From: Eledone cirrhosa | Lineage: Eukaryota | Assembly (NCBI GenBank): GCA_964016885.1 | Contig: OZ024744.1 | Location: 76,446,001-76,510,000, forward strand | Length of the DNA stretch: 64,000 nucleotides | Reading direction: 5' to 3' | Shown here: piece after piece, positions 1 through 64,000 of the stretch | Numbering within the stretch: position 1 is the stretch's first letter | How the letters are laid out: every line of letters starts with the position of its first letter | Position numbers and translations under genes: made by a program | Notes under the pieces: generated by a model | Databases searched by the model: none | Told to the model about the DNA's origin: nothing | Seen by the model: only the letters and a program-made list of their open reading frames with translations

Positions 1-299
1 ATTACATATAAAGGTTTACATATATATATGTATAAAGTCATAGATATATATGTGTTTTGCAACGGGTCACTTTGTGGCTCAATGAAGAATTAAAAAATTA
101 AATAATCAGAGCTATAATATCATAAAACATGTCTATAGAATCACTAGATAAAATATATACCGTTTCCTCTCCCAATTAGCATAATTAACCATATAAAAAA
201 TCAATTAGACCAAGCTATAAGAATAAAGGCTCCTATGAAGAAATCTCCGACAAATAACCGAAAGCAGCCCCTTCGCGGCGGTTACGACCGAGTATTTAA

Positions 300-2358
300 T
301 TTTCAGATTGGTGGTGTTTGGGGAGGGAGGAAATCCTTTTAGTGGGACACGGTTAAGGGGCTTTTGACAAGGGGGTCCACATCATGTGGGAAGTTCTCTT
401 TTAAAGTTTCATACTGTAGGTTTGTTACCCTGATAAGTTTGAGGTTTGGGGTGGGTCGTTGGTTGGTGGGAAGGTTTTCCCTTCCGTTTGTATTGTGGGG
501 TCCTTTCGGACAGTTTCCACCAGTTCTTTGTTTCTTGTTTTTATGTATGTGTAATGTATTTTGTTTTTTATGTGTACTGCTTCTGTTTATAGTTTTCTTT
601 TTGTGGTTGGGCTTTGTGATTGTGGTGGTGTGGGTCTTTGTTTTGTTGTTGGTGAAGTGTTTAGGTGTGTTGGTGGTAATTGTGTTGTTGGTGTTTTTGT
701 CGTTTGTGGCGGTGTGTTGGGTGTGTTGGGCGGTGGGGTTGGGTGTGTGCGTGTTTTCTGTAGATGTGTTTGTGTCTTTTTATTTATTTTTATTTTTGGC
801 GTTCCTCTTCATTCTCACTTGGAGATGTAGAGGTTCCCGTGTCTGAGACTTCTGAAGCAGGGGTAGATGGGAGGGGTATGTTGTGTGGTGGAGTGTTTGT
901 GCAGGTGTTTGTGGAAGTATTTGACAGGGAAGGAGGCGGCAATGGAGGGTTTTTCAGTGGGATTTTGTGTGTGGTTGTCTCTGGTCTGTGGTGGTGTGGG
1001 AGTGGATGTTGCAGGTTTTTGTGTTGTGTTTGGTTTGGGGTGTTGATGTTGGGGTTTTTGGTGTTGGTAATAACACCTTGTTTGTCCTTGGTTTGTTTAA
1101 GAGAGGGCAAAAGGCCTTTAAGTGTGTGGTTTTCTCACACTTATGGCACTGAGGTCTTTTCCCCTCCACTAAAATGGAGATGACATCTTCCTCAAGGACG
1201 ATCCTGTCCGGTATTTTCTCTACTCTCTCTGGCCTCGTTTGTACCAGAACCTCGATGCAGGTTCCAAACCAGTTATTCCGGTCTGTCCTGTCTACAGATA
1301 GGAGGGTGTCCTCATCCTTATTCAGGATGCAGCGTAGGATCCACCATATGTTGACCTCTGCTGGGATCCTGGTTATTTTTATTTTGTAGGATCTTCTTCC
1401 CATGTATGTGGGGAAGAAGATGTGTTGATTCGTTTTTATTAGGTGAACCGAGTGTTTTTGTGCCAGAGTTTCGCTCTTAAAGAGCTCTGACACACTTCCA
1501 TACTGTTTAGCTCTTTGGAGGTATGCCACGTCTGGCTTGATATCTTTTAGTGCAGCTTCGATAGTGCTTGTTGGGAACGTTATGGGTTTTTTGGTAGTGA
1601 TGTCAACTGTTCTATAAATTGGTTTCTTTTTTTGTGTCATTTCTCTTACTTGTGGGGGTATGTGTATGTGTGGGGTGTCTCCCTCAAACGTCACATAGTT
1701 GGAAGCTTCTTCCAGATATTGGGACTTTTGGAAAATGTCCATGGAGTAATATTTAAAATCCTGTTACTTAGCAACGGTTGCTGCAAATGAAATTTTGTTA
1801 TTGTTGTTCTTGTTGGTAGTGATGATGGTCTCATTCGCTGATGCAGCTGATTCCTTTTGTTGTGTTGTTGTTGTTCTCATTTATTGTGTTGTTGTTGTTG
1901 GTTGTGGTGGTCTTAGTGTTTGCTACACATACTTCCTTTTGTGTGTGGATACATGTGATGTTTGTGACGACAGGCGTGTTCAGTTGCTTACAAGCAGCTG
2001 AAGCTTGTTCCTCTTCTAAATGTTGAGGCGGTAATGTTGGCATTCCTTTGTCCATGTCTGTTACTACCTGCTGGTCAAGTATGCATGGATTTCCCTTCCC
2101 ATCTTCTTGGTTTGACAAAGAAGTAGGTGCCTTTGCTTCGGCCATCTTTTAAAAATTGAAGTTTTGCAAAAATATTTTCGAAAATATGTTAGATGTTTTT
2201 GCCCTGGGGGGCACGATATTTTGGGAGTCTGACCAGATCAAAATTTGACCGGTCAGTCCCCCTAAAAATTGGAATAAAAATAAAATTTCACAATGACGAA
2301 TTTCTAAAGAACTTTAAACAAAACTTACCGAGCAAGTTTAACACAAGTGTCCATCAGC
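300..2358 (-). mobile_element. L1/Tx1-type LINE 5' part: 5'UTR plus ORF1, no ORF2 visible
   Basis: ORF1 pieces 1831..2145, 954..1742 and 790..1110. The C-terminus (PNLKLIRV..YETLKENF) matches the ORF1 end at ~25850-25960. The 5' end abuts (GATA)n at ~2360. Confidence 0.85.
320..2145 (-). pseudogene. Tx1 ORF1 (gag-like, CCHC zinc knuckle), frameshifted
   Basis: CHKCEKTTHLKAFC knuckle; FFPTYMGRR..KIKIT motif shared with the other ORF1 copies; Pro/Thr/Asn-rich tails. Confidence 0.85.
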
Positions 2359-2377
2359 GGAGATAGATAGATAGAAA

Positions 2378-3469
2378 GATTTCTTAATTGGCCACAAGGG
2401 CGCAAAAAGATGGGGACAAATACAGAGTGGGGAGTTTACATACATGCGTGTAAAAAAATAGAATTAATAAAATAACAAATAACAAATAACAAATAACAAT
2501 TAACAATTGAAATCCCCAGTAGGGAAGAGGCGTTACACATGGGTTGTACACACCCCGAAAAAAATGTACAACCCTCATCTACAGGAGCACGAAGAGTGAG
2601 CGCTCCTTTCCTCTCTTCCTCTTTTTCCTCAACCGACATGTTTATATAGAGAAAAGGCCCAACCACTCGGGCCATCCTTGCCACATTCACCCACCTTTCG
2701 TAAAATTTGCTGGGGTACAGTGCCTCTCTCTCCACTCTGATTCTTCTTCTAAAATGATATTTGAAGAAGCGAACCAGTTGTTCGCCGGAGAGAAAGGTGT
2801 CTGACCTCAGCCCTTTCAGTTTCGTCCACCATATAGCCTCTTTCACCATAGCCATTACACAGAGGAAAACCGCCTATACCTCGTTTTTGAAGGAATGTGG
2901 CGGTTTGATCGCAATAATGGACACGGTGGTCAACCGGATTGTCCCACCCGCGACAGTAGTCGTTCTGCATAGCTCCACAGGTCGGCAACGCCCGGACAGT
3001 GTACGAATGCGTGCGCGACGGTTTCCTCGTCCCGCACGCATCTCGGACAGATCTTTTACGAGGGAACCCTGCCCTGGCGCCCCTGTCTGTAGAGCTTGTC
3101 TCGAACGGGTAGAGCTCCTCGGTAACACTGCCAGGCCAGGGACTTTCGGAAGTTGTCCATCGGTCCCGAACGGAATGTACTACCGAACAGACTGGCCAAT
3201 TCGTCTTCCTCTACGTCTAGAGTTTCTCCGAGAGTGTCGTCGCACTTGCTGCGGACCAACCCTTTATAGAATGTCGAGGTGGAGTCTCCACTGATCGCCG
3301 GATCCGTTTGCCAGAGGACTGTGAGCGCCTGAGCACATTCAATGTGCCAGTCGCCCATTTTCCTCGGTCTTTGCTTGACCCAGGACTGCAGCTCGGTCAG
3401 CGAGACGAGTCGCGGGAAGGCTCGCCTACACCGGTTGTTCGGTGAGGAATACATGGAGGTGCCGCAGCC
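2378..3469 (-). mobile_element. 5'-truncated Tx1 LINE (ORF2 C-terminus plus 3'UTR)
   Basis: LAWQCYRGALPVRDKL and CPRC..ETV.H zinc-finger region, homologous to 16.8-17.6 kb and 22.3-23.1 kb; (GATA)n on both sides. Confidence 0.9.
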
Positions 3470-3470
3470 T

Positions 3471-3555
<85 letters not shown>

Positions 3556-3571
3556 GTTTGTGTGTGTGTGA

Positions 3572-3615
<44 letters not shown>

Positions 3616-3622
3616 GGGGGGG
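3470..3622. repeat. (GATA)n/(GT)n/(GA)n compound microsatellite
   Basis: Direct reading. Confidence 0.95.
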
Positions 3623-4259
3623 GAGATAAAGATGTATGTATATCGACACGACTTTACATCATCTTATTACTTCCAAACAGTCCACTCGCGGGGTAGCCAG
3701 TGGGTGGGCCACCATTTGCTCACAATAGTGAGAGATGGGGAATGCAGGAGAGACGATGACAGTGTGAGTTTGGTTCTTTTGTATTCAGAGCTAGTGTATA
3801 TATGTGTATGTAAGAGAGAATTAGTATCTATTTACAATCTATGAGCCGAGCTGTCTGCATTTCAAGATATATTTATTGTCTGATTAAATAAAAACACCCT
3901 TTCTAAAAGTACATGATCTTTGACCTTGTAAATTGACCGAGCAAGGTTACGATTCCGGTTAGGTAATAATTATTTATATTCCACTAATGAACATATACAA
4001 GAATCTATCCATTTCCTGCATAAAATTGTGTTGAGGTACACTACAAAGTTTGTACTCAACCATTTTTCTGTACATTGAGTACACAGTCAACTTCCTGTTT
4101 GTAGAACTCTCGCTTCTTTTCTGCTTACTTTTCTGCTTGTTTTGTTTTGAGATTTATTGATACTAAGTTTTGCTTCCTCCTTCGGAATTTCTTCTCTATT
4201 TGTTCTACACACTGTTCTACAGCTGTAACAACTAAGGCATTAACGTACAGCAGTTCCGG

Positions 4260-4756
4260 GTGACATTCCTGAATGTGTTAGGTAAGTCGTTGCCGACCGA
4301 GTCAGTTCGTATTCGGAGTTACGACCCTCCTTGACTATGTCTCGTTCGTATGTTCAATTTCTTTAGGGAAGGTAAGCATATTTTCTACTCTTGGGTTCCT
4401 TTCCTATAACCAACCATTTTGCAGAATTTAGTGGGTGTATTCTATCGCAGTATTAGTAATAAAATGGTCTCCTTGTCCCCTACAAATCTATAGAGGTGTT
4501 CCAAATGACATGCTGAAATGTGTTAGGTAGATCGTTACGGATCAGTTTAGTTCGTATTGAGAATTATAACCTTCCTTGTCGTGACGGGGGACCAAGTCCC
4601 GTTCGTATATTTTATTTTATTTATTTTTATTTTTTTTGTCCATATTTTCTACTTTTGGGTTCCTTTCCTGCAACTAATCACATTGCAGAGTTTAGTGGGA
4701 GTATTCTATCGAAATATCAGTATTAACGATGGCCTTCTTGTCCCCTGCAAATCTAA
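4260..4756. repeat. Diverged two-unit tandem duplication (~250-bp unit)
   Basis: tgacat..aatgtgttaggta and catattttctact.ttgggttcctttcct...ccttgtcccct.caaatcta each occur twice. Confidence 0.8.
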
Positions 4757-5304
4757 AGAACCAACGGTGCTCTACACTGTATCGGCTTGTTCACTAAACA
4801 TTTTACAATGTGTATTTGACGCATTTTATTGTCGCTACTGCAATGGAAATTAGGTTTTGTCTCAAGCAAGTGTATAGTCTCCTCTCTATCAAACGTTGTG
4901 TCCGTTTGTTCACCAGCATCAGTGGATTCTCTTTTATTCGGTATATAGAAGAGAATGAGATGAAAGAGGACCAAAGAGATGGTGGTGGGGGGGGGGGGGG
5001 GTGATAAAAGGGATTGTCAAGCAAGGCAGAGTGATAGACAGTTACATAACGTTTGTTGTTGGTAAGGTGATACAATATGAACAGCATATGTGAGAGGATG
5101 GAAGAAAAGGGAAAGTTTAATAGAGGACAGGAGAGTGGTGAATGTTAAGAATGTGTGAGGAGGAAGAAGGAGGGGGGGGGGTAATATGTGAGGAAGTAAT
5201 TGATAGCAATGGAGAAAGGTGGTGTTAAGATGTTGGGAGTGATGAATAATGATGGATCTCTCAGTAATGATAAGAGGAAGATTGATTGATAAAGAAGCGG
5301 TATG

Positions 5305-5625
5305 ACATACGGTCAGATATAATGTGATTTCGTCCCTCATTAGACTAGTGCTATGTTGAGAGAGAGAGGGGGATATTGATAGAGAGAGAGAGAGGAGGGA
5401 GATAGGTGGAGAGAGAATGGGGGGAGAGGAGGAGAGAGGGATAAGGGGAGAGGGAGAGAGAGGGGGGATTTGGAGTGGAGAGTGAGTGCGGGAGGGGAGG
5501 GAGAGAGAGAGAGGTGGGGAGGGGAGAGTAGGGAAGGGGGAGAGTGGGAATGAGAGAGATAGGGTAGGGATACGGTCAGATCTAATGTGATTTCGTCCCT
5601 CATTAGACTGATGCTACGTTGAGAG
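5305..5625 (-). repeat. Two ~55-bp direct repeats with a degenerate HHR-like core (CTAATGA-GGGAC-GAAA); probable Penelope pLTR remnant
   Basis: atacggtcagat.taatgtgatttcgtccctcattagact at ~5307 and ~5570. Confidence 0.5.
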
Positions 5626-5859
5626 ATAGGAACTCCATTGTGCCAATGGAGTTCCTATGGATAACCAACCTTGAACTTTTCTATTATGGCCTTATCTGTT
5701 TATAATAGCCCTCCTGGCTATTATAAACAGATAAGGTTTGTAATAAGCCCTAGTGTACTCCAATCAGCAAGCTAGATTCCTCGCCGAACTCATTGTTATA
5801 TTTCACCTTGCTGACAAAATCTCTGTACAAACTGTTCAGCTATCTCTCATTTGCTTTTT

Positions 5860-5997
5860 TTTTTAATATATGGTTTATTGTTATTTGTTATTTATTAATG
5901 TTAAAGTTTATACAATTTTTATGTAAAATCTCCGCCGTCACATCTTGTAATGTCCCATTTCTTGTACGCCCTTGTGGCAAATAAAGAAAGATATCTC
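5860..5997 (+). mobile_element. Tx1 extreme 3' end fragment (opposite orientation)
   Basis: gtaatgtcccattt...cgcccttgtggcaaataaagaaagatatc closely matches the reverse complement of 29612-29660. Confidence 0.75.
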
Positions 5998-6072
5998 TAA
6001 TTTCCTTGGCGATCATCACACTACAGAACTCGACACCATATTAACGGCCTTCTCTAGGCCGACAAAAACAAA

Positions 6073-6300
6073 TTAGAGTGGCTTACCCCTAGCTAGATTC
6101 TTCTGTAGCTGTCTTACTAGAAAAAGGATATCGGTAGTACACCGTTTTGACATAAATCCCAACAATTCCGAACTTTCTACAAATTCAGTTCTCTTCGTAA
6201 CCAGTTTTGCTACAATTCTTTTAGTAACTGTAATAATCTGGTTCATCAATTGAATACCATTGTGGCTGCCTCTATCTAGAGCTGCTCCTTTACTCATTGT
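6073..6300 (-). pseudogene. RTE-clade LINE RT fragment
   Basis: KGAALDRGSHNGIQLMNQ...GFMSKRCTTDILFLVRQLQK resembles the RT motif YRGIKL...GFMPGRGTTDAIF.VRQLQEK. Confidence 0.8.
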
Positions 6301-6344
6301 AGCAGTTGAATAGCATACAAGTATTACTCCCTTTCAGCCGAGCT

Positions 6345-6670
6345 TCCACTCACATCAAACCAGTTCGTTATATCCAATCTTCCCTGTCCGCCATTGCAGC
6401 TCTCAATTCATTCATCTACATTGTGGAAGTCAGTGTCTTACTATAGGGTATCTATATTGCCCTACAACCGACGTTTCTTTGACCAAATGGTGGTTTCCAC
6501 AGTACTGGTTTTGATACCTCTTCCTCCGCAGGGTGTCTTACACAGTATCCAGCTAACTTCATCTTCCTGACATCTTACTTTAGATGACACAGATAATAGA
6601 TCTCCATATATCTGTTCAGTTGTCATTCTGTCATATCATGTCATGACATATTCAATGCCATACGCAAGAT
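6345..6670 (-). pseudogene. RTE-clade LINE C-terminal fragment
   Basis: Hand translation across frameshifts gives LRMALNMS..YGDL..VSSKVR..MKLAGYCVRHP.EE..SK.VLWKP and ELRAAMADREDW. Confidence 0.7.
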
Positions 6671-6808
6671 TATAGTATAGCAACTTGGTGTTACACCCGG
6701 TATTATGCAAGGGAGATAATTTGCTAGATATTGTAAGCGTCTCAGCACCCAACCCTGGTGGTACAGTTGTTTCTGAATTCATATTCTACACATACACACA
6801 CACACACA

Positions 6809-6889
<81 letters not shown>

Positions 6890-6954
6890 GCACACACACA
6901 CAGTCTTTCACGCTCTCTTTCTCTCGTCCACTGTATTCTCGCTCAACCACTATT

Positions 6955-7170
6955 CGCAACAGCATGTCCGCAATAGCGTGTCCACACTGTGTCCGCAATA
7001 TAGTGACCACAATAGAGTGTCCACAATATAGTGTCTACACTAGTGTGACTACAATAGAGTGTCCACAATAGTGTGACCATACAAGTGTGTCCACAATAAG
7101 TTGTCCACAATAGTGTGTCCACAATAGTGTGTCCACAATAGTGTGATGTCCTCTATAGCGTCCTCGCAAT
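6955..7170. repeat. ~14-bp minisatellite (gtgtccacaatagt)n
   Basis: Direct reading. Confidence 0.9.
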
Positions 7171-7269
7171 ATACTCTAACCCCACCTTTCTTATGTGTCA
7201 GTGAATGCAAGTACAATGCAATGATTATGTACACACTTCTCTGTCTGTCTGTCTGTATGTATAGAAATA

Positions 7270-7540
7270 ATCGGGCTGGTTAAACCACGGGCGGTTAAAC
7301 CACTGGGAGTGAAGGACACCCCTAACCTTTGTCAGGGCATTCTTCTAGGAGAAGGCAACTCAGGAAACTGGGATAACTCCGATATAAAACCTGCGGCTCA
7401 GTAGTTACCGATGATATTGATCTTTTCTTCTTTTCGGGTTATAGCTACTGTTGCTCAGAGAGTGGGATTGGCTCAGTGCACAGTCTTTCCTCACTTTAAA
7501 AATAATCTTGACGCACAGGCATTGCACGATAGCATTAATT
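7270..7540 (+). mobile_element. Possible RTE-type LINE 5'UTR remnant
   Basis: ctaggagaaggcaactc...aaacc resembles RTE 5'UTR motifs (recalled, not aligned). Confidence 0.35.
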
Positions 7541-7810
7541 AATAATTATTAATAATGGTATATCGTGCAATGGCCATACTCGATAACGAGGGCGCAGCCA
7601 TCATGTATGTATGTATGTATGCATGTATGTATGTATGGTCCTTTAACTCCTGATAGAGTCGTAGGGGCGCCATATTGACATACGGCGTTTCTAGGGCATT
7701 TTTAAAACCTGGCGGAGACCATCGCCTCTCCAAGACTGAATAGAAGAAGACTTCTTCCAGAGAAAGATAGAAAGCGAGAAAGAGGAAATGAGGAAGAGAT
7801 ATAGAGGAAG

Positions 7811-7955
7811 AATAGACCCTAGTACTTGACCGGTACTTTTTTTATCGAGCTCAAAAGGTTGAAAGGCAAAGTTGACCTCGGTGCGATTTGAACTCAGAGA
7901 ACCGGAACGAATACCATAAAACATTCTATCTGACGTTCTAACGACTCTGCCAATT
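7811..7955 (-). mobile_element. tRNA-derived SINE (octopod-type)
   Basis: Minus strand has A-box TGGCAGAGTCGT, B-box GAGTTCAAATC and body gaggtcaactttgcctttca. Confidence 0.85.
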
Positions 7956-8161
7956 AATTCACCGTCTTACACAGTTCTCTAGCAACAGCAACACAGAACA
8001 TGTATAAACCTCATCTTTTCTAAGTACACCCCCGACAGGCACTTGACATTAGTATTCACTGCCCTCTTTCTTCCAGTCTTTTATGTCACTTTGATTTTTT
8101 TTTTTTTTTGTGTAATGATTCTGTCCACGTTACTACGCTACATAACACAATGCCACCATCC

Positions 8162-8758
8162 CTTCTGGTCTCATAGGCACAAGGCCTGCAATTTTGGGGT
8201 AGGGGAAAGTCGTTTAAATCGACCCCAGTCCGTTACTGGTACCTTATTTTATCGACCCAGTAGGGATGAAAGTCAAAGCTAACCTCGGCGAGATTTGAAT
8301 TCATAACGTAAAGGGCAGTAAAGCCGCTAAACATGTTGTCCGACGATGTACCGATTCTGCCAATTCAGCTGGGTTATAATAATTGTTTCTACTTTTGGCA
8401 CAAGGCTAGCAATTATCCCAGTGCATTACTGGTACTATATTTTATCGACCCCGTAAGGATGAGAGGTAAAGTTAACCTCAGCGGCATTTGAACTCAGAAC
8501 GTAAAGGGACGTAAGCCTATGCTGCAAAGAATGGCCTCAGACGCTCTACCGATACTGTCAATTCGTTATAATAATTGTTTCTACTTTTGGCACAGGCTCA
8601 GCAATTATTCCAGTGTATTACTGGTACTTTATTTTATCGACCCCGTAAGGATAAAAGGCAAAATTTACCTCGGCAGGATTTGAACTCAGACCATGAAGGG
8701 CTGTAACTCTATGCGTCAAAGCATGGCGTCCGACCCTCTACCGATACTGCCAATCCAC
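8162..8758 (-). mobile_element. Three head-to-tail copies of the same tRNA-SINE
   Basis: Units at ~8162-8368, 8377-8565 and 8568-8758, each with A/B boxes and a ccttgtgcc-like 3' part. Confidence 0.85.
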
Positions 8759-8965
8759 CAAATAATTATTTATATAAAGTACACAGTAATTTCTTTATTC
8801 GCCGTTTCAGAAAAAATATTTGCCTGTATTTTTTCTTAAAGAGACTACGAAATCTGTCAGGAAGGTGAAGGTTACTATGAGACCAGGCAGCCATTGGTCA
8901 CACATAGGTGAAGGTTACTATCAAACCAGGCAGCCATTGTAAATTCAGATTTGGTTGATACAGCT

Positions 8966-9248
8966 AAAGTCTAAAGTCTGTCTTAAGCCAGAAGGCTCAT
9001 TTGGCCGGTGCTTATGCCGCTTTCATGGCGTGAAGCGACTGAGAGTTCAAGACTCCCACTTGGACAGGACGCCAGTCCATCGCAAGGTTAAACCTCGAGC
9101 TATTGCTGGTACTCATTTTCAGCTGAGTATACTGGAGCAACGTAAAATGAAGTGTTTTGCTCAAGAACACAACACGCAACCCAGGAATCGACCCCACGAC
9201 ATTATGATCGTAAGTCCAACACTCTTACCACTAGGCCACGTGCCTCCA
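8966..9248 (-). mobile_element. Second tRNA-SINE family (CORE-like body)
   Basis: tRNA head ggcacgtggcctagtggtaag...ggtcgattcc; CORE-like gtgttcttgagcaaaacactt; cttgcgatggactggcgtcctgtcc segment. Confidence 0.8.
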
Positions 9249-9319
9249 CGGTTGATATAGCGGTAGCATGATATTCTCATTGAGTCAATTTCAGTGAACA
9301 AAAACAAAAAAATGTGTTG

Positions 9320-9325
9320 TCTCTC

Positions 9326-9371
<46 letters not shown>

Positions 9372-9413
9372 ACACCCCCACACTCTCTCTCTGTCTTTCT
9401 CTCACACTCTCTT

Positions 9414-9468
<55 letters not shown>

Positions 9469-9573
9469 TTCTCTCTCTCTTTCTCTCTCTCTCTCTCACT
9501 CTCTCTCTCCCTCTGTCTTTTTCTCACACACTCTCTCTCTCTCACTCTCTCTCACTTTCTCTCACTCACTCTC

Positions 9574-9613
<40 letters not shown>

Positions 9614-9645
9614 ACACTCTCTCTCTCTCTATTTCTTTCTCTCTG
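9320..9645. repeat. Degenerate (CT)n microsatellite
   Basis: Direct reading. Confidence 0.95.
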
Positions 9646-9979
9646 TAGGTAACTGTGCAGTTTGATGATTTCACCTCAAGCGGTTTTGATATTAAGACTT
9701 GCTGCCAAACAAGGTCGGGTAGCCTATATAAAACCACGGGTCACGTGTTTCTCGTCAGTGGCCGATCAATGATCAATAATCAATGATCAGTGATCAGTGA
9801 TCAATAATCAATTATCAATTAAGTAGACATCCTATGATGACACATACAATAAGGGACGAAAATCAATTAAAGATGATCATAATTTTTAATCTACAGGGAA
9901 AATAAGGAAACGTGGCATGTTTATGTGTCTATAAATATATATATTTATGTGTGTCTGTGTATATATATATATAGTAATA

Positions 9980-10420
9980 ACTAGCAGAGGTACCCGGCGT
10001 TGCTTGGGTATTAAACAGCAGTTGTGTATACCATTTATGTCAATACTTCAGTGCTGCTAAGAAAACTATACTTTTACAAAATCATCGGCTTTTTCAAAAA
10101 GGGGGTTCCTGCCCCCAGGGGTCCTCTACTCAATATGTGCCAATTCTCATAGTTCACGTTCATCTGTAGAACAAACGTAGCCAATGTGTCAAGTTTTGTG
10201 AAAATCGGTTGCGAACTCCAGAAGTTATCACGTTTTGTTGCATTGCACTGCAGTGCTTCGGTCGACTCCAAGGAAGTGGTTAAAGGGGGTTATCTGCCGG
10301 GAGGCCCTATAATCAATATCTGGAAAAATGAAAGTGCCCATGACCATCCGGAGTACATAAGTAACCTATGTCTTAAGTTTGGGGAAAATACTGTAGAAAT
10401 GCATAAGGTTTACACACACC
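9980..10420 (-). mobile_element. Non-autonomous Helitron-like element (3' end)
   Basis: Minus strand ends with a GC-rich hairpin (cccaagcaacgccggg) followed by ctgCTAG-t; internal aagttt..gaaaatcgg motifs. Confidence 0.6.
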
Positions 10421-10547
10421 TACGTGCGCGTTTGTGTGTGTATGTATTTGTGTATGCGTATGTATATGTATGTGTATGTCCGTCGGCGCATACGTATGTA
10501 CTGGCCTAAATCTTCACTATTTACTTTTACTATTTTAAGGCAAAATT

Positions 10548-10660
10548 AAAATCCCGTCGAGGTTAACTTTGCCTTTCATTCTTACGGGGTCGATAAAATA
10601 AAGTACCAGTAATGTACTGGGTAATTGATGGCCTTGTGCCAAAAGTAGAAACAACTAATT
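10548..10660 (+). mobile_element. tRNA-SINE 3' fragment
   Basis: Same body and tail as 27496-27690. Confidence 0.8.
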
Positions 10661-10739
10661 TAATAACCTCTGTCATTTTCGTTTACAATTTAATTTACAT
10701 CATTCTTAAACTCCGGGCTGGAAATCATTCGGTTATTTT

Positions 10740-11010
10740 AAATAGAATATTAGTCTAACGACTCCATTTATACCATAAACTTGGTCACGCCTTTGCATGA
10801 AATTCTTCTTCTCGGTCCACATAACAACGTATTATCCTCGCCTTTTTCCGTTCATTGCCAGGGAACGTCTTCACGAACCAAAATATCGTCTTCCTGTTTT
10901 CCTTCGGTTGCAACGTTTCGCGAAATATTTAATTCTGCGTCCACAGATTGAATTCTTTAGTTTCACAAGATCCCGTTAATGTTGAAAGCAGCGATTCTTT
11001 GCTTAAACTT
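10740..11010 (+). mobile_element. Penelope-like pLTR fragment (family of 59169-61252)
   Basis: Matches 60960-61230; further pieces at 11928-12032 (-) and 58005-58055 (+). Confidence 0.75.
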
Positions 11011-11220
11011 TCTTTCTTTCTCAACCTCTCTCCCTTATTTCTCATACCCCCTCTCTCTCTCTCTTTCTCTCTCTGTCTCACTCATACCCCCCTCTCGCTC
11101 TTCCTCTACAGAATGGAGAACAATAAAGGACGCGCAGATCTCCCTCTCTCTCTCTCTCTGTCGTTATATATATATGTGTTTGTGTGTATGTGTGTGTGTG
11201 TGTGAACCAGCGTTCGTCGC

Positions 11221-11308
<88 letters not shown>

Positions 11309-11382
11309 CTATCTATCTATCTCTATCTATCTATCTATTATCTGATTATCTTGTACCTCTCTCTCTATAACGACCTATCTCA

Positions 11383-11420
<38 letters not shown>

Positions 11421-11536
11421 CTGATTATCTTGTACCTCTCTGTATAACGACCTATCTCACTCTCTCTCTCTCTCTCTCTCTCTCTACATATCCCTTTCTC
11501 TCTTTAGATGTATATGTATATATGTGTGTGTGTGTG

Positions 11537-11570
<34 letters not shown>

Positions 11571-11639
11571 TTGCAACATGTATGTATTTTCATAGATGTT
11601 TGAGGGTAGTAGAGAGAGTGAATAAGCGTGTAAGAGAGA

Positions 11640-11842
11640 GGGTTACATCATGTATTTAGGTTTATCGATTTTTGTTCATAGAAGCAGGACATTTTTGGCA
11701 AAGTTTATTACGCGTTGACCATCGTTTGTAAATTTGGAGCACATTGGAAAAAAAAATCATCAAAATCGGTAGAGAAATGTGGAAATGCATAAAAATCATA
11801 TACACAGACAGACAGGCATCTTCCGTTTTATACATATAGAGA
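11640..11842 (-). mobile_element. Helitron-like 5' end
   Basis: Minus strand starts TCtctatatgtataaaacggaag..ctgtctgtctg; shares catcaaaatcgg / gaaatgcataa-type motifs with 9980-10420. Confidence 0.55.
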
Positions 11843-12038
11843 TAATAACTGTGAAGACTAAAATCCGAAGAGGGCTCGATAGGGATCATATATATATATA
11901 TCAAAATATATAAAACCATAGAGCAAATATTTATTAAAATAACAGATTAATGTTTAATCATAGAATCGCTGCTTTCACCCTTAACGTGATCTTCTGAAAC
12001 TAAAAAAAATCAATATGTGAACGCTGAAGTAATTCTAC

Positions 12039-12085
<47 letters not shown>

Positions 12086-12128
12086 AAAGAAATCAAAGAA
12101 CGCTTACATACTCAAACAGTTTTTATTT

Positions 12129-12173
12129 GCTGACAATGTTTCATCCATACCGTTGGGCAGGAATCATCAGAGC
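12129..12173 (-). ncRNA. Minimal type I hammerhead ribozyme in a pLTR fragment (12083-12560)
   Basis: gct-CTGATGA-ttcc..gga-t-GAAAC-attGTC-agc followed by AATAAA. Confidence 0.8.
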
Positions 12174-12696
12174 TTAATAAACAAAAACACAGTGGTGAGC
12201 ATAAGCTCTACCAAGCGTAGTCACACAAACAATTAGAATACAATAGAGGGTAAAATGGGGAGATCGGAGATGGCGAATAAGGAGAGAGTACATGTTGGGG
12301 TTGTTATTGAGCACTACAGCTAAATTTTTTTCACAAGATGCAGATGCAAGTGATGGCACACAAAAGCAAAAAGTATAAACAATGGTTAAAACATATAATA
12401 AAACAGTAAATGGGAGATAATATAAAGAGATAAAAAATAAATAAAAAAGATAAACAATTTTAAAAAGAAAAAAAATAAAAAATAAAAAAAAAAAATAAAA
12501 AAGAAAAAAGAAAAAAGAAAAAAGAAAAAAGAAAAAAGAAAAAGAAAAAAGAAAAGCCAGAGGAAGACTAAAATCCGAAGAGGGCTCGATAGGGATCATA
12601 TATATATATATGATCCCTATCGTTGGTCACTATATATAACAAGTGAATAAGAACTCCGTAACTAATAGTTATAAAAATACTAAGAGATTCTTAAGG

Positions 12697-12759
<63 letters not shown>

Positions 12760-12828
12760 ATACTTGGGAGAGGGTCATATTTGTGTAATATTGCCAGAAT
12801 TAATAACAGAACACACTCACTATATATA

Positions 12829-13260
12829 TATTATTCAAAATGTTAACAAATTGAAAATATTCGAATAATCAAAATATATACTTTATTATATATATTTCAA
12901 AGGTACTGTGCTGTTTTTTCAGTACGTCCTCATCAGACAAATTATATGATTTCATATATGACATACCGCTACTGCCTTGATTATTCAATTCCCGTATTGG
13001 AACTGAATAATGAAGACCGTAGTGGTATGTCATATATCAAATCATATATTTTGTCTGATGAGGACGTACTGAAAAAATAGCACAGTACCTTTGAAATATA
13101 TATAATAAAGTATATATTTTGATTATGTGAATATTTTTCATTTGTTAACATTTTGAATAATATTAAAAACTCCAGGAAAACTTTTTTGTTGAGTGCTTCT
13201 AATCTATTGTAAAACTGTATTCGTTGAGTAATCCACGAACCATATTAATCTTTGGTTTTA
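12829..13260. mobile_element. Fold-back pLTR element in (TA)n, ~164-bp arms (12829-12992 / 12999-13162), HHR in each arm
   Basis: Near-perfect inverted repeat; CTGATGA at 13055, gtactg/cagtac stem, GAAA at 13093. Confidence 0.85.
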
Positions 13261-13277
13261 TATATATATATATATAT

Positions 13278-13987
13278 AAATACAAATAAATTATCGAGAA
13301 TCGGAATCTCGGCCCACGAAATAACGAAACACAATCTTCGAAATGTGTGGCAAAGTGCTCAATAGTTTGGGTAAACCAGAGCTATAACTAACGTTTAAAT
13401 ACCAACACACTGAGACGATGCTTAAACAATCATTCGCACAGCCGAAAAAACGACCAAGAAAATTCGGGTCAGACAAATAAAAATATGTATGAATGAAAAA
13501 TGTTTACCCGTACCCCCTGGAAAGATGGTAAATTCCAGCATTTGGGTTTCTGCGGCTCCTAAATCAGTTACCGTCAGCTTACATAAAAAATATCCGGCTT
13601 CTGGCAGAATGATGAACGAGGAAACCACTTTTCAACAGGCGGTTAGTTCAAATATACAAGGGAACCCGTTACTAAATCAACGTGGGGTCTAACAAGGGAG
13701 GGAACCCCTATATTAGGCGAATGAATTCAGTAGTGTATATTATTGTAAAAATACAAAATATCACATATCGAGTTAGAGTTCTCAACAGACGGGTTAAAAT
13801 TAACATGAACTATTCATCAGTCAATAGGATCAACTAAAAAATCAAAAAAATTAACTGACCAATAGCTAAAGACTGGAGATAAATACAAATAAATTATCGA
13901 GAATCGGAATCTCGGCCCACGAAATAACGAAACATATTCTTCGAAATGTGTGGCAAAGTGCTCAATAGTTTGGATAAACCAGAGCTA
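13278..13987. mobile_element. ORF-less element with ~110-bp terminal direct repeats (603-bp period) in (TA)n
   Basis: 13278-13387 repeated at 13880-13987. Confidence 0.7.
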
Positions 13988-14010
13988 TATATATATATGT
14001 GTGTGTGTGT

Positions 14011-16590
14011 GGCAGGATGTCGATAGACAGCATGCCGAACTACATCAAGAATATGCAACCCCACATCACCAACACGAGCGAAATTACACAACAAACACAT
14101 GAGGGGAGAGAGAAGATCCTCAACGCTCACATGATGATGTGGACCGACATCCTAAAGCCAAGCAAACGCACTGCCAACAACTTCCAGAAGTCTAACAATG
14201 ACATACCGCCCTTATATGGGCTCCGCAAAGACCATAAGACAGTCGACGACCCGACGACAGGGCTAGCAACAAGACCTGTATGCGGAGCCAATATCGCTAG
14301 CAACTACAGTATCTCCTACTTCCTCTCAATGGTTATACGTCCCATAATCAAGATGTCCCCAGATGTATGTGACAGTACAGAGGACCTCCTCAGCAGAATC
14401 AATGAGTGCAACAAAAACAAAAATCTATCTAACTGCATAATAGGCAGTATGGATGTGGTATCACTATACCCACCCATTAACATTGATTTTGCTGTGGAAA
14501 ATTTGTGGAGATGATCAGTGAGAGTGAGGTGGAGTTCTGCGACGTCGACACAGATGAACTGGGCCTCCTACTTAGACTTACCTATTACACCGAGTACCTA
14601 GACAGCCATGACCTTAGCCGTTTCTTCCCCCGTAGACACATAAGAAGTAGACCCCCACAATAACCTCAATGGCAAAAAAGACTCCCATGGGAAGGGGGAT
14701 TGGGTGGACCAAAGCCATACGGACCCCTCAAAACTATGATCAGGTAAGAAAAATGGTCACGCATGCAATAGGGACCAGTATTAAAACTACGCTAAAGGGC
14801 CATATATTCAAATTCAACGAAGATCTACATCCAAAATAAGGGAGCCGCCATTTGGCGTCTGCATAGCTGGTGACGTTGCCAACCTTTTTATGGTATGGTG
14901 GGAAAGGAGACTCAAAGATCTCCTTGATGAGAGCTCCATAGACCTCATCATGTACTCTCGTTATGTAGATGATATCAATATAGTAATAAGAACACCCACA
15001 CAAGAGAGTACTAACAAATATGATTTAGAATGTAGCACAATAGAAAGCATCCAGCAGATGGTTAACTCCATACACCAGAGTATAACTGCGACTATCGAAT
15101 ACCCTTCCAAACACTCTAACAATAGACTACCAGTATTAGACACGGAACTCTGGATTAACACTATAGACGAGACGGCCCAAATTCGCCACTCACACTACGC
15201 TAAACCCATGGCCTCCAAATACCTGATACTCAAAAACTCAGCAATGTCCAGTAATGCTAAGTTTAATATTCTGGTCGCAGACTTGGTACGAGTGATGATG
15301 AACGTGTCCCGCATGTGCGACCCAACAGAAATGGAAAGACACATCCAACACTTCATCAACCGCATGCAGTTCTCTGGCTACAACCAAAGATACAGAATCA
15401 GAGTATACAAAGGAGCCACGGAGAAGTATGAGACCCTCATAGAACTGGACATGAAAGGAATTTGCCCATTATACAGGAGCAAATCATGGAATAGCTTAGA
15501 TAGGACTAAACATAAGATAGGGAAAGCCACCTCATGGAACGACAACCAGATATACCAGAGTGTCATGTTCGTGGACGCTACCCCTGGAGGGAAATTAGCT
15601 AACCAGTGTAGAAAGGCCATGAAAAAGACTCACTTGAAGATTAAAGTGGTAGAAAAGCCAAGAACTACCATATAATCCCTGATCAGCAAAACATATCCTT
15701 TTATGAAAACCCACTATACTAATAGGAAATGTGTTATATGTAATGTAAACCCACAGATAAACTGTAAAACTGGAAATGTAGTCTATAGCATAAGATGTAC
15801 AGAGGGTGCTTGCAGAAACATGACAACAACATACATAGGCGAGACAGCTCGAAGCATAGGAGAAAGGATAGACCAAAACTGGGGGGAATTAAAAGGAGGA
15901 AAAAACGGTTCAGTACTATACGAACATGACAGACAACAACATGACGGTAACATAGACAACATAGAAATTAGAATAATATCTAAACATAGAAATGACCCAG
16001 CAGGTAGGCAAATCAGAGAGGCAAGCGAAATAGAGCTTAGAATGCCAAAGCTAAACAGAAAAAATTAATGGAATAACAACACCCAAACAACCTATACTGA
16101 CTTAAGAGAAATATAAATAAATAAATAAATATTTACACAAGCACAATGACAACAAATACATATAAACACACACTAGTAAACTAAGATAGAATACAATAAC
16201 CAACACGCACAGTCACCCAAACGCGAACACACACACCAAACGCTAAAACATACATGCAAACGCATGCGCAGAGAAGAAGAAAAAAATAAATAAATAAATA
16301 AATAAACAGATAAAATAAAAATGACGTAGACATACAATACAACAGGAGGAACAAAATAGTACCACTGGTGATGTTGCAGATGTGCAACGAAAGAACTTTG
16401 TTAGACTATATATATGTATTTATATCTGACCGTTGGTCAGTCAATGATAAACATTGAGGACCAAATGAATTAACTGTGGAGATGTAAAAGATACAGAAGC
16501 GAAAACCAACCAAACATTGGGTGTGTTCTGTTATTATTTCTGGGAATATTATTACAACAATATGACCCTCCCCAAATATATAAACATATA
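14011..16590 (+). mobile_element. 5'-truncated Penelope-like element (RT + GIY-YIG + pLTR), decayed
   Basis: PPLYGLRKDHK, RPVCGA, SMDVVSLYP, YSRYVDD and VVYSIRC..YIGETARS motifs; same family as 40741-43193; flanked by (TA)n/(TG)n. Confidence 0.92.
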
Positions 16591-16602
16591 TATATGTATA
16601 TA

Positions 16603-22045
<5,443 letters not shown>

Positions 22046-22046
22046 T

Positions 22047-22117
<71 letters not shown>

Positions 22118-22350
22118 ATTTCTTTATTTACCACAAGGGCGCACAAGAAAAGGGAACAATACAAAGACATGCCGGGGATTTTACATACAGTCGTGTAAAA
22201 ATATAGAACAAACAATTACAACAATCGAAATCCCCAATAGGGAGGAAGCACCACAAATGGGTTGTTTAATACCCCGTCGATAGAACAACCCTCAACTTCA
22301 GGAGCGTGTTGTGCAAGTGCTCCTTTCTTCCTTTTGCACTCCTCTTTAAC

Positions 22351-25300
22351 CTACAGGCTTATAAACAGAGAAGGCCCAATCACTCGGACCATTTTTGCAA
22401 CATTCACTCACCTTTCAGTCAATTTGCTGGGGTGCAGTGCCTCTCTCTCCACTCTGATTCTCCTTCTAAAGTGATACTTAAAGAAGGGAATCAATTGTTG
22501 TCCGGAGAGTAAGGCATCTGTTCTTAGTCCTCTCAATCTCGTCCACCATATAACTTCTTTCACCATAGCCACAGTACAGAGGAAAACCGCCTCTCTTTCG
22601 TTTCTGAAAGAGGCTGGCGGTTTGATCCTTACTATGGACTCGGCAGTCAATTGTATTTGTCCCATACGCGACAGCAGTTGTTCTGCATAGTTCCACAGGT
22701 CGGTTACGCCCGGGCAGTGTACAATTACGTGCAGGACGGTTTCAATGTCCTGCACGCATCTTGGACACGTCCTCTTGGAAGGATCCCTGCCGGGGATTTC
22801 TTATCTGTTGATCTTGTCGCGAACTGGTATAGCTCCTCGGTAGCACTTCCAGTCCAAGGACCTCTGGAAGTTGTCCATAGGTCCCGGGCGGAAAGTCCTA
22901 CCGAACAGACAGGTGAGCTCATCGTCTTCGACGCGCAGAGTCTCTCCGAGCATGTCGTCGTCCTTGTAACGTACAGTCCCTCTATAGAATGTCGAAGTGG
23001 AGTCTCCATTTATTGCTGTGCTCGCTTGCCAGAGGACTGTGAGCGCCTGAGCGCATTCAATATGCCAGGCGCCCATCGATTTCGGTCTTTTCTTGACCCA
23101 GGACTGCAGCTCCGTCAGCGAGACGAGCTGCGGGAAAGCATGTCTCACAAACGGTGCCCACACCGGTTGGAGGTCGGTGAGGAATACCTGGAAATATCGC
23201 AGCCTCAGCGCATGTTTGCGCATCATCAGCCACAGCATTCCCAGCCCTCGGTTGGAAGGGTGCTGACAGCAGACGGATCTCCTCACCACCGCAGCCTGCT
23301 TCTTCCACAGAAACTGGAAGAGGATGCATTCCATCTTGGCGAGGTGTTCACGGGGACAAGGTACGACACTCAAGCGGTAGTAGATGACGGACGCTATGAA
23401 AGGGTTCGCCACCTCCACTTGACCTTTCAAGGACAGTTTGCACTCTGCCCACTTCTGGGTGAGCGCAAACACCATGGCCGTGACTTCGTTCAAGTTTTTC
23501 TCCACCTGGAGGTCTAGACCGAACCAGACACCAAGCAATTTCACCGGTCCGTCCGTCCAGCGTCCAGCGACGCTGTCGGACGTCATCAATTTGCCTCTCC
23601 ACGCACCGAGTTTCAAATCGACAGACTTGTCCGGGTTTAGTTTTGCTGCCGTCAGCGTTTCGTATTCTTTCAGTAAGTTGCCGATCACCCCGATTTCCGA
23701 GGGGCTCGACACCATAAGCCGACGCCGCTTTGCGCAGTCCCGAATCTAGAGGGATGCCCTGCAACAGCTCCAATTTCCGCAGTAGTGGCTTTAGAGTCAA
23801 TACATACAGAATGGAGGAGAGAGGGCATCCCTGTCGAATGGAACGCGTGATCACGACCCTCGAGCAGATGCTGGTGTGTATCGCCTCGATCCAGCCTCTG
23901 AAAACGGGATCGAAACCGGCCGCCTTGAGAACCGCTTCCAAGTATCGATGGTCGACCCTATCGAATGCCTTAGACTGATACAAATTGATCAGAGCCTCAC
24001 CGAAGCCGGGTTTACTACCCACCCTCTCTATGATGTATCGCATGAGGTGGAGGTTGTCGTGTATGGACCTAGTCGGGATTGCACACGTTTGCGCTTTCCC
24101 TACCAGGTTCTCGACGACAAGCGCCAGCCTCGTCGCTAGCACCTTGGCCAAAATCTTTAACTCTGTGTTGAGCAGAGTTATGGGGCTGAAGTTGATAATT
24201 TCGTCCCCCTTGTTCTCGTCTTTCCTATCAGCGTTACGACGCCCATGCTTGCAGAACTGGGAATTCTCCCGTTCTGCTGCCAATTGCGGTAGACTGCTTC
24301 GAGGACACAAGAAAACAAGTCCGGCATGCCTATGTAAACTCATAGGGTAGACGATCTAGACCGGGTGACTTGCGCTTCCCGCAGCGGCCCAGGGCGTCCC
24401 GTATCTCAGTATCCGTGATCGGCGTCTGTGTTCGAGAGATGCGGCAGGCCGTCTAGGTATGAACTAAAGTCCATTGCCCCGTTTGGCTCACCGTCGTTCT
24501 GCTCAAACAATCGCGCAAAGTGCTGCTGAAAGGCCGCGCACATTTGCTTGGGGTCAAGTAGCACGCGTCCGTTTTGGTCTTTCAAAGACCGAATCGTGGA
24601 CTTGTTGCCACTTTTTGCCTCCGCCACTCGGGCCCAGCTAACAGCTTTCGCTCCTGCGTTTCCTAGAGCACGTGTTTGCTTCTGACCACGCAGCCTTCGT
24701 GTTTCGCATCGAAGAACTGGTCCAGTGCCGTTCTTGACGCTAACACTCTAGCCGCGTTGCCACTTCTAAGTCCCTCCTTTACCTTGGCTACTAGTTCTCT
24801 TTCTATTTTGTTTTTCTCTAAGGCTAACTCTCTGCTAAACTCTATCGATTCTACTCTAATTGCTTTTTTGAGAGAGTACCACCATTTATTGTTGACGATG
24901 GCTCCCGTTAACTGTTGCTTGACTAGTCTACTTATCCGTTCACCGTAAGCTTTACGTGCCGGCAACGACACGTTCAGCTTCCAGTGTCCGGGTCCCTGTC
25001 TATGTATTCTACCACGGTTGACTATGCAGACGACTAATTTGTGATCTGAATAGGCAACTATGTGCATTCGTGGACAGCTTAACATCTCCTTGTCCCTTTC
25101 TCTAATGAAGAACCTATCTAAATACGATCTAGATGTCCCGCTGCGGTTTGCTCACGTCCACTATGAAGCAGTCGGGAAATCCAGTCGATACATATCGGCC
25201 AGTTGGAATTGGCCGATTAAAGTGTTGAGGCTGTTGCAACCCCACCTCTACTGGGACATTATCCTACATAGTCCCATCGTGCATCTAGGATACCATTCCA

Positions 25301-25729
25301 GTCCCCCACTAAAAGCAAGGAGCGAGACGTTCCCAGAAAAGACTCTAGACGCTTAAATAAGTCTGACCGTGATTGCGATTGCCCGGTCGGGTCATAAACG
25401 GCCACCAGTCTGAAGGCTCCACCTCCAATACTGTTCACGTCTAGGACTACCAGTCTACCCTCCGGGTCCAAGTGTACTTGCTGTACTTCGACGTCCAGGT
25501 TCTTCCGAAATATGACAGTCACTCCCCCTCCACCTCACGGCTGACAGAGAGATGCGTAGATCTCAAAGTCATTGAAGATGGAGGTTAGATTCTGCCTGTT
25601 GTGGATCCTGGACTCGGTGATGGCTATTACATCTATACCGTTTGACCTAACGTCGTTTAAAAGTTGGCCCTGTTTCCAGGGCATCCCTAGGCCACGCACA
25701 TTCACGCTTCCAACTCGTAAGTCAGCCAT
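22351..25729 (-). pseudogene. Tx1 ORF2 (APE + RT), frameshifted
   Basis: MADLRVGSVNVRGLG start; YSDH; KAFDRVDH; RQGCPLS. Confidence 0.9.
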
Positions 25730-27495
25730 GTTGGTGGAGAAGAGTTGGCGAAAAGGACGAAAAGGTGCACTTACCTGTTCGTTTCCTGGAGATCGGGTTG
25801 TTCAATCTCCATTTCAGTTCTGGTCGGGGTGTTGGGTGGGGTGGGGAATCATTTTAATAGAACGCGGTTAATAGGTTTTTGACCGGAGTTGCCAACATCC
25901 TGCGAAAATTGTTCTTTCAATGTCTGATAGCTTTCTATCGAAACCCTTATTAGTTTTAGGTGTGGTTGTGAGTCTGCTTTTACAAAAGTTTTCCCCTCAG
26001 TTTCCACTTTGGGGTCCTGTGAGATGACCTCCATCATTTTTTTGTTGTTGGTGTTGATGTATGTATATTGTTGTTTTTGTTTTGGTTGTTGTTCGTCTGT
26101 GAGTTTTCTTATTTGTGTTTGGGGAGGTGTTGGTGTTTATTTGGTTAGTAGGGGAGGTTTGGTTGTGGTGTTGTTTGTGTTGTTCTATGTGTCTGTGGTT
26201 GTGTGTTGGTGTTGGTGATTGGAGTTTTGGGGGTTTTGTGGTGTGTCTTTTTTTTGTTTTTTAGATTTCCGAGGCTTTCCTTCTTCTTCACTTAAAGAAG
26301 GAGTAGCAGCCTCATCTGTCGAAAAATAATCATCGTCAGGAGTGTGGGGTAGAGGTATGTTGTGTGGTGGTGGTGTTTCGGTGTGTGTGTTTCTGGTAGT
26401 GTTTGATGGAGTGAGATAGGGTGGGGCTGTGTTCTTCAGGGGTGTTGTTTTTGTTTTTTCAGTTGTTGTTGTTTGAGTTGCTGTTTGTTTTTTGGTGTGT
26501 TTGCTTGTTTCGTGTGTTGTTGTTGTTGTGGTGGTGGTTGTTTTGGTGTTGGTAATAGTGTTTTCTTTTGTATTATTTTGGTTGAGCGTGTGTGTAAAGG
26601 GCAGGGGCCTTTAGGTGTGTGGTGCTATTGCAACGAAAGCAATGTGGTTTTCTTCGCTCCACCGAAATGTTTATGTGACTGTTGTTGTCGACCAGCCCTT
26701 TTTGTGGTATTTTGGAGATTCTTTCCGGGCTCATTTGCACCAGAATCTCCAAATTTGTACCAGACCAGGTGTGTTTGGTTGACTTTTTGATGGAGAGAAT
26801 AGTGTATTTTCTCTCCTCTAAAAATCCTGCCAATATCTACCAAATATTAATATTTGGTGGTATGTTTGACACTCTAATTTTTTGTGTCCTTTTTCCTAGG
26901 TATGTAGGGAAAAAGGTGTATTTTTGTGACAGTATTGGCGTCACTGAATATCTTTGTGCAAGGGCCTCGATTTTGAGGAGTACCGAAATACTCCCGTACC
27001 GTTTGGCCCTCTGCATAAAGTCAATGTCTGGCAATATCTCTTTCAAGGTTGCCTCAATTTCCCCTTACTGAGGAATTTTGGTCGTTTTGTTTCATTTGAA
27101 ACAGTTCTGGAGGTAATTGTCCTTTCCAGACGAATTTCTGGGGGTGAGTTTATCTTAAATCCACCGTTTTCACCGAAAGTGATAAACTCCTTTGCTTCAG
27201 AGAGCATCTGTTTCGCATTGGAGATATCGAGATCCGTGAATTCTTGTGTCTTGATGACTGTTTGCGCAAAGGTTTTTTTTTGTGTTGTTGTTGTTGTTGT
27301 TGTTGTGGTTGTCACGTTTTCCGTTTGTGGTTTTTTCAATGGTTTTATTTTCTGTTGTTCTTTCCGTCTGTTGTACTATGTGTGGTTCGATCTTGTTTTT
27401 ATTTTTGTTGTTCATATTGGTTTCCATGGTGACGCCAATACATGCGGAGTTAGAAGTAACGTTATTATTATGTGTGACTTGTATTATATTATATA

Positions 27496-27690
27496 AGGGC
27501 GGCGGATTGGCAGTATCGGTAGAGAATCGGGCACCATGCTTTGACGCATAGAGTTACGACCATTTCCATTCTGAGTTCAAACCCCGCCGAAGTCAACTTT
27601 GCCTTTCATCCTTACGGGGTCGATAAAATAAAGTACCAGTAATGTACTGAGTATTTGCTGGCCTTGTGCCAAAAGTAGAAACAATTATTA
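27496..27690 (+). mobile_element. Full-length tRNA-SINE within the Tx1 ORF1 region
   Basis: A-box TGGCAGTATCGG, B-box GAGTTCAAACC, tail gtgccaaaagtagaaacaattatta. Confidence 0.9.
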
Positions 27691-29499
27691 TTTGTGACTG
27701 TTTCTGTATAAGTTATTTTGTTGTTGTTGTGGTGGTGGTAGTTGTCAGGTTTTCCATTTGTAGTTGCGTCAATTGTTTTTTCTGTTGATTTTGGTGTGTG
27801 TTGTATACTGTGTGGTTCACTGTGCGATTCAATTTTGTTTGTGTTGTCTACTTCACTTTCGTTACACAAAACTTTGTTGTTAACTACATCGATACAGGCA
27901 AAATGTCTAGCAACGTTAAAGTCTATTTGTTCTTTTCTTTTTCCTTCTTCAACGTTCGCTCGCGTTCTTTGAATGCTTGGCATAGCTGACGGCAAAATAT
28001 TAAACATTTTTAAACAGTTTTCAAATTAATTTCAAATAAAATTTTCGCCCCCACAGGGGCGAACATTTTATTTCGGTGTGTGTGTTTGTGGTAGTGTTTG
28101 ATGTGTGGGATGGGGTGGGGCTGTATTCTTCAGGGGTGTTTTCTCTGTTTTTTTTTGTTGTTGGTTGAGTGGCTGTTTGTTTTGGTGTGGTTGCTCGTTT
28201 CGTCTGTGGTTGTACTTGTGGTGGTGGTGGTTGTTTTGGTGTTGGTAATAGTGTTTTTTTAATGATGTTATTGTGGTGTGTTTGTGAAGGACAAGAGGCT
28301 TTTAGGTGTGCTGTGCTACCACAGCGAAAGCAATGAAAGGTTCGTCCTTCTACCGAAATGTTTATTTTGTTGTTATCATTGATGACGATTCTTTCGGGTA
28401 TTTTGGAGATTCTCTCCGGCCTCATTTGCAACAGAATCTTCAAGTCAGTACCCGCCCACCTTTGTCGAATAGAATTTCGTATCGAAAGAATCATATCAGT
28501 TTCTGGCTCTACGAAGCCAGCTAAGATCCACCAGATGTTAATGTTTGGTGGTATATATATATATATTTTTTTTTGTGTCCTTTTTCCCATGTATGTTGGT
28601 GTCACAGAATGTTTTGGGGCGAGTGCCTCGCTTTTAAACAGTACGGAAACACTTCAGTACTGTTTTCCCCGTTGGAGAAATTCGGTATTTGCTAGAATTT
28701 CTTTCAAGGTATTTTCTATATCTCCTTGACTAACAAATATCGGCTTTCTCGTGGTATTCGATAGAGTCCTAAAGGTCACTGTCCTTCGAACTGTGTCTTC
28801 TTTTATTTCAAGGAGTGAGTTAATTCTAAACCCACTCTTCTCTTCGAAAGTTACAAATTTTCTCCCTTGCTGGAGCATATCTCTTGCATTGGAGATGTCA
28901 AGATTTATAAAATCTTGGTTTTTGTTCACTGTTTCGGCGAAAGACATTTTTATGTGTGGTGTTTCTGTTGTTGTTGTTGTTGTTATCTTTGTTAGCCTCG
29001 GTGTTGGAAATCTCAGTTCCTTGACGAGGTGAAACTTTATGTGTAGATGTATCTGTGTATTATGTGTATGTATGTTAATGGGTTTAATTCCTGTGTTTTC
29101 ATTTTTTTCTGCTTCGACGGTAGAAATTGTACAATCTTCAAGTTGCAATATTTGTTTCCCTTTGTTGACAGTCGTATCTATGGCAACGTCCATAGTAGCA
29201 GAAGCAGATATAACGTTAAAATCTACCTCTTTCTCTCTCTTTTCTCTGTCGACATTCTCCAGCGTTCTTGTCGTGTTATTCATGTTTTATAGTTGGCAAA
29301 ATTTGATATTTTAAAACAATTTTTAATTAAATGTTCGCCCCTAAAGGGGCGAAAAGTTGGATTACCACCCAGCTGACAATTCAGCTTGGGGGTTAATCTG
29401 CAAAATAATATGTTTTTTCAAACAATTTGTTCTGTTTTTGGTATATAAGTTTACAAAAAATCTTACCGGCGATGTTCCACACGTCAGGCAGAGAGAGAC

Positions 29500-29850
<351 letters not shown>

Positions 29851-29851
29851 C

Positions 29852-29938
<87 letters not shown>

Positions 29939-30352
29939 CGTATATACGTGTGGTTGGGTGCCCGTGTGTATAACTTTCGTTGCAATCTAATGTAAGGTAT
30001 AAATTTAATAAACATACAATTATAGCCTCGCTTCGAATTAATTAATATTTATGTACACATACATTCATTACTGTAAACAGGTATATATACATACATATAC
30101 ACACACACACAGACATACTCACACACACACACACACGCATATATATATATATATAAGTATATGTTGGTCTATATATAAATACATACATATATATATATGT
30201 GTGTGTGTGTACGTGTGTGCGTGTATGAGTGTGTGTGTACATGTGTACGTGTGTGTGTGCGTGTATGTATATGTATATGTGTATCTGACTGTCTCTGTGT
30301 GTATGTAGATACATACATCTACATCTACATATACATATACATATATATATAT

Positions 30353-30393
<41 letters not shown>

Positions 30394-30722
30394 ACATATG
30401 TTTATTTAAAACGTCCCTGTGTGCCGCCGTGTCTATATTTGAAAGCAAGAAAAACAAGAAACGGAAAATACCCAAGAGAGATAATGCTAAAGTGTTTAAA
30501 AATAGTTTCGCTTCTGCAAAGGATTTTTCTTTGAGATATTCTTCTTCTCTATCTTAATGTTGGAATCCAAAACCATATCGTTTTGAAACTGCTTTTTTGA
30601 TTATTCAGCGTTCAACCGACTGACTTACTTGAAGGAATATGCTCCAGAAAATAAAGCAAGGCATTAAACACGGTCTAGAACTTCCAGATTACCAATTTTT
30701 TTTTTTTTATTATTATTCATAA

Positions 30723-31755
30723 ACGAGGGTGGGTTGAAGAGTTCATAGGCTGACTATGAAGGAGTGATGCTAGAGCTGTGAAATCGTGCATGCTTTAATG
30801 TCAACTCTTCTTATTAATAACTGCAACATTTATATCTTTCCAGGGACTATGTTGAAAAATAAACCTCATTTGGTCATTCCATGAGAGTATCTTGGTCAGC
30901 CTATGAAGGAGTGATGCTAGAGCTGTGAAATATTGCATGCATTAATTTCAACTCTTCTTATTAAACAACTGCGTTGTTTCTTTCCTGGGACTATGTAGAA
31001 AAATAAACCTTATTTAGTCATTCCATGAAAGTATTTTGGTTAGCCTATGAAGGAGTGATGCTAGAGCTGTGAAATATTGCATGCATTAATTTCAACTCTT
31101 CTTATTAAACAACTGCGTTGTTTCTTTCCTGGGACTATGTAGAAAAATAAACCTCATTTAGTCATTCCATGAAAGTATTTTGGTTAGCCTATGAAGTAGT
31201 GATGTTAGAACTGAAATCTTGCATGCAATAATTTCAACTCTTCTTATTAATAACTGTATTTATATCTTTCCAGGGACTTAGAAAAATAAACTTCATTTGG
31301 TTATTCCATGGGAGTATCTTGTTAGCGTAACTATGAAGGAGTGATGTTAGCGCTGTGAAATCTTGCATGCAATAATTTCAACTCTTCTTATTAATAACTG
31401 TATTTATATCTTTCCAGAGACTATGTAGAAAAATAAACATCATTTGGTCATTCCATGAGAGTATCTTGGTCAGCCTATGAAGTAAGAGCTGTTTTACTTA
31501 TTAAACAACTGCCTTTGTTTCTTTCCAGGTACTGTGTTTGTGAAAAATAAACCCCATTTAGTCATTCTATGAGAGTATTTTGGTCAGCCTATGAAGGAGT
31601 GATGCTAGAGCTGTGAAATGTTGCCTGTATTAATTTCAACTCTTCTTATTAATAATTACATTTTTTCTTTCCAGGGACTGTGTTAGTTGAAAAATATACT
31701 CTCATTCCATGAGAGTATCTTGGTCAGCATATGAAATGTTCAACCGACCCTCGTA
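30723..31755. mobile_element. Mariner-type MITE with ~7 internal tandem ~144-bp units
   Basis: TIRs acgagggtgggttgaagagttcataggctgac / gtcagcatatgaaatgttcaaccgaccctcgta; units start at ~30754, 30901, 31045, 31189, 31331, 31475 and 31589. Confidence 0.8.
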
Positions 31756-31935
31756 TGCGTGAGTGTATGCACGCACACAACACATACACACACACGCACA
31801 CACATATACACATACACACATGCACATACACACACAAATATAATATATATTATGACATTTACATGTATATTAAGCGTGAAACTAATAGATATATATATCA
31901 TTGAACTTCATCATTTGTTGTGTTTTCCGCTTACT

Positions 31936-32010
<75 letters not shown>

Positions 32011-32051
32011 CACACACACACACACACACACACATACATACACACACACAG

Positions 32052-32143
<92 letters not shown>

Positions 32144-32148
<5 letters not shown>

Positions 32149-32301
32149 TTCTACAGGACTAGAACTGTTATCATTCGGGAGAAATCATCAGGAAACGGTT
32201 CTAGTCCTGTAGAAGCCATTTCTATATTAAATATTTATACTCTGCTATGTATTGAGTACCTTACCTACTGTGGTTACCCCCGATTGAGCACGGGATAAAC
32301 T
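32144..32301. mobile_element. Short fold-back pLTR tail in (TA)n
   Basis: Arms atggcttctacaggactagaac / gttctagtcctgtagaagccat; the tail recurs at 63042-63160. Confidence 0.75.
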
Positions 32302-32327
32302 TATATATATATATATATATACACACA

Positions 32328-32403
32328 CAGGGTTTCCCCTAAATATGTATACACACTTCAACAGCATTCTAATAAAAGTGTGCATATATTTTGGGGGGAC
32401 ACC

Positions 32404-32406
<3 letters not shown>
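32328..32406. mobile_element. ~79-bp Tc1/mariner-type MITE
   Basis: Imperfect ~31-bp TIRs starting CAGGGT, followed by TA. Confidence 0.65.
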
Positions 32407-33478
<1,072 letters not shown>

Positions 33479-33562
33479 CCCACTCTACTACCCCAAGTAT
33501 CGAGGACTCTGGTGCGGTATGGTCCACCTTGTATCTTACCACAACTTCTTTGTTATATATAT

Positions 33563-35977
33563 AACTCACGCCTATTTTACCCGTTCCATAAGATTAATGA
33601 AAACCTAAACTACGTTAGCTTTTACTCTAACCACCCTAAAAATGTTAAAAAAGCTATAGTTAATAGTGTCAAGCAAAGAATATCTAGACTCTCGGCTAAT
33701 AAAAATATATTTGGAAACAAAGCACAATATTACAATGACGCTCTACACAAAGCTGGATACAATAATAAAATTAAATACATATATAAGAATAGTATACACA
33801 AACCTCCTAAAGTTTATTATAATATTAATAATAAACAAATTAACCAAAATAATAAATCAAATAAAAAACTAAAACTAGAAATATAATTTGGTATTCTCCT
33901 CCGATTTCATTAAGAATAAGACACCTTTAGCACACCAATTCTTTAAGGCTTTGGATAAATGTTTTCCTAAGTCCCATAAGTATCACTACATATTTAACAG
34001 ACATACAGTCAAGCTCTCTTACTCTACTACTATGAATATAGCACAAAATATTAATAGAATTAATAATAGGAATTTAAAATTAAACTCAACCCAAATAAAC
34101 TCAAATAACAATAACAATATAGTTAATAACATTACGTATAATAATAATAGCGAATGCATAAATAATAATACCGTTTCTCTAAACAACAATATTAGAAAAT
34201 GTAATTGCAGAAATAACATATGCCCTTTACAGAATAATTGCCTTGATAGAAATTTAGTATACAAATGCACCATAAAAACTAGATATAGATTATATAATTA
34301 TATAGGAGTTACTTCTACAAAATTTAAGGAGCGCTGGTATAATCATAAACATACTTTCAAACGATCGGACAAAAATTTCTCAACCTCACTATCACAATTA
34401 TTTTGGTCTTTAAAAGACTGTAACACTGACTATTCGGTCACTTGGCGAAGGATATCGAAAGCGCCAGTTTACCAAAATATGGCTCTCACAAGAATTTGTC
34501 ATCTCTGTATTGAAGAAATATTTCATATAATTACCAATCCTGGTAATATTATTAACAAAAAAAAAGGAAATATTTAATTTTTGTTTGCATCGATTCTCCA
34601 GAACATTTCATAATATTTACAATTTATAGAAAATACTACACATGGTCTGTATAAGTTGACTATGTACAATATATATTTTTGGTTGTCTTTAAAAGCTCTT
34701 AAATTTATACATAGAAATATTTACTATTATCAAATTTATACATAGAAATACTTATTGTTATCAATAAATATTCATCTTTTTATTATTATCTAGACCATAT
34801 TTACTATATGGTGCTCTGAAATCATATAGAAATTTTTATTTATATTATAATATAAATTATAATTAATTATTAGGTTCAACATTAGATCAAACAATATGTC
34901 TTTAAATAATTTGCATTCCTTAAATTACTAAATACTAGAGTTATCTTTCCCTTAATAAAAGTTTGTTTACAATTCACATATACGAGACATTCAAATTGTA
35001 CATAAATGTTTAAATTTATATATCTAACCTTATACAATAATAGATTATACATAATATTATACATGTTCTCTTAAAAATTATAATTATTTTCACATTCTTA
35101 AGGTATATATAGAAAATGCATATATATCATCGCTCATCATATCTTACGCTCTTTCATAATTATATATACTTAAATAAGATTTATATTCATGCATAACTAT
35201 GGACTAAATAATTTTTGGACTAAATAATTTTTATGGACTAAATCATTTTTTTTAATAACGATATACAATAATATTTTATACTACAATACTTATAATATTT
35301 ATAACTACACTCATCATAATATTAAAATATATGCGTAAAATATATCGAATCGTATATATAAATACAGGGTATCTTTCACATATTATATTGCTTTAATAAA
35401 TTAATAGTTCTCAATTTAATTCATTAATTTACAATTCTATAAATATTATAAATACTTCCATATTCTTAAAATATATTATAAAATTAAATAAATAAATATA
35501 ATTATTTCATTCTTTCTATACCCATGTAAATAGGTTTGGGTGTATATATATGCATATTTCTATAAATAAACCTAAATCAACTTTAAAGTTTTCTTTTCAA
35601 ATTTAATAGCAAACCCTTTTTAAAAAATAATTTAGATAAATATTTAAAATCTATCTAGCGTCTAAACTTAACGGTCCTTTTCAATTTTAACGTTATCCTC
35701 ATTAGTATATTCCCCCCGAGTTTTGAAAGATTATATTCACTATCCTCACTGAACTTATAACATGTAGTTCACATGAAGATATGTCACTATCTTTACACCA
35801 ATTATGGTATTTTATCTGACGAAAGCGTACTAAAATAAATATGGTTTGATAAAGATATTTTCCATTTATTAATAATATTGATATTAATTATACTCCGTTA
35901 AATTACCGTTGAGTGCTACTAAACTGTTATGAATTAACTTTGTTGAATAATCGACAAACCAAATAACTCATTGTTTA
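33563..35977 (+). mobile_element. 5'-truncated Naiad-like Penelope element (AT-rich)
   Basis: SNHP, IFNRHTVKLSYS, CNCR..CPL..C, LVYKC..YIGVT..FKERWYNH, CHLCIEE..I and CLH motifs; pLTR tail related to 13000-13260. Confidence 0.88.
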
Positions 35978-35990
35978 TATATATATAAAC

Positions 35991-38900
35991 AATGGCTATC
36001 ATCGAAATATATATAGCAGTAAATAAAGGATTATGAGTTCATGCAATTGACTTATGTTTCGTCACTATTATAACTCCGGAACTTATATCTTCGTTGAGTG
36101 CTCCCTATCCGCATGCTGAAGTACTGGATTTTACCAACACTTACTTTCTTGCTTACCCATGCTCCATACCCTGTTGAGCGCTTAATACAGTAGCGGACCG
36201 CAGCCAATATGAATAAACTCACCACTCTGGCATCACTGAAGGACATCCCATTACCTGATAGGAGAGAATACACCAGGAATCTCTCTAGGAGTACTGACTC
36301 CCTAATACGCAGGATGAGGTGGAGCGCTTACAACTTTGATAGATGAAACCCCAATATTAATAACCAAAAAACCATGGAGTGCCTCTACAGATCAAGAGGA
36401 CCCCCCCACCGCCCACACACGCACAACAGATTATTGGAAGAGTTCTAGAACGAAATGATTGGCATCATTTCCAACATCAAATTTTCCGACCAACCACACC
36501 GGGGTCGAGAGTACCTTAGACGACTGGAAAAGGGAATTACCGAGCTTAAGGAATCTACAGGAATACTCGTCCATGCCGACAAAACCAACAACCTTTACAG
36601 CATGGACGTTCAACTTTACCATGAGCTAATCCTCAGGGAATTGAGTAAAAGCTACAAAAAACGCCCGAGGCTACCCTGGAGGATATCAAGGCTTATGAGA
36701 TCGTATCTGGTCTTGGTATAGATGATAGGACGGCCCCATACTAACCAGGGGAGCCGAGGATTAACAAACCAAACTTCGAGTCTAACCTACCGGTCAGACT
36801 GATAGCCCCCTCCCGGTCAGACATGGGGGTTATTAGCAAAAGCATTTTAGGATCCTGCCCACACTTAAGAGTAAAATAAGGTTACAACTCTGGTCCTGCA
36901 CCAGCCAGGTGCTGGACTGGTTTACATTTTTACCTGACAAACATAGGACTAGCTTCATACAACTAGACATCAAAAATTACTACTCCTCTATATCGCCCAT
37001 AGTCCTGAACAAGGCACTCATATTCGCGATGAATAGGACAGACCTAACACGCGACGAGGTCTGAATCATACACGCCGCCAGAAAGACCCTGATCCGATTC
37101 GGTGGGGACATATGGACCCGGAGCGACTGGCCAAATAATTTTGACATTACAATGGGCTCCAGTGACACAGCGCAGCTAACGGACTTGGTTGGGATATACA
37201 TACTCTACTAGATCAGGAGAGAAATACCCAACCTGGGTGGCGGGCTGTACCTAGACGACGTACTCTTCACCGTAGTGGACCACAGCACCACAATGGTCGA
37301 AAATATGAAGAGGAGGATTAGGCACTTCTTTAGCAAGGTAGGACTTAAAGTAGAGATGGAACCCAATAGAAAAGTAGTGAATTTCCTGGATACCAGCCTC
37401 AACCTCAACACCAAGCTACACCAACCATATCATAAACCCAATGAGAAGCTGGTGTATATCAACGCTGGGTCCCATCACCCTAGATCTATAGTTAAGGCTG
37501 TAGCTAAAGTGTCTCTGACAGGATCTCTAACTTGTCGGCCAATAAAGAGATCTTCAATAGTAACGCTGATTACTATAACTCAGCGCTAGCCAAGGCGTCC
37601 CACAGCCATAGGATCAGCTACAACCCTAAGGGACATGATCGAGATCACCCAAGGGTACCCCGGACCAATACCCTCAGGGGCATGAATCTCCCACCTAATA
37701 TCTCGCTGACCAGTAGTAACATTCCCAGACCCCTATCCGTCACCACCCCCGGTAGAAGGTCCCACATACCCCACCGGTCTAATACCTACAACACTGAAGA
37801 CCACTGTACTGCGGAGCATAGGCACCCCTGCACCGGCCCCACCACCCGCCGAACCCTAATTGAGCAGGGAGACGGCACCTCGCAGGTTTATAGCCCCACG
37901 TTGGGCCCATATAACCCTCATGATAGTGACCGCTCCGCACACCTGAATGACACCAACCGAGCTCGACCTGAGCTGTGAACAACCACGCGATGGACCACGG
38001 CGGACACCCAACAAACCGGCAAGAATAGGACCAGGAAGGTCACATGGTACTCGGTGGGTCTACGTACCAGCCTGGCTAGAACATTCTTTAGAGTAGTGGA
38101 TAAATGTTTCCCTAGGGCCCACAAGTACTATAAACTATTCAACAGGCACACGGTGAAACTTTCCTACTCAACCACACGCTCCGTAACCCAGCACATAGCT
38201 GGCATAAATAGGAATAGGCACACTGCCTCTAATACCACCGTAAACTCCGGAGCCACCCATCAGAACCAGCACGCGGGACGCACCGGAACCCGGACAGGCC
38301 CAAGTAGCACACCGGAACCCAACGACCCTGTTCTGATTGCGGAGGCTACCCAGCCAACCCCGAGTGATGGTAACCACGCGGTACATGTGGTGGGGCTTAA
38401 GAAGTCATGTAATTGCAGAGACCCATCACTATGCCCCCTTTATAATGAATGCATGACGAAAAACGTAGTCTACAGGTGCAAGGTCACAACCCCTAACTCG
38501 GAGCACAACTACATAGGATCCACAGCAACGAGCTTCAAAGATCGGTGGTATAACCATCGCCATTCCTTTAACAGAATAGATAAGAGGAAATGTACGGCCC
38601 TTTCTGAATTGATCTGGAAGCTCAAACTTGAAAAGACCCCGCACTCTCTGGTCTGGTCCGTGGTTAGAAAGGTTCCCCCAGACAGAGGCGGGTCTTGTAT
38701 TTGCAACTTCTGTCTCAGTGAGATACTCGAGATTCTTCATGGCGGAACCAAGCTATTAAACAGAAGGGCCGGCTTATTCGGTGTCTGCAGACACCTAAGG
38801 ACGGGAACTTTCCTCAAGCTATATGGATAAACCCCGGTTAAGGCCTCCCACAACGCCCCCCCCCCCTGTAGGTCCCCTACACCCTGTACCAATGACCAAT

Positions 38901-39074
38901 GGACAACAACAATCACCCATAGTTTGTGGTCCCTATGGTGGATGGTCCACCGGATCCTCTACTGGTTAGGAGTCATCAAAACCACGTTTTATTGAACCTG
39001 ATTTTATATATATATATCTATATATATATTATATGTATATATATATATATATATTTTATGTGTGTATATATGTG

Positions 39075-39144
<70 letters not shown>

Positions 39145-40406
39145 ATATCTTATATATGTATATATATATGTATTTTATATATATATATATTTTACACATA
39201 TGTATATTTTATATATATATATGTATGTTATGTATATATATGTATACTTGTGCGTACATATATATATATATACATACACCTGTATGGATTTGTGTGTGTA
39301 GATGTGTGTGTGTTTGAGGGGGTAGGTGTGAGTGTATGTACAAGTCAACCGACATAAGCCTTTTATTTCTAAATTTTTTAAACTATCGAAGTATTGGACA
39401 CTAACCATTATATTAAGTATTACCACCCCACATTAATTCCTCAATTTGTATGTGTGGATGTGTGTGTGTGTGTGTATATCTTATATATGTATATATATAT
39501 GTATTTTATATATATATGTATGTATATTTTATGTGTGTATATATTTTATATACGTATATATTTTATATATATATGTATTTTATATATATATATATTTTAC
39601 ACATATGTATATTTTATATATATATATGTATGTTATGTATATATATGTATACTTGTGCGTACATATATATATATATACATACACCTGTATGGATTTGTGT
39701 GTGTAGATGTGTGTGTGTTTGAGGGGGTAGGTGTGAGTGTATGTACAAGTCAACCGACATAAGCCTTTTATTTCTAAATTTTTTAAACTATCGAAGTATT
39801 GGACTCTAACCATTATATTAAGTATTACCACCCCACATTAATTCCTCAATTTGTATGTGTGGATGTATGTGTGTGTGAGTGTGAGGAGCTGGGTGTGAGT
39901 GTACGTGCAAGCCAACCTACATAAGTCTTTTTATTTGTAAATGTTCTACTCTAACCATAATTTTCAGTAGCACCACTCCACATAAATTCCTCAATTTAAG
40001 ATTGACCTGTAGTATCTATTTCATACTATTAACCTTAATTGAATATATATCTGACCAGGAATGCTTTTTGTGAAAATCAGTCATATGGAACTATTGTCAT
40101 CTTGCCTGACGGTTTGAACTTTACAACACCACCTGTCTCTTTGACGTCAAATACCAACCCTACAAGCATCTACAAACTGACCAATGAGAATTAAGACTGT
40201 TCCTGCTAACAACATTAAATTATTCCTAACAAGCTCATATGTCCCAAGGTTCTGATACCATCAACACTATAAACACAGAGCTGGCATATCTAAGAACTGA
40301 CTAACTGCCTAATGAGGTCATAGCCATTCAATGGGTATCATCGAAATATATATAGCAGTAAATAAAGGATTATGAGTTCATGCAATTGACTTATGTTTCG
40401 TTACTA
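35991..40406 (+). mobile_element. Near full-length Naiad-like Penelope element with partial 5' pLTR and ~405-bp internal 3'UTR duplication
   Basis: IRRMRW, HADKT, LDIKNYYSSI, FDITMGS, GGLYLDD and GIY-YIG ORF 38054..38830 ending CRH; 35991-36068 repeats 40331-40406; HHR-like ctgc-CTAATGA..GAAA..gcag near 40305-40358. Confidence 0.92.
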
Positions 40407-40419
40407 TATATATATATAT

Positions 40420-40606
40420 AATTGTTTCTACTATTGGCACATGGCCAGCAATATCCCAAGTGCCTGATACTTTGTTTTATCGACCCCATAAGGATGAAAG
40501 GCAAAGTTAACCTCAGCGTGATTTGAACTCAGATCATAAAGGGACGTAACTCTATGCTGCAAAGCATGGCTTCCGACTCTTAACGATACTGCTAATCTAC
40601 CGCCCT
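40420..40606 (-). mobile_element. tRNA-SINE
   Basis: Same family as 27496-27690. Confidence 0.85.
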
Positions 40607-40711
40607 CGTAAATTAGTGTAGGTTCTGGCCGGGATTGAACCCTAGACCAGGTTCTCCACCGTCTCTCACTCATGCCTCCCACTAGGTCACAGATACATAC
40701 ACACACACATA

Positions 40712-40740
<29 letters not shown>

Positions 40741-40746
<6 letters not shown>

Positions 40747-43192
40747 ATATTTGGGGAGGGTCATATTTGCGTAATATTGCCAGAATTAATAACAGAACAC
40801 ACTCACTGTTTGGTTGGTTTCCGCTTCTCGCTGTCTTTTATATATATATATCTGCGATCTAACTTACTCGGTCCTCAATGTTGCCATTGACTGACCGGCG
40901 GTCAAAAATAATACAGATACAATATAGACAAACACATATATATATAGTTTACATAAATCTTTCGTTGCACATCTGCATGATTTTGCTGTGAAAAGATGTG
41001 TGGAGATGATCATTGAGAGTGAGGTGGAGTTCTGCGACGTCGACACAGACGAACTAGGCCTCCTACTTAGACTTACCTACGACACTGACTACCTAGACAG
41101 CCATGACCTTAGATGTTTCTGCCCTAGTAGACCTATAAGAGGTAGACCCCCCACCATAACCTGAATGGCTAAAAAGACTCCCATAGGAAGGTGGATTGGG
41201 TGGACCAAAGCTATACGGACCCCCCAAAACACTGATCAGGTAAGAAAAATGGTCGCACATGCAATAGGGGCTAGTATCAAAACTACCCTAAAGGGCCACA
41301 TATTTAAGTTCAATGAGAAAATCTACACCCAAAATGAGGGAGCAGCCATCGGCGTCAGCATAGCTGGCGATGTTGCCAACCTTTTCATGGTATGGTGGGA
41401 AAGGAGACTTAAAGATCTCCTTAATGAAAGCTCCATAGACCTCATCATGTACTCTCGTTATGTAGACGATATCAATATAGTTATAAGAACACCCCCACTA
41501 GAGAGCACTAACAAGTTTGATTTAGAACGTAGCACGATGGAAAGCATCCAGCAGATAGCTAATTCCATACACCAGAGTATAACTGTAACTATAGACTTCC
41601 CTCCAAACACCCTAACAATAGACTACCTGTATTAGACACAGAACTCTGGATTAACACTATAGACGAGAGAGCCCAAATTCTCCACTCACACTATGCTAAA
41701 CCCATGGCCTCCAAATACCTGATACTCAAAAACTCAGCAATGTCCAGTAGTGCTAAGTTTAATATTCTGATCGCAGATTTGGTACGAGTGATGAAGAATG
41801 TGTCCAGCATGTGCGATCCAACAGAAATGGAAGGACACATCCAACACTTCATCAACCGCATGCAGTTCTCTGGCTACAACCAAAGAGACAGAGTCAGAGT
41901 ATACGAAGGAGCCATGGAAAAGTATAAGACCCTCATAGAACTGGACATGAAAGGAATTTGCCCACTATACAGGAGCAAATCATGGAATAGCTTAGATAGG
42001 GCTAGACATAAGATAGGGAAGGCCACATCATGGTACGACAACCAGAGATATCAGAGTGTCATGTTTGTGGACGCCACCCCTGGAGGGAAATTAGCTAACC
42101 AGTGTAGAAAGGCCCTGAGAAAGACCCACTTAAAAATAAAGGTGGTAGAAAAGCCAGGAACCACCATAAAATCCCTGATCAGCAAAACCTACCCTTTTAA
42201 GAAAACCCACTGTACCAATAGGAAATGTATCATATGTAAGGTGAACCCCCGGATAAACTGTAAAACTAGAAACGTAGTCTATAGCATAAGATGTACAGAG
42301 GGTACTTGCAGAAACACGACAACAACATACATAGGTGAGACAGCTCGTAGCATAGGTGAAAGGATAGACCAACACTGGGGGGAACTAAAAGGACGAAAAA
42401 ACGGGTCAGTACTATACGAACATGCTAGACAACATCATGACGGTAACATAGACAACATAGAAATTAGAATAATATCTAAACATAGGAATGACCCAGCAGA
42501 TAGGCAAATCAGAGAGGCCAGTGAAATAGAAATTAGAAGACCAAAGCTAAACAGAAAGAATGAGTGGAACAACAACAACACCCAAACAAACAACACTGAC
42601 CTAAGAGAAGTATAAATAAATAAGTAAATTAAATTAAATAAAATAAGATAAATAAATACATACACAAGCACATAAACACACACTAGTCACCCAGCAGACA
42701 CAACACGATACACACTAGTCACACATCACACATAACACTATACACACACGCAAACGCATGCGCAAAGAAGACAAAATAAAATAAGATAAACAAACAAGCA
42801 AATAAATAAATAAATATATAGACAGACTGAACAAAAAAAAAATGGCGTAGACATACAACACAACAGGAGGAACAATGAATATAACACCACTGACGATGTT
42901 GCAGATGTGCAACGAAAGATTTATGTAAACTATATATATATGTGTTTGTCTATATTGTATCTGTATTATTTTTGACCGCCGGTCAGTCAATGGCAACATT
43001 GAGGACCGAGTAAGTTAGATCGCAGATATATATATATAAAAGACAGCGAGAAGCGAAAACCAACCAAACAGTGAGTGTGTTCTGTTATTAATTCTGGCAA
43101 TATTACGCAAATATGACCCTCCCCAAATATAACAATATCTGTTTCGACACACGATTTCATATAAAAAACCTCGCAAAACTAATTCATCGCCG

Positions 43193-43193
<1 letters not shown>
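40741..43193 (+). mobile_element. 5'-truncated Penelope-like element with ~237-bp inverted pLTR at the 5' end
   Basis: ORFs 41165..41635 (YVDD) and 41704..42615 (GIY-YIG); 40741-40977 is the reverse complement of 42900-43136; HHR core CTGACGA..GAAA at 42890-42917. Confidence 0.93.
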
Positions 43194-43260
<67 letters not shown>

Positions 43261-43262
<2 letters not shown>

Positions 43263-44365
43263 TCAAACTGAACGGGTACACGACATCCACCACAAACCGT
43301 GCCAGAAAGAACAGAGGACACCACACCCGAGGCACTAACACTTGCTTCCTGAAGCTCCCACACTTCAGTGAAGAAACAACAACAGCCATCCGCAGAGCCA
43401 TCAGGCGAGAAGGTCTGGATATTCAACTGGCCCATTCGGGTCCTTCTTTGCGTGGACGGCTAGCTAAGAGACACTCCACCAGACATGACAACTGCTGCAG
43501 ACTAGCCAACTGCCCCATCAACGACACAGACCTATGCCACCAGGCTTACGTAGTTTACAGACTAGAGTGTGACAAATGCAACAACTTCTACGTAGGTAGC
43601 ACCACCAGACCACTCCACATAAGAATAAAAGAACACCTCAATACTAACGCTTCCTCATTTAAGAAACACCTAGTTAAATGCAAAAACACTGATAAAAACA
43701 TAACAGTTAGGATAGAAACTAAGGAAAGAAACCTCGGCAATCTTAGAATCAAGGAAGCACTCATTATAGATAGAACACATCCACCAATCAATAATAGACT
43801 AGAGCTCAACACCCAATTTATAACCTGATAGGGCCTCTAGCCCCACTTTACACACCCCACACACACGCACGCGCACACCTCCACTTATTCTCTCTCACAC
43901 ATACACACACAAAACCAGTTCTAACACCAGATAACACCTACCCCCCACTTTTACGATTAGACCTATCTTCCCACACTCACACACACACACCCACATACCT
44001 ACACCTTCATGCTTTCTCCCACACACATATACAGGCACGCATATAAAATTTAAAAAAACACAACAAAAACATAAACAAACCCCTCTTAAAGGGAGACTAC
44101 TCTTTACCCACCTAATTTTAATTCTTTGATATTAAAGTTAGAACTCTATACTATTTCCGGTCAGCATGGCTTCATTGGAAATTTAGACGCTGGTCTGAGA
44201 CTTTTACTTCCCTCCGAAGAAGAGATATTATCTCGAAAATTAAGGACATTTAAATAAATTCAAGGTGAAAGACGAATTCTCATCAATATCTTTCACTATT
44301 GCATTCTTTTTTTTTTCTATGTCCATATCTGCATTGTCTTGGCCTTATTACACATATTCTAACGT
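43261..44365 (+). mobile_element. 3' fragment of another Penelope-like family (GIY-YIG + pLTR)
   Basis: VVYRLECDKC..YVGSTTRPLHIRIKEH; HHR-like cct-CCGAAGA-a-gagata-t-tatctc-GAAA-atta-agg at 44211-44245. Confidence 0.88.
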
Positions 44366-44366
44366 T

Positions 44367-44455
<89 letters not shown>

Positions 44456-44464
<9 letters not shown>

Positions 44465-44928
44465 AAAGGTAACACACGAAAGAGATACAGTGCGCTATCA
44501 ATAAAACAGGGAAAAACCACCAGTGTATGGAATCTACGTGTAGCTGGACAGTCACTTTAAAATTCTCTTAGTGTTGTCTGAAATGTATAGACTTACACAC
44601 GCTGAAGAATCGAGGTTATTCCATTTCTGTCAACAACTTACTGGCGAAATAGATCTCTTTGGATTTGTACGTGTGTTGTATAGTTATAGAGGTATTTATT
44701 TACGCTTTAATTTATATTTTTAATTATCGTGTCTATAGTCTGCCTTTCATAGGTTATAGATTCCATACACTGGTAGTTTTTCCCTGTTTTATTGATAGCG
44801 CACTGTATCTCTCTCTAGTGTGTTACCTTTTCAACATATTGTATTTTAAAGAGCTCAGGATTTCCTCTCCTTTGAGCACATCATTTACAGGGAATAGCGA
44901 GAGTCTATGGCTCAATTAATTTATCGTG

Positions 44929-44930
<2 letters not shown>
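44456..44930 (+). mobile_element. Fold-back pLTR element (arms 44456-44536 / 44757-44839) with HHR at 44595-44676
   Basis: acacacg-CTGAAGA...GAAA-tagatc..gatttGTA-cgtgtgt (7-bp stem I). Confidence 0.8.
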
Positions 44931-45027
<97 letters not shown>

Positions 45028-45041
45028 TATATGTACATATA

Positions 45042-45103
<62 letters not shown>

Positions 45104-45117
45104 TATACGTGTATATA

Positions 45118-45196
<79 letters not shown>

Positions 45197-45217
45197 GTAT
45201 ATATATGTATATATATA

Positions 45218-45296
<79 letters not shown>

Positions 45297-45312
45297 ATAT
45301 ATATATATATAT

Positions 45313-45502
45313 AACGAAGGAAATGTGGTAAGGAACCAGGTGGACCGTAACGCACCAAAGTACTGAATATTTAGGGTAGTAGAGTGGGTAATAGGAACCA
45401 GTAAGACCCCGACGGCTGAGCTCAAGCCGTTTCGACGGCTAATTCTGGATCAGAATTAGCCGTCGAAACGGCTTGAGCTCAGCCGACGGGGTCTTACTGG
45501 TT

Positions 45503-45507
<5 letters not shown>
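45313..45507. mobile_element. Hairpin mini-element, copy 1 (57-bp arms)
   Basis: Arms 45391-45447 / 45451-45507; relatives at 54818, 62860 and 33476. Confidence 0.88.
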
Positions 45508-45586
<79 letters not shown>

Positions 45587-45600
45587 TATATGTACATATA

Positions 45601-45642
<42 letters not shown>

Positions 45643-45648
45643 TATATA

Positions 45649-45742
<94 letters not shown>

Positions 45743-45766
45743 TGTGTATATATATATATATATATG

Positions 45767-47638
45767 GAAAGTTATATTTAAATTGTTGGGTTACAACTAG
45801 TAAATATTTATAACTGATATAAAAGCACTCAACAAGTATTTAGAATTTAATGACCAACTATGGACCAGAGCAGATAGAGATAGCAATTTTGACATTACTA
45901 TCGGATCATCCGACTCAGCTCAGGTAACTGACCTTGTGGGCTTATTTTTAATCAATTCGCTACATAGGAAAATACCTGGTACTACCGGAGGTTTATATAG
46001 AGATGACATGCTTTTACTTATTGATAATAATAACTCTGAACTAAATAGAAAAAGAAAACAAATTACACAATTTTTTAATTACTTTAATCTAAAAATAGAA
46101 ATTGAGAACAACCATAGAATAGTCAATTTCCTAGATATAACATTAAATCTCAACACATGTCTTCACTATCCATTTCACAAGTTGAATGAAAACTTAAACT
46201 ATGTCAGCTTTAACTCTAACCACCCCAGATCTGTCAAAAACACTATAGTAAACTCTGTTCAAAAACGTATCTCTAGAATCTCGTCTAATAGAAAGATTTT
46301 CGACGAAAAAGCCCAATACTACAATGAAGCGTTAGCTAGAGCAGGATATAGTGATAGGATTATGTACATAGATAATGATAGACAAACTAAACAAAATAAC
46401 AACTATTTTAATTACGACCACAATCTTAACAACTATAATAGAAAGCATTACAATAATTCCAAAAGCCAAAAAAGAAATAGAACTAGGAACATAATATGGT
46501 TTGCCCCCCTTTCTCACTAAACATTAAAACCCACATCGCTAAACTATTATTTAAAGCTCTTGATAATCGCTTCCCTAGAACACATAGGTATCACTCAATT
46601 TTCAATAGACATACTATAAAATTAACCTACTCATCCACCAAAAATTTAGCACAAAATATTAATAGAATAAATAATAGGAACTTAAAACCTAGCGATAATA
46701 GCATAAATAATATACAAGTTAACAAATGTAACTGTAGAGATAGATCTAAATGTCCGTTAAATAACAACTGCTTAGTTAAAAATATAATATACAACTGTAA
46801 TGTTAAAACGGACTCTAATTCTTTTAACTACGTCGGTTCCACATCGACGGAATTTAAACTTCGCTATAATAACCACAAGAATTCTTTCACAGATCCAAGC
46901 AAATAAATCTTCAACAGCACTATCAGGCGTACTTTGGCAACTTAGGCAAGATAACGTTAGATATTCGACGGCTTGGAATATAGTCTCAAGAGGGATTCCT
47001 TTTAATTCATCCTCTTAGACATGTGACCTCTGCGCGGAGGAGATATTCTTTATACTAAAATTTAAAAATTCCCTTAATCTACGGACAAATTTATTCAGTT
47101 GCTGCAAACATAGATTGAACTCAACTTTTAAATATAAATTTAAATTTAAAATGTAGTATATTTAGTTTTGTAATTATTTGGGAAACTAGCCGATAAATCT
47201 TTCGATTTCTTCTTTTTATTCTTCTTTTTATTTTTATTTTAATTTTTATTTTAAACATTCTTCATGAAAAATTAAACTACCCTAAAAGTTGATGCTCCAA
47301 ATATATCGAATAAACGTTACACTAGATAAACTTCTATATTAAATATAAGAACATATGTAGACCAAATGGGCATCCTAAACTTTTGAAATGATTTCTGCTA
47401 GACGCGATTTGGTAAATAATTTTTAGCTTTATCTGTTTTCGACTCTAATGCTTATAATGAACTTGACAATATATTGTCAATTAATTTTGAAGGGTTGATC
47501 TTTGTGGTCGATTTGCGTGGCATATTATGTTTTTATTTTTATTATTTTAATATTTTTTAATAATATTTTTTAATATTTTTAATATTTTCATTTTTAATAT
47601 GTAATATTTTTTAGTTTTCTATTTTATTTATTTGTTTA

Positions 47639-47679
<41 letters not shown>

Positions 47680-48644
47680 TTTTGTTTTTGTTTCTGATAT
47701 TTTTATTAATATATTGAAATCTGTTCTCTATTTCTGCTTGATAGATAATCATGTAGAGTAAAGACCAGAATAGTATTGTTAAAATTAATATAGACTCTAT
47801 ATATATGTGTGTATATATACACATATATGTATACTTAAATTTTTATAGCACAATGAGAATGTTCTCCGTGTGAAATAGGGGTTTGCAGAGTTGATCACGT
47901 AAATTCACATCGATGTTTGTAGTTATCATATAAGCATATGAATTTTTAAAACTAGACATAAGATCATTACTTTTCACACATTATAGATACGTGTCTCATT
48001 CAGGAATACTGATATTTACATTATAGTGCCTGGTTTTTATACGAACTAATACTTCTACATTAAAACATAGGGTTTTTGAATTCTGCCTCGCCTATGTCTG
48101 GTTACTTTTCATTTTTCTCTATATATAACGGCTGGTTTATTTCCTAACGACATTACATTAATACTAGAGCTAAATAAATAAATAAATAAATAAATGTATC
48201 ATTGATACGTCGTCCAACTACCTACTTTTCTCTATATATATCTATCTCTATCTATTTCCTCTCTCTATATATCTCTCTCTGTTTCTTTACATGAAGTTCT
48301 TCTCTTTATCTATCTTTCCATCTCTCTATTTTGTTGCATGTATTTTGTTGCATGCATTTCTTCTTTTTCTTTTTTTTTCTTCTTTTTCTTCGTTTTCTTT
48401 CTTTCTTTCTTTCTTTCCTTCTTTCTTTCTTTCTTTCTTTCTGTTTACAATTTTTCACTGCCAAATCAACTTTTTCAAATACAAGTCGATGTTGAACGGT
48501 ATGTCAAATCTATTTATCTATAAAACTGTCTATATTGTATTTTGTCTGAAGAAGGCATAACATATTGTTAATATGATATCCCTGAAATATATATAATGAA
48601 ATAAATATGGTTTTATAAATATAGTTTCCATTTATTTAATATCG

Positions 48645-48645
<1 letters not shown>
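45767..48645 (+). mobile_element. 5'-truncated Naiad-like Penelope element
   Basis: GGLYRDD, VNFLDITLNL, SNHP, CNCRDRSKCPLNNNC, YVGST and CDLC..CKH motifs; HHR-like ctgaaga near 48546. Confidence 0.9.
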
Positions 48646-48677
<32 letters not shown>

Positions 48678-48697
48678 CACGATAAATTAATGGAGCC

Positions 48698-49129
<432 letters not shown>

Positions 49130-49312
49130 GTTTCTATATATAGAAACGTTGAGTGCATTTGTATTTATTCAAAATTAGAAACTTCAACGCACGTCCCCCG
49201 GGCGGTGCTGTCAACATTTTTTCTGTCCTTGTGATTTTATGCTCAATTTGTTGGACTATTTTTCATAGTCAATAAAATACGCGCTTTCAAGCTTCTAACT
49301 TTAGAAAAGTAA

Positions 49313-49408
<96 letters not shown>

Positions 49409-49583
49409 CCTCTCCTCTCTCTCTCTCTATCTATCTATCTCTCTCTATATCTCTCTCTCTCTGTCTCCTTCTCTCTCTGTATATATATATATATAATATG
49501 TACATATATATGTATATATGTATATATATATATATTGTATATATATATATTCTATATATATATATATATATATATATAGATAT

Positions 49584-49818
49584 GTTTCTTTATTAGACAC
49601 AGGGGCACAAAAGAAAGGGACAAATACAAAGGGGGAAGTTTACATACAATAAAAACGTGTAAAATGTTATCACAAATGCAATTTAAAAAATTAGTCGATT
49701 TTCCCCAATAGGGAAGACTGTTCATATGGGTAACACATACCCCCGAAAAAATGTGAAACCCTCATCTCCAGGAGTACGAAGAGTTTGTACTCCTTTCCTC
49801 TCCTCCTCCTTTTCCTCA

Positions 49819-49819
<1 letters not shown>
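49584..49819 (-). mobile_element. Tx1 3'UTR-only insertion beside (GATA)n
   Basis: Homologous to 2378-2630. Confidence 0.85.
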
Positions 49820-49911
<92 letters not shown>

Positions 49912-49944
49912 CATTTATATATATGTATATATATATATATATAT

Positions 49945-51240
49945 ATTGGAATAAATGCTCTGAAATAGCGATATATATGTGAATATAGACATAGAATATT
50001 CGAAAATATTCTGTATGTTTATAATAAACATTTTGAAGACCTAATCGCTATAGAATAGAATACGTCACGTATTACAATTAGATTCTCGATAAAAGCAAGG
50101 GAAGTAATCTACGCGTTTCATTCTTATTAGAAATCTTCAGGACTACATATCCAGTGTTTTTATCGAGAATGACACAGCTAGAGACTTATAGAATACTTAG
50201 CCGTGTACAGGAACTGGTTTGAAAGTGCGGTTGCCGGTCCGGCAGAAATTAGAAATTGGAATAAATGCTCTGAAATAGCGATATATATGTGAATATAGAC
50301 ATAGAATATTCGAAAATATTCTGTATGTTTATAATAAACATTTTGAAGACCTAATCGCTATAGAATAGAATACGTCACGTATTACAATTAGATTCTCGAT
50401 AAAAGCAAGGGAAGTAATCTACGCGTTTCATTCTTATTAGAAATCTTCAGGACTACATATCCAGTGCTTTTATCGAGAATGACACAGCTAGAGACTTATA
50501 GAATACTTAGCCGTGTACAGGAACTGGTTTGAAAGAGCGGTTGCCGGTCCGGCAGAAATTAGAAATTGGAATAAATGCTCTGAAATAGCGATATATATGT
50601 GAATATAGACATAGAATATTCGAAAATATTCTGTATGTTTATAATAAACATTTTGAAGACCTAATCGCTATAGAATAGAATACGTCACGTATTACAATTA
50701 GATTCTCGATAAAAGCAAGGGAAGTAATCTACGCGTTTCATTCTTATTAGAAATCTTCAGGACTACATATCCAGTGCTTTTATCGAGAATGACACAGCTA
50801 GAGACTTATAGAATACTTAGCCGTGTACAGGAACTGGTTTGAAAGAGCGGTTGCCGGTCCGGCAGAAATTAGAAATTGGAATAAATGCTCTGAAATAGCG
50901 ATATATATGTGAATATAGACATAGAATATTCGAAAATATTCTGTATGTTTATAATAAACATTTTGAAGACCTAATCGCTATAGAATAGAATACGTCACGT
51001 ATTACAATTCCTGTACACGGCTAAGTATTCTATAAGTCTCTAGCTGTGTCATTCTCGATAAAAGCACTGGATATGTAGTCCTGAAGATTTCTAATAAGAA
51101 TGAAACGCGTAGATTACTTCCCTTGCTTTTATCGAGAATCTAATTGTAATACGTGACGTATTCTATTCTATAGCGATTAGGTCTTCAAAATGTTTATTAT
51201 AAACATACAGAATATTTTCGAATATTCTATGTCTATATTC
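49945..51240 (-). mobile_element. Retrozyme-like array: 3.4 near-identical 310-bp HHR units plus 232-bp inverted segment
   Basis: Units start at 49945, 50255, 50565 and 50875; inversion 51009-51240; flanked by (TA)n; no ORF. Confidence 0.88.
51075..51117 (+). ncRNA. Type I hammerhead ribozyme (minus-strand copies at 50104-50146, 50414-50456, 50724-50766)
   Basis: gtagtc-CTGAAGA-t-ttct-aata-agaa-t-GAAAC-gcGTA-gattac; stem I extended by attctcgataaaagca (51051-51066) / tgcttttatcgagaat (51124-51139). Confidence 0.9.
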
Positions 51241-51252
51241 ATATATATATAT

Positions 51253-51530
51253 ATATTAATAAAAGGAATTACAACTTTGTCTGATTTACTCGTTTTATTT
51301 ACAATCCTTTAAAATTTATAATGGTATTAGAATGAAATATTATGGTAGAATATTAAATGTTAAGTGTTAATTGAACAAGTATTTTCATGCTTTCGCAATC
51401 TTCAGGTTCATAATGTGTGGTGACAGTCAAGTTTGCAATTTTCAACTGACAGTTGAAAATCAGACAAAGTTGGAATTCCTTTTATTAATATAATCTTCTC
51501 TACACAATCATTCACACCCGTGTATATTTA
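51253..51530. mobile_element. Fold-back element (arms ~51253-51287 / 51457-51492) with minimal HHR-like core on the minus strand
   Basis: CTGAAGA-ttgc-GAAA near 51390-51405. Confidence 0.65.
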
Positions 51531-51566
51531 TCTATCCTATCTATCTATATATCTATCTATCTATAT

Positions 51567-51628
<62 letters not shown>

Positions 51629-51674
51629 TATATTTATTTATTTAGGTTTGTTGGTATATGTATATATATATATA

Positions 51675-52465
51675 TTTAATGATATTAAATAAATGGAAAC
51701 TATATTTATAAAACCATATTTATTCTATTATATATATTTCAAGAGTACCAACACTTTGGTACGCTCTCATCAGATAAAATACAAAGTTCGTTTTCATAAA
51801 TATTGACATATCCAGGAAGGAGATCTTAACGGTTCAAGTTTTTTCTGGATAGTAAATGAAAGAAGGGAAAGAGAAGAAAAGTCAAATATTTCAAATTATT
51901 AAGATGAGTATGCAAATGAGGTTGAGGTTTAGGGCTGAAAAAAAAGTTATTTTTAAACGCTAGGTAGATTTAAATAATTATTAGGATATATGTATGTATG
52001 TGTAGGAAGAAGAAAGAGAAAGAAAGAAGAGCTTGTATTTACGTTAATTTAAAAAGAATTAACAGTTTGTAGGAATGTTGGAATATGATTCCAGAATTTA
52101 AAAAAGTTATTTAGCTATATTATGAGTTATAATATTGTATATATAATCAATTAGATTATATGAAGAATTGTGGTTGTAAGTACATTTTATATTATTTCAT
52201 TACAACAGGTTGTAAGTATATAAATATCTATATAGATTAATAATTGTGCAAGTATAAGTATTATTGGTGATTTTATAGGAATAAACCACAAGTATTAATT
52301 GTTTATATTTCTCATATGAGACGTAGTTCAAGTTGTAAGAGTGAGAACAATTTGTAGATTCAAATATTTTGTTCCAACATTGAAAATGTTTTCAGAATAT
52401 TGTTAATTTAGCGAAGTTATATAGTTTATCATACAAGTTATCATGTCTATGTATATATATATCCG
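51675..52465 (-). mobile_element. Penelope pLTR/3'UTR fragment
   Basis: CTGATGAgagcgtacca..tggtactcttGAAAtatatata; tail related to 48590-48640 and 55110-55170. Confidence 0.7.
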
Positions 52466-52683
52466 GAATTACGTAATACTTAATAGCATATCGATCTTTG
52501 TTGTTAACTCTAGGTATATGTTCAATACTGTCATTACCCCCCCCCCCCCCGGATTCAGTAAAGAAGTACTATGCTTCTGGTTTAATTCCAGTTTGCATTG
52601 ATTAAAATGGTGTGTAGCGTGATGTGGCAGTACCATGCACGCGAAAACCACCTCGTGATGATGATGTATCAAAATAGTGATAC

Positions 52684-52930
52684 ATCATTATCATCATCAT
52701 CATCATCATCATCATCGTTTAACGTCCATCTTCCACGCTAGCATGGGTTCGACGGGAATAATCCAACTTTAGGCAAGATTGGTCGGGTGACCGTATCTCG
52801 CTCGTATGGGACTAAATCTAGCAGGTTTTCTGCAGCTAGATGCCCTTCCTAATACCAACTACTTTCACAGTTTGGACTAGGGGCCTTTTCACACGACCAC
52901 TTTACAGCGTGGACTGGGTGCTTTTTTTCT
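52684..52930 (-). mobile_element. RTE-related SINE/LINE 3' end with (TGA)n tail
   Basis: (cat)n-cgtttaacgtcc...gatgcccttcctaa; second copy at 63675-63812. Confidence 0.7.
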
Positions 52931-53418
52931 CGTGACACTTACAGTTAATAAAACGATCGACATAAACATAAATATATCCTTAATCCCGCATAAACGGCTG
53001 TTATTTCTAGCACCGGGAATGCGGGACGGCTAATTTGGCCTGGCTACACACGTGTCGTCAGACCTGCTAAATTTTTGATGTGGAATATACTAATTTTACT
53101 GGGTTCCTGTCGATAAGCACAGAAGATTTGGATATTTCACTTTTTATTTCATTTCCATTTCGATTCTCTTTATTTTTCAATTCACGTACCATCGTTGCGA
53201 AACATATTTAGGTTTCGAGGTTCAAATTCATCTACGGAGCGGGTTTGGATTTTGAAATTTAGATTTGTCCAGGAATCACGGCCTTTGCCAATATAAGCTT
53301 CTCTTTATTGACTTATATCGAGACAGACAAATTGTATTCACTTTAATTAGTTTATTTCATTAATAGCTAACTTTGTCTGTTGCAATGCAAACACGTTTTG
53401 TGTTTATCATATATTTTA

Positions 53419-53491
<73 letters not shown>

Positions 53492-53873
53492 GAGAAGAAA
53501 GAAGAATACTGCGTTGTTTGCACATGGGTTACATATGATAAAAATAGTCCTTCGTCAGTGATTTTCAAACCATCATTGATGAATGTATATATAGTATATT
53601 TGGCAATATGTCATATGTTTAATTAAAAACATTGCCTCAGCATGGCCTCTGCCGGATGGCTGGAACAAGTAAAAGAGTAAAAGAGTAACACCATTCGCTA
53701 TTAGTCTTAAAGCAGTGACTATGTCACTTACTTATTCTCGGCAAAAGCAAAGAAGAATGATCGACAGTCCTATTTCTGGCTCGTTAGCGTTTATTAAGAC
53801 CACTCACTCCTTTGTTTCTGCCGAGAGTTAAAGAAGCTGGCTTCTTAGAGAATTCCAGTAATATCTAAGAGTT

Positions 53874-53986
<113 letters not shown>

Positions 53987-54099
53987 TATATATATATAAT
54001 GGTCATACACCCTGAGACGATGGTTAAGAAGCCATTAACCACGATAGCCAAGAAAGCGAACAAGCTAAACGTATCAAACAAAATGATATATCATTGAAA

Positions 54100-54200
<101 letters not shown>

Positions 54201-54284
54201 ATAGCTCTGGTATCTTCTTCATATCCATGGACCGCTTGTCTGAACAATGTGGAACTTGCGTTTCGCTAATTTCTACCCGCCGAA

Positions 54285-54415
<131 letters not shown>

Positions 54416-54641
54416 TTTAAGTTGGGTGGTTCACCACTGGATAGAACTGTTCATTCCGTATAACCTACCATGATGTAATATTAGGAAAAGCACTCGGCGT
54501 TATAAAACTCGACCATCTTTGATATAGAATCTTGTTGGTGGTGCGAGAACGGAGTTAATTATTATTGAGGATTTTGAAGGAATTTGACCTGTCCAGCCTC
54601 CTCTCATTTTACTCAATAATATATATATATGTATATATATA

Positions 54642-54800
54642 TAGAAGTGGTTACACAACAGTTATTTCACCATATCGAAAACAATTGATTCACCTTAGCG
54701 GATCCTCAGCTCGTAAAGTTCTCGGTATGATGAACTAACTGTTGTGTAACCACTTCTACCTAACTCGTCCTAAGGACTGAGTGCTCTACCACTATCTCTC
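54642..54800. mobile_element. Fold-back element (~41-bp diverged arms) in (TA)n
   Basis: tagaagtggttacacaacagtta / taactgttgtgtaaccacttcta. Confidence 0.75.
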
Positions 54801-54817
54801 TCTATATATATATATAT

Positions 54818-55022
54818 AACGAAGGAAATGTGGTAAGGAACCAGGTGGACCATAACGCACCAAAGTACTCAATACCTAGGGTAGTAGAGTGGGTAATAGG
54901 AACGAATAAGACCCTGACGGCTGAGCTGAAGCCGTTTCGACGGCTAATTCTGGACTCAGAATTAGCCGTTCAGAATTAGCCGTCGAAACGGCTTGAGCTC
55001 AGCCGTCGGGGTCCTACTCGTT

Positions 55023-55027
<5 letters not shown>
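54818..55027. mobile_element. Hairpin mini-element, copy 2
   Basis: Same family as 45313-45507. Confidence 0.88.
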
Positions 55028-55079
<52 letters not shown>

Positions 55080-55220
55080 CACAGTATATATATTCAGTAT
55101 ATATATATACGATATTAAACAAATGGAAACTATATTTATAAAACCCTATTTATTTCATTATACATATTTCGGGGATACCATATTAAAAATATGGCATGCA
55201 ACAATTTTAAATAAAACCTT

Positions 55221-55269
<49 letters not shown>

Positions 55270-55291
55270 TGATTATATATATATATGTATG

Positions 55292-55419
<128 letters not shown>

Positions 55420-56844
55420 AGTGTGTGTATACATATATGTATAAGAGAGAGAGAGTGGAAGACAGAGGGAGAATAGTTGATATTTGAAAATGCAAAAATG
55501 CACCTAATGCACGTCTCTCCTTCCCTCATTGTCATATTGTATCCAACCACCCAGGACCCGCATTGGCCATTATGCCCAATTCTTCTTGTCTAGAACGACG
55601 TCCTCTTTGTAATTCCCTCTCCTAGTTTCTTTAGAAAATGTGTCTCGACTTGCTGCAATAGTAGTAAAAACATTATCGGGATCAATGTCTTAGAGTCAGA
55701 TTTCAAATAATAATATTTCATTTTCTATGAAGTTCTCGAAACTAAACATTTTGTATCTATGCCAACTAGAAACACATGTAACAAAATAAACTAGGCTGTA
55801 TAAAAAGATATTTGTTAAATCTTTATCCGATATTGAATTCTCTCTACAATTGTGAATATTCACCCAGCTATAGACAATAACCTCCTTACCGATTGCAGAT
55901 TTAAACGTTCACTTATTTCGAAGAATTGGCAATATGTTAACTAAGAGTAGATAGTTTTTTTTTATATTCAAACACTATAGTAGAATATTTGCCCGAAACG
56001 CATCCATTGCTGTTATCGCAACAGCAGCACAAATGTAAATTTGAGTATAAAGCTTTGAAAAGCTACCCATAGCGAAACCGGCCAGTACAAAAACTAATTA
56101 GAGTACTATGATTATTTCTGCAAATACAACTATTGCAATATATATATTGCACATTCCGATTGCATTCGTTAGCATGGCTGTAGCCAGACTTCGATTCTAC
56201 TGAACTTCCATGTGCATTATTATCTCCCAGACTTAATGATTAATTGATTAATTTAATTAGACAATTCTATTGATTGGTTAATTATTTATGTTTTAATAAC
56301 GTCTGGTCGAGAGCTTTATTCGGTTTGTGGAAAGGAATTTATTCCTTTGTTCAAAATTTGAATTTCGACCGCCAAAACCTCACCTTTGGGAAAACCACGT
56401 GACCGCCAGCAGTCTTACTGCTATAACTCACACCCGACAGCGGCATTGAACGTAAACTTGTTGAGAAAGTGAACCCTCTGATCGATCTTCAAAAACCAAT
56501 AACTTTCACACCCGCAAGTGGATTTGTTGATTTCGGATTTACAGAAACCTACCGGGGATATTGCTTAATATCGACAGGATGGTACAGGTTTGTCAAATTA
56601 TCCTGAGTTGGTTTTCTCGTTGCTTTGGTCCTTGTGGCTGGCTCAACGGTCGCAGACTTCAATTTGTCAAGCTGTCTAAACGCAACGTTATTACTCTAAG
56701 ATAAAATTACCTTATTGAGTACTTAGCTGCACATTCCGGATTGCATTTTTTAGTATGGCCGCAGCCAGAGCTTCGATACTTTACTTTATTTTATATGTCT
56801 TATTCCATATTATCTTTATAAATATTTTCATTATCTCATCTATA

Positions 56845-56966
56845 GTTCTGAAGAGCTGTTCCATAACATTACTTAAGTTACTTATCTTCCTCTGAATCAG
56901 ATCAATAACGATCTAATAATCAATTGATCCAGAAACATTATATGGAGTAGCGAAACAATTGTAAAC
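56845..56966 (+). ncRNA. Type I HHR with a large stem II loop insertion
   Basis: gtt-CTGAAGA-gctgttccata...tatggagtagc-GAAAC-aattGTA-aac. Confidence 0.7.
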
Positions 56967-57303
56967 AGACATTATTATTCTTTACATTAAACTACAATTA
57001 CACTCTTTATTCCTTACATTAAACTGCAACTATGCTTTAACTAATGTTTTCCATGTGAATTTTGAGGTCTTGTTTCGCTTAACTAATGAATATTTCCAGC
57101 TCTGTGCACCTAATCTCTGCATGAACCCGGTTCTCTAGCTGCCTCCCACTGCATATTGCACATCGAGCACAAGCCTTTACGCTTTTGGCTTCTAACATCT
57201 CACCAATCTCTCTTCTCCACTCCTATATCCATCTCTCTATTTAAGATTGGTTTACTCTTGAACTGTGTGTGTGTATATATATAATCATATATATATATAT
57301 ATA

Positions 57304-57408
<105 letters not shown>

Positions 57409-57428
57409 ATCATATACATATATATATA

Positions 57429-57488
<60 letters not shown>

Positions 57489-57676
57489 TATACGATATAT
57501 ACGATATATATATGATATATTATACGTATATATATTACGTATATATGATATATTTTGTATTAACTAATTTCTTTTCGTTGTGTACTGTAAATTTGCATGT
57601 AACATACACAAATAATTAGGTGCATCTTAAAATCTTGGTTATTTCTCATATATATATATATATATACATTTTAATC

Positions 57677-57830
57677 ACTAAATAGCGAGCCTTGTTACTC
57701 TGGAGTTTTGACTGTTTATCACAGGGTCGCCAGACCTGTGTTAATGAAGCGAAACTCCAGAGTGACGATCCCCACTATTTAGCCGTAATATAATTAATAT
57801 TAAAACTCTACTTCGGTATCACATACGGAT
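57677..57830. mobile_element. Diverged fold-back element centred on a stem upstream of GAAAC
   Basis: ctaaatag..actctggagttt / gaaactccagagt..ctatttag. Confidence 0.6.
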
Positions 57831-57848
57831 ACACACACACACACACAG

Positions 57849-57962
<114 letters not shown>

Positions 57963-58068
57963 ATAGTTGTAATAAATTACTATATTTATATAATTATATA
58001 TAGCTAAGGGTGAAAGCAGCGATTCTTTGCTGAAACTTTAATCTGTTATTATAATATATATATATACG

Positions 58069-58428
58069 CAGTGTAGCCCAGGAATTCGCCATCCCGGTTA
58101 ATCACGGAATTTTCCTTAGAAGAACATAACTAATAATTGTTCGTGGAAACCGCATATTCACGAAATCGTAATTATCTTCCGCGAATTTTATTATGGCTTT
58201 TTCGTGGCAATATGTTTTTTGACGCTAAATTATCAATAACAGCATACTGCATTTGCCGGACTATTAGACACTCCGTCGCATAAGACTCTCCCTTTTTTTT
58301 TAAATTATATTTTACGTTACATTTTCACATTTATGGGCATTTTTATGGATCACGTCCAATATTCACGGATTTTCACTCTCCGTGGGTGCCCTAGTAAAGC
58401 AACCCCCTCGAATACCCGGGGACTACTG
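58069..58428. mobile_element. Probable pogo/Tigger-type MITE
   Basis: Degenerate TIRs cagtgtagcccaggaattcg / cgaatacccggggactactg-TA. Confidence 0.5.
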
Positions 58429-58489
<61 letters not shown>

Positions 58490-58571
58490 ATGGACCTGTT
58501 ATTTTTAACTATAGACATATTTTCAAATTCCATCCCACCCGTCCCCTCAATCTATCTTATTTCTCATTCTT

Positions 58572-58607
58572 TCTTCTGATGAAAGACTAGCGTCCGAAAC
58601 GTTAAGA
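58572..58607 (+). ncRNA. Minimal HHR in a pLTR fragment
   Basis: CTGATGA-aa-gac-tagc-gtc-c-GAAAC-gtta; stem I short. Confidence 0.6.
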
Positions 58608-58691
58608 CACTCTTCCTGCTATATCAAGCGTTAACCTAATATATAGCTTCCATATACTGTACTGATTGTGTTGTTATTTCTGTTTACCTTT

Positions 58692-58744
<53 letters not shown>

Positions 58745-58754
58745 GTGTGTATAA

Positions 58755-59109
58755 TGGTAGCTATGGAGCTTCTATAGGCGGTATGCCAGAATTAGCACTC
58801 AATATTGTTACAGAGCAGAGTGTGAATAGTATAAAAAACGAAAAATCAGTGATGCATCTGGACTCAGTTTATTGCGGGTTGCAATTGTTTCGCCGGCAGG
58901 TAGCTCGAGACATGATCACTGTATGGATGTGGCTGATTCTACGGCTGCAGGTTCCTTCGGACCGAAAGAATTGCATGTGTCCGAAGGAACCTGCAGCCGT
59001 AGAATCAGCCAGATCCATACAGTGATCATGTCTCGAGCTGCCTGCCGGCGAAACAATTGTAACACGCAATAAACTGAGTCCAGATGCATCACTGATTTTT
59101 CGTTTTTTA

Positions 59110-59115
<6 letters not shown>
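58755..59115. mobile_element. Large fold-back element, 137-bp arms (58826-58962 / 58979-59115), variant HHR
   Basis: Near-perfect palindrome; gtgt-CCGAAGG...GAAAC-aattGTA-acac then AATAAA. Confidence 0.85.
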
Positions 59116-59157
<42 letters not shown>

Positions 59158-59168
59158 ATATATATATA

Positions 59169-61250
59169 GTAATGGCTTGCATTACCCGTATAGAAAGCCG
59201 AATGATACGCTTAATTACATAAGTAAGCATTCTAACCATCCTGCCAGCATAACCAAGAACCTGGTAAGAAACGTTTCTTTGAGGCTTTCCCGTCTATCTA
59301 CTAACGAGCATATTTTCAACGTCCATTCCATATATTACAATGAAGCTCTTGCGTGGAGTGGATTTGTCGATAAGGTAGCATATACTGAGTAAGAGAATAG
59401 ACCTAGAAGAAATAGATCCCGACGCATTATATGGTATAACCCACCATATAATATGGAGGTGGCCACACCATTAGCTAAGATCTTTCTTTCCCTTATTACG
59501 AAGCATTTTTCCCCTACACATAAATATAGTAAAATTTTTAATAGAAATACAATTAAAATTTCTTACTCTACGCCTCCTAACCTTGCACATAACATCACAG
59601 CTTCAAATTTAGCTAAACTACCTAGCCGTAGGAACACGTGTAACCCTGTAGTTAGTACTAACTGTAATTGTAGGAATCGGGTTGACTGCGCCTATCCGAG
59701 AAATGCCTCTCTAATAACATTGTCTACAAATGTAAGGTTGAAACACCCACGTCTCGTAGGCCTACATAGGGTTAACCGCCAATAGATTCAAGCAGCGTCT
59801 TTACATGCATACCCATTCTTTTCGTAACCCTTTAATAAGGAATATGACGTCACTTTCAGCTTATATCTAGAGTCTAAAAGACAACCACACCAAATATAAG
59901 TTACACTGGGAGATCCTAGCTAAGGCTAGATCGTATAACGGAAATAAATAACCATGTGCCCTCTGCGCCGCTGAGGCCCTGCAAATACTCTACGCCAAAG
60001 ACCACATCTTAAACAAAAAATCTGAGGCAATTTCGGCTTGTAAACATAAATTGCACAAAACTTTCCTGTATTACAGCCCAACATTATACCCTAACGGATA
60101 GTACGAACTATACGCGGATATTTTACGTCTTGATGTGGTAGTTAAGTATATGTTATGTTTATACCATTACTTATATGTATAGGTAAGTATATATTACCTG
60201 TATGTTTTGTGAAGGTACGTATACTTTCTCGTATGTATATTTGATTGTATATGTTATGGCGTATATATTATATATTCTGGTACATATGTTTTTGGTTAAT
60301 GTGTATGCGTGAGTTTTGCGTCTGTGTGAGTATGCGGGTTCGTATGTATGTAGGGTGTGTGTATATGTGTACTTTGTGTTTTGGTTGACGTACGTCTCCG
60401 AACATATGTGTATTTACATGTAGGTATGTGTGTGCGCTTGTTATATACGTATTTATTTATTTATATACGTTTATTTAATTATATGTATACACGCACACAC
60501 ACACACACACACACATACACACATATATATATATTTTTTTAAATATATATTTTTATGTGTATACATTCGTATGTGTATACATTCGTATGCGTGTGGGTAC
60601 AGGTGTTGCGTGGGTTCTGTATGTGCGTGCGGGTTTTTTTTTGGTTTTTCTTCGTGTACGTGCGTGTATTTGTATACCTATGGCGTGTTTTCGCGTATGC
60701 TTGTGTATGTACATGGATGTATATGGATGCGTGTATGTATTTATTTAATTTCAATTACCTCTGTATTTTATTTACTTTATTCTTAACTCTGAAGCTGAGA
60801 ATCATTCGGTTTCCTAGTTAGAATTTTAGTCTACGACTTCAGTTATACCATATACGTGGTTTTGTCTTTGCGTGCAATTGTTCTCCACGCTCCACATAAT
60901 GACGTATTAACTTCGTTTTTTTTTCGTTCATTGCCAGAGAACGTCTCTATGAAGCACCTAATAGAATATTAGTCTACGACTTCTTTTATACCATAAACGT
61001 GGTTTTGTCTTTGCGTGTAATTGTTTTTCACCGCTCCAAATAATGACGTATTATATTCGTTTTTTCCCGTTCTTTGCCAGGGAACGTTTCCACAAACAAA
61101 GTATCGTTTTCGTGTCTTCCTCCGGTTGCAACGTTTTTTGAAATATTTACTTCTGTGTTCACAGATTGACTTTGTTAGTTTCAGAAGATCCCGTTAAGGG
61201 TGAAAGCAGCGATTCTTTGCTTAAACTTTAATCTGTTATTTTAATAAATA

Positions 61251-61252
<2 letters not shown>
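59169..61252 (+). mobile_element. 5'-truncated Naiad-like Penelope element
   Basis: HYPYRKPN..SNHP, IIWYNPP, CNCRN and CALC..CKH motifs; HHR-like CAGAAGA-tccc-gttaa-gggt-GAAA at 61182-61205. Confidence 0.88.
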
Positions 61253-61328
<76 letters not shown>

Positions 61329-61627
61329 ACACACACACACACATATATATAAACATATGACACGCATATATATGTATGGACGTACGTGTATTTATGTATA
61401 TGTATCAATGCAGGTGTGTGTGCGCGTGTCAATGGTTTTCTGTGATTATTCATTTGTTTACTTATTAAATCTTTTTTTTTTTTTGCTGTATTTAAGCTAA
61501 AAGATAAACTAAAATATTTGGCATATATGTTGTCTCACTTTCTCTAAAATGTCCTTGAAATGTTTATTGGACCTTTTTCACAGAAGCTTGAATGTTCTCT
61601 GGACTAACATAGGCTTATCAATTTAGA

Positions 61628-61712
<85 letters not shown>

Positions 61713-62377
61713 AATATATAATTATATATATATATATATAATTATATATATATGTATATATGAATATATATATATACAACGCACACACACACGCACACAT
61801 ATATATATATACACATAGATACATACATATATATATATATATATATATTATTATTATTTTTTTTTTTATTTTATTTTTTTTTAGAATTTAAATAAAATGG
61901 TCTCTGGTGGCGGAGAAGTAGAATGAGCACCCATGACCTTTGCAGGTCCTCGCAGACTGGTGAGATTGAAGTTCAACTTGAACTAAAAGTCTGGTTGGTG
62001 TCTGGATAGTCTAAAACATCAACATCAACAACAACAACAACAACAACAAATAGTGGGTGACAAGAGGAAGGGTTACACTGTGTCACTGCTCTGGGTGGGG
62101 GGTGGGGGGAAGAAAGGATTGGTTGGATGTAGTGTTAAAAGCTAAAATGTTGGTTGAAGGGGGTGAAATGGAATAGGGGTGGGGGTGGGATGGGTCTGGA
62201 AGTTGACACCAAGTAAGGGTGACAGGCAGGAGGATGAGAGATGTGTGGGTGGGTGGGAGAGGAAAAAGAGCTGGTTTGGTTCAGGTGATGGTGGTATGTA
62301 GATATTTAGGTGTGTATGTGTGTATGTGTGGGTGAATGTGTGAGTGAGTGATGGGGCATGTTAGTAAAGAATGAAGA

Positions 62378-62434
<57 letters not shown>

Positions 62435-62484
62435 GGGCTGAGAGAGAGATAGAGGCAAGAGAGAGAGAGACAGACAGAGAGAAA

Positions 62485-62516
<32 letters not shown>

Positions 62517-62807
62517 AATAATTGTTTCTACTTTTTGGCACAAGGCCAGCAATTACCCAGTACATTAGAAAGAAATAATGAAAGAAAGAAAGACAGAGAG
62601 AGAGAGAGAGAGGAACCAGAACATCCATATCTGTAATTGAGACGTTTATAAGTCTATTGGTGATTGAAAAAGATTTGCTGGAATCATGTCATCATAGAGG
62701 CTATGACCTCAGGCTGGTAACAGTGAAGAAATAAATAAAGTAAATGAGTGCAACTCTCTCACTCTCATATACGTATACATGTTTATGTGCGTGTGTATGT
62801 ATATATA

Positions 62808-62859
<52 letters not shown>

Positions 62860-62863
<4 letters not shown>

Positions 62864-63037
62864 AACAAGTAAGACCCCGGCGGCTGAGCTCAAGCCGTTT
62901 CGACGAATTAGCCGTCGAAACGGCTTGAGCTCAGCCGTCGGGGTCTTACTTGTTCCTATTACCCACTCTACTACCCTAAGTATTGAGTACTTTGGTACGT
63001 TATGGTTCACCTGGTTCCTTACCACATTTCCTTCGTT
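62860..63037. mobile_element. Hairpin mini-element, copy 3 (opposite orientation)
   Basis: Same family as 45313-45507. Confidence 0.88.
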
Positions 63038-63162
63038 ATATTCCTGTAGAAGCTCCTTCTATAAAATAAAAAAGCTCCTTCTATAAAATAAAAAATGTTT
63101 ACTCTGCCATGTATTGAGTACCTTACTTACTGTGGTTATCCCCGACTCAACCCGGGACCTAC

Positions 63163-63244
<82 letters not shown>

Positions 63245-64000
63245 AAAATTTGCTCCACTAGTCCTGGCTGCGTTTGTTTTTTCTAGATGATTTTGGGAAT
63301 ATGGATTGCAGCATATACACACCCTAAGCGTCGGGTGCAGTAATGAAACCATGGCCGTGATCCTTCCCACGCAAGATCGCTTTTTACATCCAACTCATTG
63401 TGTGCTCTCTGATATATAGACTTATATTTCATAAATAGTTTCTGTAAACTCATGGAGCGAGTGTAAATTCGGCGAGCTGAGACAAATTCAATTTGTCTAG
63501 TTCAATAAATATATTTATACATACATACATATATAGATATAATAAGATTTCGCTTCAAGCATAGCTTTATACAATATGTATATAAATTTCGTATTTCTAA
63601 AGAAATACGGTTTAATGAAGCCGTAGCTATGTAAACACCGAGGGGGGGGGGGAAGGGAGCTAATATATATAAATATCATCGTTTAGCGTCCATTTTTCCA
63701 TGATTGCATGGGTTAGATGGGTCGTCCACGTTGGGAGACAAGTCTTGTTCCAACGAGGACTGTAAATCTAGTTGGGAATTTTACAGTTGGAGGCCCTTCC
63801 TAACACCAACCGTGTTTATCTATATCTATATATATATAAAATATATGAAGAAAGGAGGCGGCTGTGAAGTTGCTGGAAGGTATACTTAAAAATAAGAAGA
63901 AAGCATGAATGGAGGTCTCCTTCTACCTACCTATTTTGTTGCTATCTACTCTTCCGTCTCTCCCTTTCACTCACCCACTCTCTGCTAGCCACCTCATTGT

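Follow-up and report, generated by a model that had tools for sequence, protein, structure and literature searches.

Does a short retroelement repeat that folds into a hairpin do so again and again at one point, and is that point the stem of a ribozyme? The question is raised by a 64-kb stretch of the Eledone cirrhosa genome (hereafter the window), where three short hairpin repeats, termed copies A, B, and C, all lie inside TA microsatellites. The microsatellite load of the window would in itself suggest the genome of an animal. The initial annotation of this DNA took them for mini-elements that had each been inverted, apparently independently, at stem II of a hammerhead ribozyme. As set out below, the three repeats are likely to be cut-short, head-to-head insertions made by the enzyme of a Penelope-like retrotransposon (Penelope-like element, PLE).

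Structure of the hairpin copies

In each copy, a long arm of 133–139 nt and an inverted short arm of 47–57 nt meet head-to-head, and a tail of ~80 nt is carried by the long arm and is missing from the short one. The features are:

45313–45507: copy A, with TA-repeat borders
54818–55027: copy B, with TA-repeat borders
62859–63037: copy C, in the opposite orientation to A and B, with TA-repeat borders
45313–45449, minus strand: long arm of copy A, a pLTR-like 3′ end including the tail
45313–45390, minus strand: tail of copy A, about 78–81 nt, on one arm only; the family-wide ends are at 45311 and 45391
45451–45507, plus strand: short, inverted, tail-less arm of copy A; the joint is one extra base, 45450
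54818–54956, minus strand: long arm of copy B with its tail
54956–54969, plus strand: additional tandem 14-nt copy at the centre of copy B
54971–55027, plus strand: short inverted arm of copy B
62859–62905, minus strand: short inverted arm of copy C, 47 nt; one G at the joint is common to both arms
62905–63037, plus strand: long arm of copy C with its tail
44929–45312, no strand assigned: (TA)n target to the left of copy A; the TA run continues at 45508–45765
33474–33554, plus strand: piece of a related repeat that comprises the tail alone (81% identity), starting after a TA run at the boundary where the short arms stop

That the window holds three such hairpins was borne out by a 24-nt arm motif, with six matches in the window against none in each of 100 shuffles, and by the fold of copy A (−76.5 kcal/mol, z −18.3), which none of 200 shuffles equalled. 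An inverted, 5′-truncated copy adjoins head-to-head in all three cases, and more such joints occur in sequencing reads. The short arms do stop at one site, as had been claimed, the identical TTC(C/T)TAT being found in all three, and the centres do differ among the copies. The claim that every copy is centred on the same 14-bp pair fails for copy C, where only four bases of the pair are present in the short arm and 16 nt are lacking relative to copy A.

Comparison of the arms

The six arms share 47 positions, seven of which are variable and only one of which, at A-coordinate 45399, is informative. At this site the base is identical in both arms of each copy and different among the three copies; the remaining variable sites are single-arm changes. 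The arm phylogeny proposed in the initial annotation favours pairing by locus, with nine parsimony steps versus eleven for the best tree by side, on the strength of that one site. The arms of copy B differ at 4 of the 47 positions, against two differences each between its short arm and the long arms of A and C. The two B arms also conflict at 45404, a second polymorphic site; variation within the family is found at A-coordinates 45398, 45399, 45404, 45417, and 45442.

The mirrored base, then, is indeed the same in both arms and different among the copies, but it is not copy-specific: across the family, site 45399 is triallelic, at about 44–49%, 33–37%, and 17–21% in three runs of public reads. 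Since all three alleles are common across the family, the site is a subfamily marker. With an allele pool that also takes in a related repeat, the probability that three independently drawn short arms would all match their own long arm at this site is ~0.03. The comparison suggests that both arms of each copy come from a single source, and homogenisation of the arms by gene conversion, which had been offered as an explanation, is unnecessary to account for the mirrored base. The three centres in the window do not by themselves prove independent formation, because in A and B the loop is oriented alike and the two centres are separated by 1 nt and a tandem duplication of 14 nt. Taken by itself, the window is weak evidence for independent formation.

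The family in public reads

Four of 12 public runs were aligned to copy A at 85% likeness, X1 as contigs and X10–X12 as raw RAD reads, with X2–X4 and X5–X9 (the latter of small shares) left out. The aligned runs come from two studies that carry the same species label and may represent individuals other than that of the window. The hairpin family is very abundant, since 13,076 contigs of X1 and 21,238–24,882 reads per RAD run aligned to copy A, counts to which a related repeat contributes. Moreover, both 3′ ends, the one with the tail and the one without, are family-wide, because, in each RAD run, about 2,900–3,400 reads continue beyond the tail-less end at 45391 directly with TA repeats; TA loose ends occur at this position in all four runs, and 9,600–13,350 reads per RAD run extend over the reference ends.

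Non-hairpin copies depart from the reference at 45449 where, among the loose ends listed, those beginning with CTAAA are found in all four runs (930–1,113 reads per RAD run and 99 contigs). Only 8–10% of the RAD reads at 45449 cross the hairpin centre, and hairpins seem to be a minority product in the family, with the proviso that their reads may be under-sampled. Most RAD reads stop at 45444, which is exactly an AATT, and we infer a restriction cut there.

Loose ends at 45449 agree with one another at 0.46–0.51 in the RAD runs, versus 0.70–0.76 for the related repeat. This low agreement was considered as proof of a fixed 5′ end and was kept as a lead only, given that RAD reads stop at AATT and that contig counts overweight unique junctions. 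The related repeat, itself abundant (loose ends at 45397, 45405, and 45441), has the core and tail in common with the hairpin family. Its letters to either side of the core are different, and over at least 30 nt upstream it continues as a single sequence.

A joint probably formed repeatedly at one narrow site

About six centre types, all within a few bases, are present in the reads. Among the changes listed for X1, base 45450 is lost in 42 contigs and changed from T to C in 65, base 45451 is changed from C to T in 38, and a C is inserted after 45449 in 39 contigs and after 45450 in 17. When the centre types were rebuilt, the non-hairpin path proved to supply a complete template for either side in five of the six, with an overlap of 0–1 nt; one type, T>C plus C>T, is a combination of two unphased changes. 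The centre of copy A itself has one untemplated extra base.

The joints in the reads are similarly varied. Among the 15 listed, seven connect an arm at 45441–45449 with an opposite-strand partner at 45352–45397 and five skip from 45369–45423 to 45451–45460; an arm reaching 45441–45460 is paired with a partner of varied stop, anywhere from 45352 to 45423, in 12 of the 15. Such varied joints are better explained by joining that recurred at a narrow site than by the drift of one ancestral hairpin, and there is moderate support for the view that the joint probably arose afresh many times within a single narrow stretch. The proposal of a recurrent fold-back at stem II can therefore be divided, in that repeated formation at one narrow site is supported by the reads and the arm tree, but its location in stem II is not.

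The hammerhead-like motif

The motif that gave rise to the stem II proposal is a partial one:

45411–45433, minus strand: hammerhead-like 3′ half made up of GAAA, a stem of 6 bp whose loop is palindromic, and GUC; the 5′ half was not found

GAAA, stem III, and a UH cleavage triplet follow one another as in a hammerhead and are intact in four of the six arms. A motif of this kind arises in 16 of 5000 shuffles, under a descriptor that was chosen after the motif had been seen and 13 of whose 17 matches in the window are unrelated. GAAA is preceded by a C in the hairpin copies, and the cut-like site lies 98 nt from the tail end; for five full hammerhead candidates in the window, the range is 49–154 nt. 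No CTGANGA is present in A, B, or C on either strand, nor was the stem I partner of a type I hammerhead found in the copies, and both are also absent from the 30 upstream letters of the related repeat, so that the claim that the inversion had replaced an adjacent CTGANGA half was not sustained. An Rfam scan gave no hammerhead family among the best 150 of 161 matches, those 150 being driven by microsatellites or hairpins and falling below the gathering score.

A joint in stem II also makes a prediction for the reads, namely that the parent aligns through both stem strands and leaves the reference near 45465. A step in depth at 45465 is absent from all four runs (ratios of 1.0, 0.92, 1.22, and 0.96), in a test that covers mainly copies lacking the AATT at 45444, in which hairpin molecules are possibly under-sampled and a long loop would be invisible. 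A stem II partner directly upstream in non-hairpin copies was likewise not found, a test that is valid for a short loop only. Because there is no step at 45465 and the departure comes at 45449 with CTAAA, the left strand of the supposed stem II looks like the inverted arm itself. The joint lies ~16 nt upstream of the hammerhead-like 3′ half and is probably not a stem II loop, and the placement of the joint at stem II is not supported by these observations.

Judged by their sequence, the copies are predicted to be unable to self-cleave. The centre was also considered as a second hammerhead cut site; this was rejected, as arms and loose ends reach upstream of the centre and would be impossible to template from a cleaved RNA.

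Resemblance to Penelope-like elements

The putative PLE origin of the copies rests on layout and context. All three are inserted in AT-rich or (TA)n DNA, and their layout supports the assignment made initially: a truncated copy in inverted orientation, a tail confined to one end, a pair of fixed 3′ ends, and (TA)n as the target. No target-site duplication was found, and TA repeats would hide one. A DNA transposon (MITE) was also considered and was rejected, the repeat being one-sided and a tail being present.

Within the window, reverse transcriptase (RT) fragments below the Pfam cut-off are found at 41165–41632 and 14785–15672 and a GIY-YIG domain at 43133–43825, all of them lying apart from the hairpin copies. 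An ORF piece lies beside copy A, and its nearest Atlas clusters carry PF26215, which we take to be linked to PLE RTs. Exact-pattern scans of metagenome contigs, viral contigs, and prokaryote genomes found neither a parent element nor a link to an ORF. For the sole open frame of the long arm, which is very short (44–45 codons), none of 20 protein candidates reached E ≤ 0.01, and a further search gave 0 hits, an outcome of little weight for so small a frame.

According to the accessible parts of the PLE literature, insertions of these elements have an adjoining inverted, 5′-truncated copy, a one-sided tail of 30–40 bp, and (TA)n targets (Craig et al. 2021, PMC8557442), and their inverted junctions consistently contain palindromes, for which self-priming has been proposed (Arkhipova et al. 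2013, PMC3846280). The hairpins resemble the inverted pLTR-and-tail units described there for endonuclease-positive PLEs in their head-to-head, inverted, 5′-truncated copy and tail at one end, as well as in the palindrome at the joint and the duplication-hiding (TA)n target. Unlike those units, as far as they are described in the same two sources, the hairpins have no ORF between the repeats, their arms are 47–59 nt, their tail is ~80 nt versus the published 30–40, and their joints are crowded within a few bases.

In vitro work on Poseidon of Anolis carolinensis, as given in the available part of that report, showed that the purified protein of a PLE cuts both strands where the DNA is AT-rich and also extends both, that two internal reverse-transcription start sites bound the tail, and that uncleaved RNA is used (Frangieh et al. 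2024, PMC11167929). The two fixed 3′ ends of the hairpin family fit two internal start sites, the target is similarly AT-rich, and the hairpin copies reach upstream of the hammerhead-like cut site, as would be expected from uncleaved RNA. Poseidon differs in having a full hammerhead and a tail within the ORF, whereas the 5′ half was not found in the hairpins.

PLE hammerheads have been defined in PMC4209133, and the accessible portion of that paper provides for a similar comparison. The order GAAA–stem III–UH, the palindromic loop 3, and the C before GAAA (position 11.1) are shared, and paired motifs on opposite strands are also reported there. In contrast, stem III has 6 bp in the hairpins, whereas most metazoan PLE motifs have a short stem III or none, and the CUGANGA and the stem I and stem II partners were not found in the hairpins. 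The non-LTR retrozymes of animals, in what is available of their description (bioRxiv 10.64898/2026.07.22.740005), are also short, non-coding repeats related to PLE pLTRs; they are tandem units with a full hammerhead each, while the hairpins are dispersed inverted pairs without one. The literature covered, outside of which lay most subscription papers and all supplements, held nothing on this hairpin family or on a fold-back at stem II.

Other fold-backs in the window

At least seven other fold-backs are present in the window. The one at 12828–13163 (~336 nt, 92% self-complementary) has a full type I hammerhead candidate in each arm, and single motifs related to its hammerhead occur at 48546 on the plus strand and 51773 on the minus strand. 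At 49940–51257, each of three 310-bp units in tandem has a minimal hammerhead-like motif on its minus strand, and an inverted copy follows them; the arrangement resembles an array of retrozymes or pLTRs. Further mini-elements that fold back, all from other families, are found at 32144–32300, 54642–54800, 48821–49018, and 58826–59115, three of the four having perfect arms of 22–33 nt around a non-palindromic centre of 32–73 nt.

Directly after copy C, the stretch 63038–63166 resembles the tail of the 32144 element (82%) and contains a 21-nt internal duplication; different families are stacked in one TA run at copy C, and likewise at 54620–55030. The tail-only piece, in the region 33474–34577, lies 8 nt before a truncated ORF that resembles the ORF at 45804–47150. 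Finally, 32429–33372 holds a partial tandem and an inverted copy with a 570-nt fold-back and, on the minus strand at 32678, a candidate hammerhead, and a region at 40739–43138 with an RT/endonuclease-like ORF is placed between perfect inverted repeats of 239 nt.

How the hairpins may have formed

The reading that we favour, at a probability of about 0.6, is that both target strands were primed at two start sites on the RNA and that the two resulting cDNAs were joined near a shared stop. Its observed basis is the anatomy of the copies, the presence of both 3′ ends throughout the family, the variety of centre types, and the joints whose partners differ in length; the nicking of two strands and the use of two internal start sites are taken over from published PLE biochemistry. 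The PLE enzyme would nick both strands of AT-rich DNA, and reverse transcription would begin at two internal RNA sites, one giving the end with the tail and the other the tail-less end. Both cDNAs would then halt within a few bases of a common 5′ stop, either the end of the RNA or a strong pause, and would be joined with an overlap of 0–1 nt. Both arms would stem from the same source RNA or subfamily, by which the mirrored base would be accounted for. The tail-only piece at 33474, which begins at the same boundary, was counted in favour of priming at two start sites. Counted against this explanation were the dependence of the arm tree on one site, the disagreement of the B arms at 4 of 47 positions, a tail longer than those published, and the untemplated base at the centre of copy A.

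A single cDNA (or antisense template) that folded back near its end and was copied into an inverted arm is a less probable, although by no means negligible, alternative. Self-priming of this kind is the published proposal for the recurrent palindromes at inverted PLE junctions (PMC3846280, as seen in part), and it would account both for the mirrored base and for 0–1 nt overlaps with loops of 2–4 nt. The mirrored base is thus predicted by twin priming and self-priming alike, and the two are separated here only via the fixed tail-less end. Self-priming leaves the single stop of the short arm, in three of three copies and about 3,000 reads per run, unexplained except for a 3-nt TAT match to the target, and joints in which the arm lengths are 50–100 nt apart would need a jump and not a tight fold-back. 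Somewhat less probable again, and in our view unlikely, is the copying of a few pre-formed hairpin masters as units, with the arms kept alike in the master and the centres drifting by deletion, duplication, or point change. The near-identity of the A and B centres, the origin of C by a possible 16-nt deletion, the marking of subfamilies by the mirrored site, and the high summed depth of each centre type in X1 all agree with such masters. However, random mutation of the loop would not predict altered centre letters that match the non-hairpin path in five of six types, and the low share (~8–10%) of RAD reads at 45449 that cross the centre speaks in the same direction, subject to possible under-sampling.

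Least probable of all, and very doubtful, is a parent with an intact hammerhead, the stem II of which is the palindrome (a long-loop stem II included) and in which a fold-back there replaces the CTGANGA half. In favour of such a parent are the rarity of the GAAA–stem–GUC motif in shuffles, a C at the place of position 11.1 in PLE hammerheads (PMC4209133, in its accessible part), and a cut-like site inside the range of the five full candidates. Against it stand the flat depth at 45465, the loose ends that begin with CTAAA in place of the stem partner, the upstream letters of the related repeat, and the unrelated majority of the descriptor matches; moreover, the fold-back at 12828–13163 keeps a full hammerhead in both arms, and window fold-backs are thus not generally located at stem II.

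Significance for PLE integration

An inverted copy with a tail and a palindrome at the joint is already known for PLEs, and in this respect the hairpins are mostly ordinary. They are real, ORF-less, inverted-plus-tail insertions, probably of the Penelope-like kind and likely formed more than once, and the ribozyme-stem twist, from which they drew their apparent specialness, is not upheld. A further and tentative idea, which we consider possible and still on balance doubtful, is that the family represents a SINE-like RNA which is very abundant, depends on PLEs, measures only about 145–150 nt, and has a fixed 5′ end, one such molecule being reverse-transcribed from both nicked strands. If this were true, each hairpin copy would record one twin-priming event, and the many copies would amount to a natural statistical test of twin priming versus self-priming. 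The origin of the inverted copies and tails of PLEs is still unsettled in the accessible parts of the work cited here (PMC8557442, PMC3846280, PMC11167929). Present in high copy number, with a narrow joint and with short arms that both carry subfamily markers, the hairpin family is handy test material for the mechanism of PLE integration, available from the assembly alone.

Follow-up and report, generated by a model that had tools for sequence, protein, structure and literature searches.

How does a DNA unit that codes for no protein come to lie in a genome as a tandem array with a second arm of opposite sense? This question is raised by an insertion in a stretch of Eledone cirrhosa DNA (contig OZ024744.1, positions 76,446,001 to 76,510,000; the whole stretch of 64,000 nucleotides is called the window, and coordinates without a contig are those of the window). 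Tandem-repeat analysis of the window gave an array at 49945-51009 with a period of 310, 3.4 copies and 99% matches. This array is the long arm of the insertion (49945..51009, minus strand). Its RNA sense runs from right to left, and its outer (3') end is at monomer position 165, the tailed end type (monomer positions are numbered from the predicted cut site in RNA sense). The 35 nt at 49945..49979 (minus strand, monomer positions 131-165) form a tail that is present at one end of the insertion only, and it matches the one-sided tail of 30-40 bp of Penelope elements, as far as the accessible text of the sources describes it (PMC11167929; PMC3846280; 10.1101/2021.04.23.441226). The short opposed arm (51010..51241, plus strand) is 232 bp long and comprises monomer positions 207-310 followed by 1-130, with the outer end at 130 being of the tail-less type. 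The two arms have the same haplotype and share two letters of microhomology at their junction (51008..51009); if these are counted, the opposed arm is 234 bp long. The RNA-sense 3' ends of both arms border (TA)n. The left flank (49912..49944) is rich in (TA)n and is preceded by (ATAG)n at 49819-49911, while the right flank (51242..51256) is (TA)n. Since about 15 letters of pure TA in the right flank are identical to the left flank, a target duplication is unreadable at this insertion.

Three of the four units are identical, and the unit at 49945-50254 deviates at two positions (50157 and 50226). With a length of 310 bp and a GC content of 33.9%, the unit is inside the low-GC range of 150-450 bp of metazoan non-LTR retrozymes. 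The unit has no protein-coding frame, the longest stop-free frame of the repeat being 59 aa. No frame with reverse transcriptase (RT) and GIY-YIG domains is present in the unit, and none is attached to it except at one locus (L034, see below). An LTR-like layout was absent from all 131 stretches analysed. A preliminary description of the window had claimed 3.4 almost identical 310-bp units in (TA)n that lack an ORF, followed by a 232-bp inversion that turns both 3' ends toward (TA)n, and both claims were borne out. The insertion is a member of a very young non-LTR retrozyme family and carries Penelope-type insertion marks.

A motif scan identified type I hammerhead motifs on the minus strand at 50724..50766 (stem I to stem I; core 50760-50730, predicted cut after 50730), 50414..50456 (core 50450-50420, predicted cut after 50420), and 50104..50146 (core 50140-50110, predicted cut after 50110). 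The opposed arm contains a fourth one on the plus strand at 51075..51117 (core 51081-51111, predicted cut after 51111). The core has all of its 12 conserved letters, there are six pairs in stem I, and cleavage is predicted after GUA. Stem III is the palindrome ACGCGU, as had been described. Stem II has 4 bp, and a U-U replaces the usual closing G-C. Rfam gave no match in the window at the gathering score; below the threshold there was a weak match to Hammerhead_HH9 (17 bits vs 52, E 0.15). Thus, the type I core that the preliminary description called canonical is complete in its letters, but stem II and the Rfam score depart from the canonical form.

Folding supported the 16-bp distal extension of stem I (around motif 2 at 50392..50480, minus strand, where 50480-50465 pairs with 50407-50392) and the further hairpins that had been claimed. 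The extension had been ascribed to each full unit, but the change at 50157 disrupts one of its pairs in one unit. The unit with this change outfolds 100 of 100 shuffles (z -2.86). In the predicted lowest-energy fold stem III is open. An 8-bp hairpin with a UUCG loop (50303..50322, minus strand) lies just upstream of the tail-less end site and is a candidate part of the binding site of the reverse transcriptase. The modelled unit is likely to have ribozyme activity. According to the accessible text of the two sources, the axolotl hammerhead HHR_Amex2, which is also U-U-closed and has a helix III of 2 bp, reaches 22% cleavage within one hour and is more efficient as a dimer (PMC7229834), and eight of nine Xenopus retrozyme dimers were without cleavage in vitro (10.64898/2026.07.22.740005).

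The preliminary description had considered a single locus as a possible outcome. However, exact matches to a 29-letter pattern across the cut site numbered 14,634 over the 3.0 Gb of the genome (control 0), which by arithmetic corresponds to about 4.5 Mb of sequence. A similarity search with the 310 bases gave 147 matches, an undercount since common words are skipped. We analysed a sample of 131 stretches, namely the window, 34 loci from the similarity search, the first 16 loci from the pattern list, and 80 from lists of ends. They contained 110 two-armed insertions (53 of which had been picked as pairs) and 27 single arms; arms shorter than 60 nt or more than 6% divergent from the window unit are excluded from these counts. 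The (TA)n arrays with variable starts and inversions that had been anticipated are thus dispersed over the genome, and their inner ends are spread over the unit. Substitutions found in a single unit amount to 4.2e-4 per base (150 in 359,774), an upper bound that includes sequencing error, and therefore the family is very young.

The outer (RNA 3') ends cluster at monomer positions 126-139 and 154-170, mostly at 130 or 139 and at 165 or 167, and (TA)n borders 231 of 236 of them. The two end types are nearly equally common in the genome, with at least 1,233 exact matches for one and at least 1,253 for the other. They are also paired. In two sets picked without regard to ends, the two-armed insertions that could be classified, 30 in number, all combine a tailed with a tail-less end; five others were cut off or odd. 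Similarly, among 89 + 100 listed ends in the first 218 Mb of contig C1, the 63 divergent pairs within 20 kb were all mixed and none was like-with-like. The window insertion follows this rule, with 165 on the left and 130 on the right.

The tail-less (~130) and tailed (~165) end sites are 35 nt apart. Since a one-sided tail of 35 nt corresponds to the 30-40 bp signature of Penelope insertions, it points to Penelope machinery. The Penelope protein of the anole cuts and extends both target strands, and the two internal RNA sites from which it starts are the limits of the tail (PMC11167929). At 7 of 104 loci, those where the target is not pure TA (L032, L067, L070, L072, L079, L108, and L167), target duplications were legible; at 11-58 nt they are longer than 4 bp, as in metazoan non-LTR retrozymes. 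In the contigs of a public run, (TA)n follows both end types (loose ends at 50266 and 50281); some contigs of the public runs also hold pieces of a neighbouring Penelope frame, so that they are uninformative on expression. The neighbouring Penelope-like elements had been put forward as the mobiliser of the array. The one-sided tail and the paired ends support a mobiliser of Penelope type, but they single out no particular family.

The opposed arm had been described as a Penelope-type inverted 5' end. The opposed arm is real, but it is better read as a second arm from a second fixed site, since of 102 insertions, 86 have two arms that are both longer than one unit. In 94 of the 102, each arm extends across the cut site. 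Either arm can be the longer, and in 59 of the 102 it is the tailed one. Inner ends are evenly distributed over the unit (chi-square p 0.16), and the two inner ends of one insertion are mutually independent (KS p 0.70). These features fit two cDNAs that were separately primed and then joined. Only 5 of 220 inner ends are within 5 nt of the cut site, with 7 expected. At the junctions of the arms, 1-5 letters are shared in 65 of the 110 two-armed insertions.

Two other origins of the second arm were ruled out. Self-priming by fold-back conflicts with the independence of the inner ends, of which 8/110 pairs lie within 10 nt (~7 expected), and with the tailed arm being the longer one in 59 of 102 insertions. 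L1-type 5' inversion of one linear cDNA is ruled out by the 94 of 102 insertions in which both arms cross the cut site. As a separate observation, short templated inserts at the inner junctions of L068, L110, L130, and L063 recur at a small palindrome at about monomer positions 211-218, in line with end joining with snap-back synthesis.

The template was examined through the variants of the units. Both arms have the same haplotype in 90 of 92 insertions, while shuffled arms agreed in 11.4 on average and in 22 at most (2,000 shuffles). Variants private to one insertion, that is, private among 107 sampled of at least ~1,250 insertions, are present in both arms in all 19 testable cases. There are 47 haplotypes among the 107 well-covered insertions, and 36 of these were found in one insertion only. 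Variants present in some but not all units of an insertion numbered only 16, and a change that is fixed in every unit suggests a one-unit bottleneck. Passages over the cut site are exact in 1,148 of 1,150 cases. Given one haplotype per insertion, seamless junctions and cDNAs that do not stop at the cut, a covalently closed monomer is the simplest template.

Several loci do not follow this pattern and speak against the circular reading. L048 (G000:C28:81388500-81398499) has G in place of A at the cleavage site in all units, in one arm as in the other, so that its triplet is predicted to be uncuttable; this would be in line with editing on a closed circle and also with a template that is not cut. 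The arms of L129 and L146 differ in haplotype, and L052 has a mirrored second haplotype beside the junction. Furthermore, the ribozyme of the anole Penelope is dispensable for insertion in vitro, where uncut RNA is the main template (PMC11167929). L059 and L108 are long arrays in which a rare change is repeated at intervals, suggesting some later duplication.

Within the family, variants are commonest at the free core position 7, in loop 2 and in stem II. A depletion of changes in the catalytic core was not demonstrable, with 1 of 37 fixed changes there vs 1.4 expected. A>G accounts for 12 of 37 fixed changes but for 12 of 150 changes confined to a single unit (Fisher p 3e-4). Conflict with a tree is greatest at A218G and A20G, then at C294T, A259G, and A276G. 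RNA editing behind the A>G excess is suggestive only: tolerance of G-U pairs would give a similar pattern, and among fixed changes neither 12 A>G against 7 T>C (p 0.09) nor 10 of 12 A>G changes at a paired A (p 0.08) is significant. An error signature of reverse transcriptase in the single-unit changes (57 vs 34, p 0.017) was rejected, as it disappeared when two hot spots were left out (47 vs 34, p 0.12).

We therefore propose, with a probability of roughly two in three, that this young, high-copy hammerhead retrozyme is written into (TA)n by a Penelope-like RT that starts from both ends of the target and copies one circular monomer. The dual priming can be read directly from the insertion marks, while the circular template is what we infer from the haplotypes and junctions. 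The cycle would begin with transcription of a tandem array. The hammerheads would then cut the transcript into monomers, probably as dimers held by the palindromic stem III, as the anatomy of the motif and the axolotl precedent suggest. A host ligase may close the monomer, in line with the accessible text of PMC7229834. A Penelope-like protein would next cut both strands of (TA)n and start cDNA about 130 and about 165 nt past the cut, one at each target end; both end sites are observed, as is their pairing one to one, and the enzyme is the putative part. Both cDNAs would be copied from the same template, and the number of turns that they make round it would vary. The single haplotype per insertion and the seamless junctions were found directly, and the circle would account for them. 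Finally, the two cDNAs would be fused back to back, each at a position unrelated to that of the other and in many cases through 1-5 shared letters, and a variable target duplication would be left. This last step corresponds to what the junctions display, and for the duplication to what is seen where the target is not pure TA.

A further-reaching version is possible but doubtful. It holds that two Penelope RTs roll round one 310-nt circle, that A-to-I edits are written into all daughter units, and that the enzyme is recruited by the fold of the RNA and not through descent from a pLTR. If this is true, the family would provide genomic evidence for rolling-circle target-primed retrotransposition, and RNA editing would drive heritable change of an element. 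Moreover, the inversion and the one-sided tail of Penelope insertions would be explained by dual priming.

Penelope dual priming might also have used an uncut linear multimer transcribed from a parent array, with the ribozyme as a passenger and the arrays as uniform as their parents. The preference of the anole Penelope for uncut RNA in vitro (PMC11167929) is in line with this, the autonomous Penelope copies in this genome are also tandem, and L048 is without a cleavable triplet in all units. In addition, L052 with its mirrored 5' haplotype would be explained if one mixed linear RNA had been copied twice. However, such parents would have had to supply 47 haplotypes of fixed changes, each through a one-unit bottleneck, while single-unit changes are at 4.2e-4 per base and only 16 variants occur in some but not all units. 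The helices of the ribozyme are also kept in comparison with a sister family (see below), and we regard an uncut template as unlikely. Cut linear monomers, with an RT that jumps from the end of one to the next or to the same one, would require no covalent circle. They would pass through a monomer bottleneck if the same molecule is reused or if one source locus supplies the monomers, and after cleavage the 16-bp stem would keep the two ends of the monomer next to each other. Nevertheless, marks at the cut site would be expected from jumps and run-off ends, but 1,148 of 1,150 junctions are exact and cDNAs show no stopping at the cut (5/220, 7 expected), so that this origin is quite unlikely. Later expansion of single Penelope-type insertions by unequal crossover or conversion has been proposed for vertebrate retrozymes, according to the accessible text of 10.64898/2026.07.22.740005, and the rare changes repeated at intervals in L059 and L108 agree with it. 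As the main route it is close to refuted and thus improbable here, because 86 of 102 insertions have multimers in both of their opposed arms, the arms carry one haplotype and are only 4.2e-4 diverged, and inner ends fall anywhere in the unit.

The unit might instead be the mere pLTR of an ORF-bearing Penelope element that was amplified in truncated form, an outcome that the preliminary description had also considered. In the accessible text of 10.64898/2026.07.22.740005, 24 of 57 Xenopus families match known elements, and 21 of 22 matched ones are Penelope-like. At L034 an intact frame of 1,104 codons leads in the same sense into a retrozyme arm, and at L075 the pLTR of another family does so. 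But these two joins point to different families, and the inner ends of the 110 two-armed insertions meet the other arm, not an ORF. A same-sense frame was found at 1 of 26 single-arm flanks (L034), and 20 other copies of its family have their own, unrelated pLTR. These observations make a pLTR origin very improbable. Mirror arrays could also be artefacts of assembly or library preparation, such as fold-back chimeras or collapsed repeats. Long, near-perfect inverted repeats are hard to assemble, and L114 has a duplicated copy of one insertion. Since the arms end at two different fixed sites, start independently and have target duplications, and since both end types are joined to (TA)n in the contigs of a public run, artefacts are hardly credible as an explanation. 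Copying of a closed monomer from both target ends thus remains the reading that we prefer.

Which Penelope-like element might provide the enzyme? Three young autonomous Penelope-like families have long open frames and end in (TA)n at two sites. The first is represented in the window by a 3' part (43133-44367). Its intact frames have about 900 codons with RT and GIY-YIG domains, its tail is 44 nt long, and among 150 scored copies, about 120 show 100% identity over 130 codons. Near 44215 there is a hammerhead-like motif that is atypical. Of 12 fetched insertions, 8 combined the two end types and the other four were unclassifiable. The tailed end of this family is 164 nt past the putative cut site, compared with 165 in the retrozyme, which we do not take as proof. 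The second family has a two-armed insertion in the window (40739-43200, 3' part 41165-43200), about 1,217 codons, a tail of about 60 nt and a hammerhead near 42891; 150 of 150 scored copies are identical over 130 codons. An older relative of this family lies at 13978-16576. The third family (about 1,278 codons), with end sites 60 nt apart, came from L034.

At L034 (G000:C22:10729300-10739299), the intact 1,104-codon frame of the third family (857-5605) is joined in the same sense and without TA to the retrozyme, which there consists of a 47-nt inverted piece and a 4.7-unit arm. This join may be a template switch or the product of a later deletion. The pLTR of a different family that runs into the retrozyme arm at L075 is the other such join. 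In sequence, the unit was no closer to the pLTRs of two of the young families than shuffles were (p 0.12-0.74), and blastn gave no link to the third young family or to an older Penelope-like family. The tail lengths do not match either, with 44, ~60, and 60 nt in the autonomous families vs 35 in the unit.

The window contains other elements of this kind. Hammerhead motifs are also present at 13055+, 12936-, 48546+, 51773-, and 44602+. Four of them are in AT-rich terminal repeats of Penelope type with an AU palindrome in stem III, and those at 13055 and 12936 are an opposed pair. The fifth has a long stem III and is inside a small element with opposed ends (44456-44839). A short element with opposed arms is repeatedly set in (TA)n (45298-45783, 54803-55358, 62767-63041, 33474-33563); it is possibly another passenger of Penelope enzymes.

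A 26-letter pattern taken from a loose end of the public contigs had no match in the genome. With a shorter, degenerate pattern from the same source, what came up was an older sister family (about 319 bp) and not an autonomous partner. The sister family is 68-80% identical to the 310-bp family and has the same end sites; there were 27 exact pattern matches, 20 of which were examined. Double-sided changes have kept three of its helices intact: the 16-bp stem, the tetraloop hairpin, whose loop is GCAA instead of UUCG, and the hairpin next to it. The helix counts are tallies of cells and not of events, amounting to about 8, 2, and 1 such changes, and they use patterns written from the same sister copies (9, 19, and 12 of 20 matched). 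Stem II of the sister family is G-C-closed, and stem III is a palindrome of its own. Core positions 3 and 8 are often U and A, a swap that is compensatory in the hammerhead core. In the window, 53480-53870 (minus strand) is a decayed relative of the 310/319-bp families, and in an alignment its part at 53580-53633 corresponds to the two hairpins that precede the tail-less end.

Metazoan non-LTR retrozymes and their link to Penelope elements are already published, while we did not find the two-armed signature in the literature searched. Neither a retrozyme family of this kind nor two-armed retrozyme insertions came up among titles and abstracts, mostly of papers outside subscription. The retrozymes of PMC7229834 share tandem low-GC units of 150-450 bp with a type I hammerhead in each, no ORF and long target duplications, and HHR_Amex2 of the axolotl shares the U-U at the base of helix II and the 2-bp helix III. 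In contrast, the accessible text of that paper mentions no inversion or fixed end sites, and it reports expression, cleavage and circles, whereas the 310-bp family is known from sequence alone. In its Discussion, the authors suggest that templates are circular, that tandem cDNA is produced, and that the mobiliser is likely to be a Penelope element. Vertebrate retrozymes (Li, Clavereau, Pollet 2026, 10.64898/2026.07.22.740005) also co-occur with and depend on Penelope-like elements, and they are dispersed as monomers to multimers. The accessible text of that study covers 35 species with no mollusc, ascribes tandems to later unequal crossover, and bases the Penelope link on co-occurrence and pLTR similarity, with no mention of a tail or an inversion. 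In the 310-bp family, by comparison, the link is the footprint of insertion, no parent pLTR was found, and the tandems look as if they were made at insertion.

Penelope-like elements with an endonuclease share the head-to-head inverted arm, the tail at one end and the AT-rich or microsatellite target, as described in the accessible parts of PMC3846280, 10.1101/2021.04.23.441226, and PMC11167929. They also share two internal priming sites downstream of the hammerhead and the extension of both target strands (PMC11167929). Unlike them, the retrozyme has no RT/GIY-YIG frame of its own, and its arms are many turns of a 310-nt unit. The inversion of the rotifer Penelope elements is explained by self-priming in the accessible text of PMC3846280, whereas the arms of the 310-bp family with their independent inner ends fit two primings. 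The dimer-type hammerheads of Penelope pLTRs share a short palindromic helix III that is thought to need a second copy, according to the accessible text of PMC4209133. The 310-bp unit differs from them in its 6-bp helix I with the 16-bp extension and its 4-bp helix II, which is the canonical layout of retrozymes. It is also without their conserved G10.1-C11.1 pair, which is present in the sister family.

For animal retrozymes, the route back into the genome (circle, Penelope enzyme, and tandem cDNA) had been proposed but not shown in the literature that we searched, part of which was accessible as abstracts. The present family is young enough for the footprint to be readable in more than 1,000 places, with two priming sites, one haplotype per event and seamless turns. 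It supplies an RNA of 310 nt, two start sites that are exactly defined, and three candidate enzymes with intact frames, so that the model is testable with the published in vitro Penelope assay. It also bears on the inverted copy and the one-sided tail of Penelope insertions. If the model holds, an RT that writes small circles into (TA)n would be of interest as a tool.

Other repeats were noted in the window. Several decayed non-LTR retrotransposons, with a zinc-knuckle first frame and endonuclease/RT frames in translations read by eye, are at 954-3658 and 16406-29286 (minus strand). A diverged 144-bp tandem repeat (at least five copies, 88%) lies at 30754-31735, and a 143-bp doublet at 60819-61090 looks unrelated to it. 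A second, older retrozyme-like element at 32429-33372 has a unit of about 430 bp and opposed arms that are 87-94% alike. Its hammerhead (32678-32648, minus strand) has a U-U-closed stem II and a palindromic stem III, and hairpins and a TA-like stretch precede its end, as in the 310-bp family.
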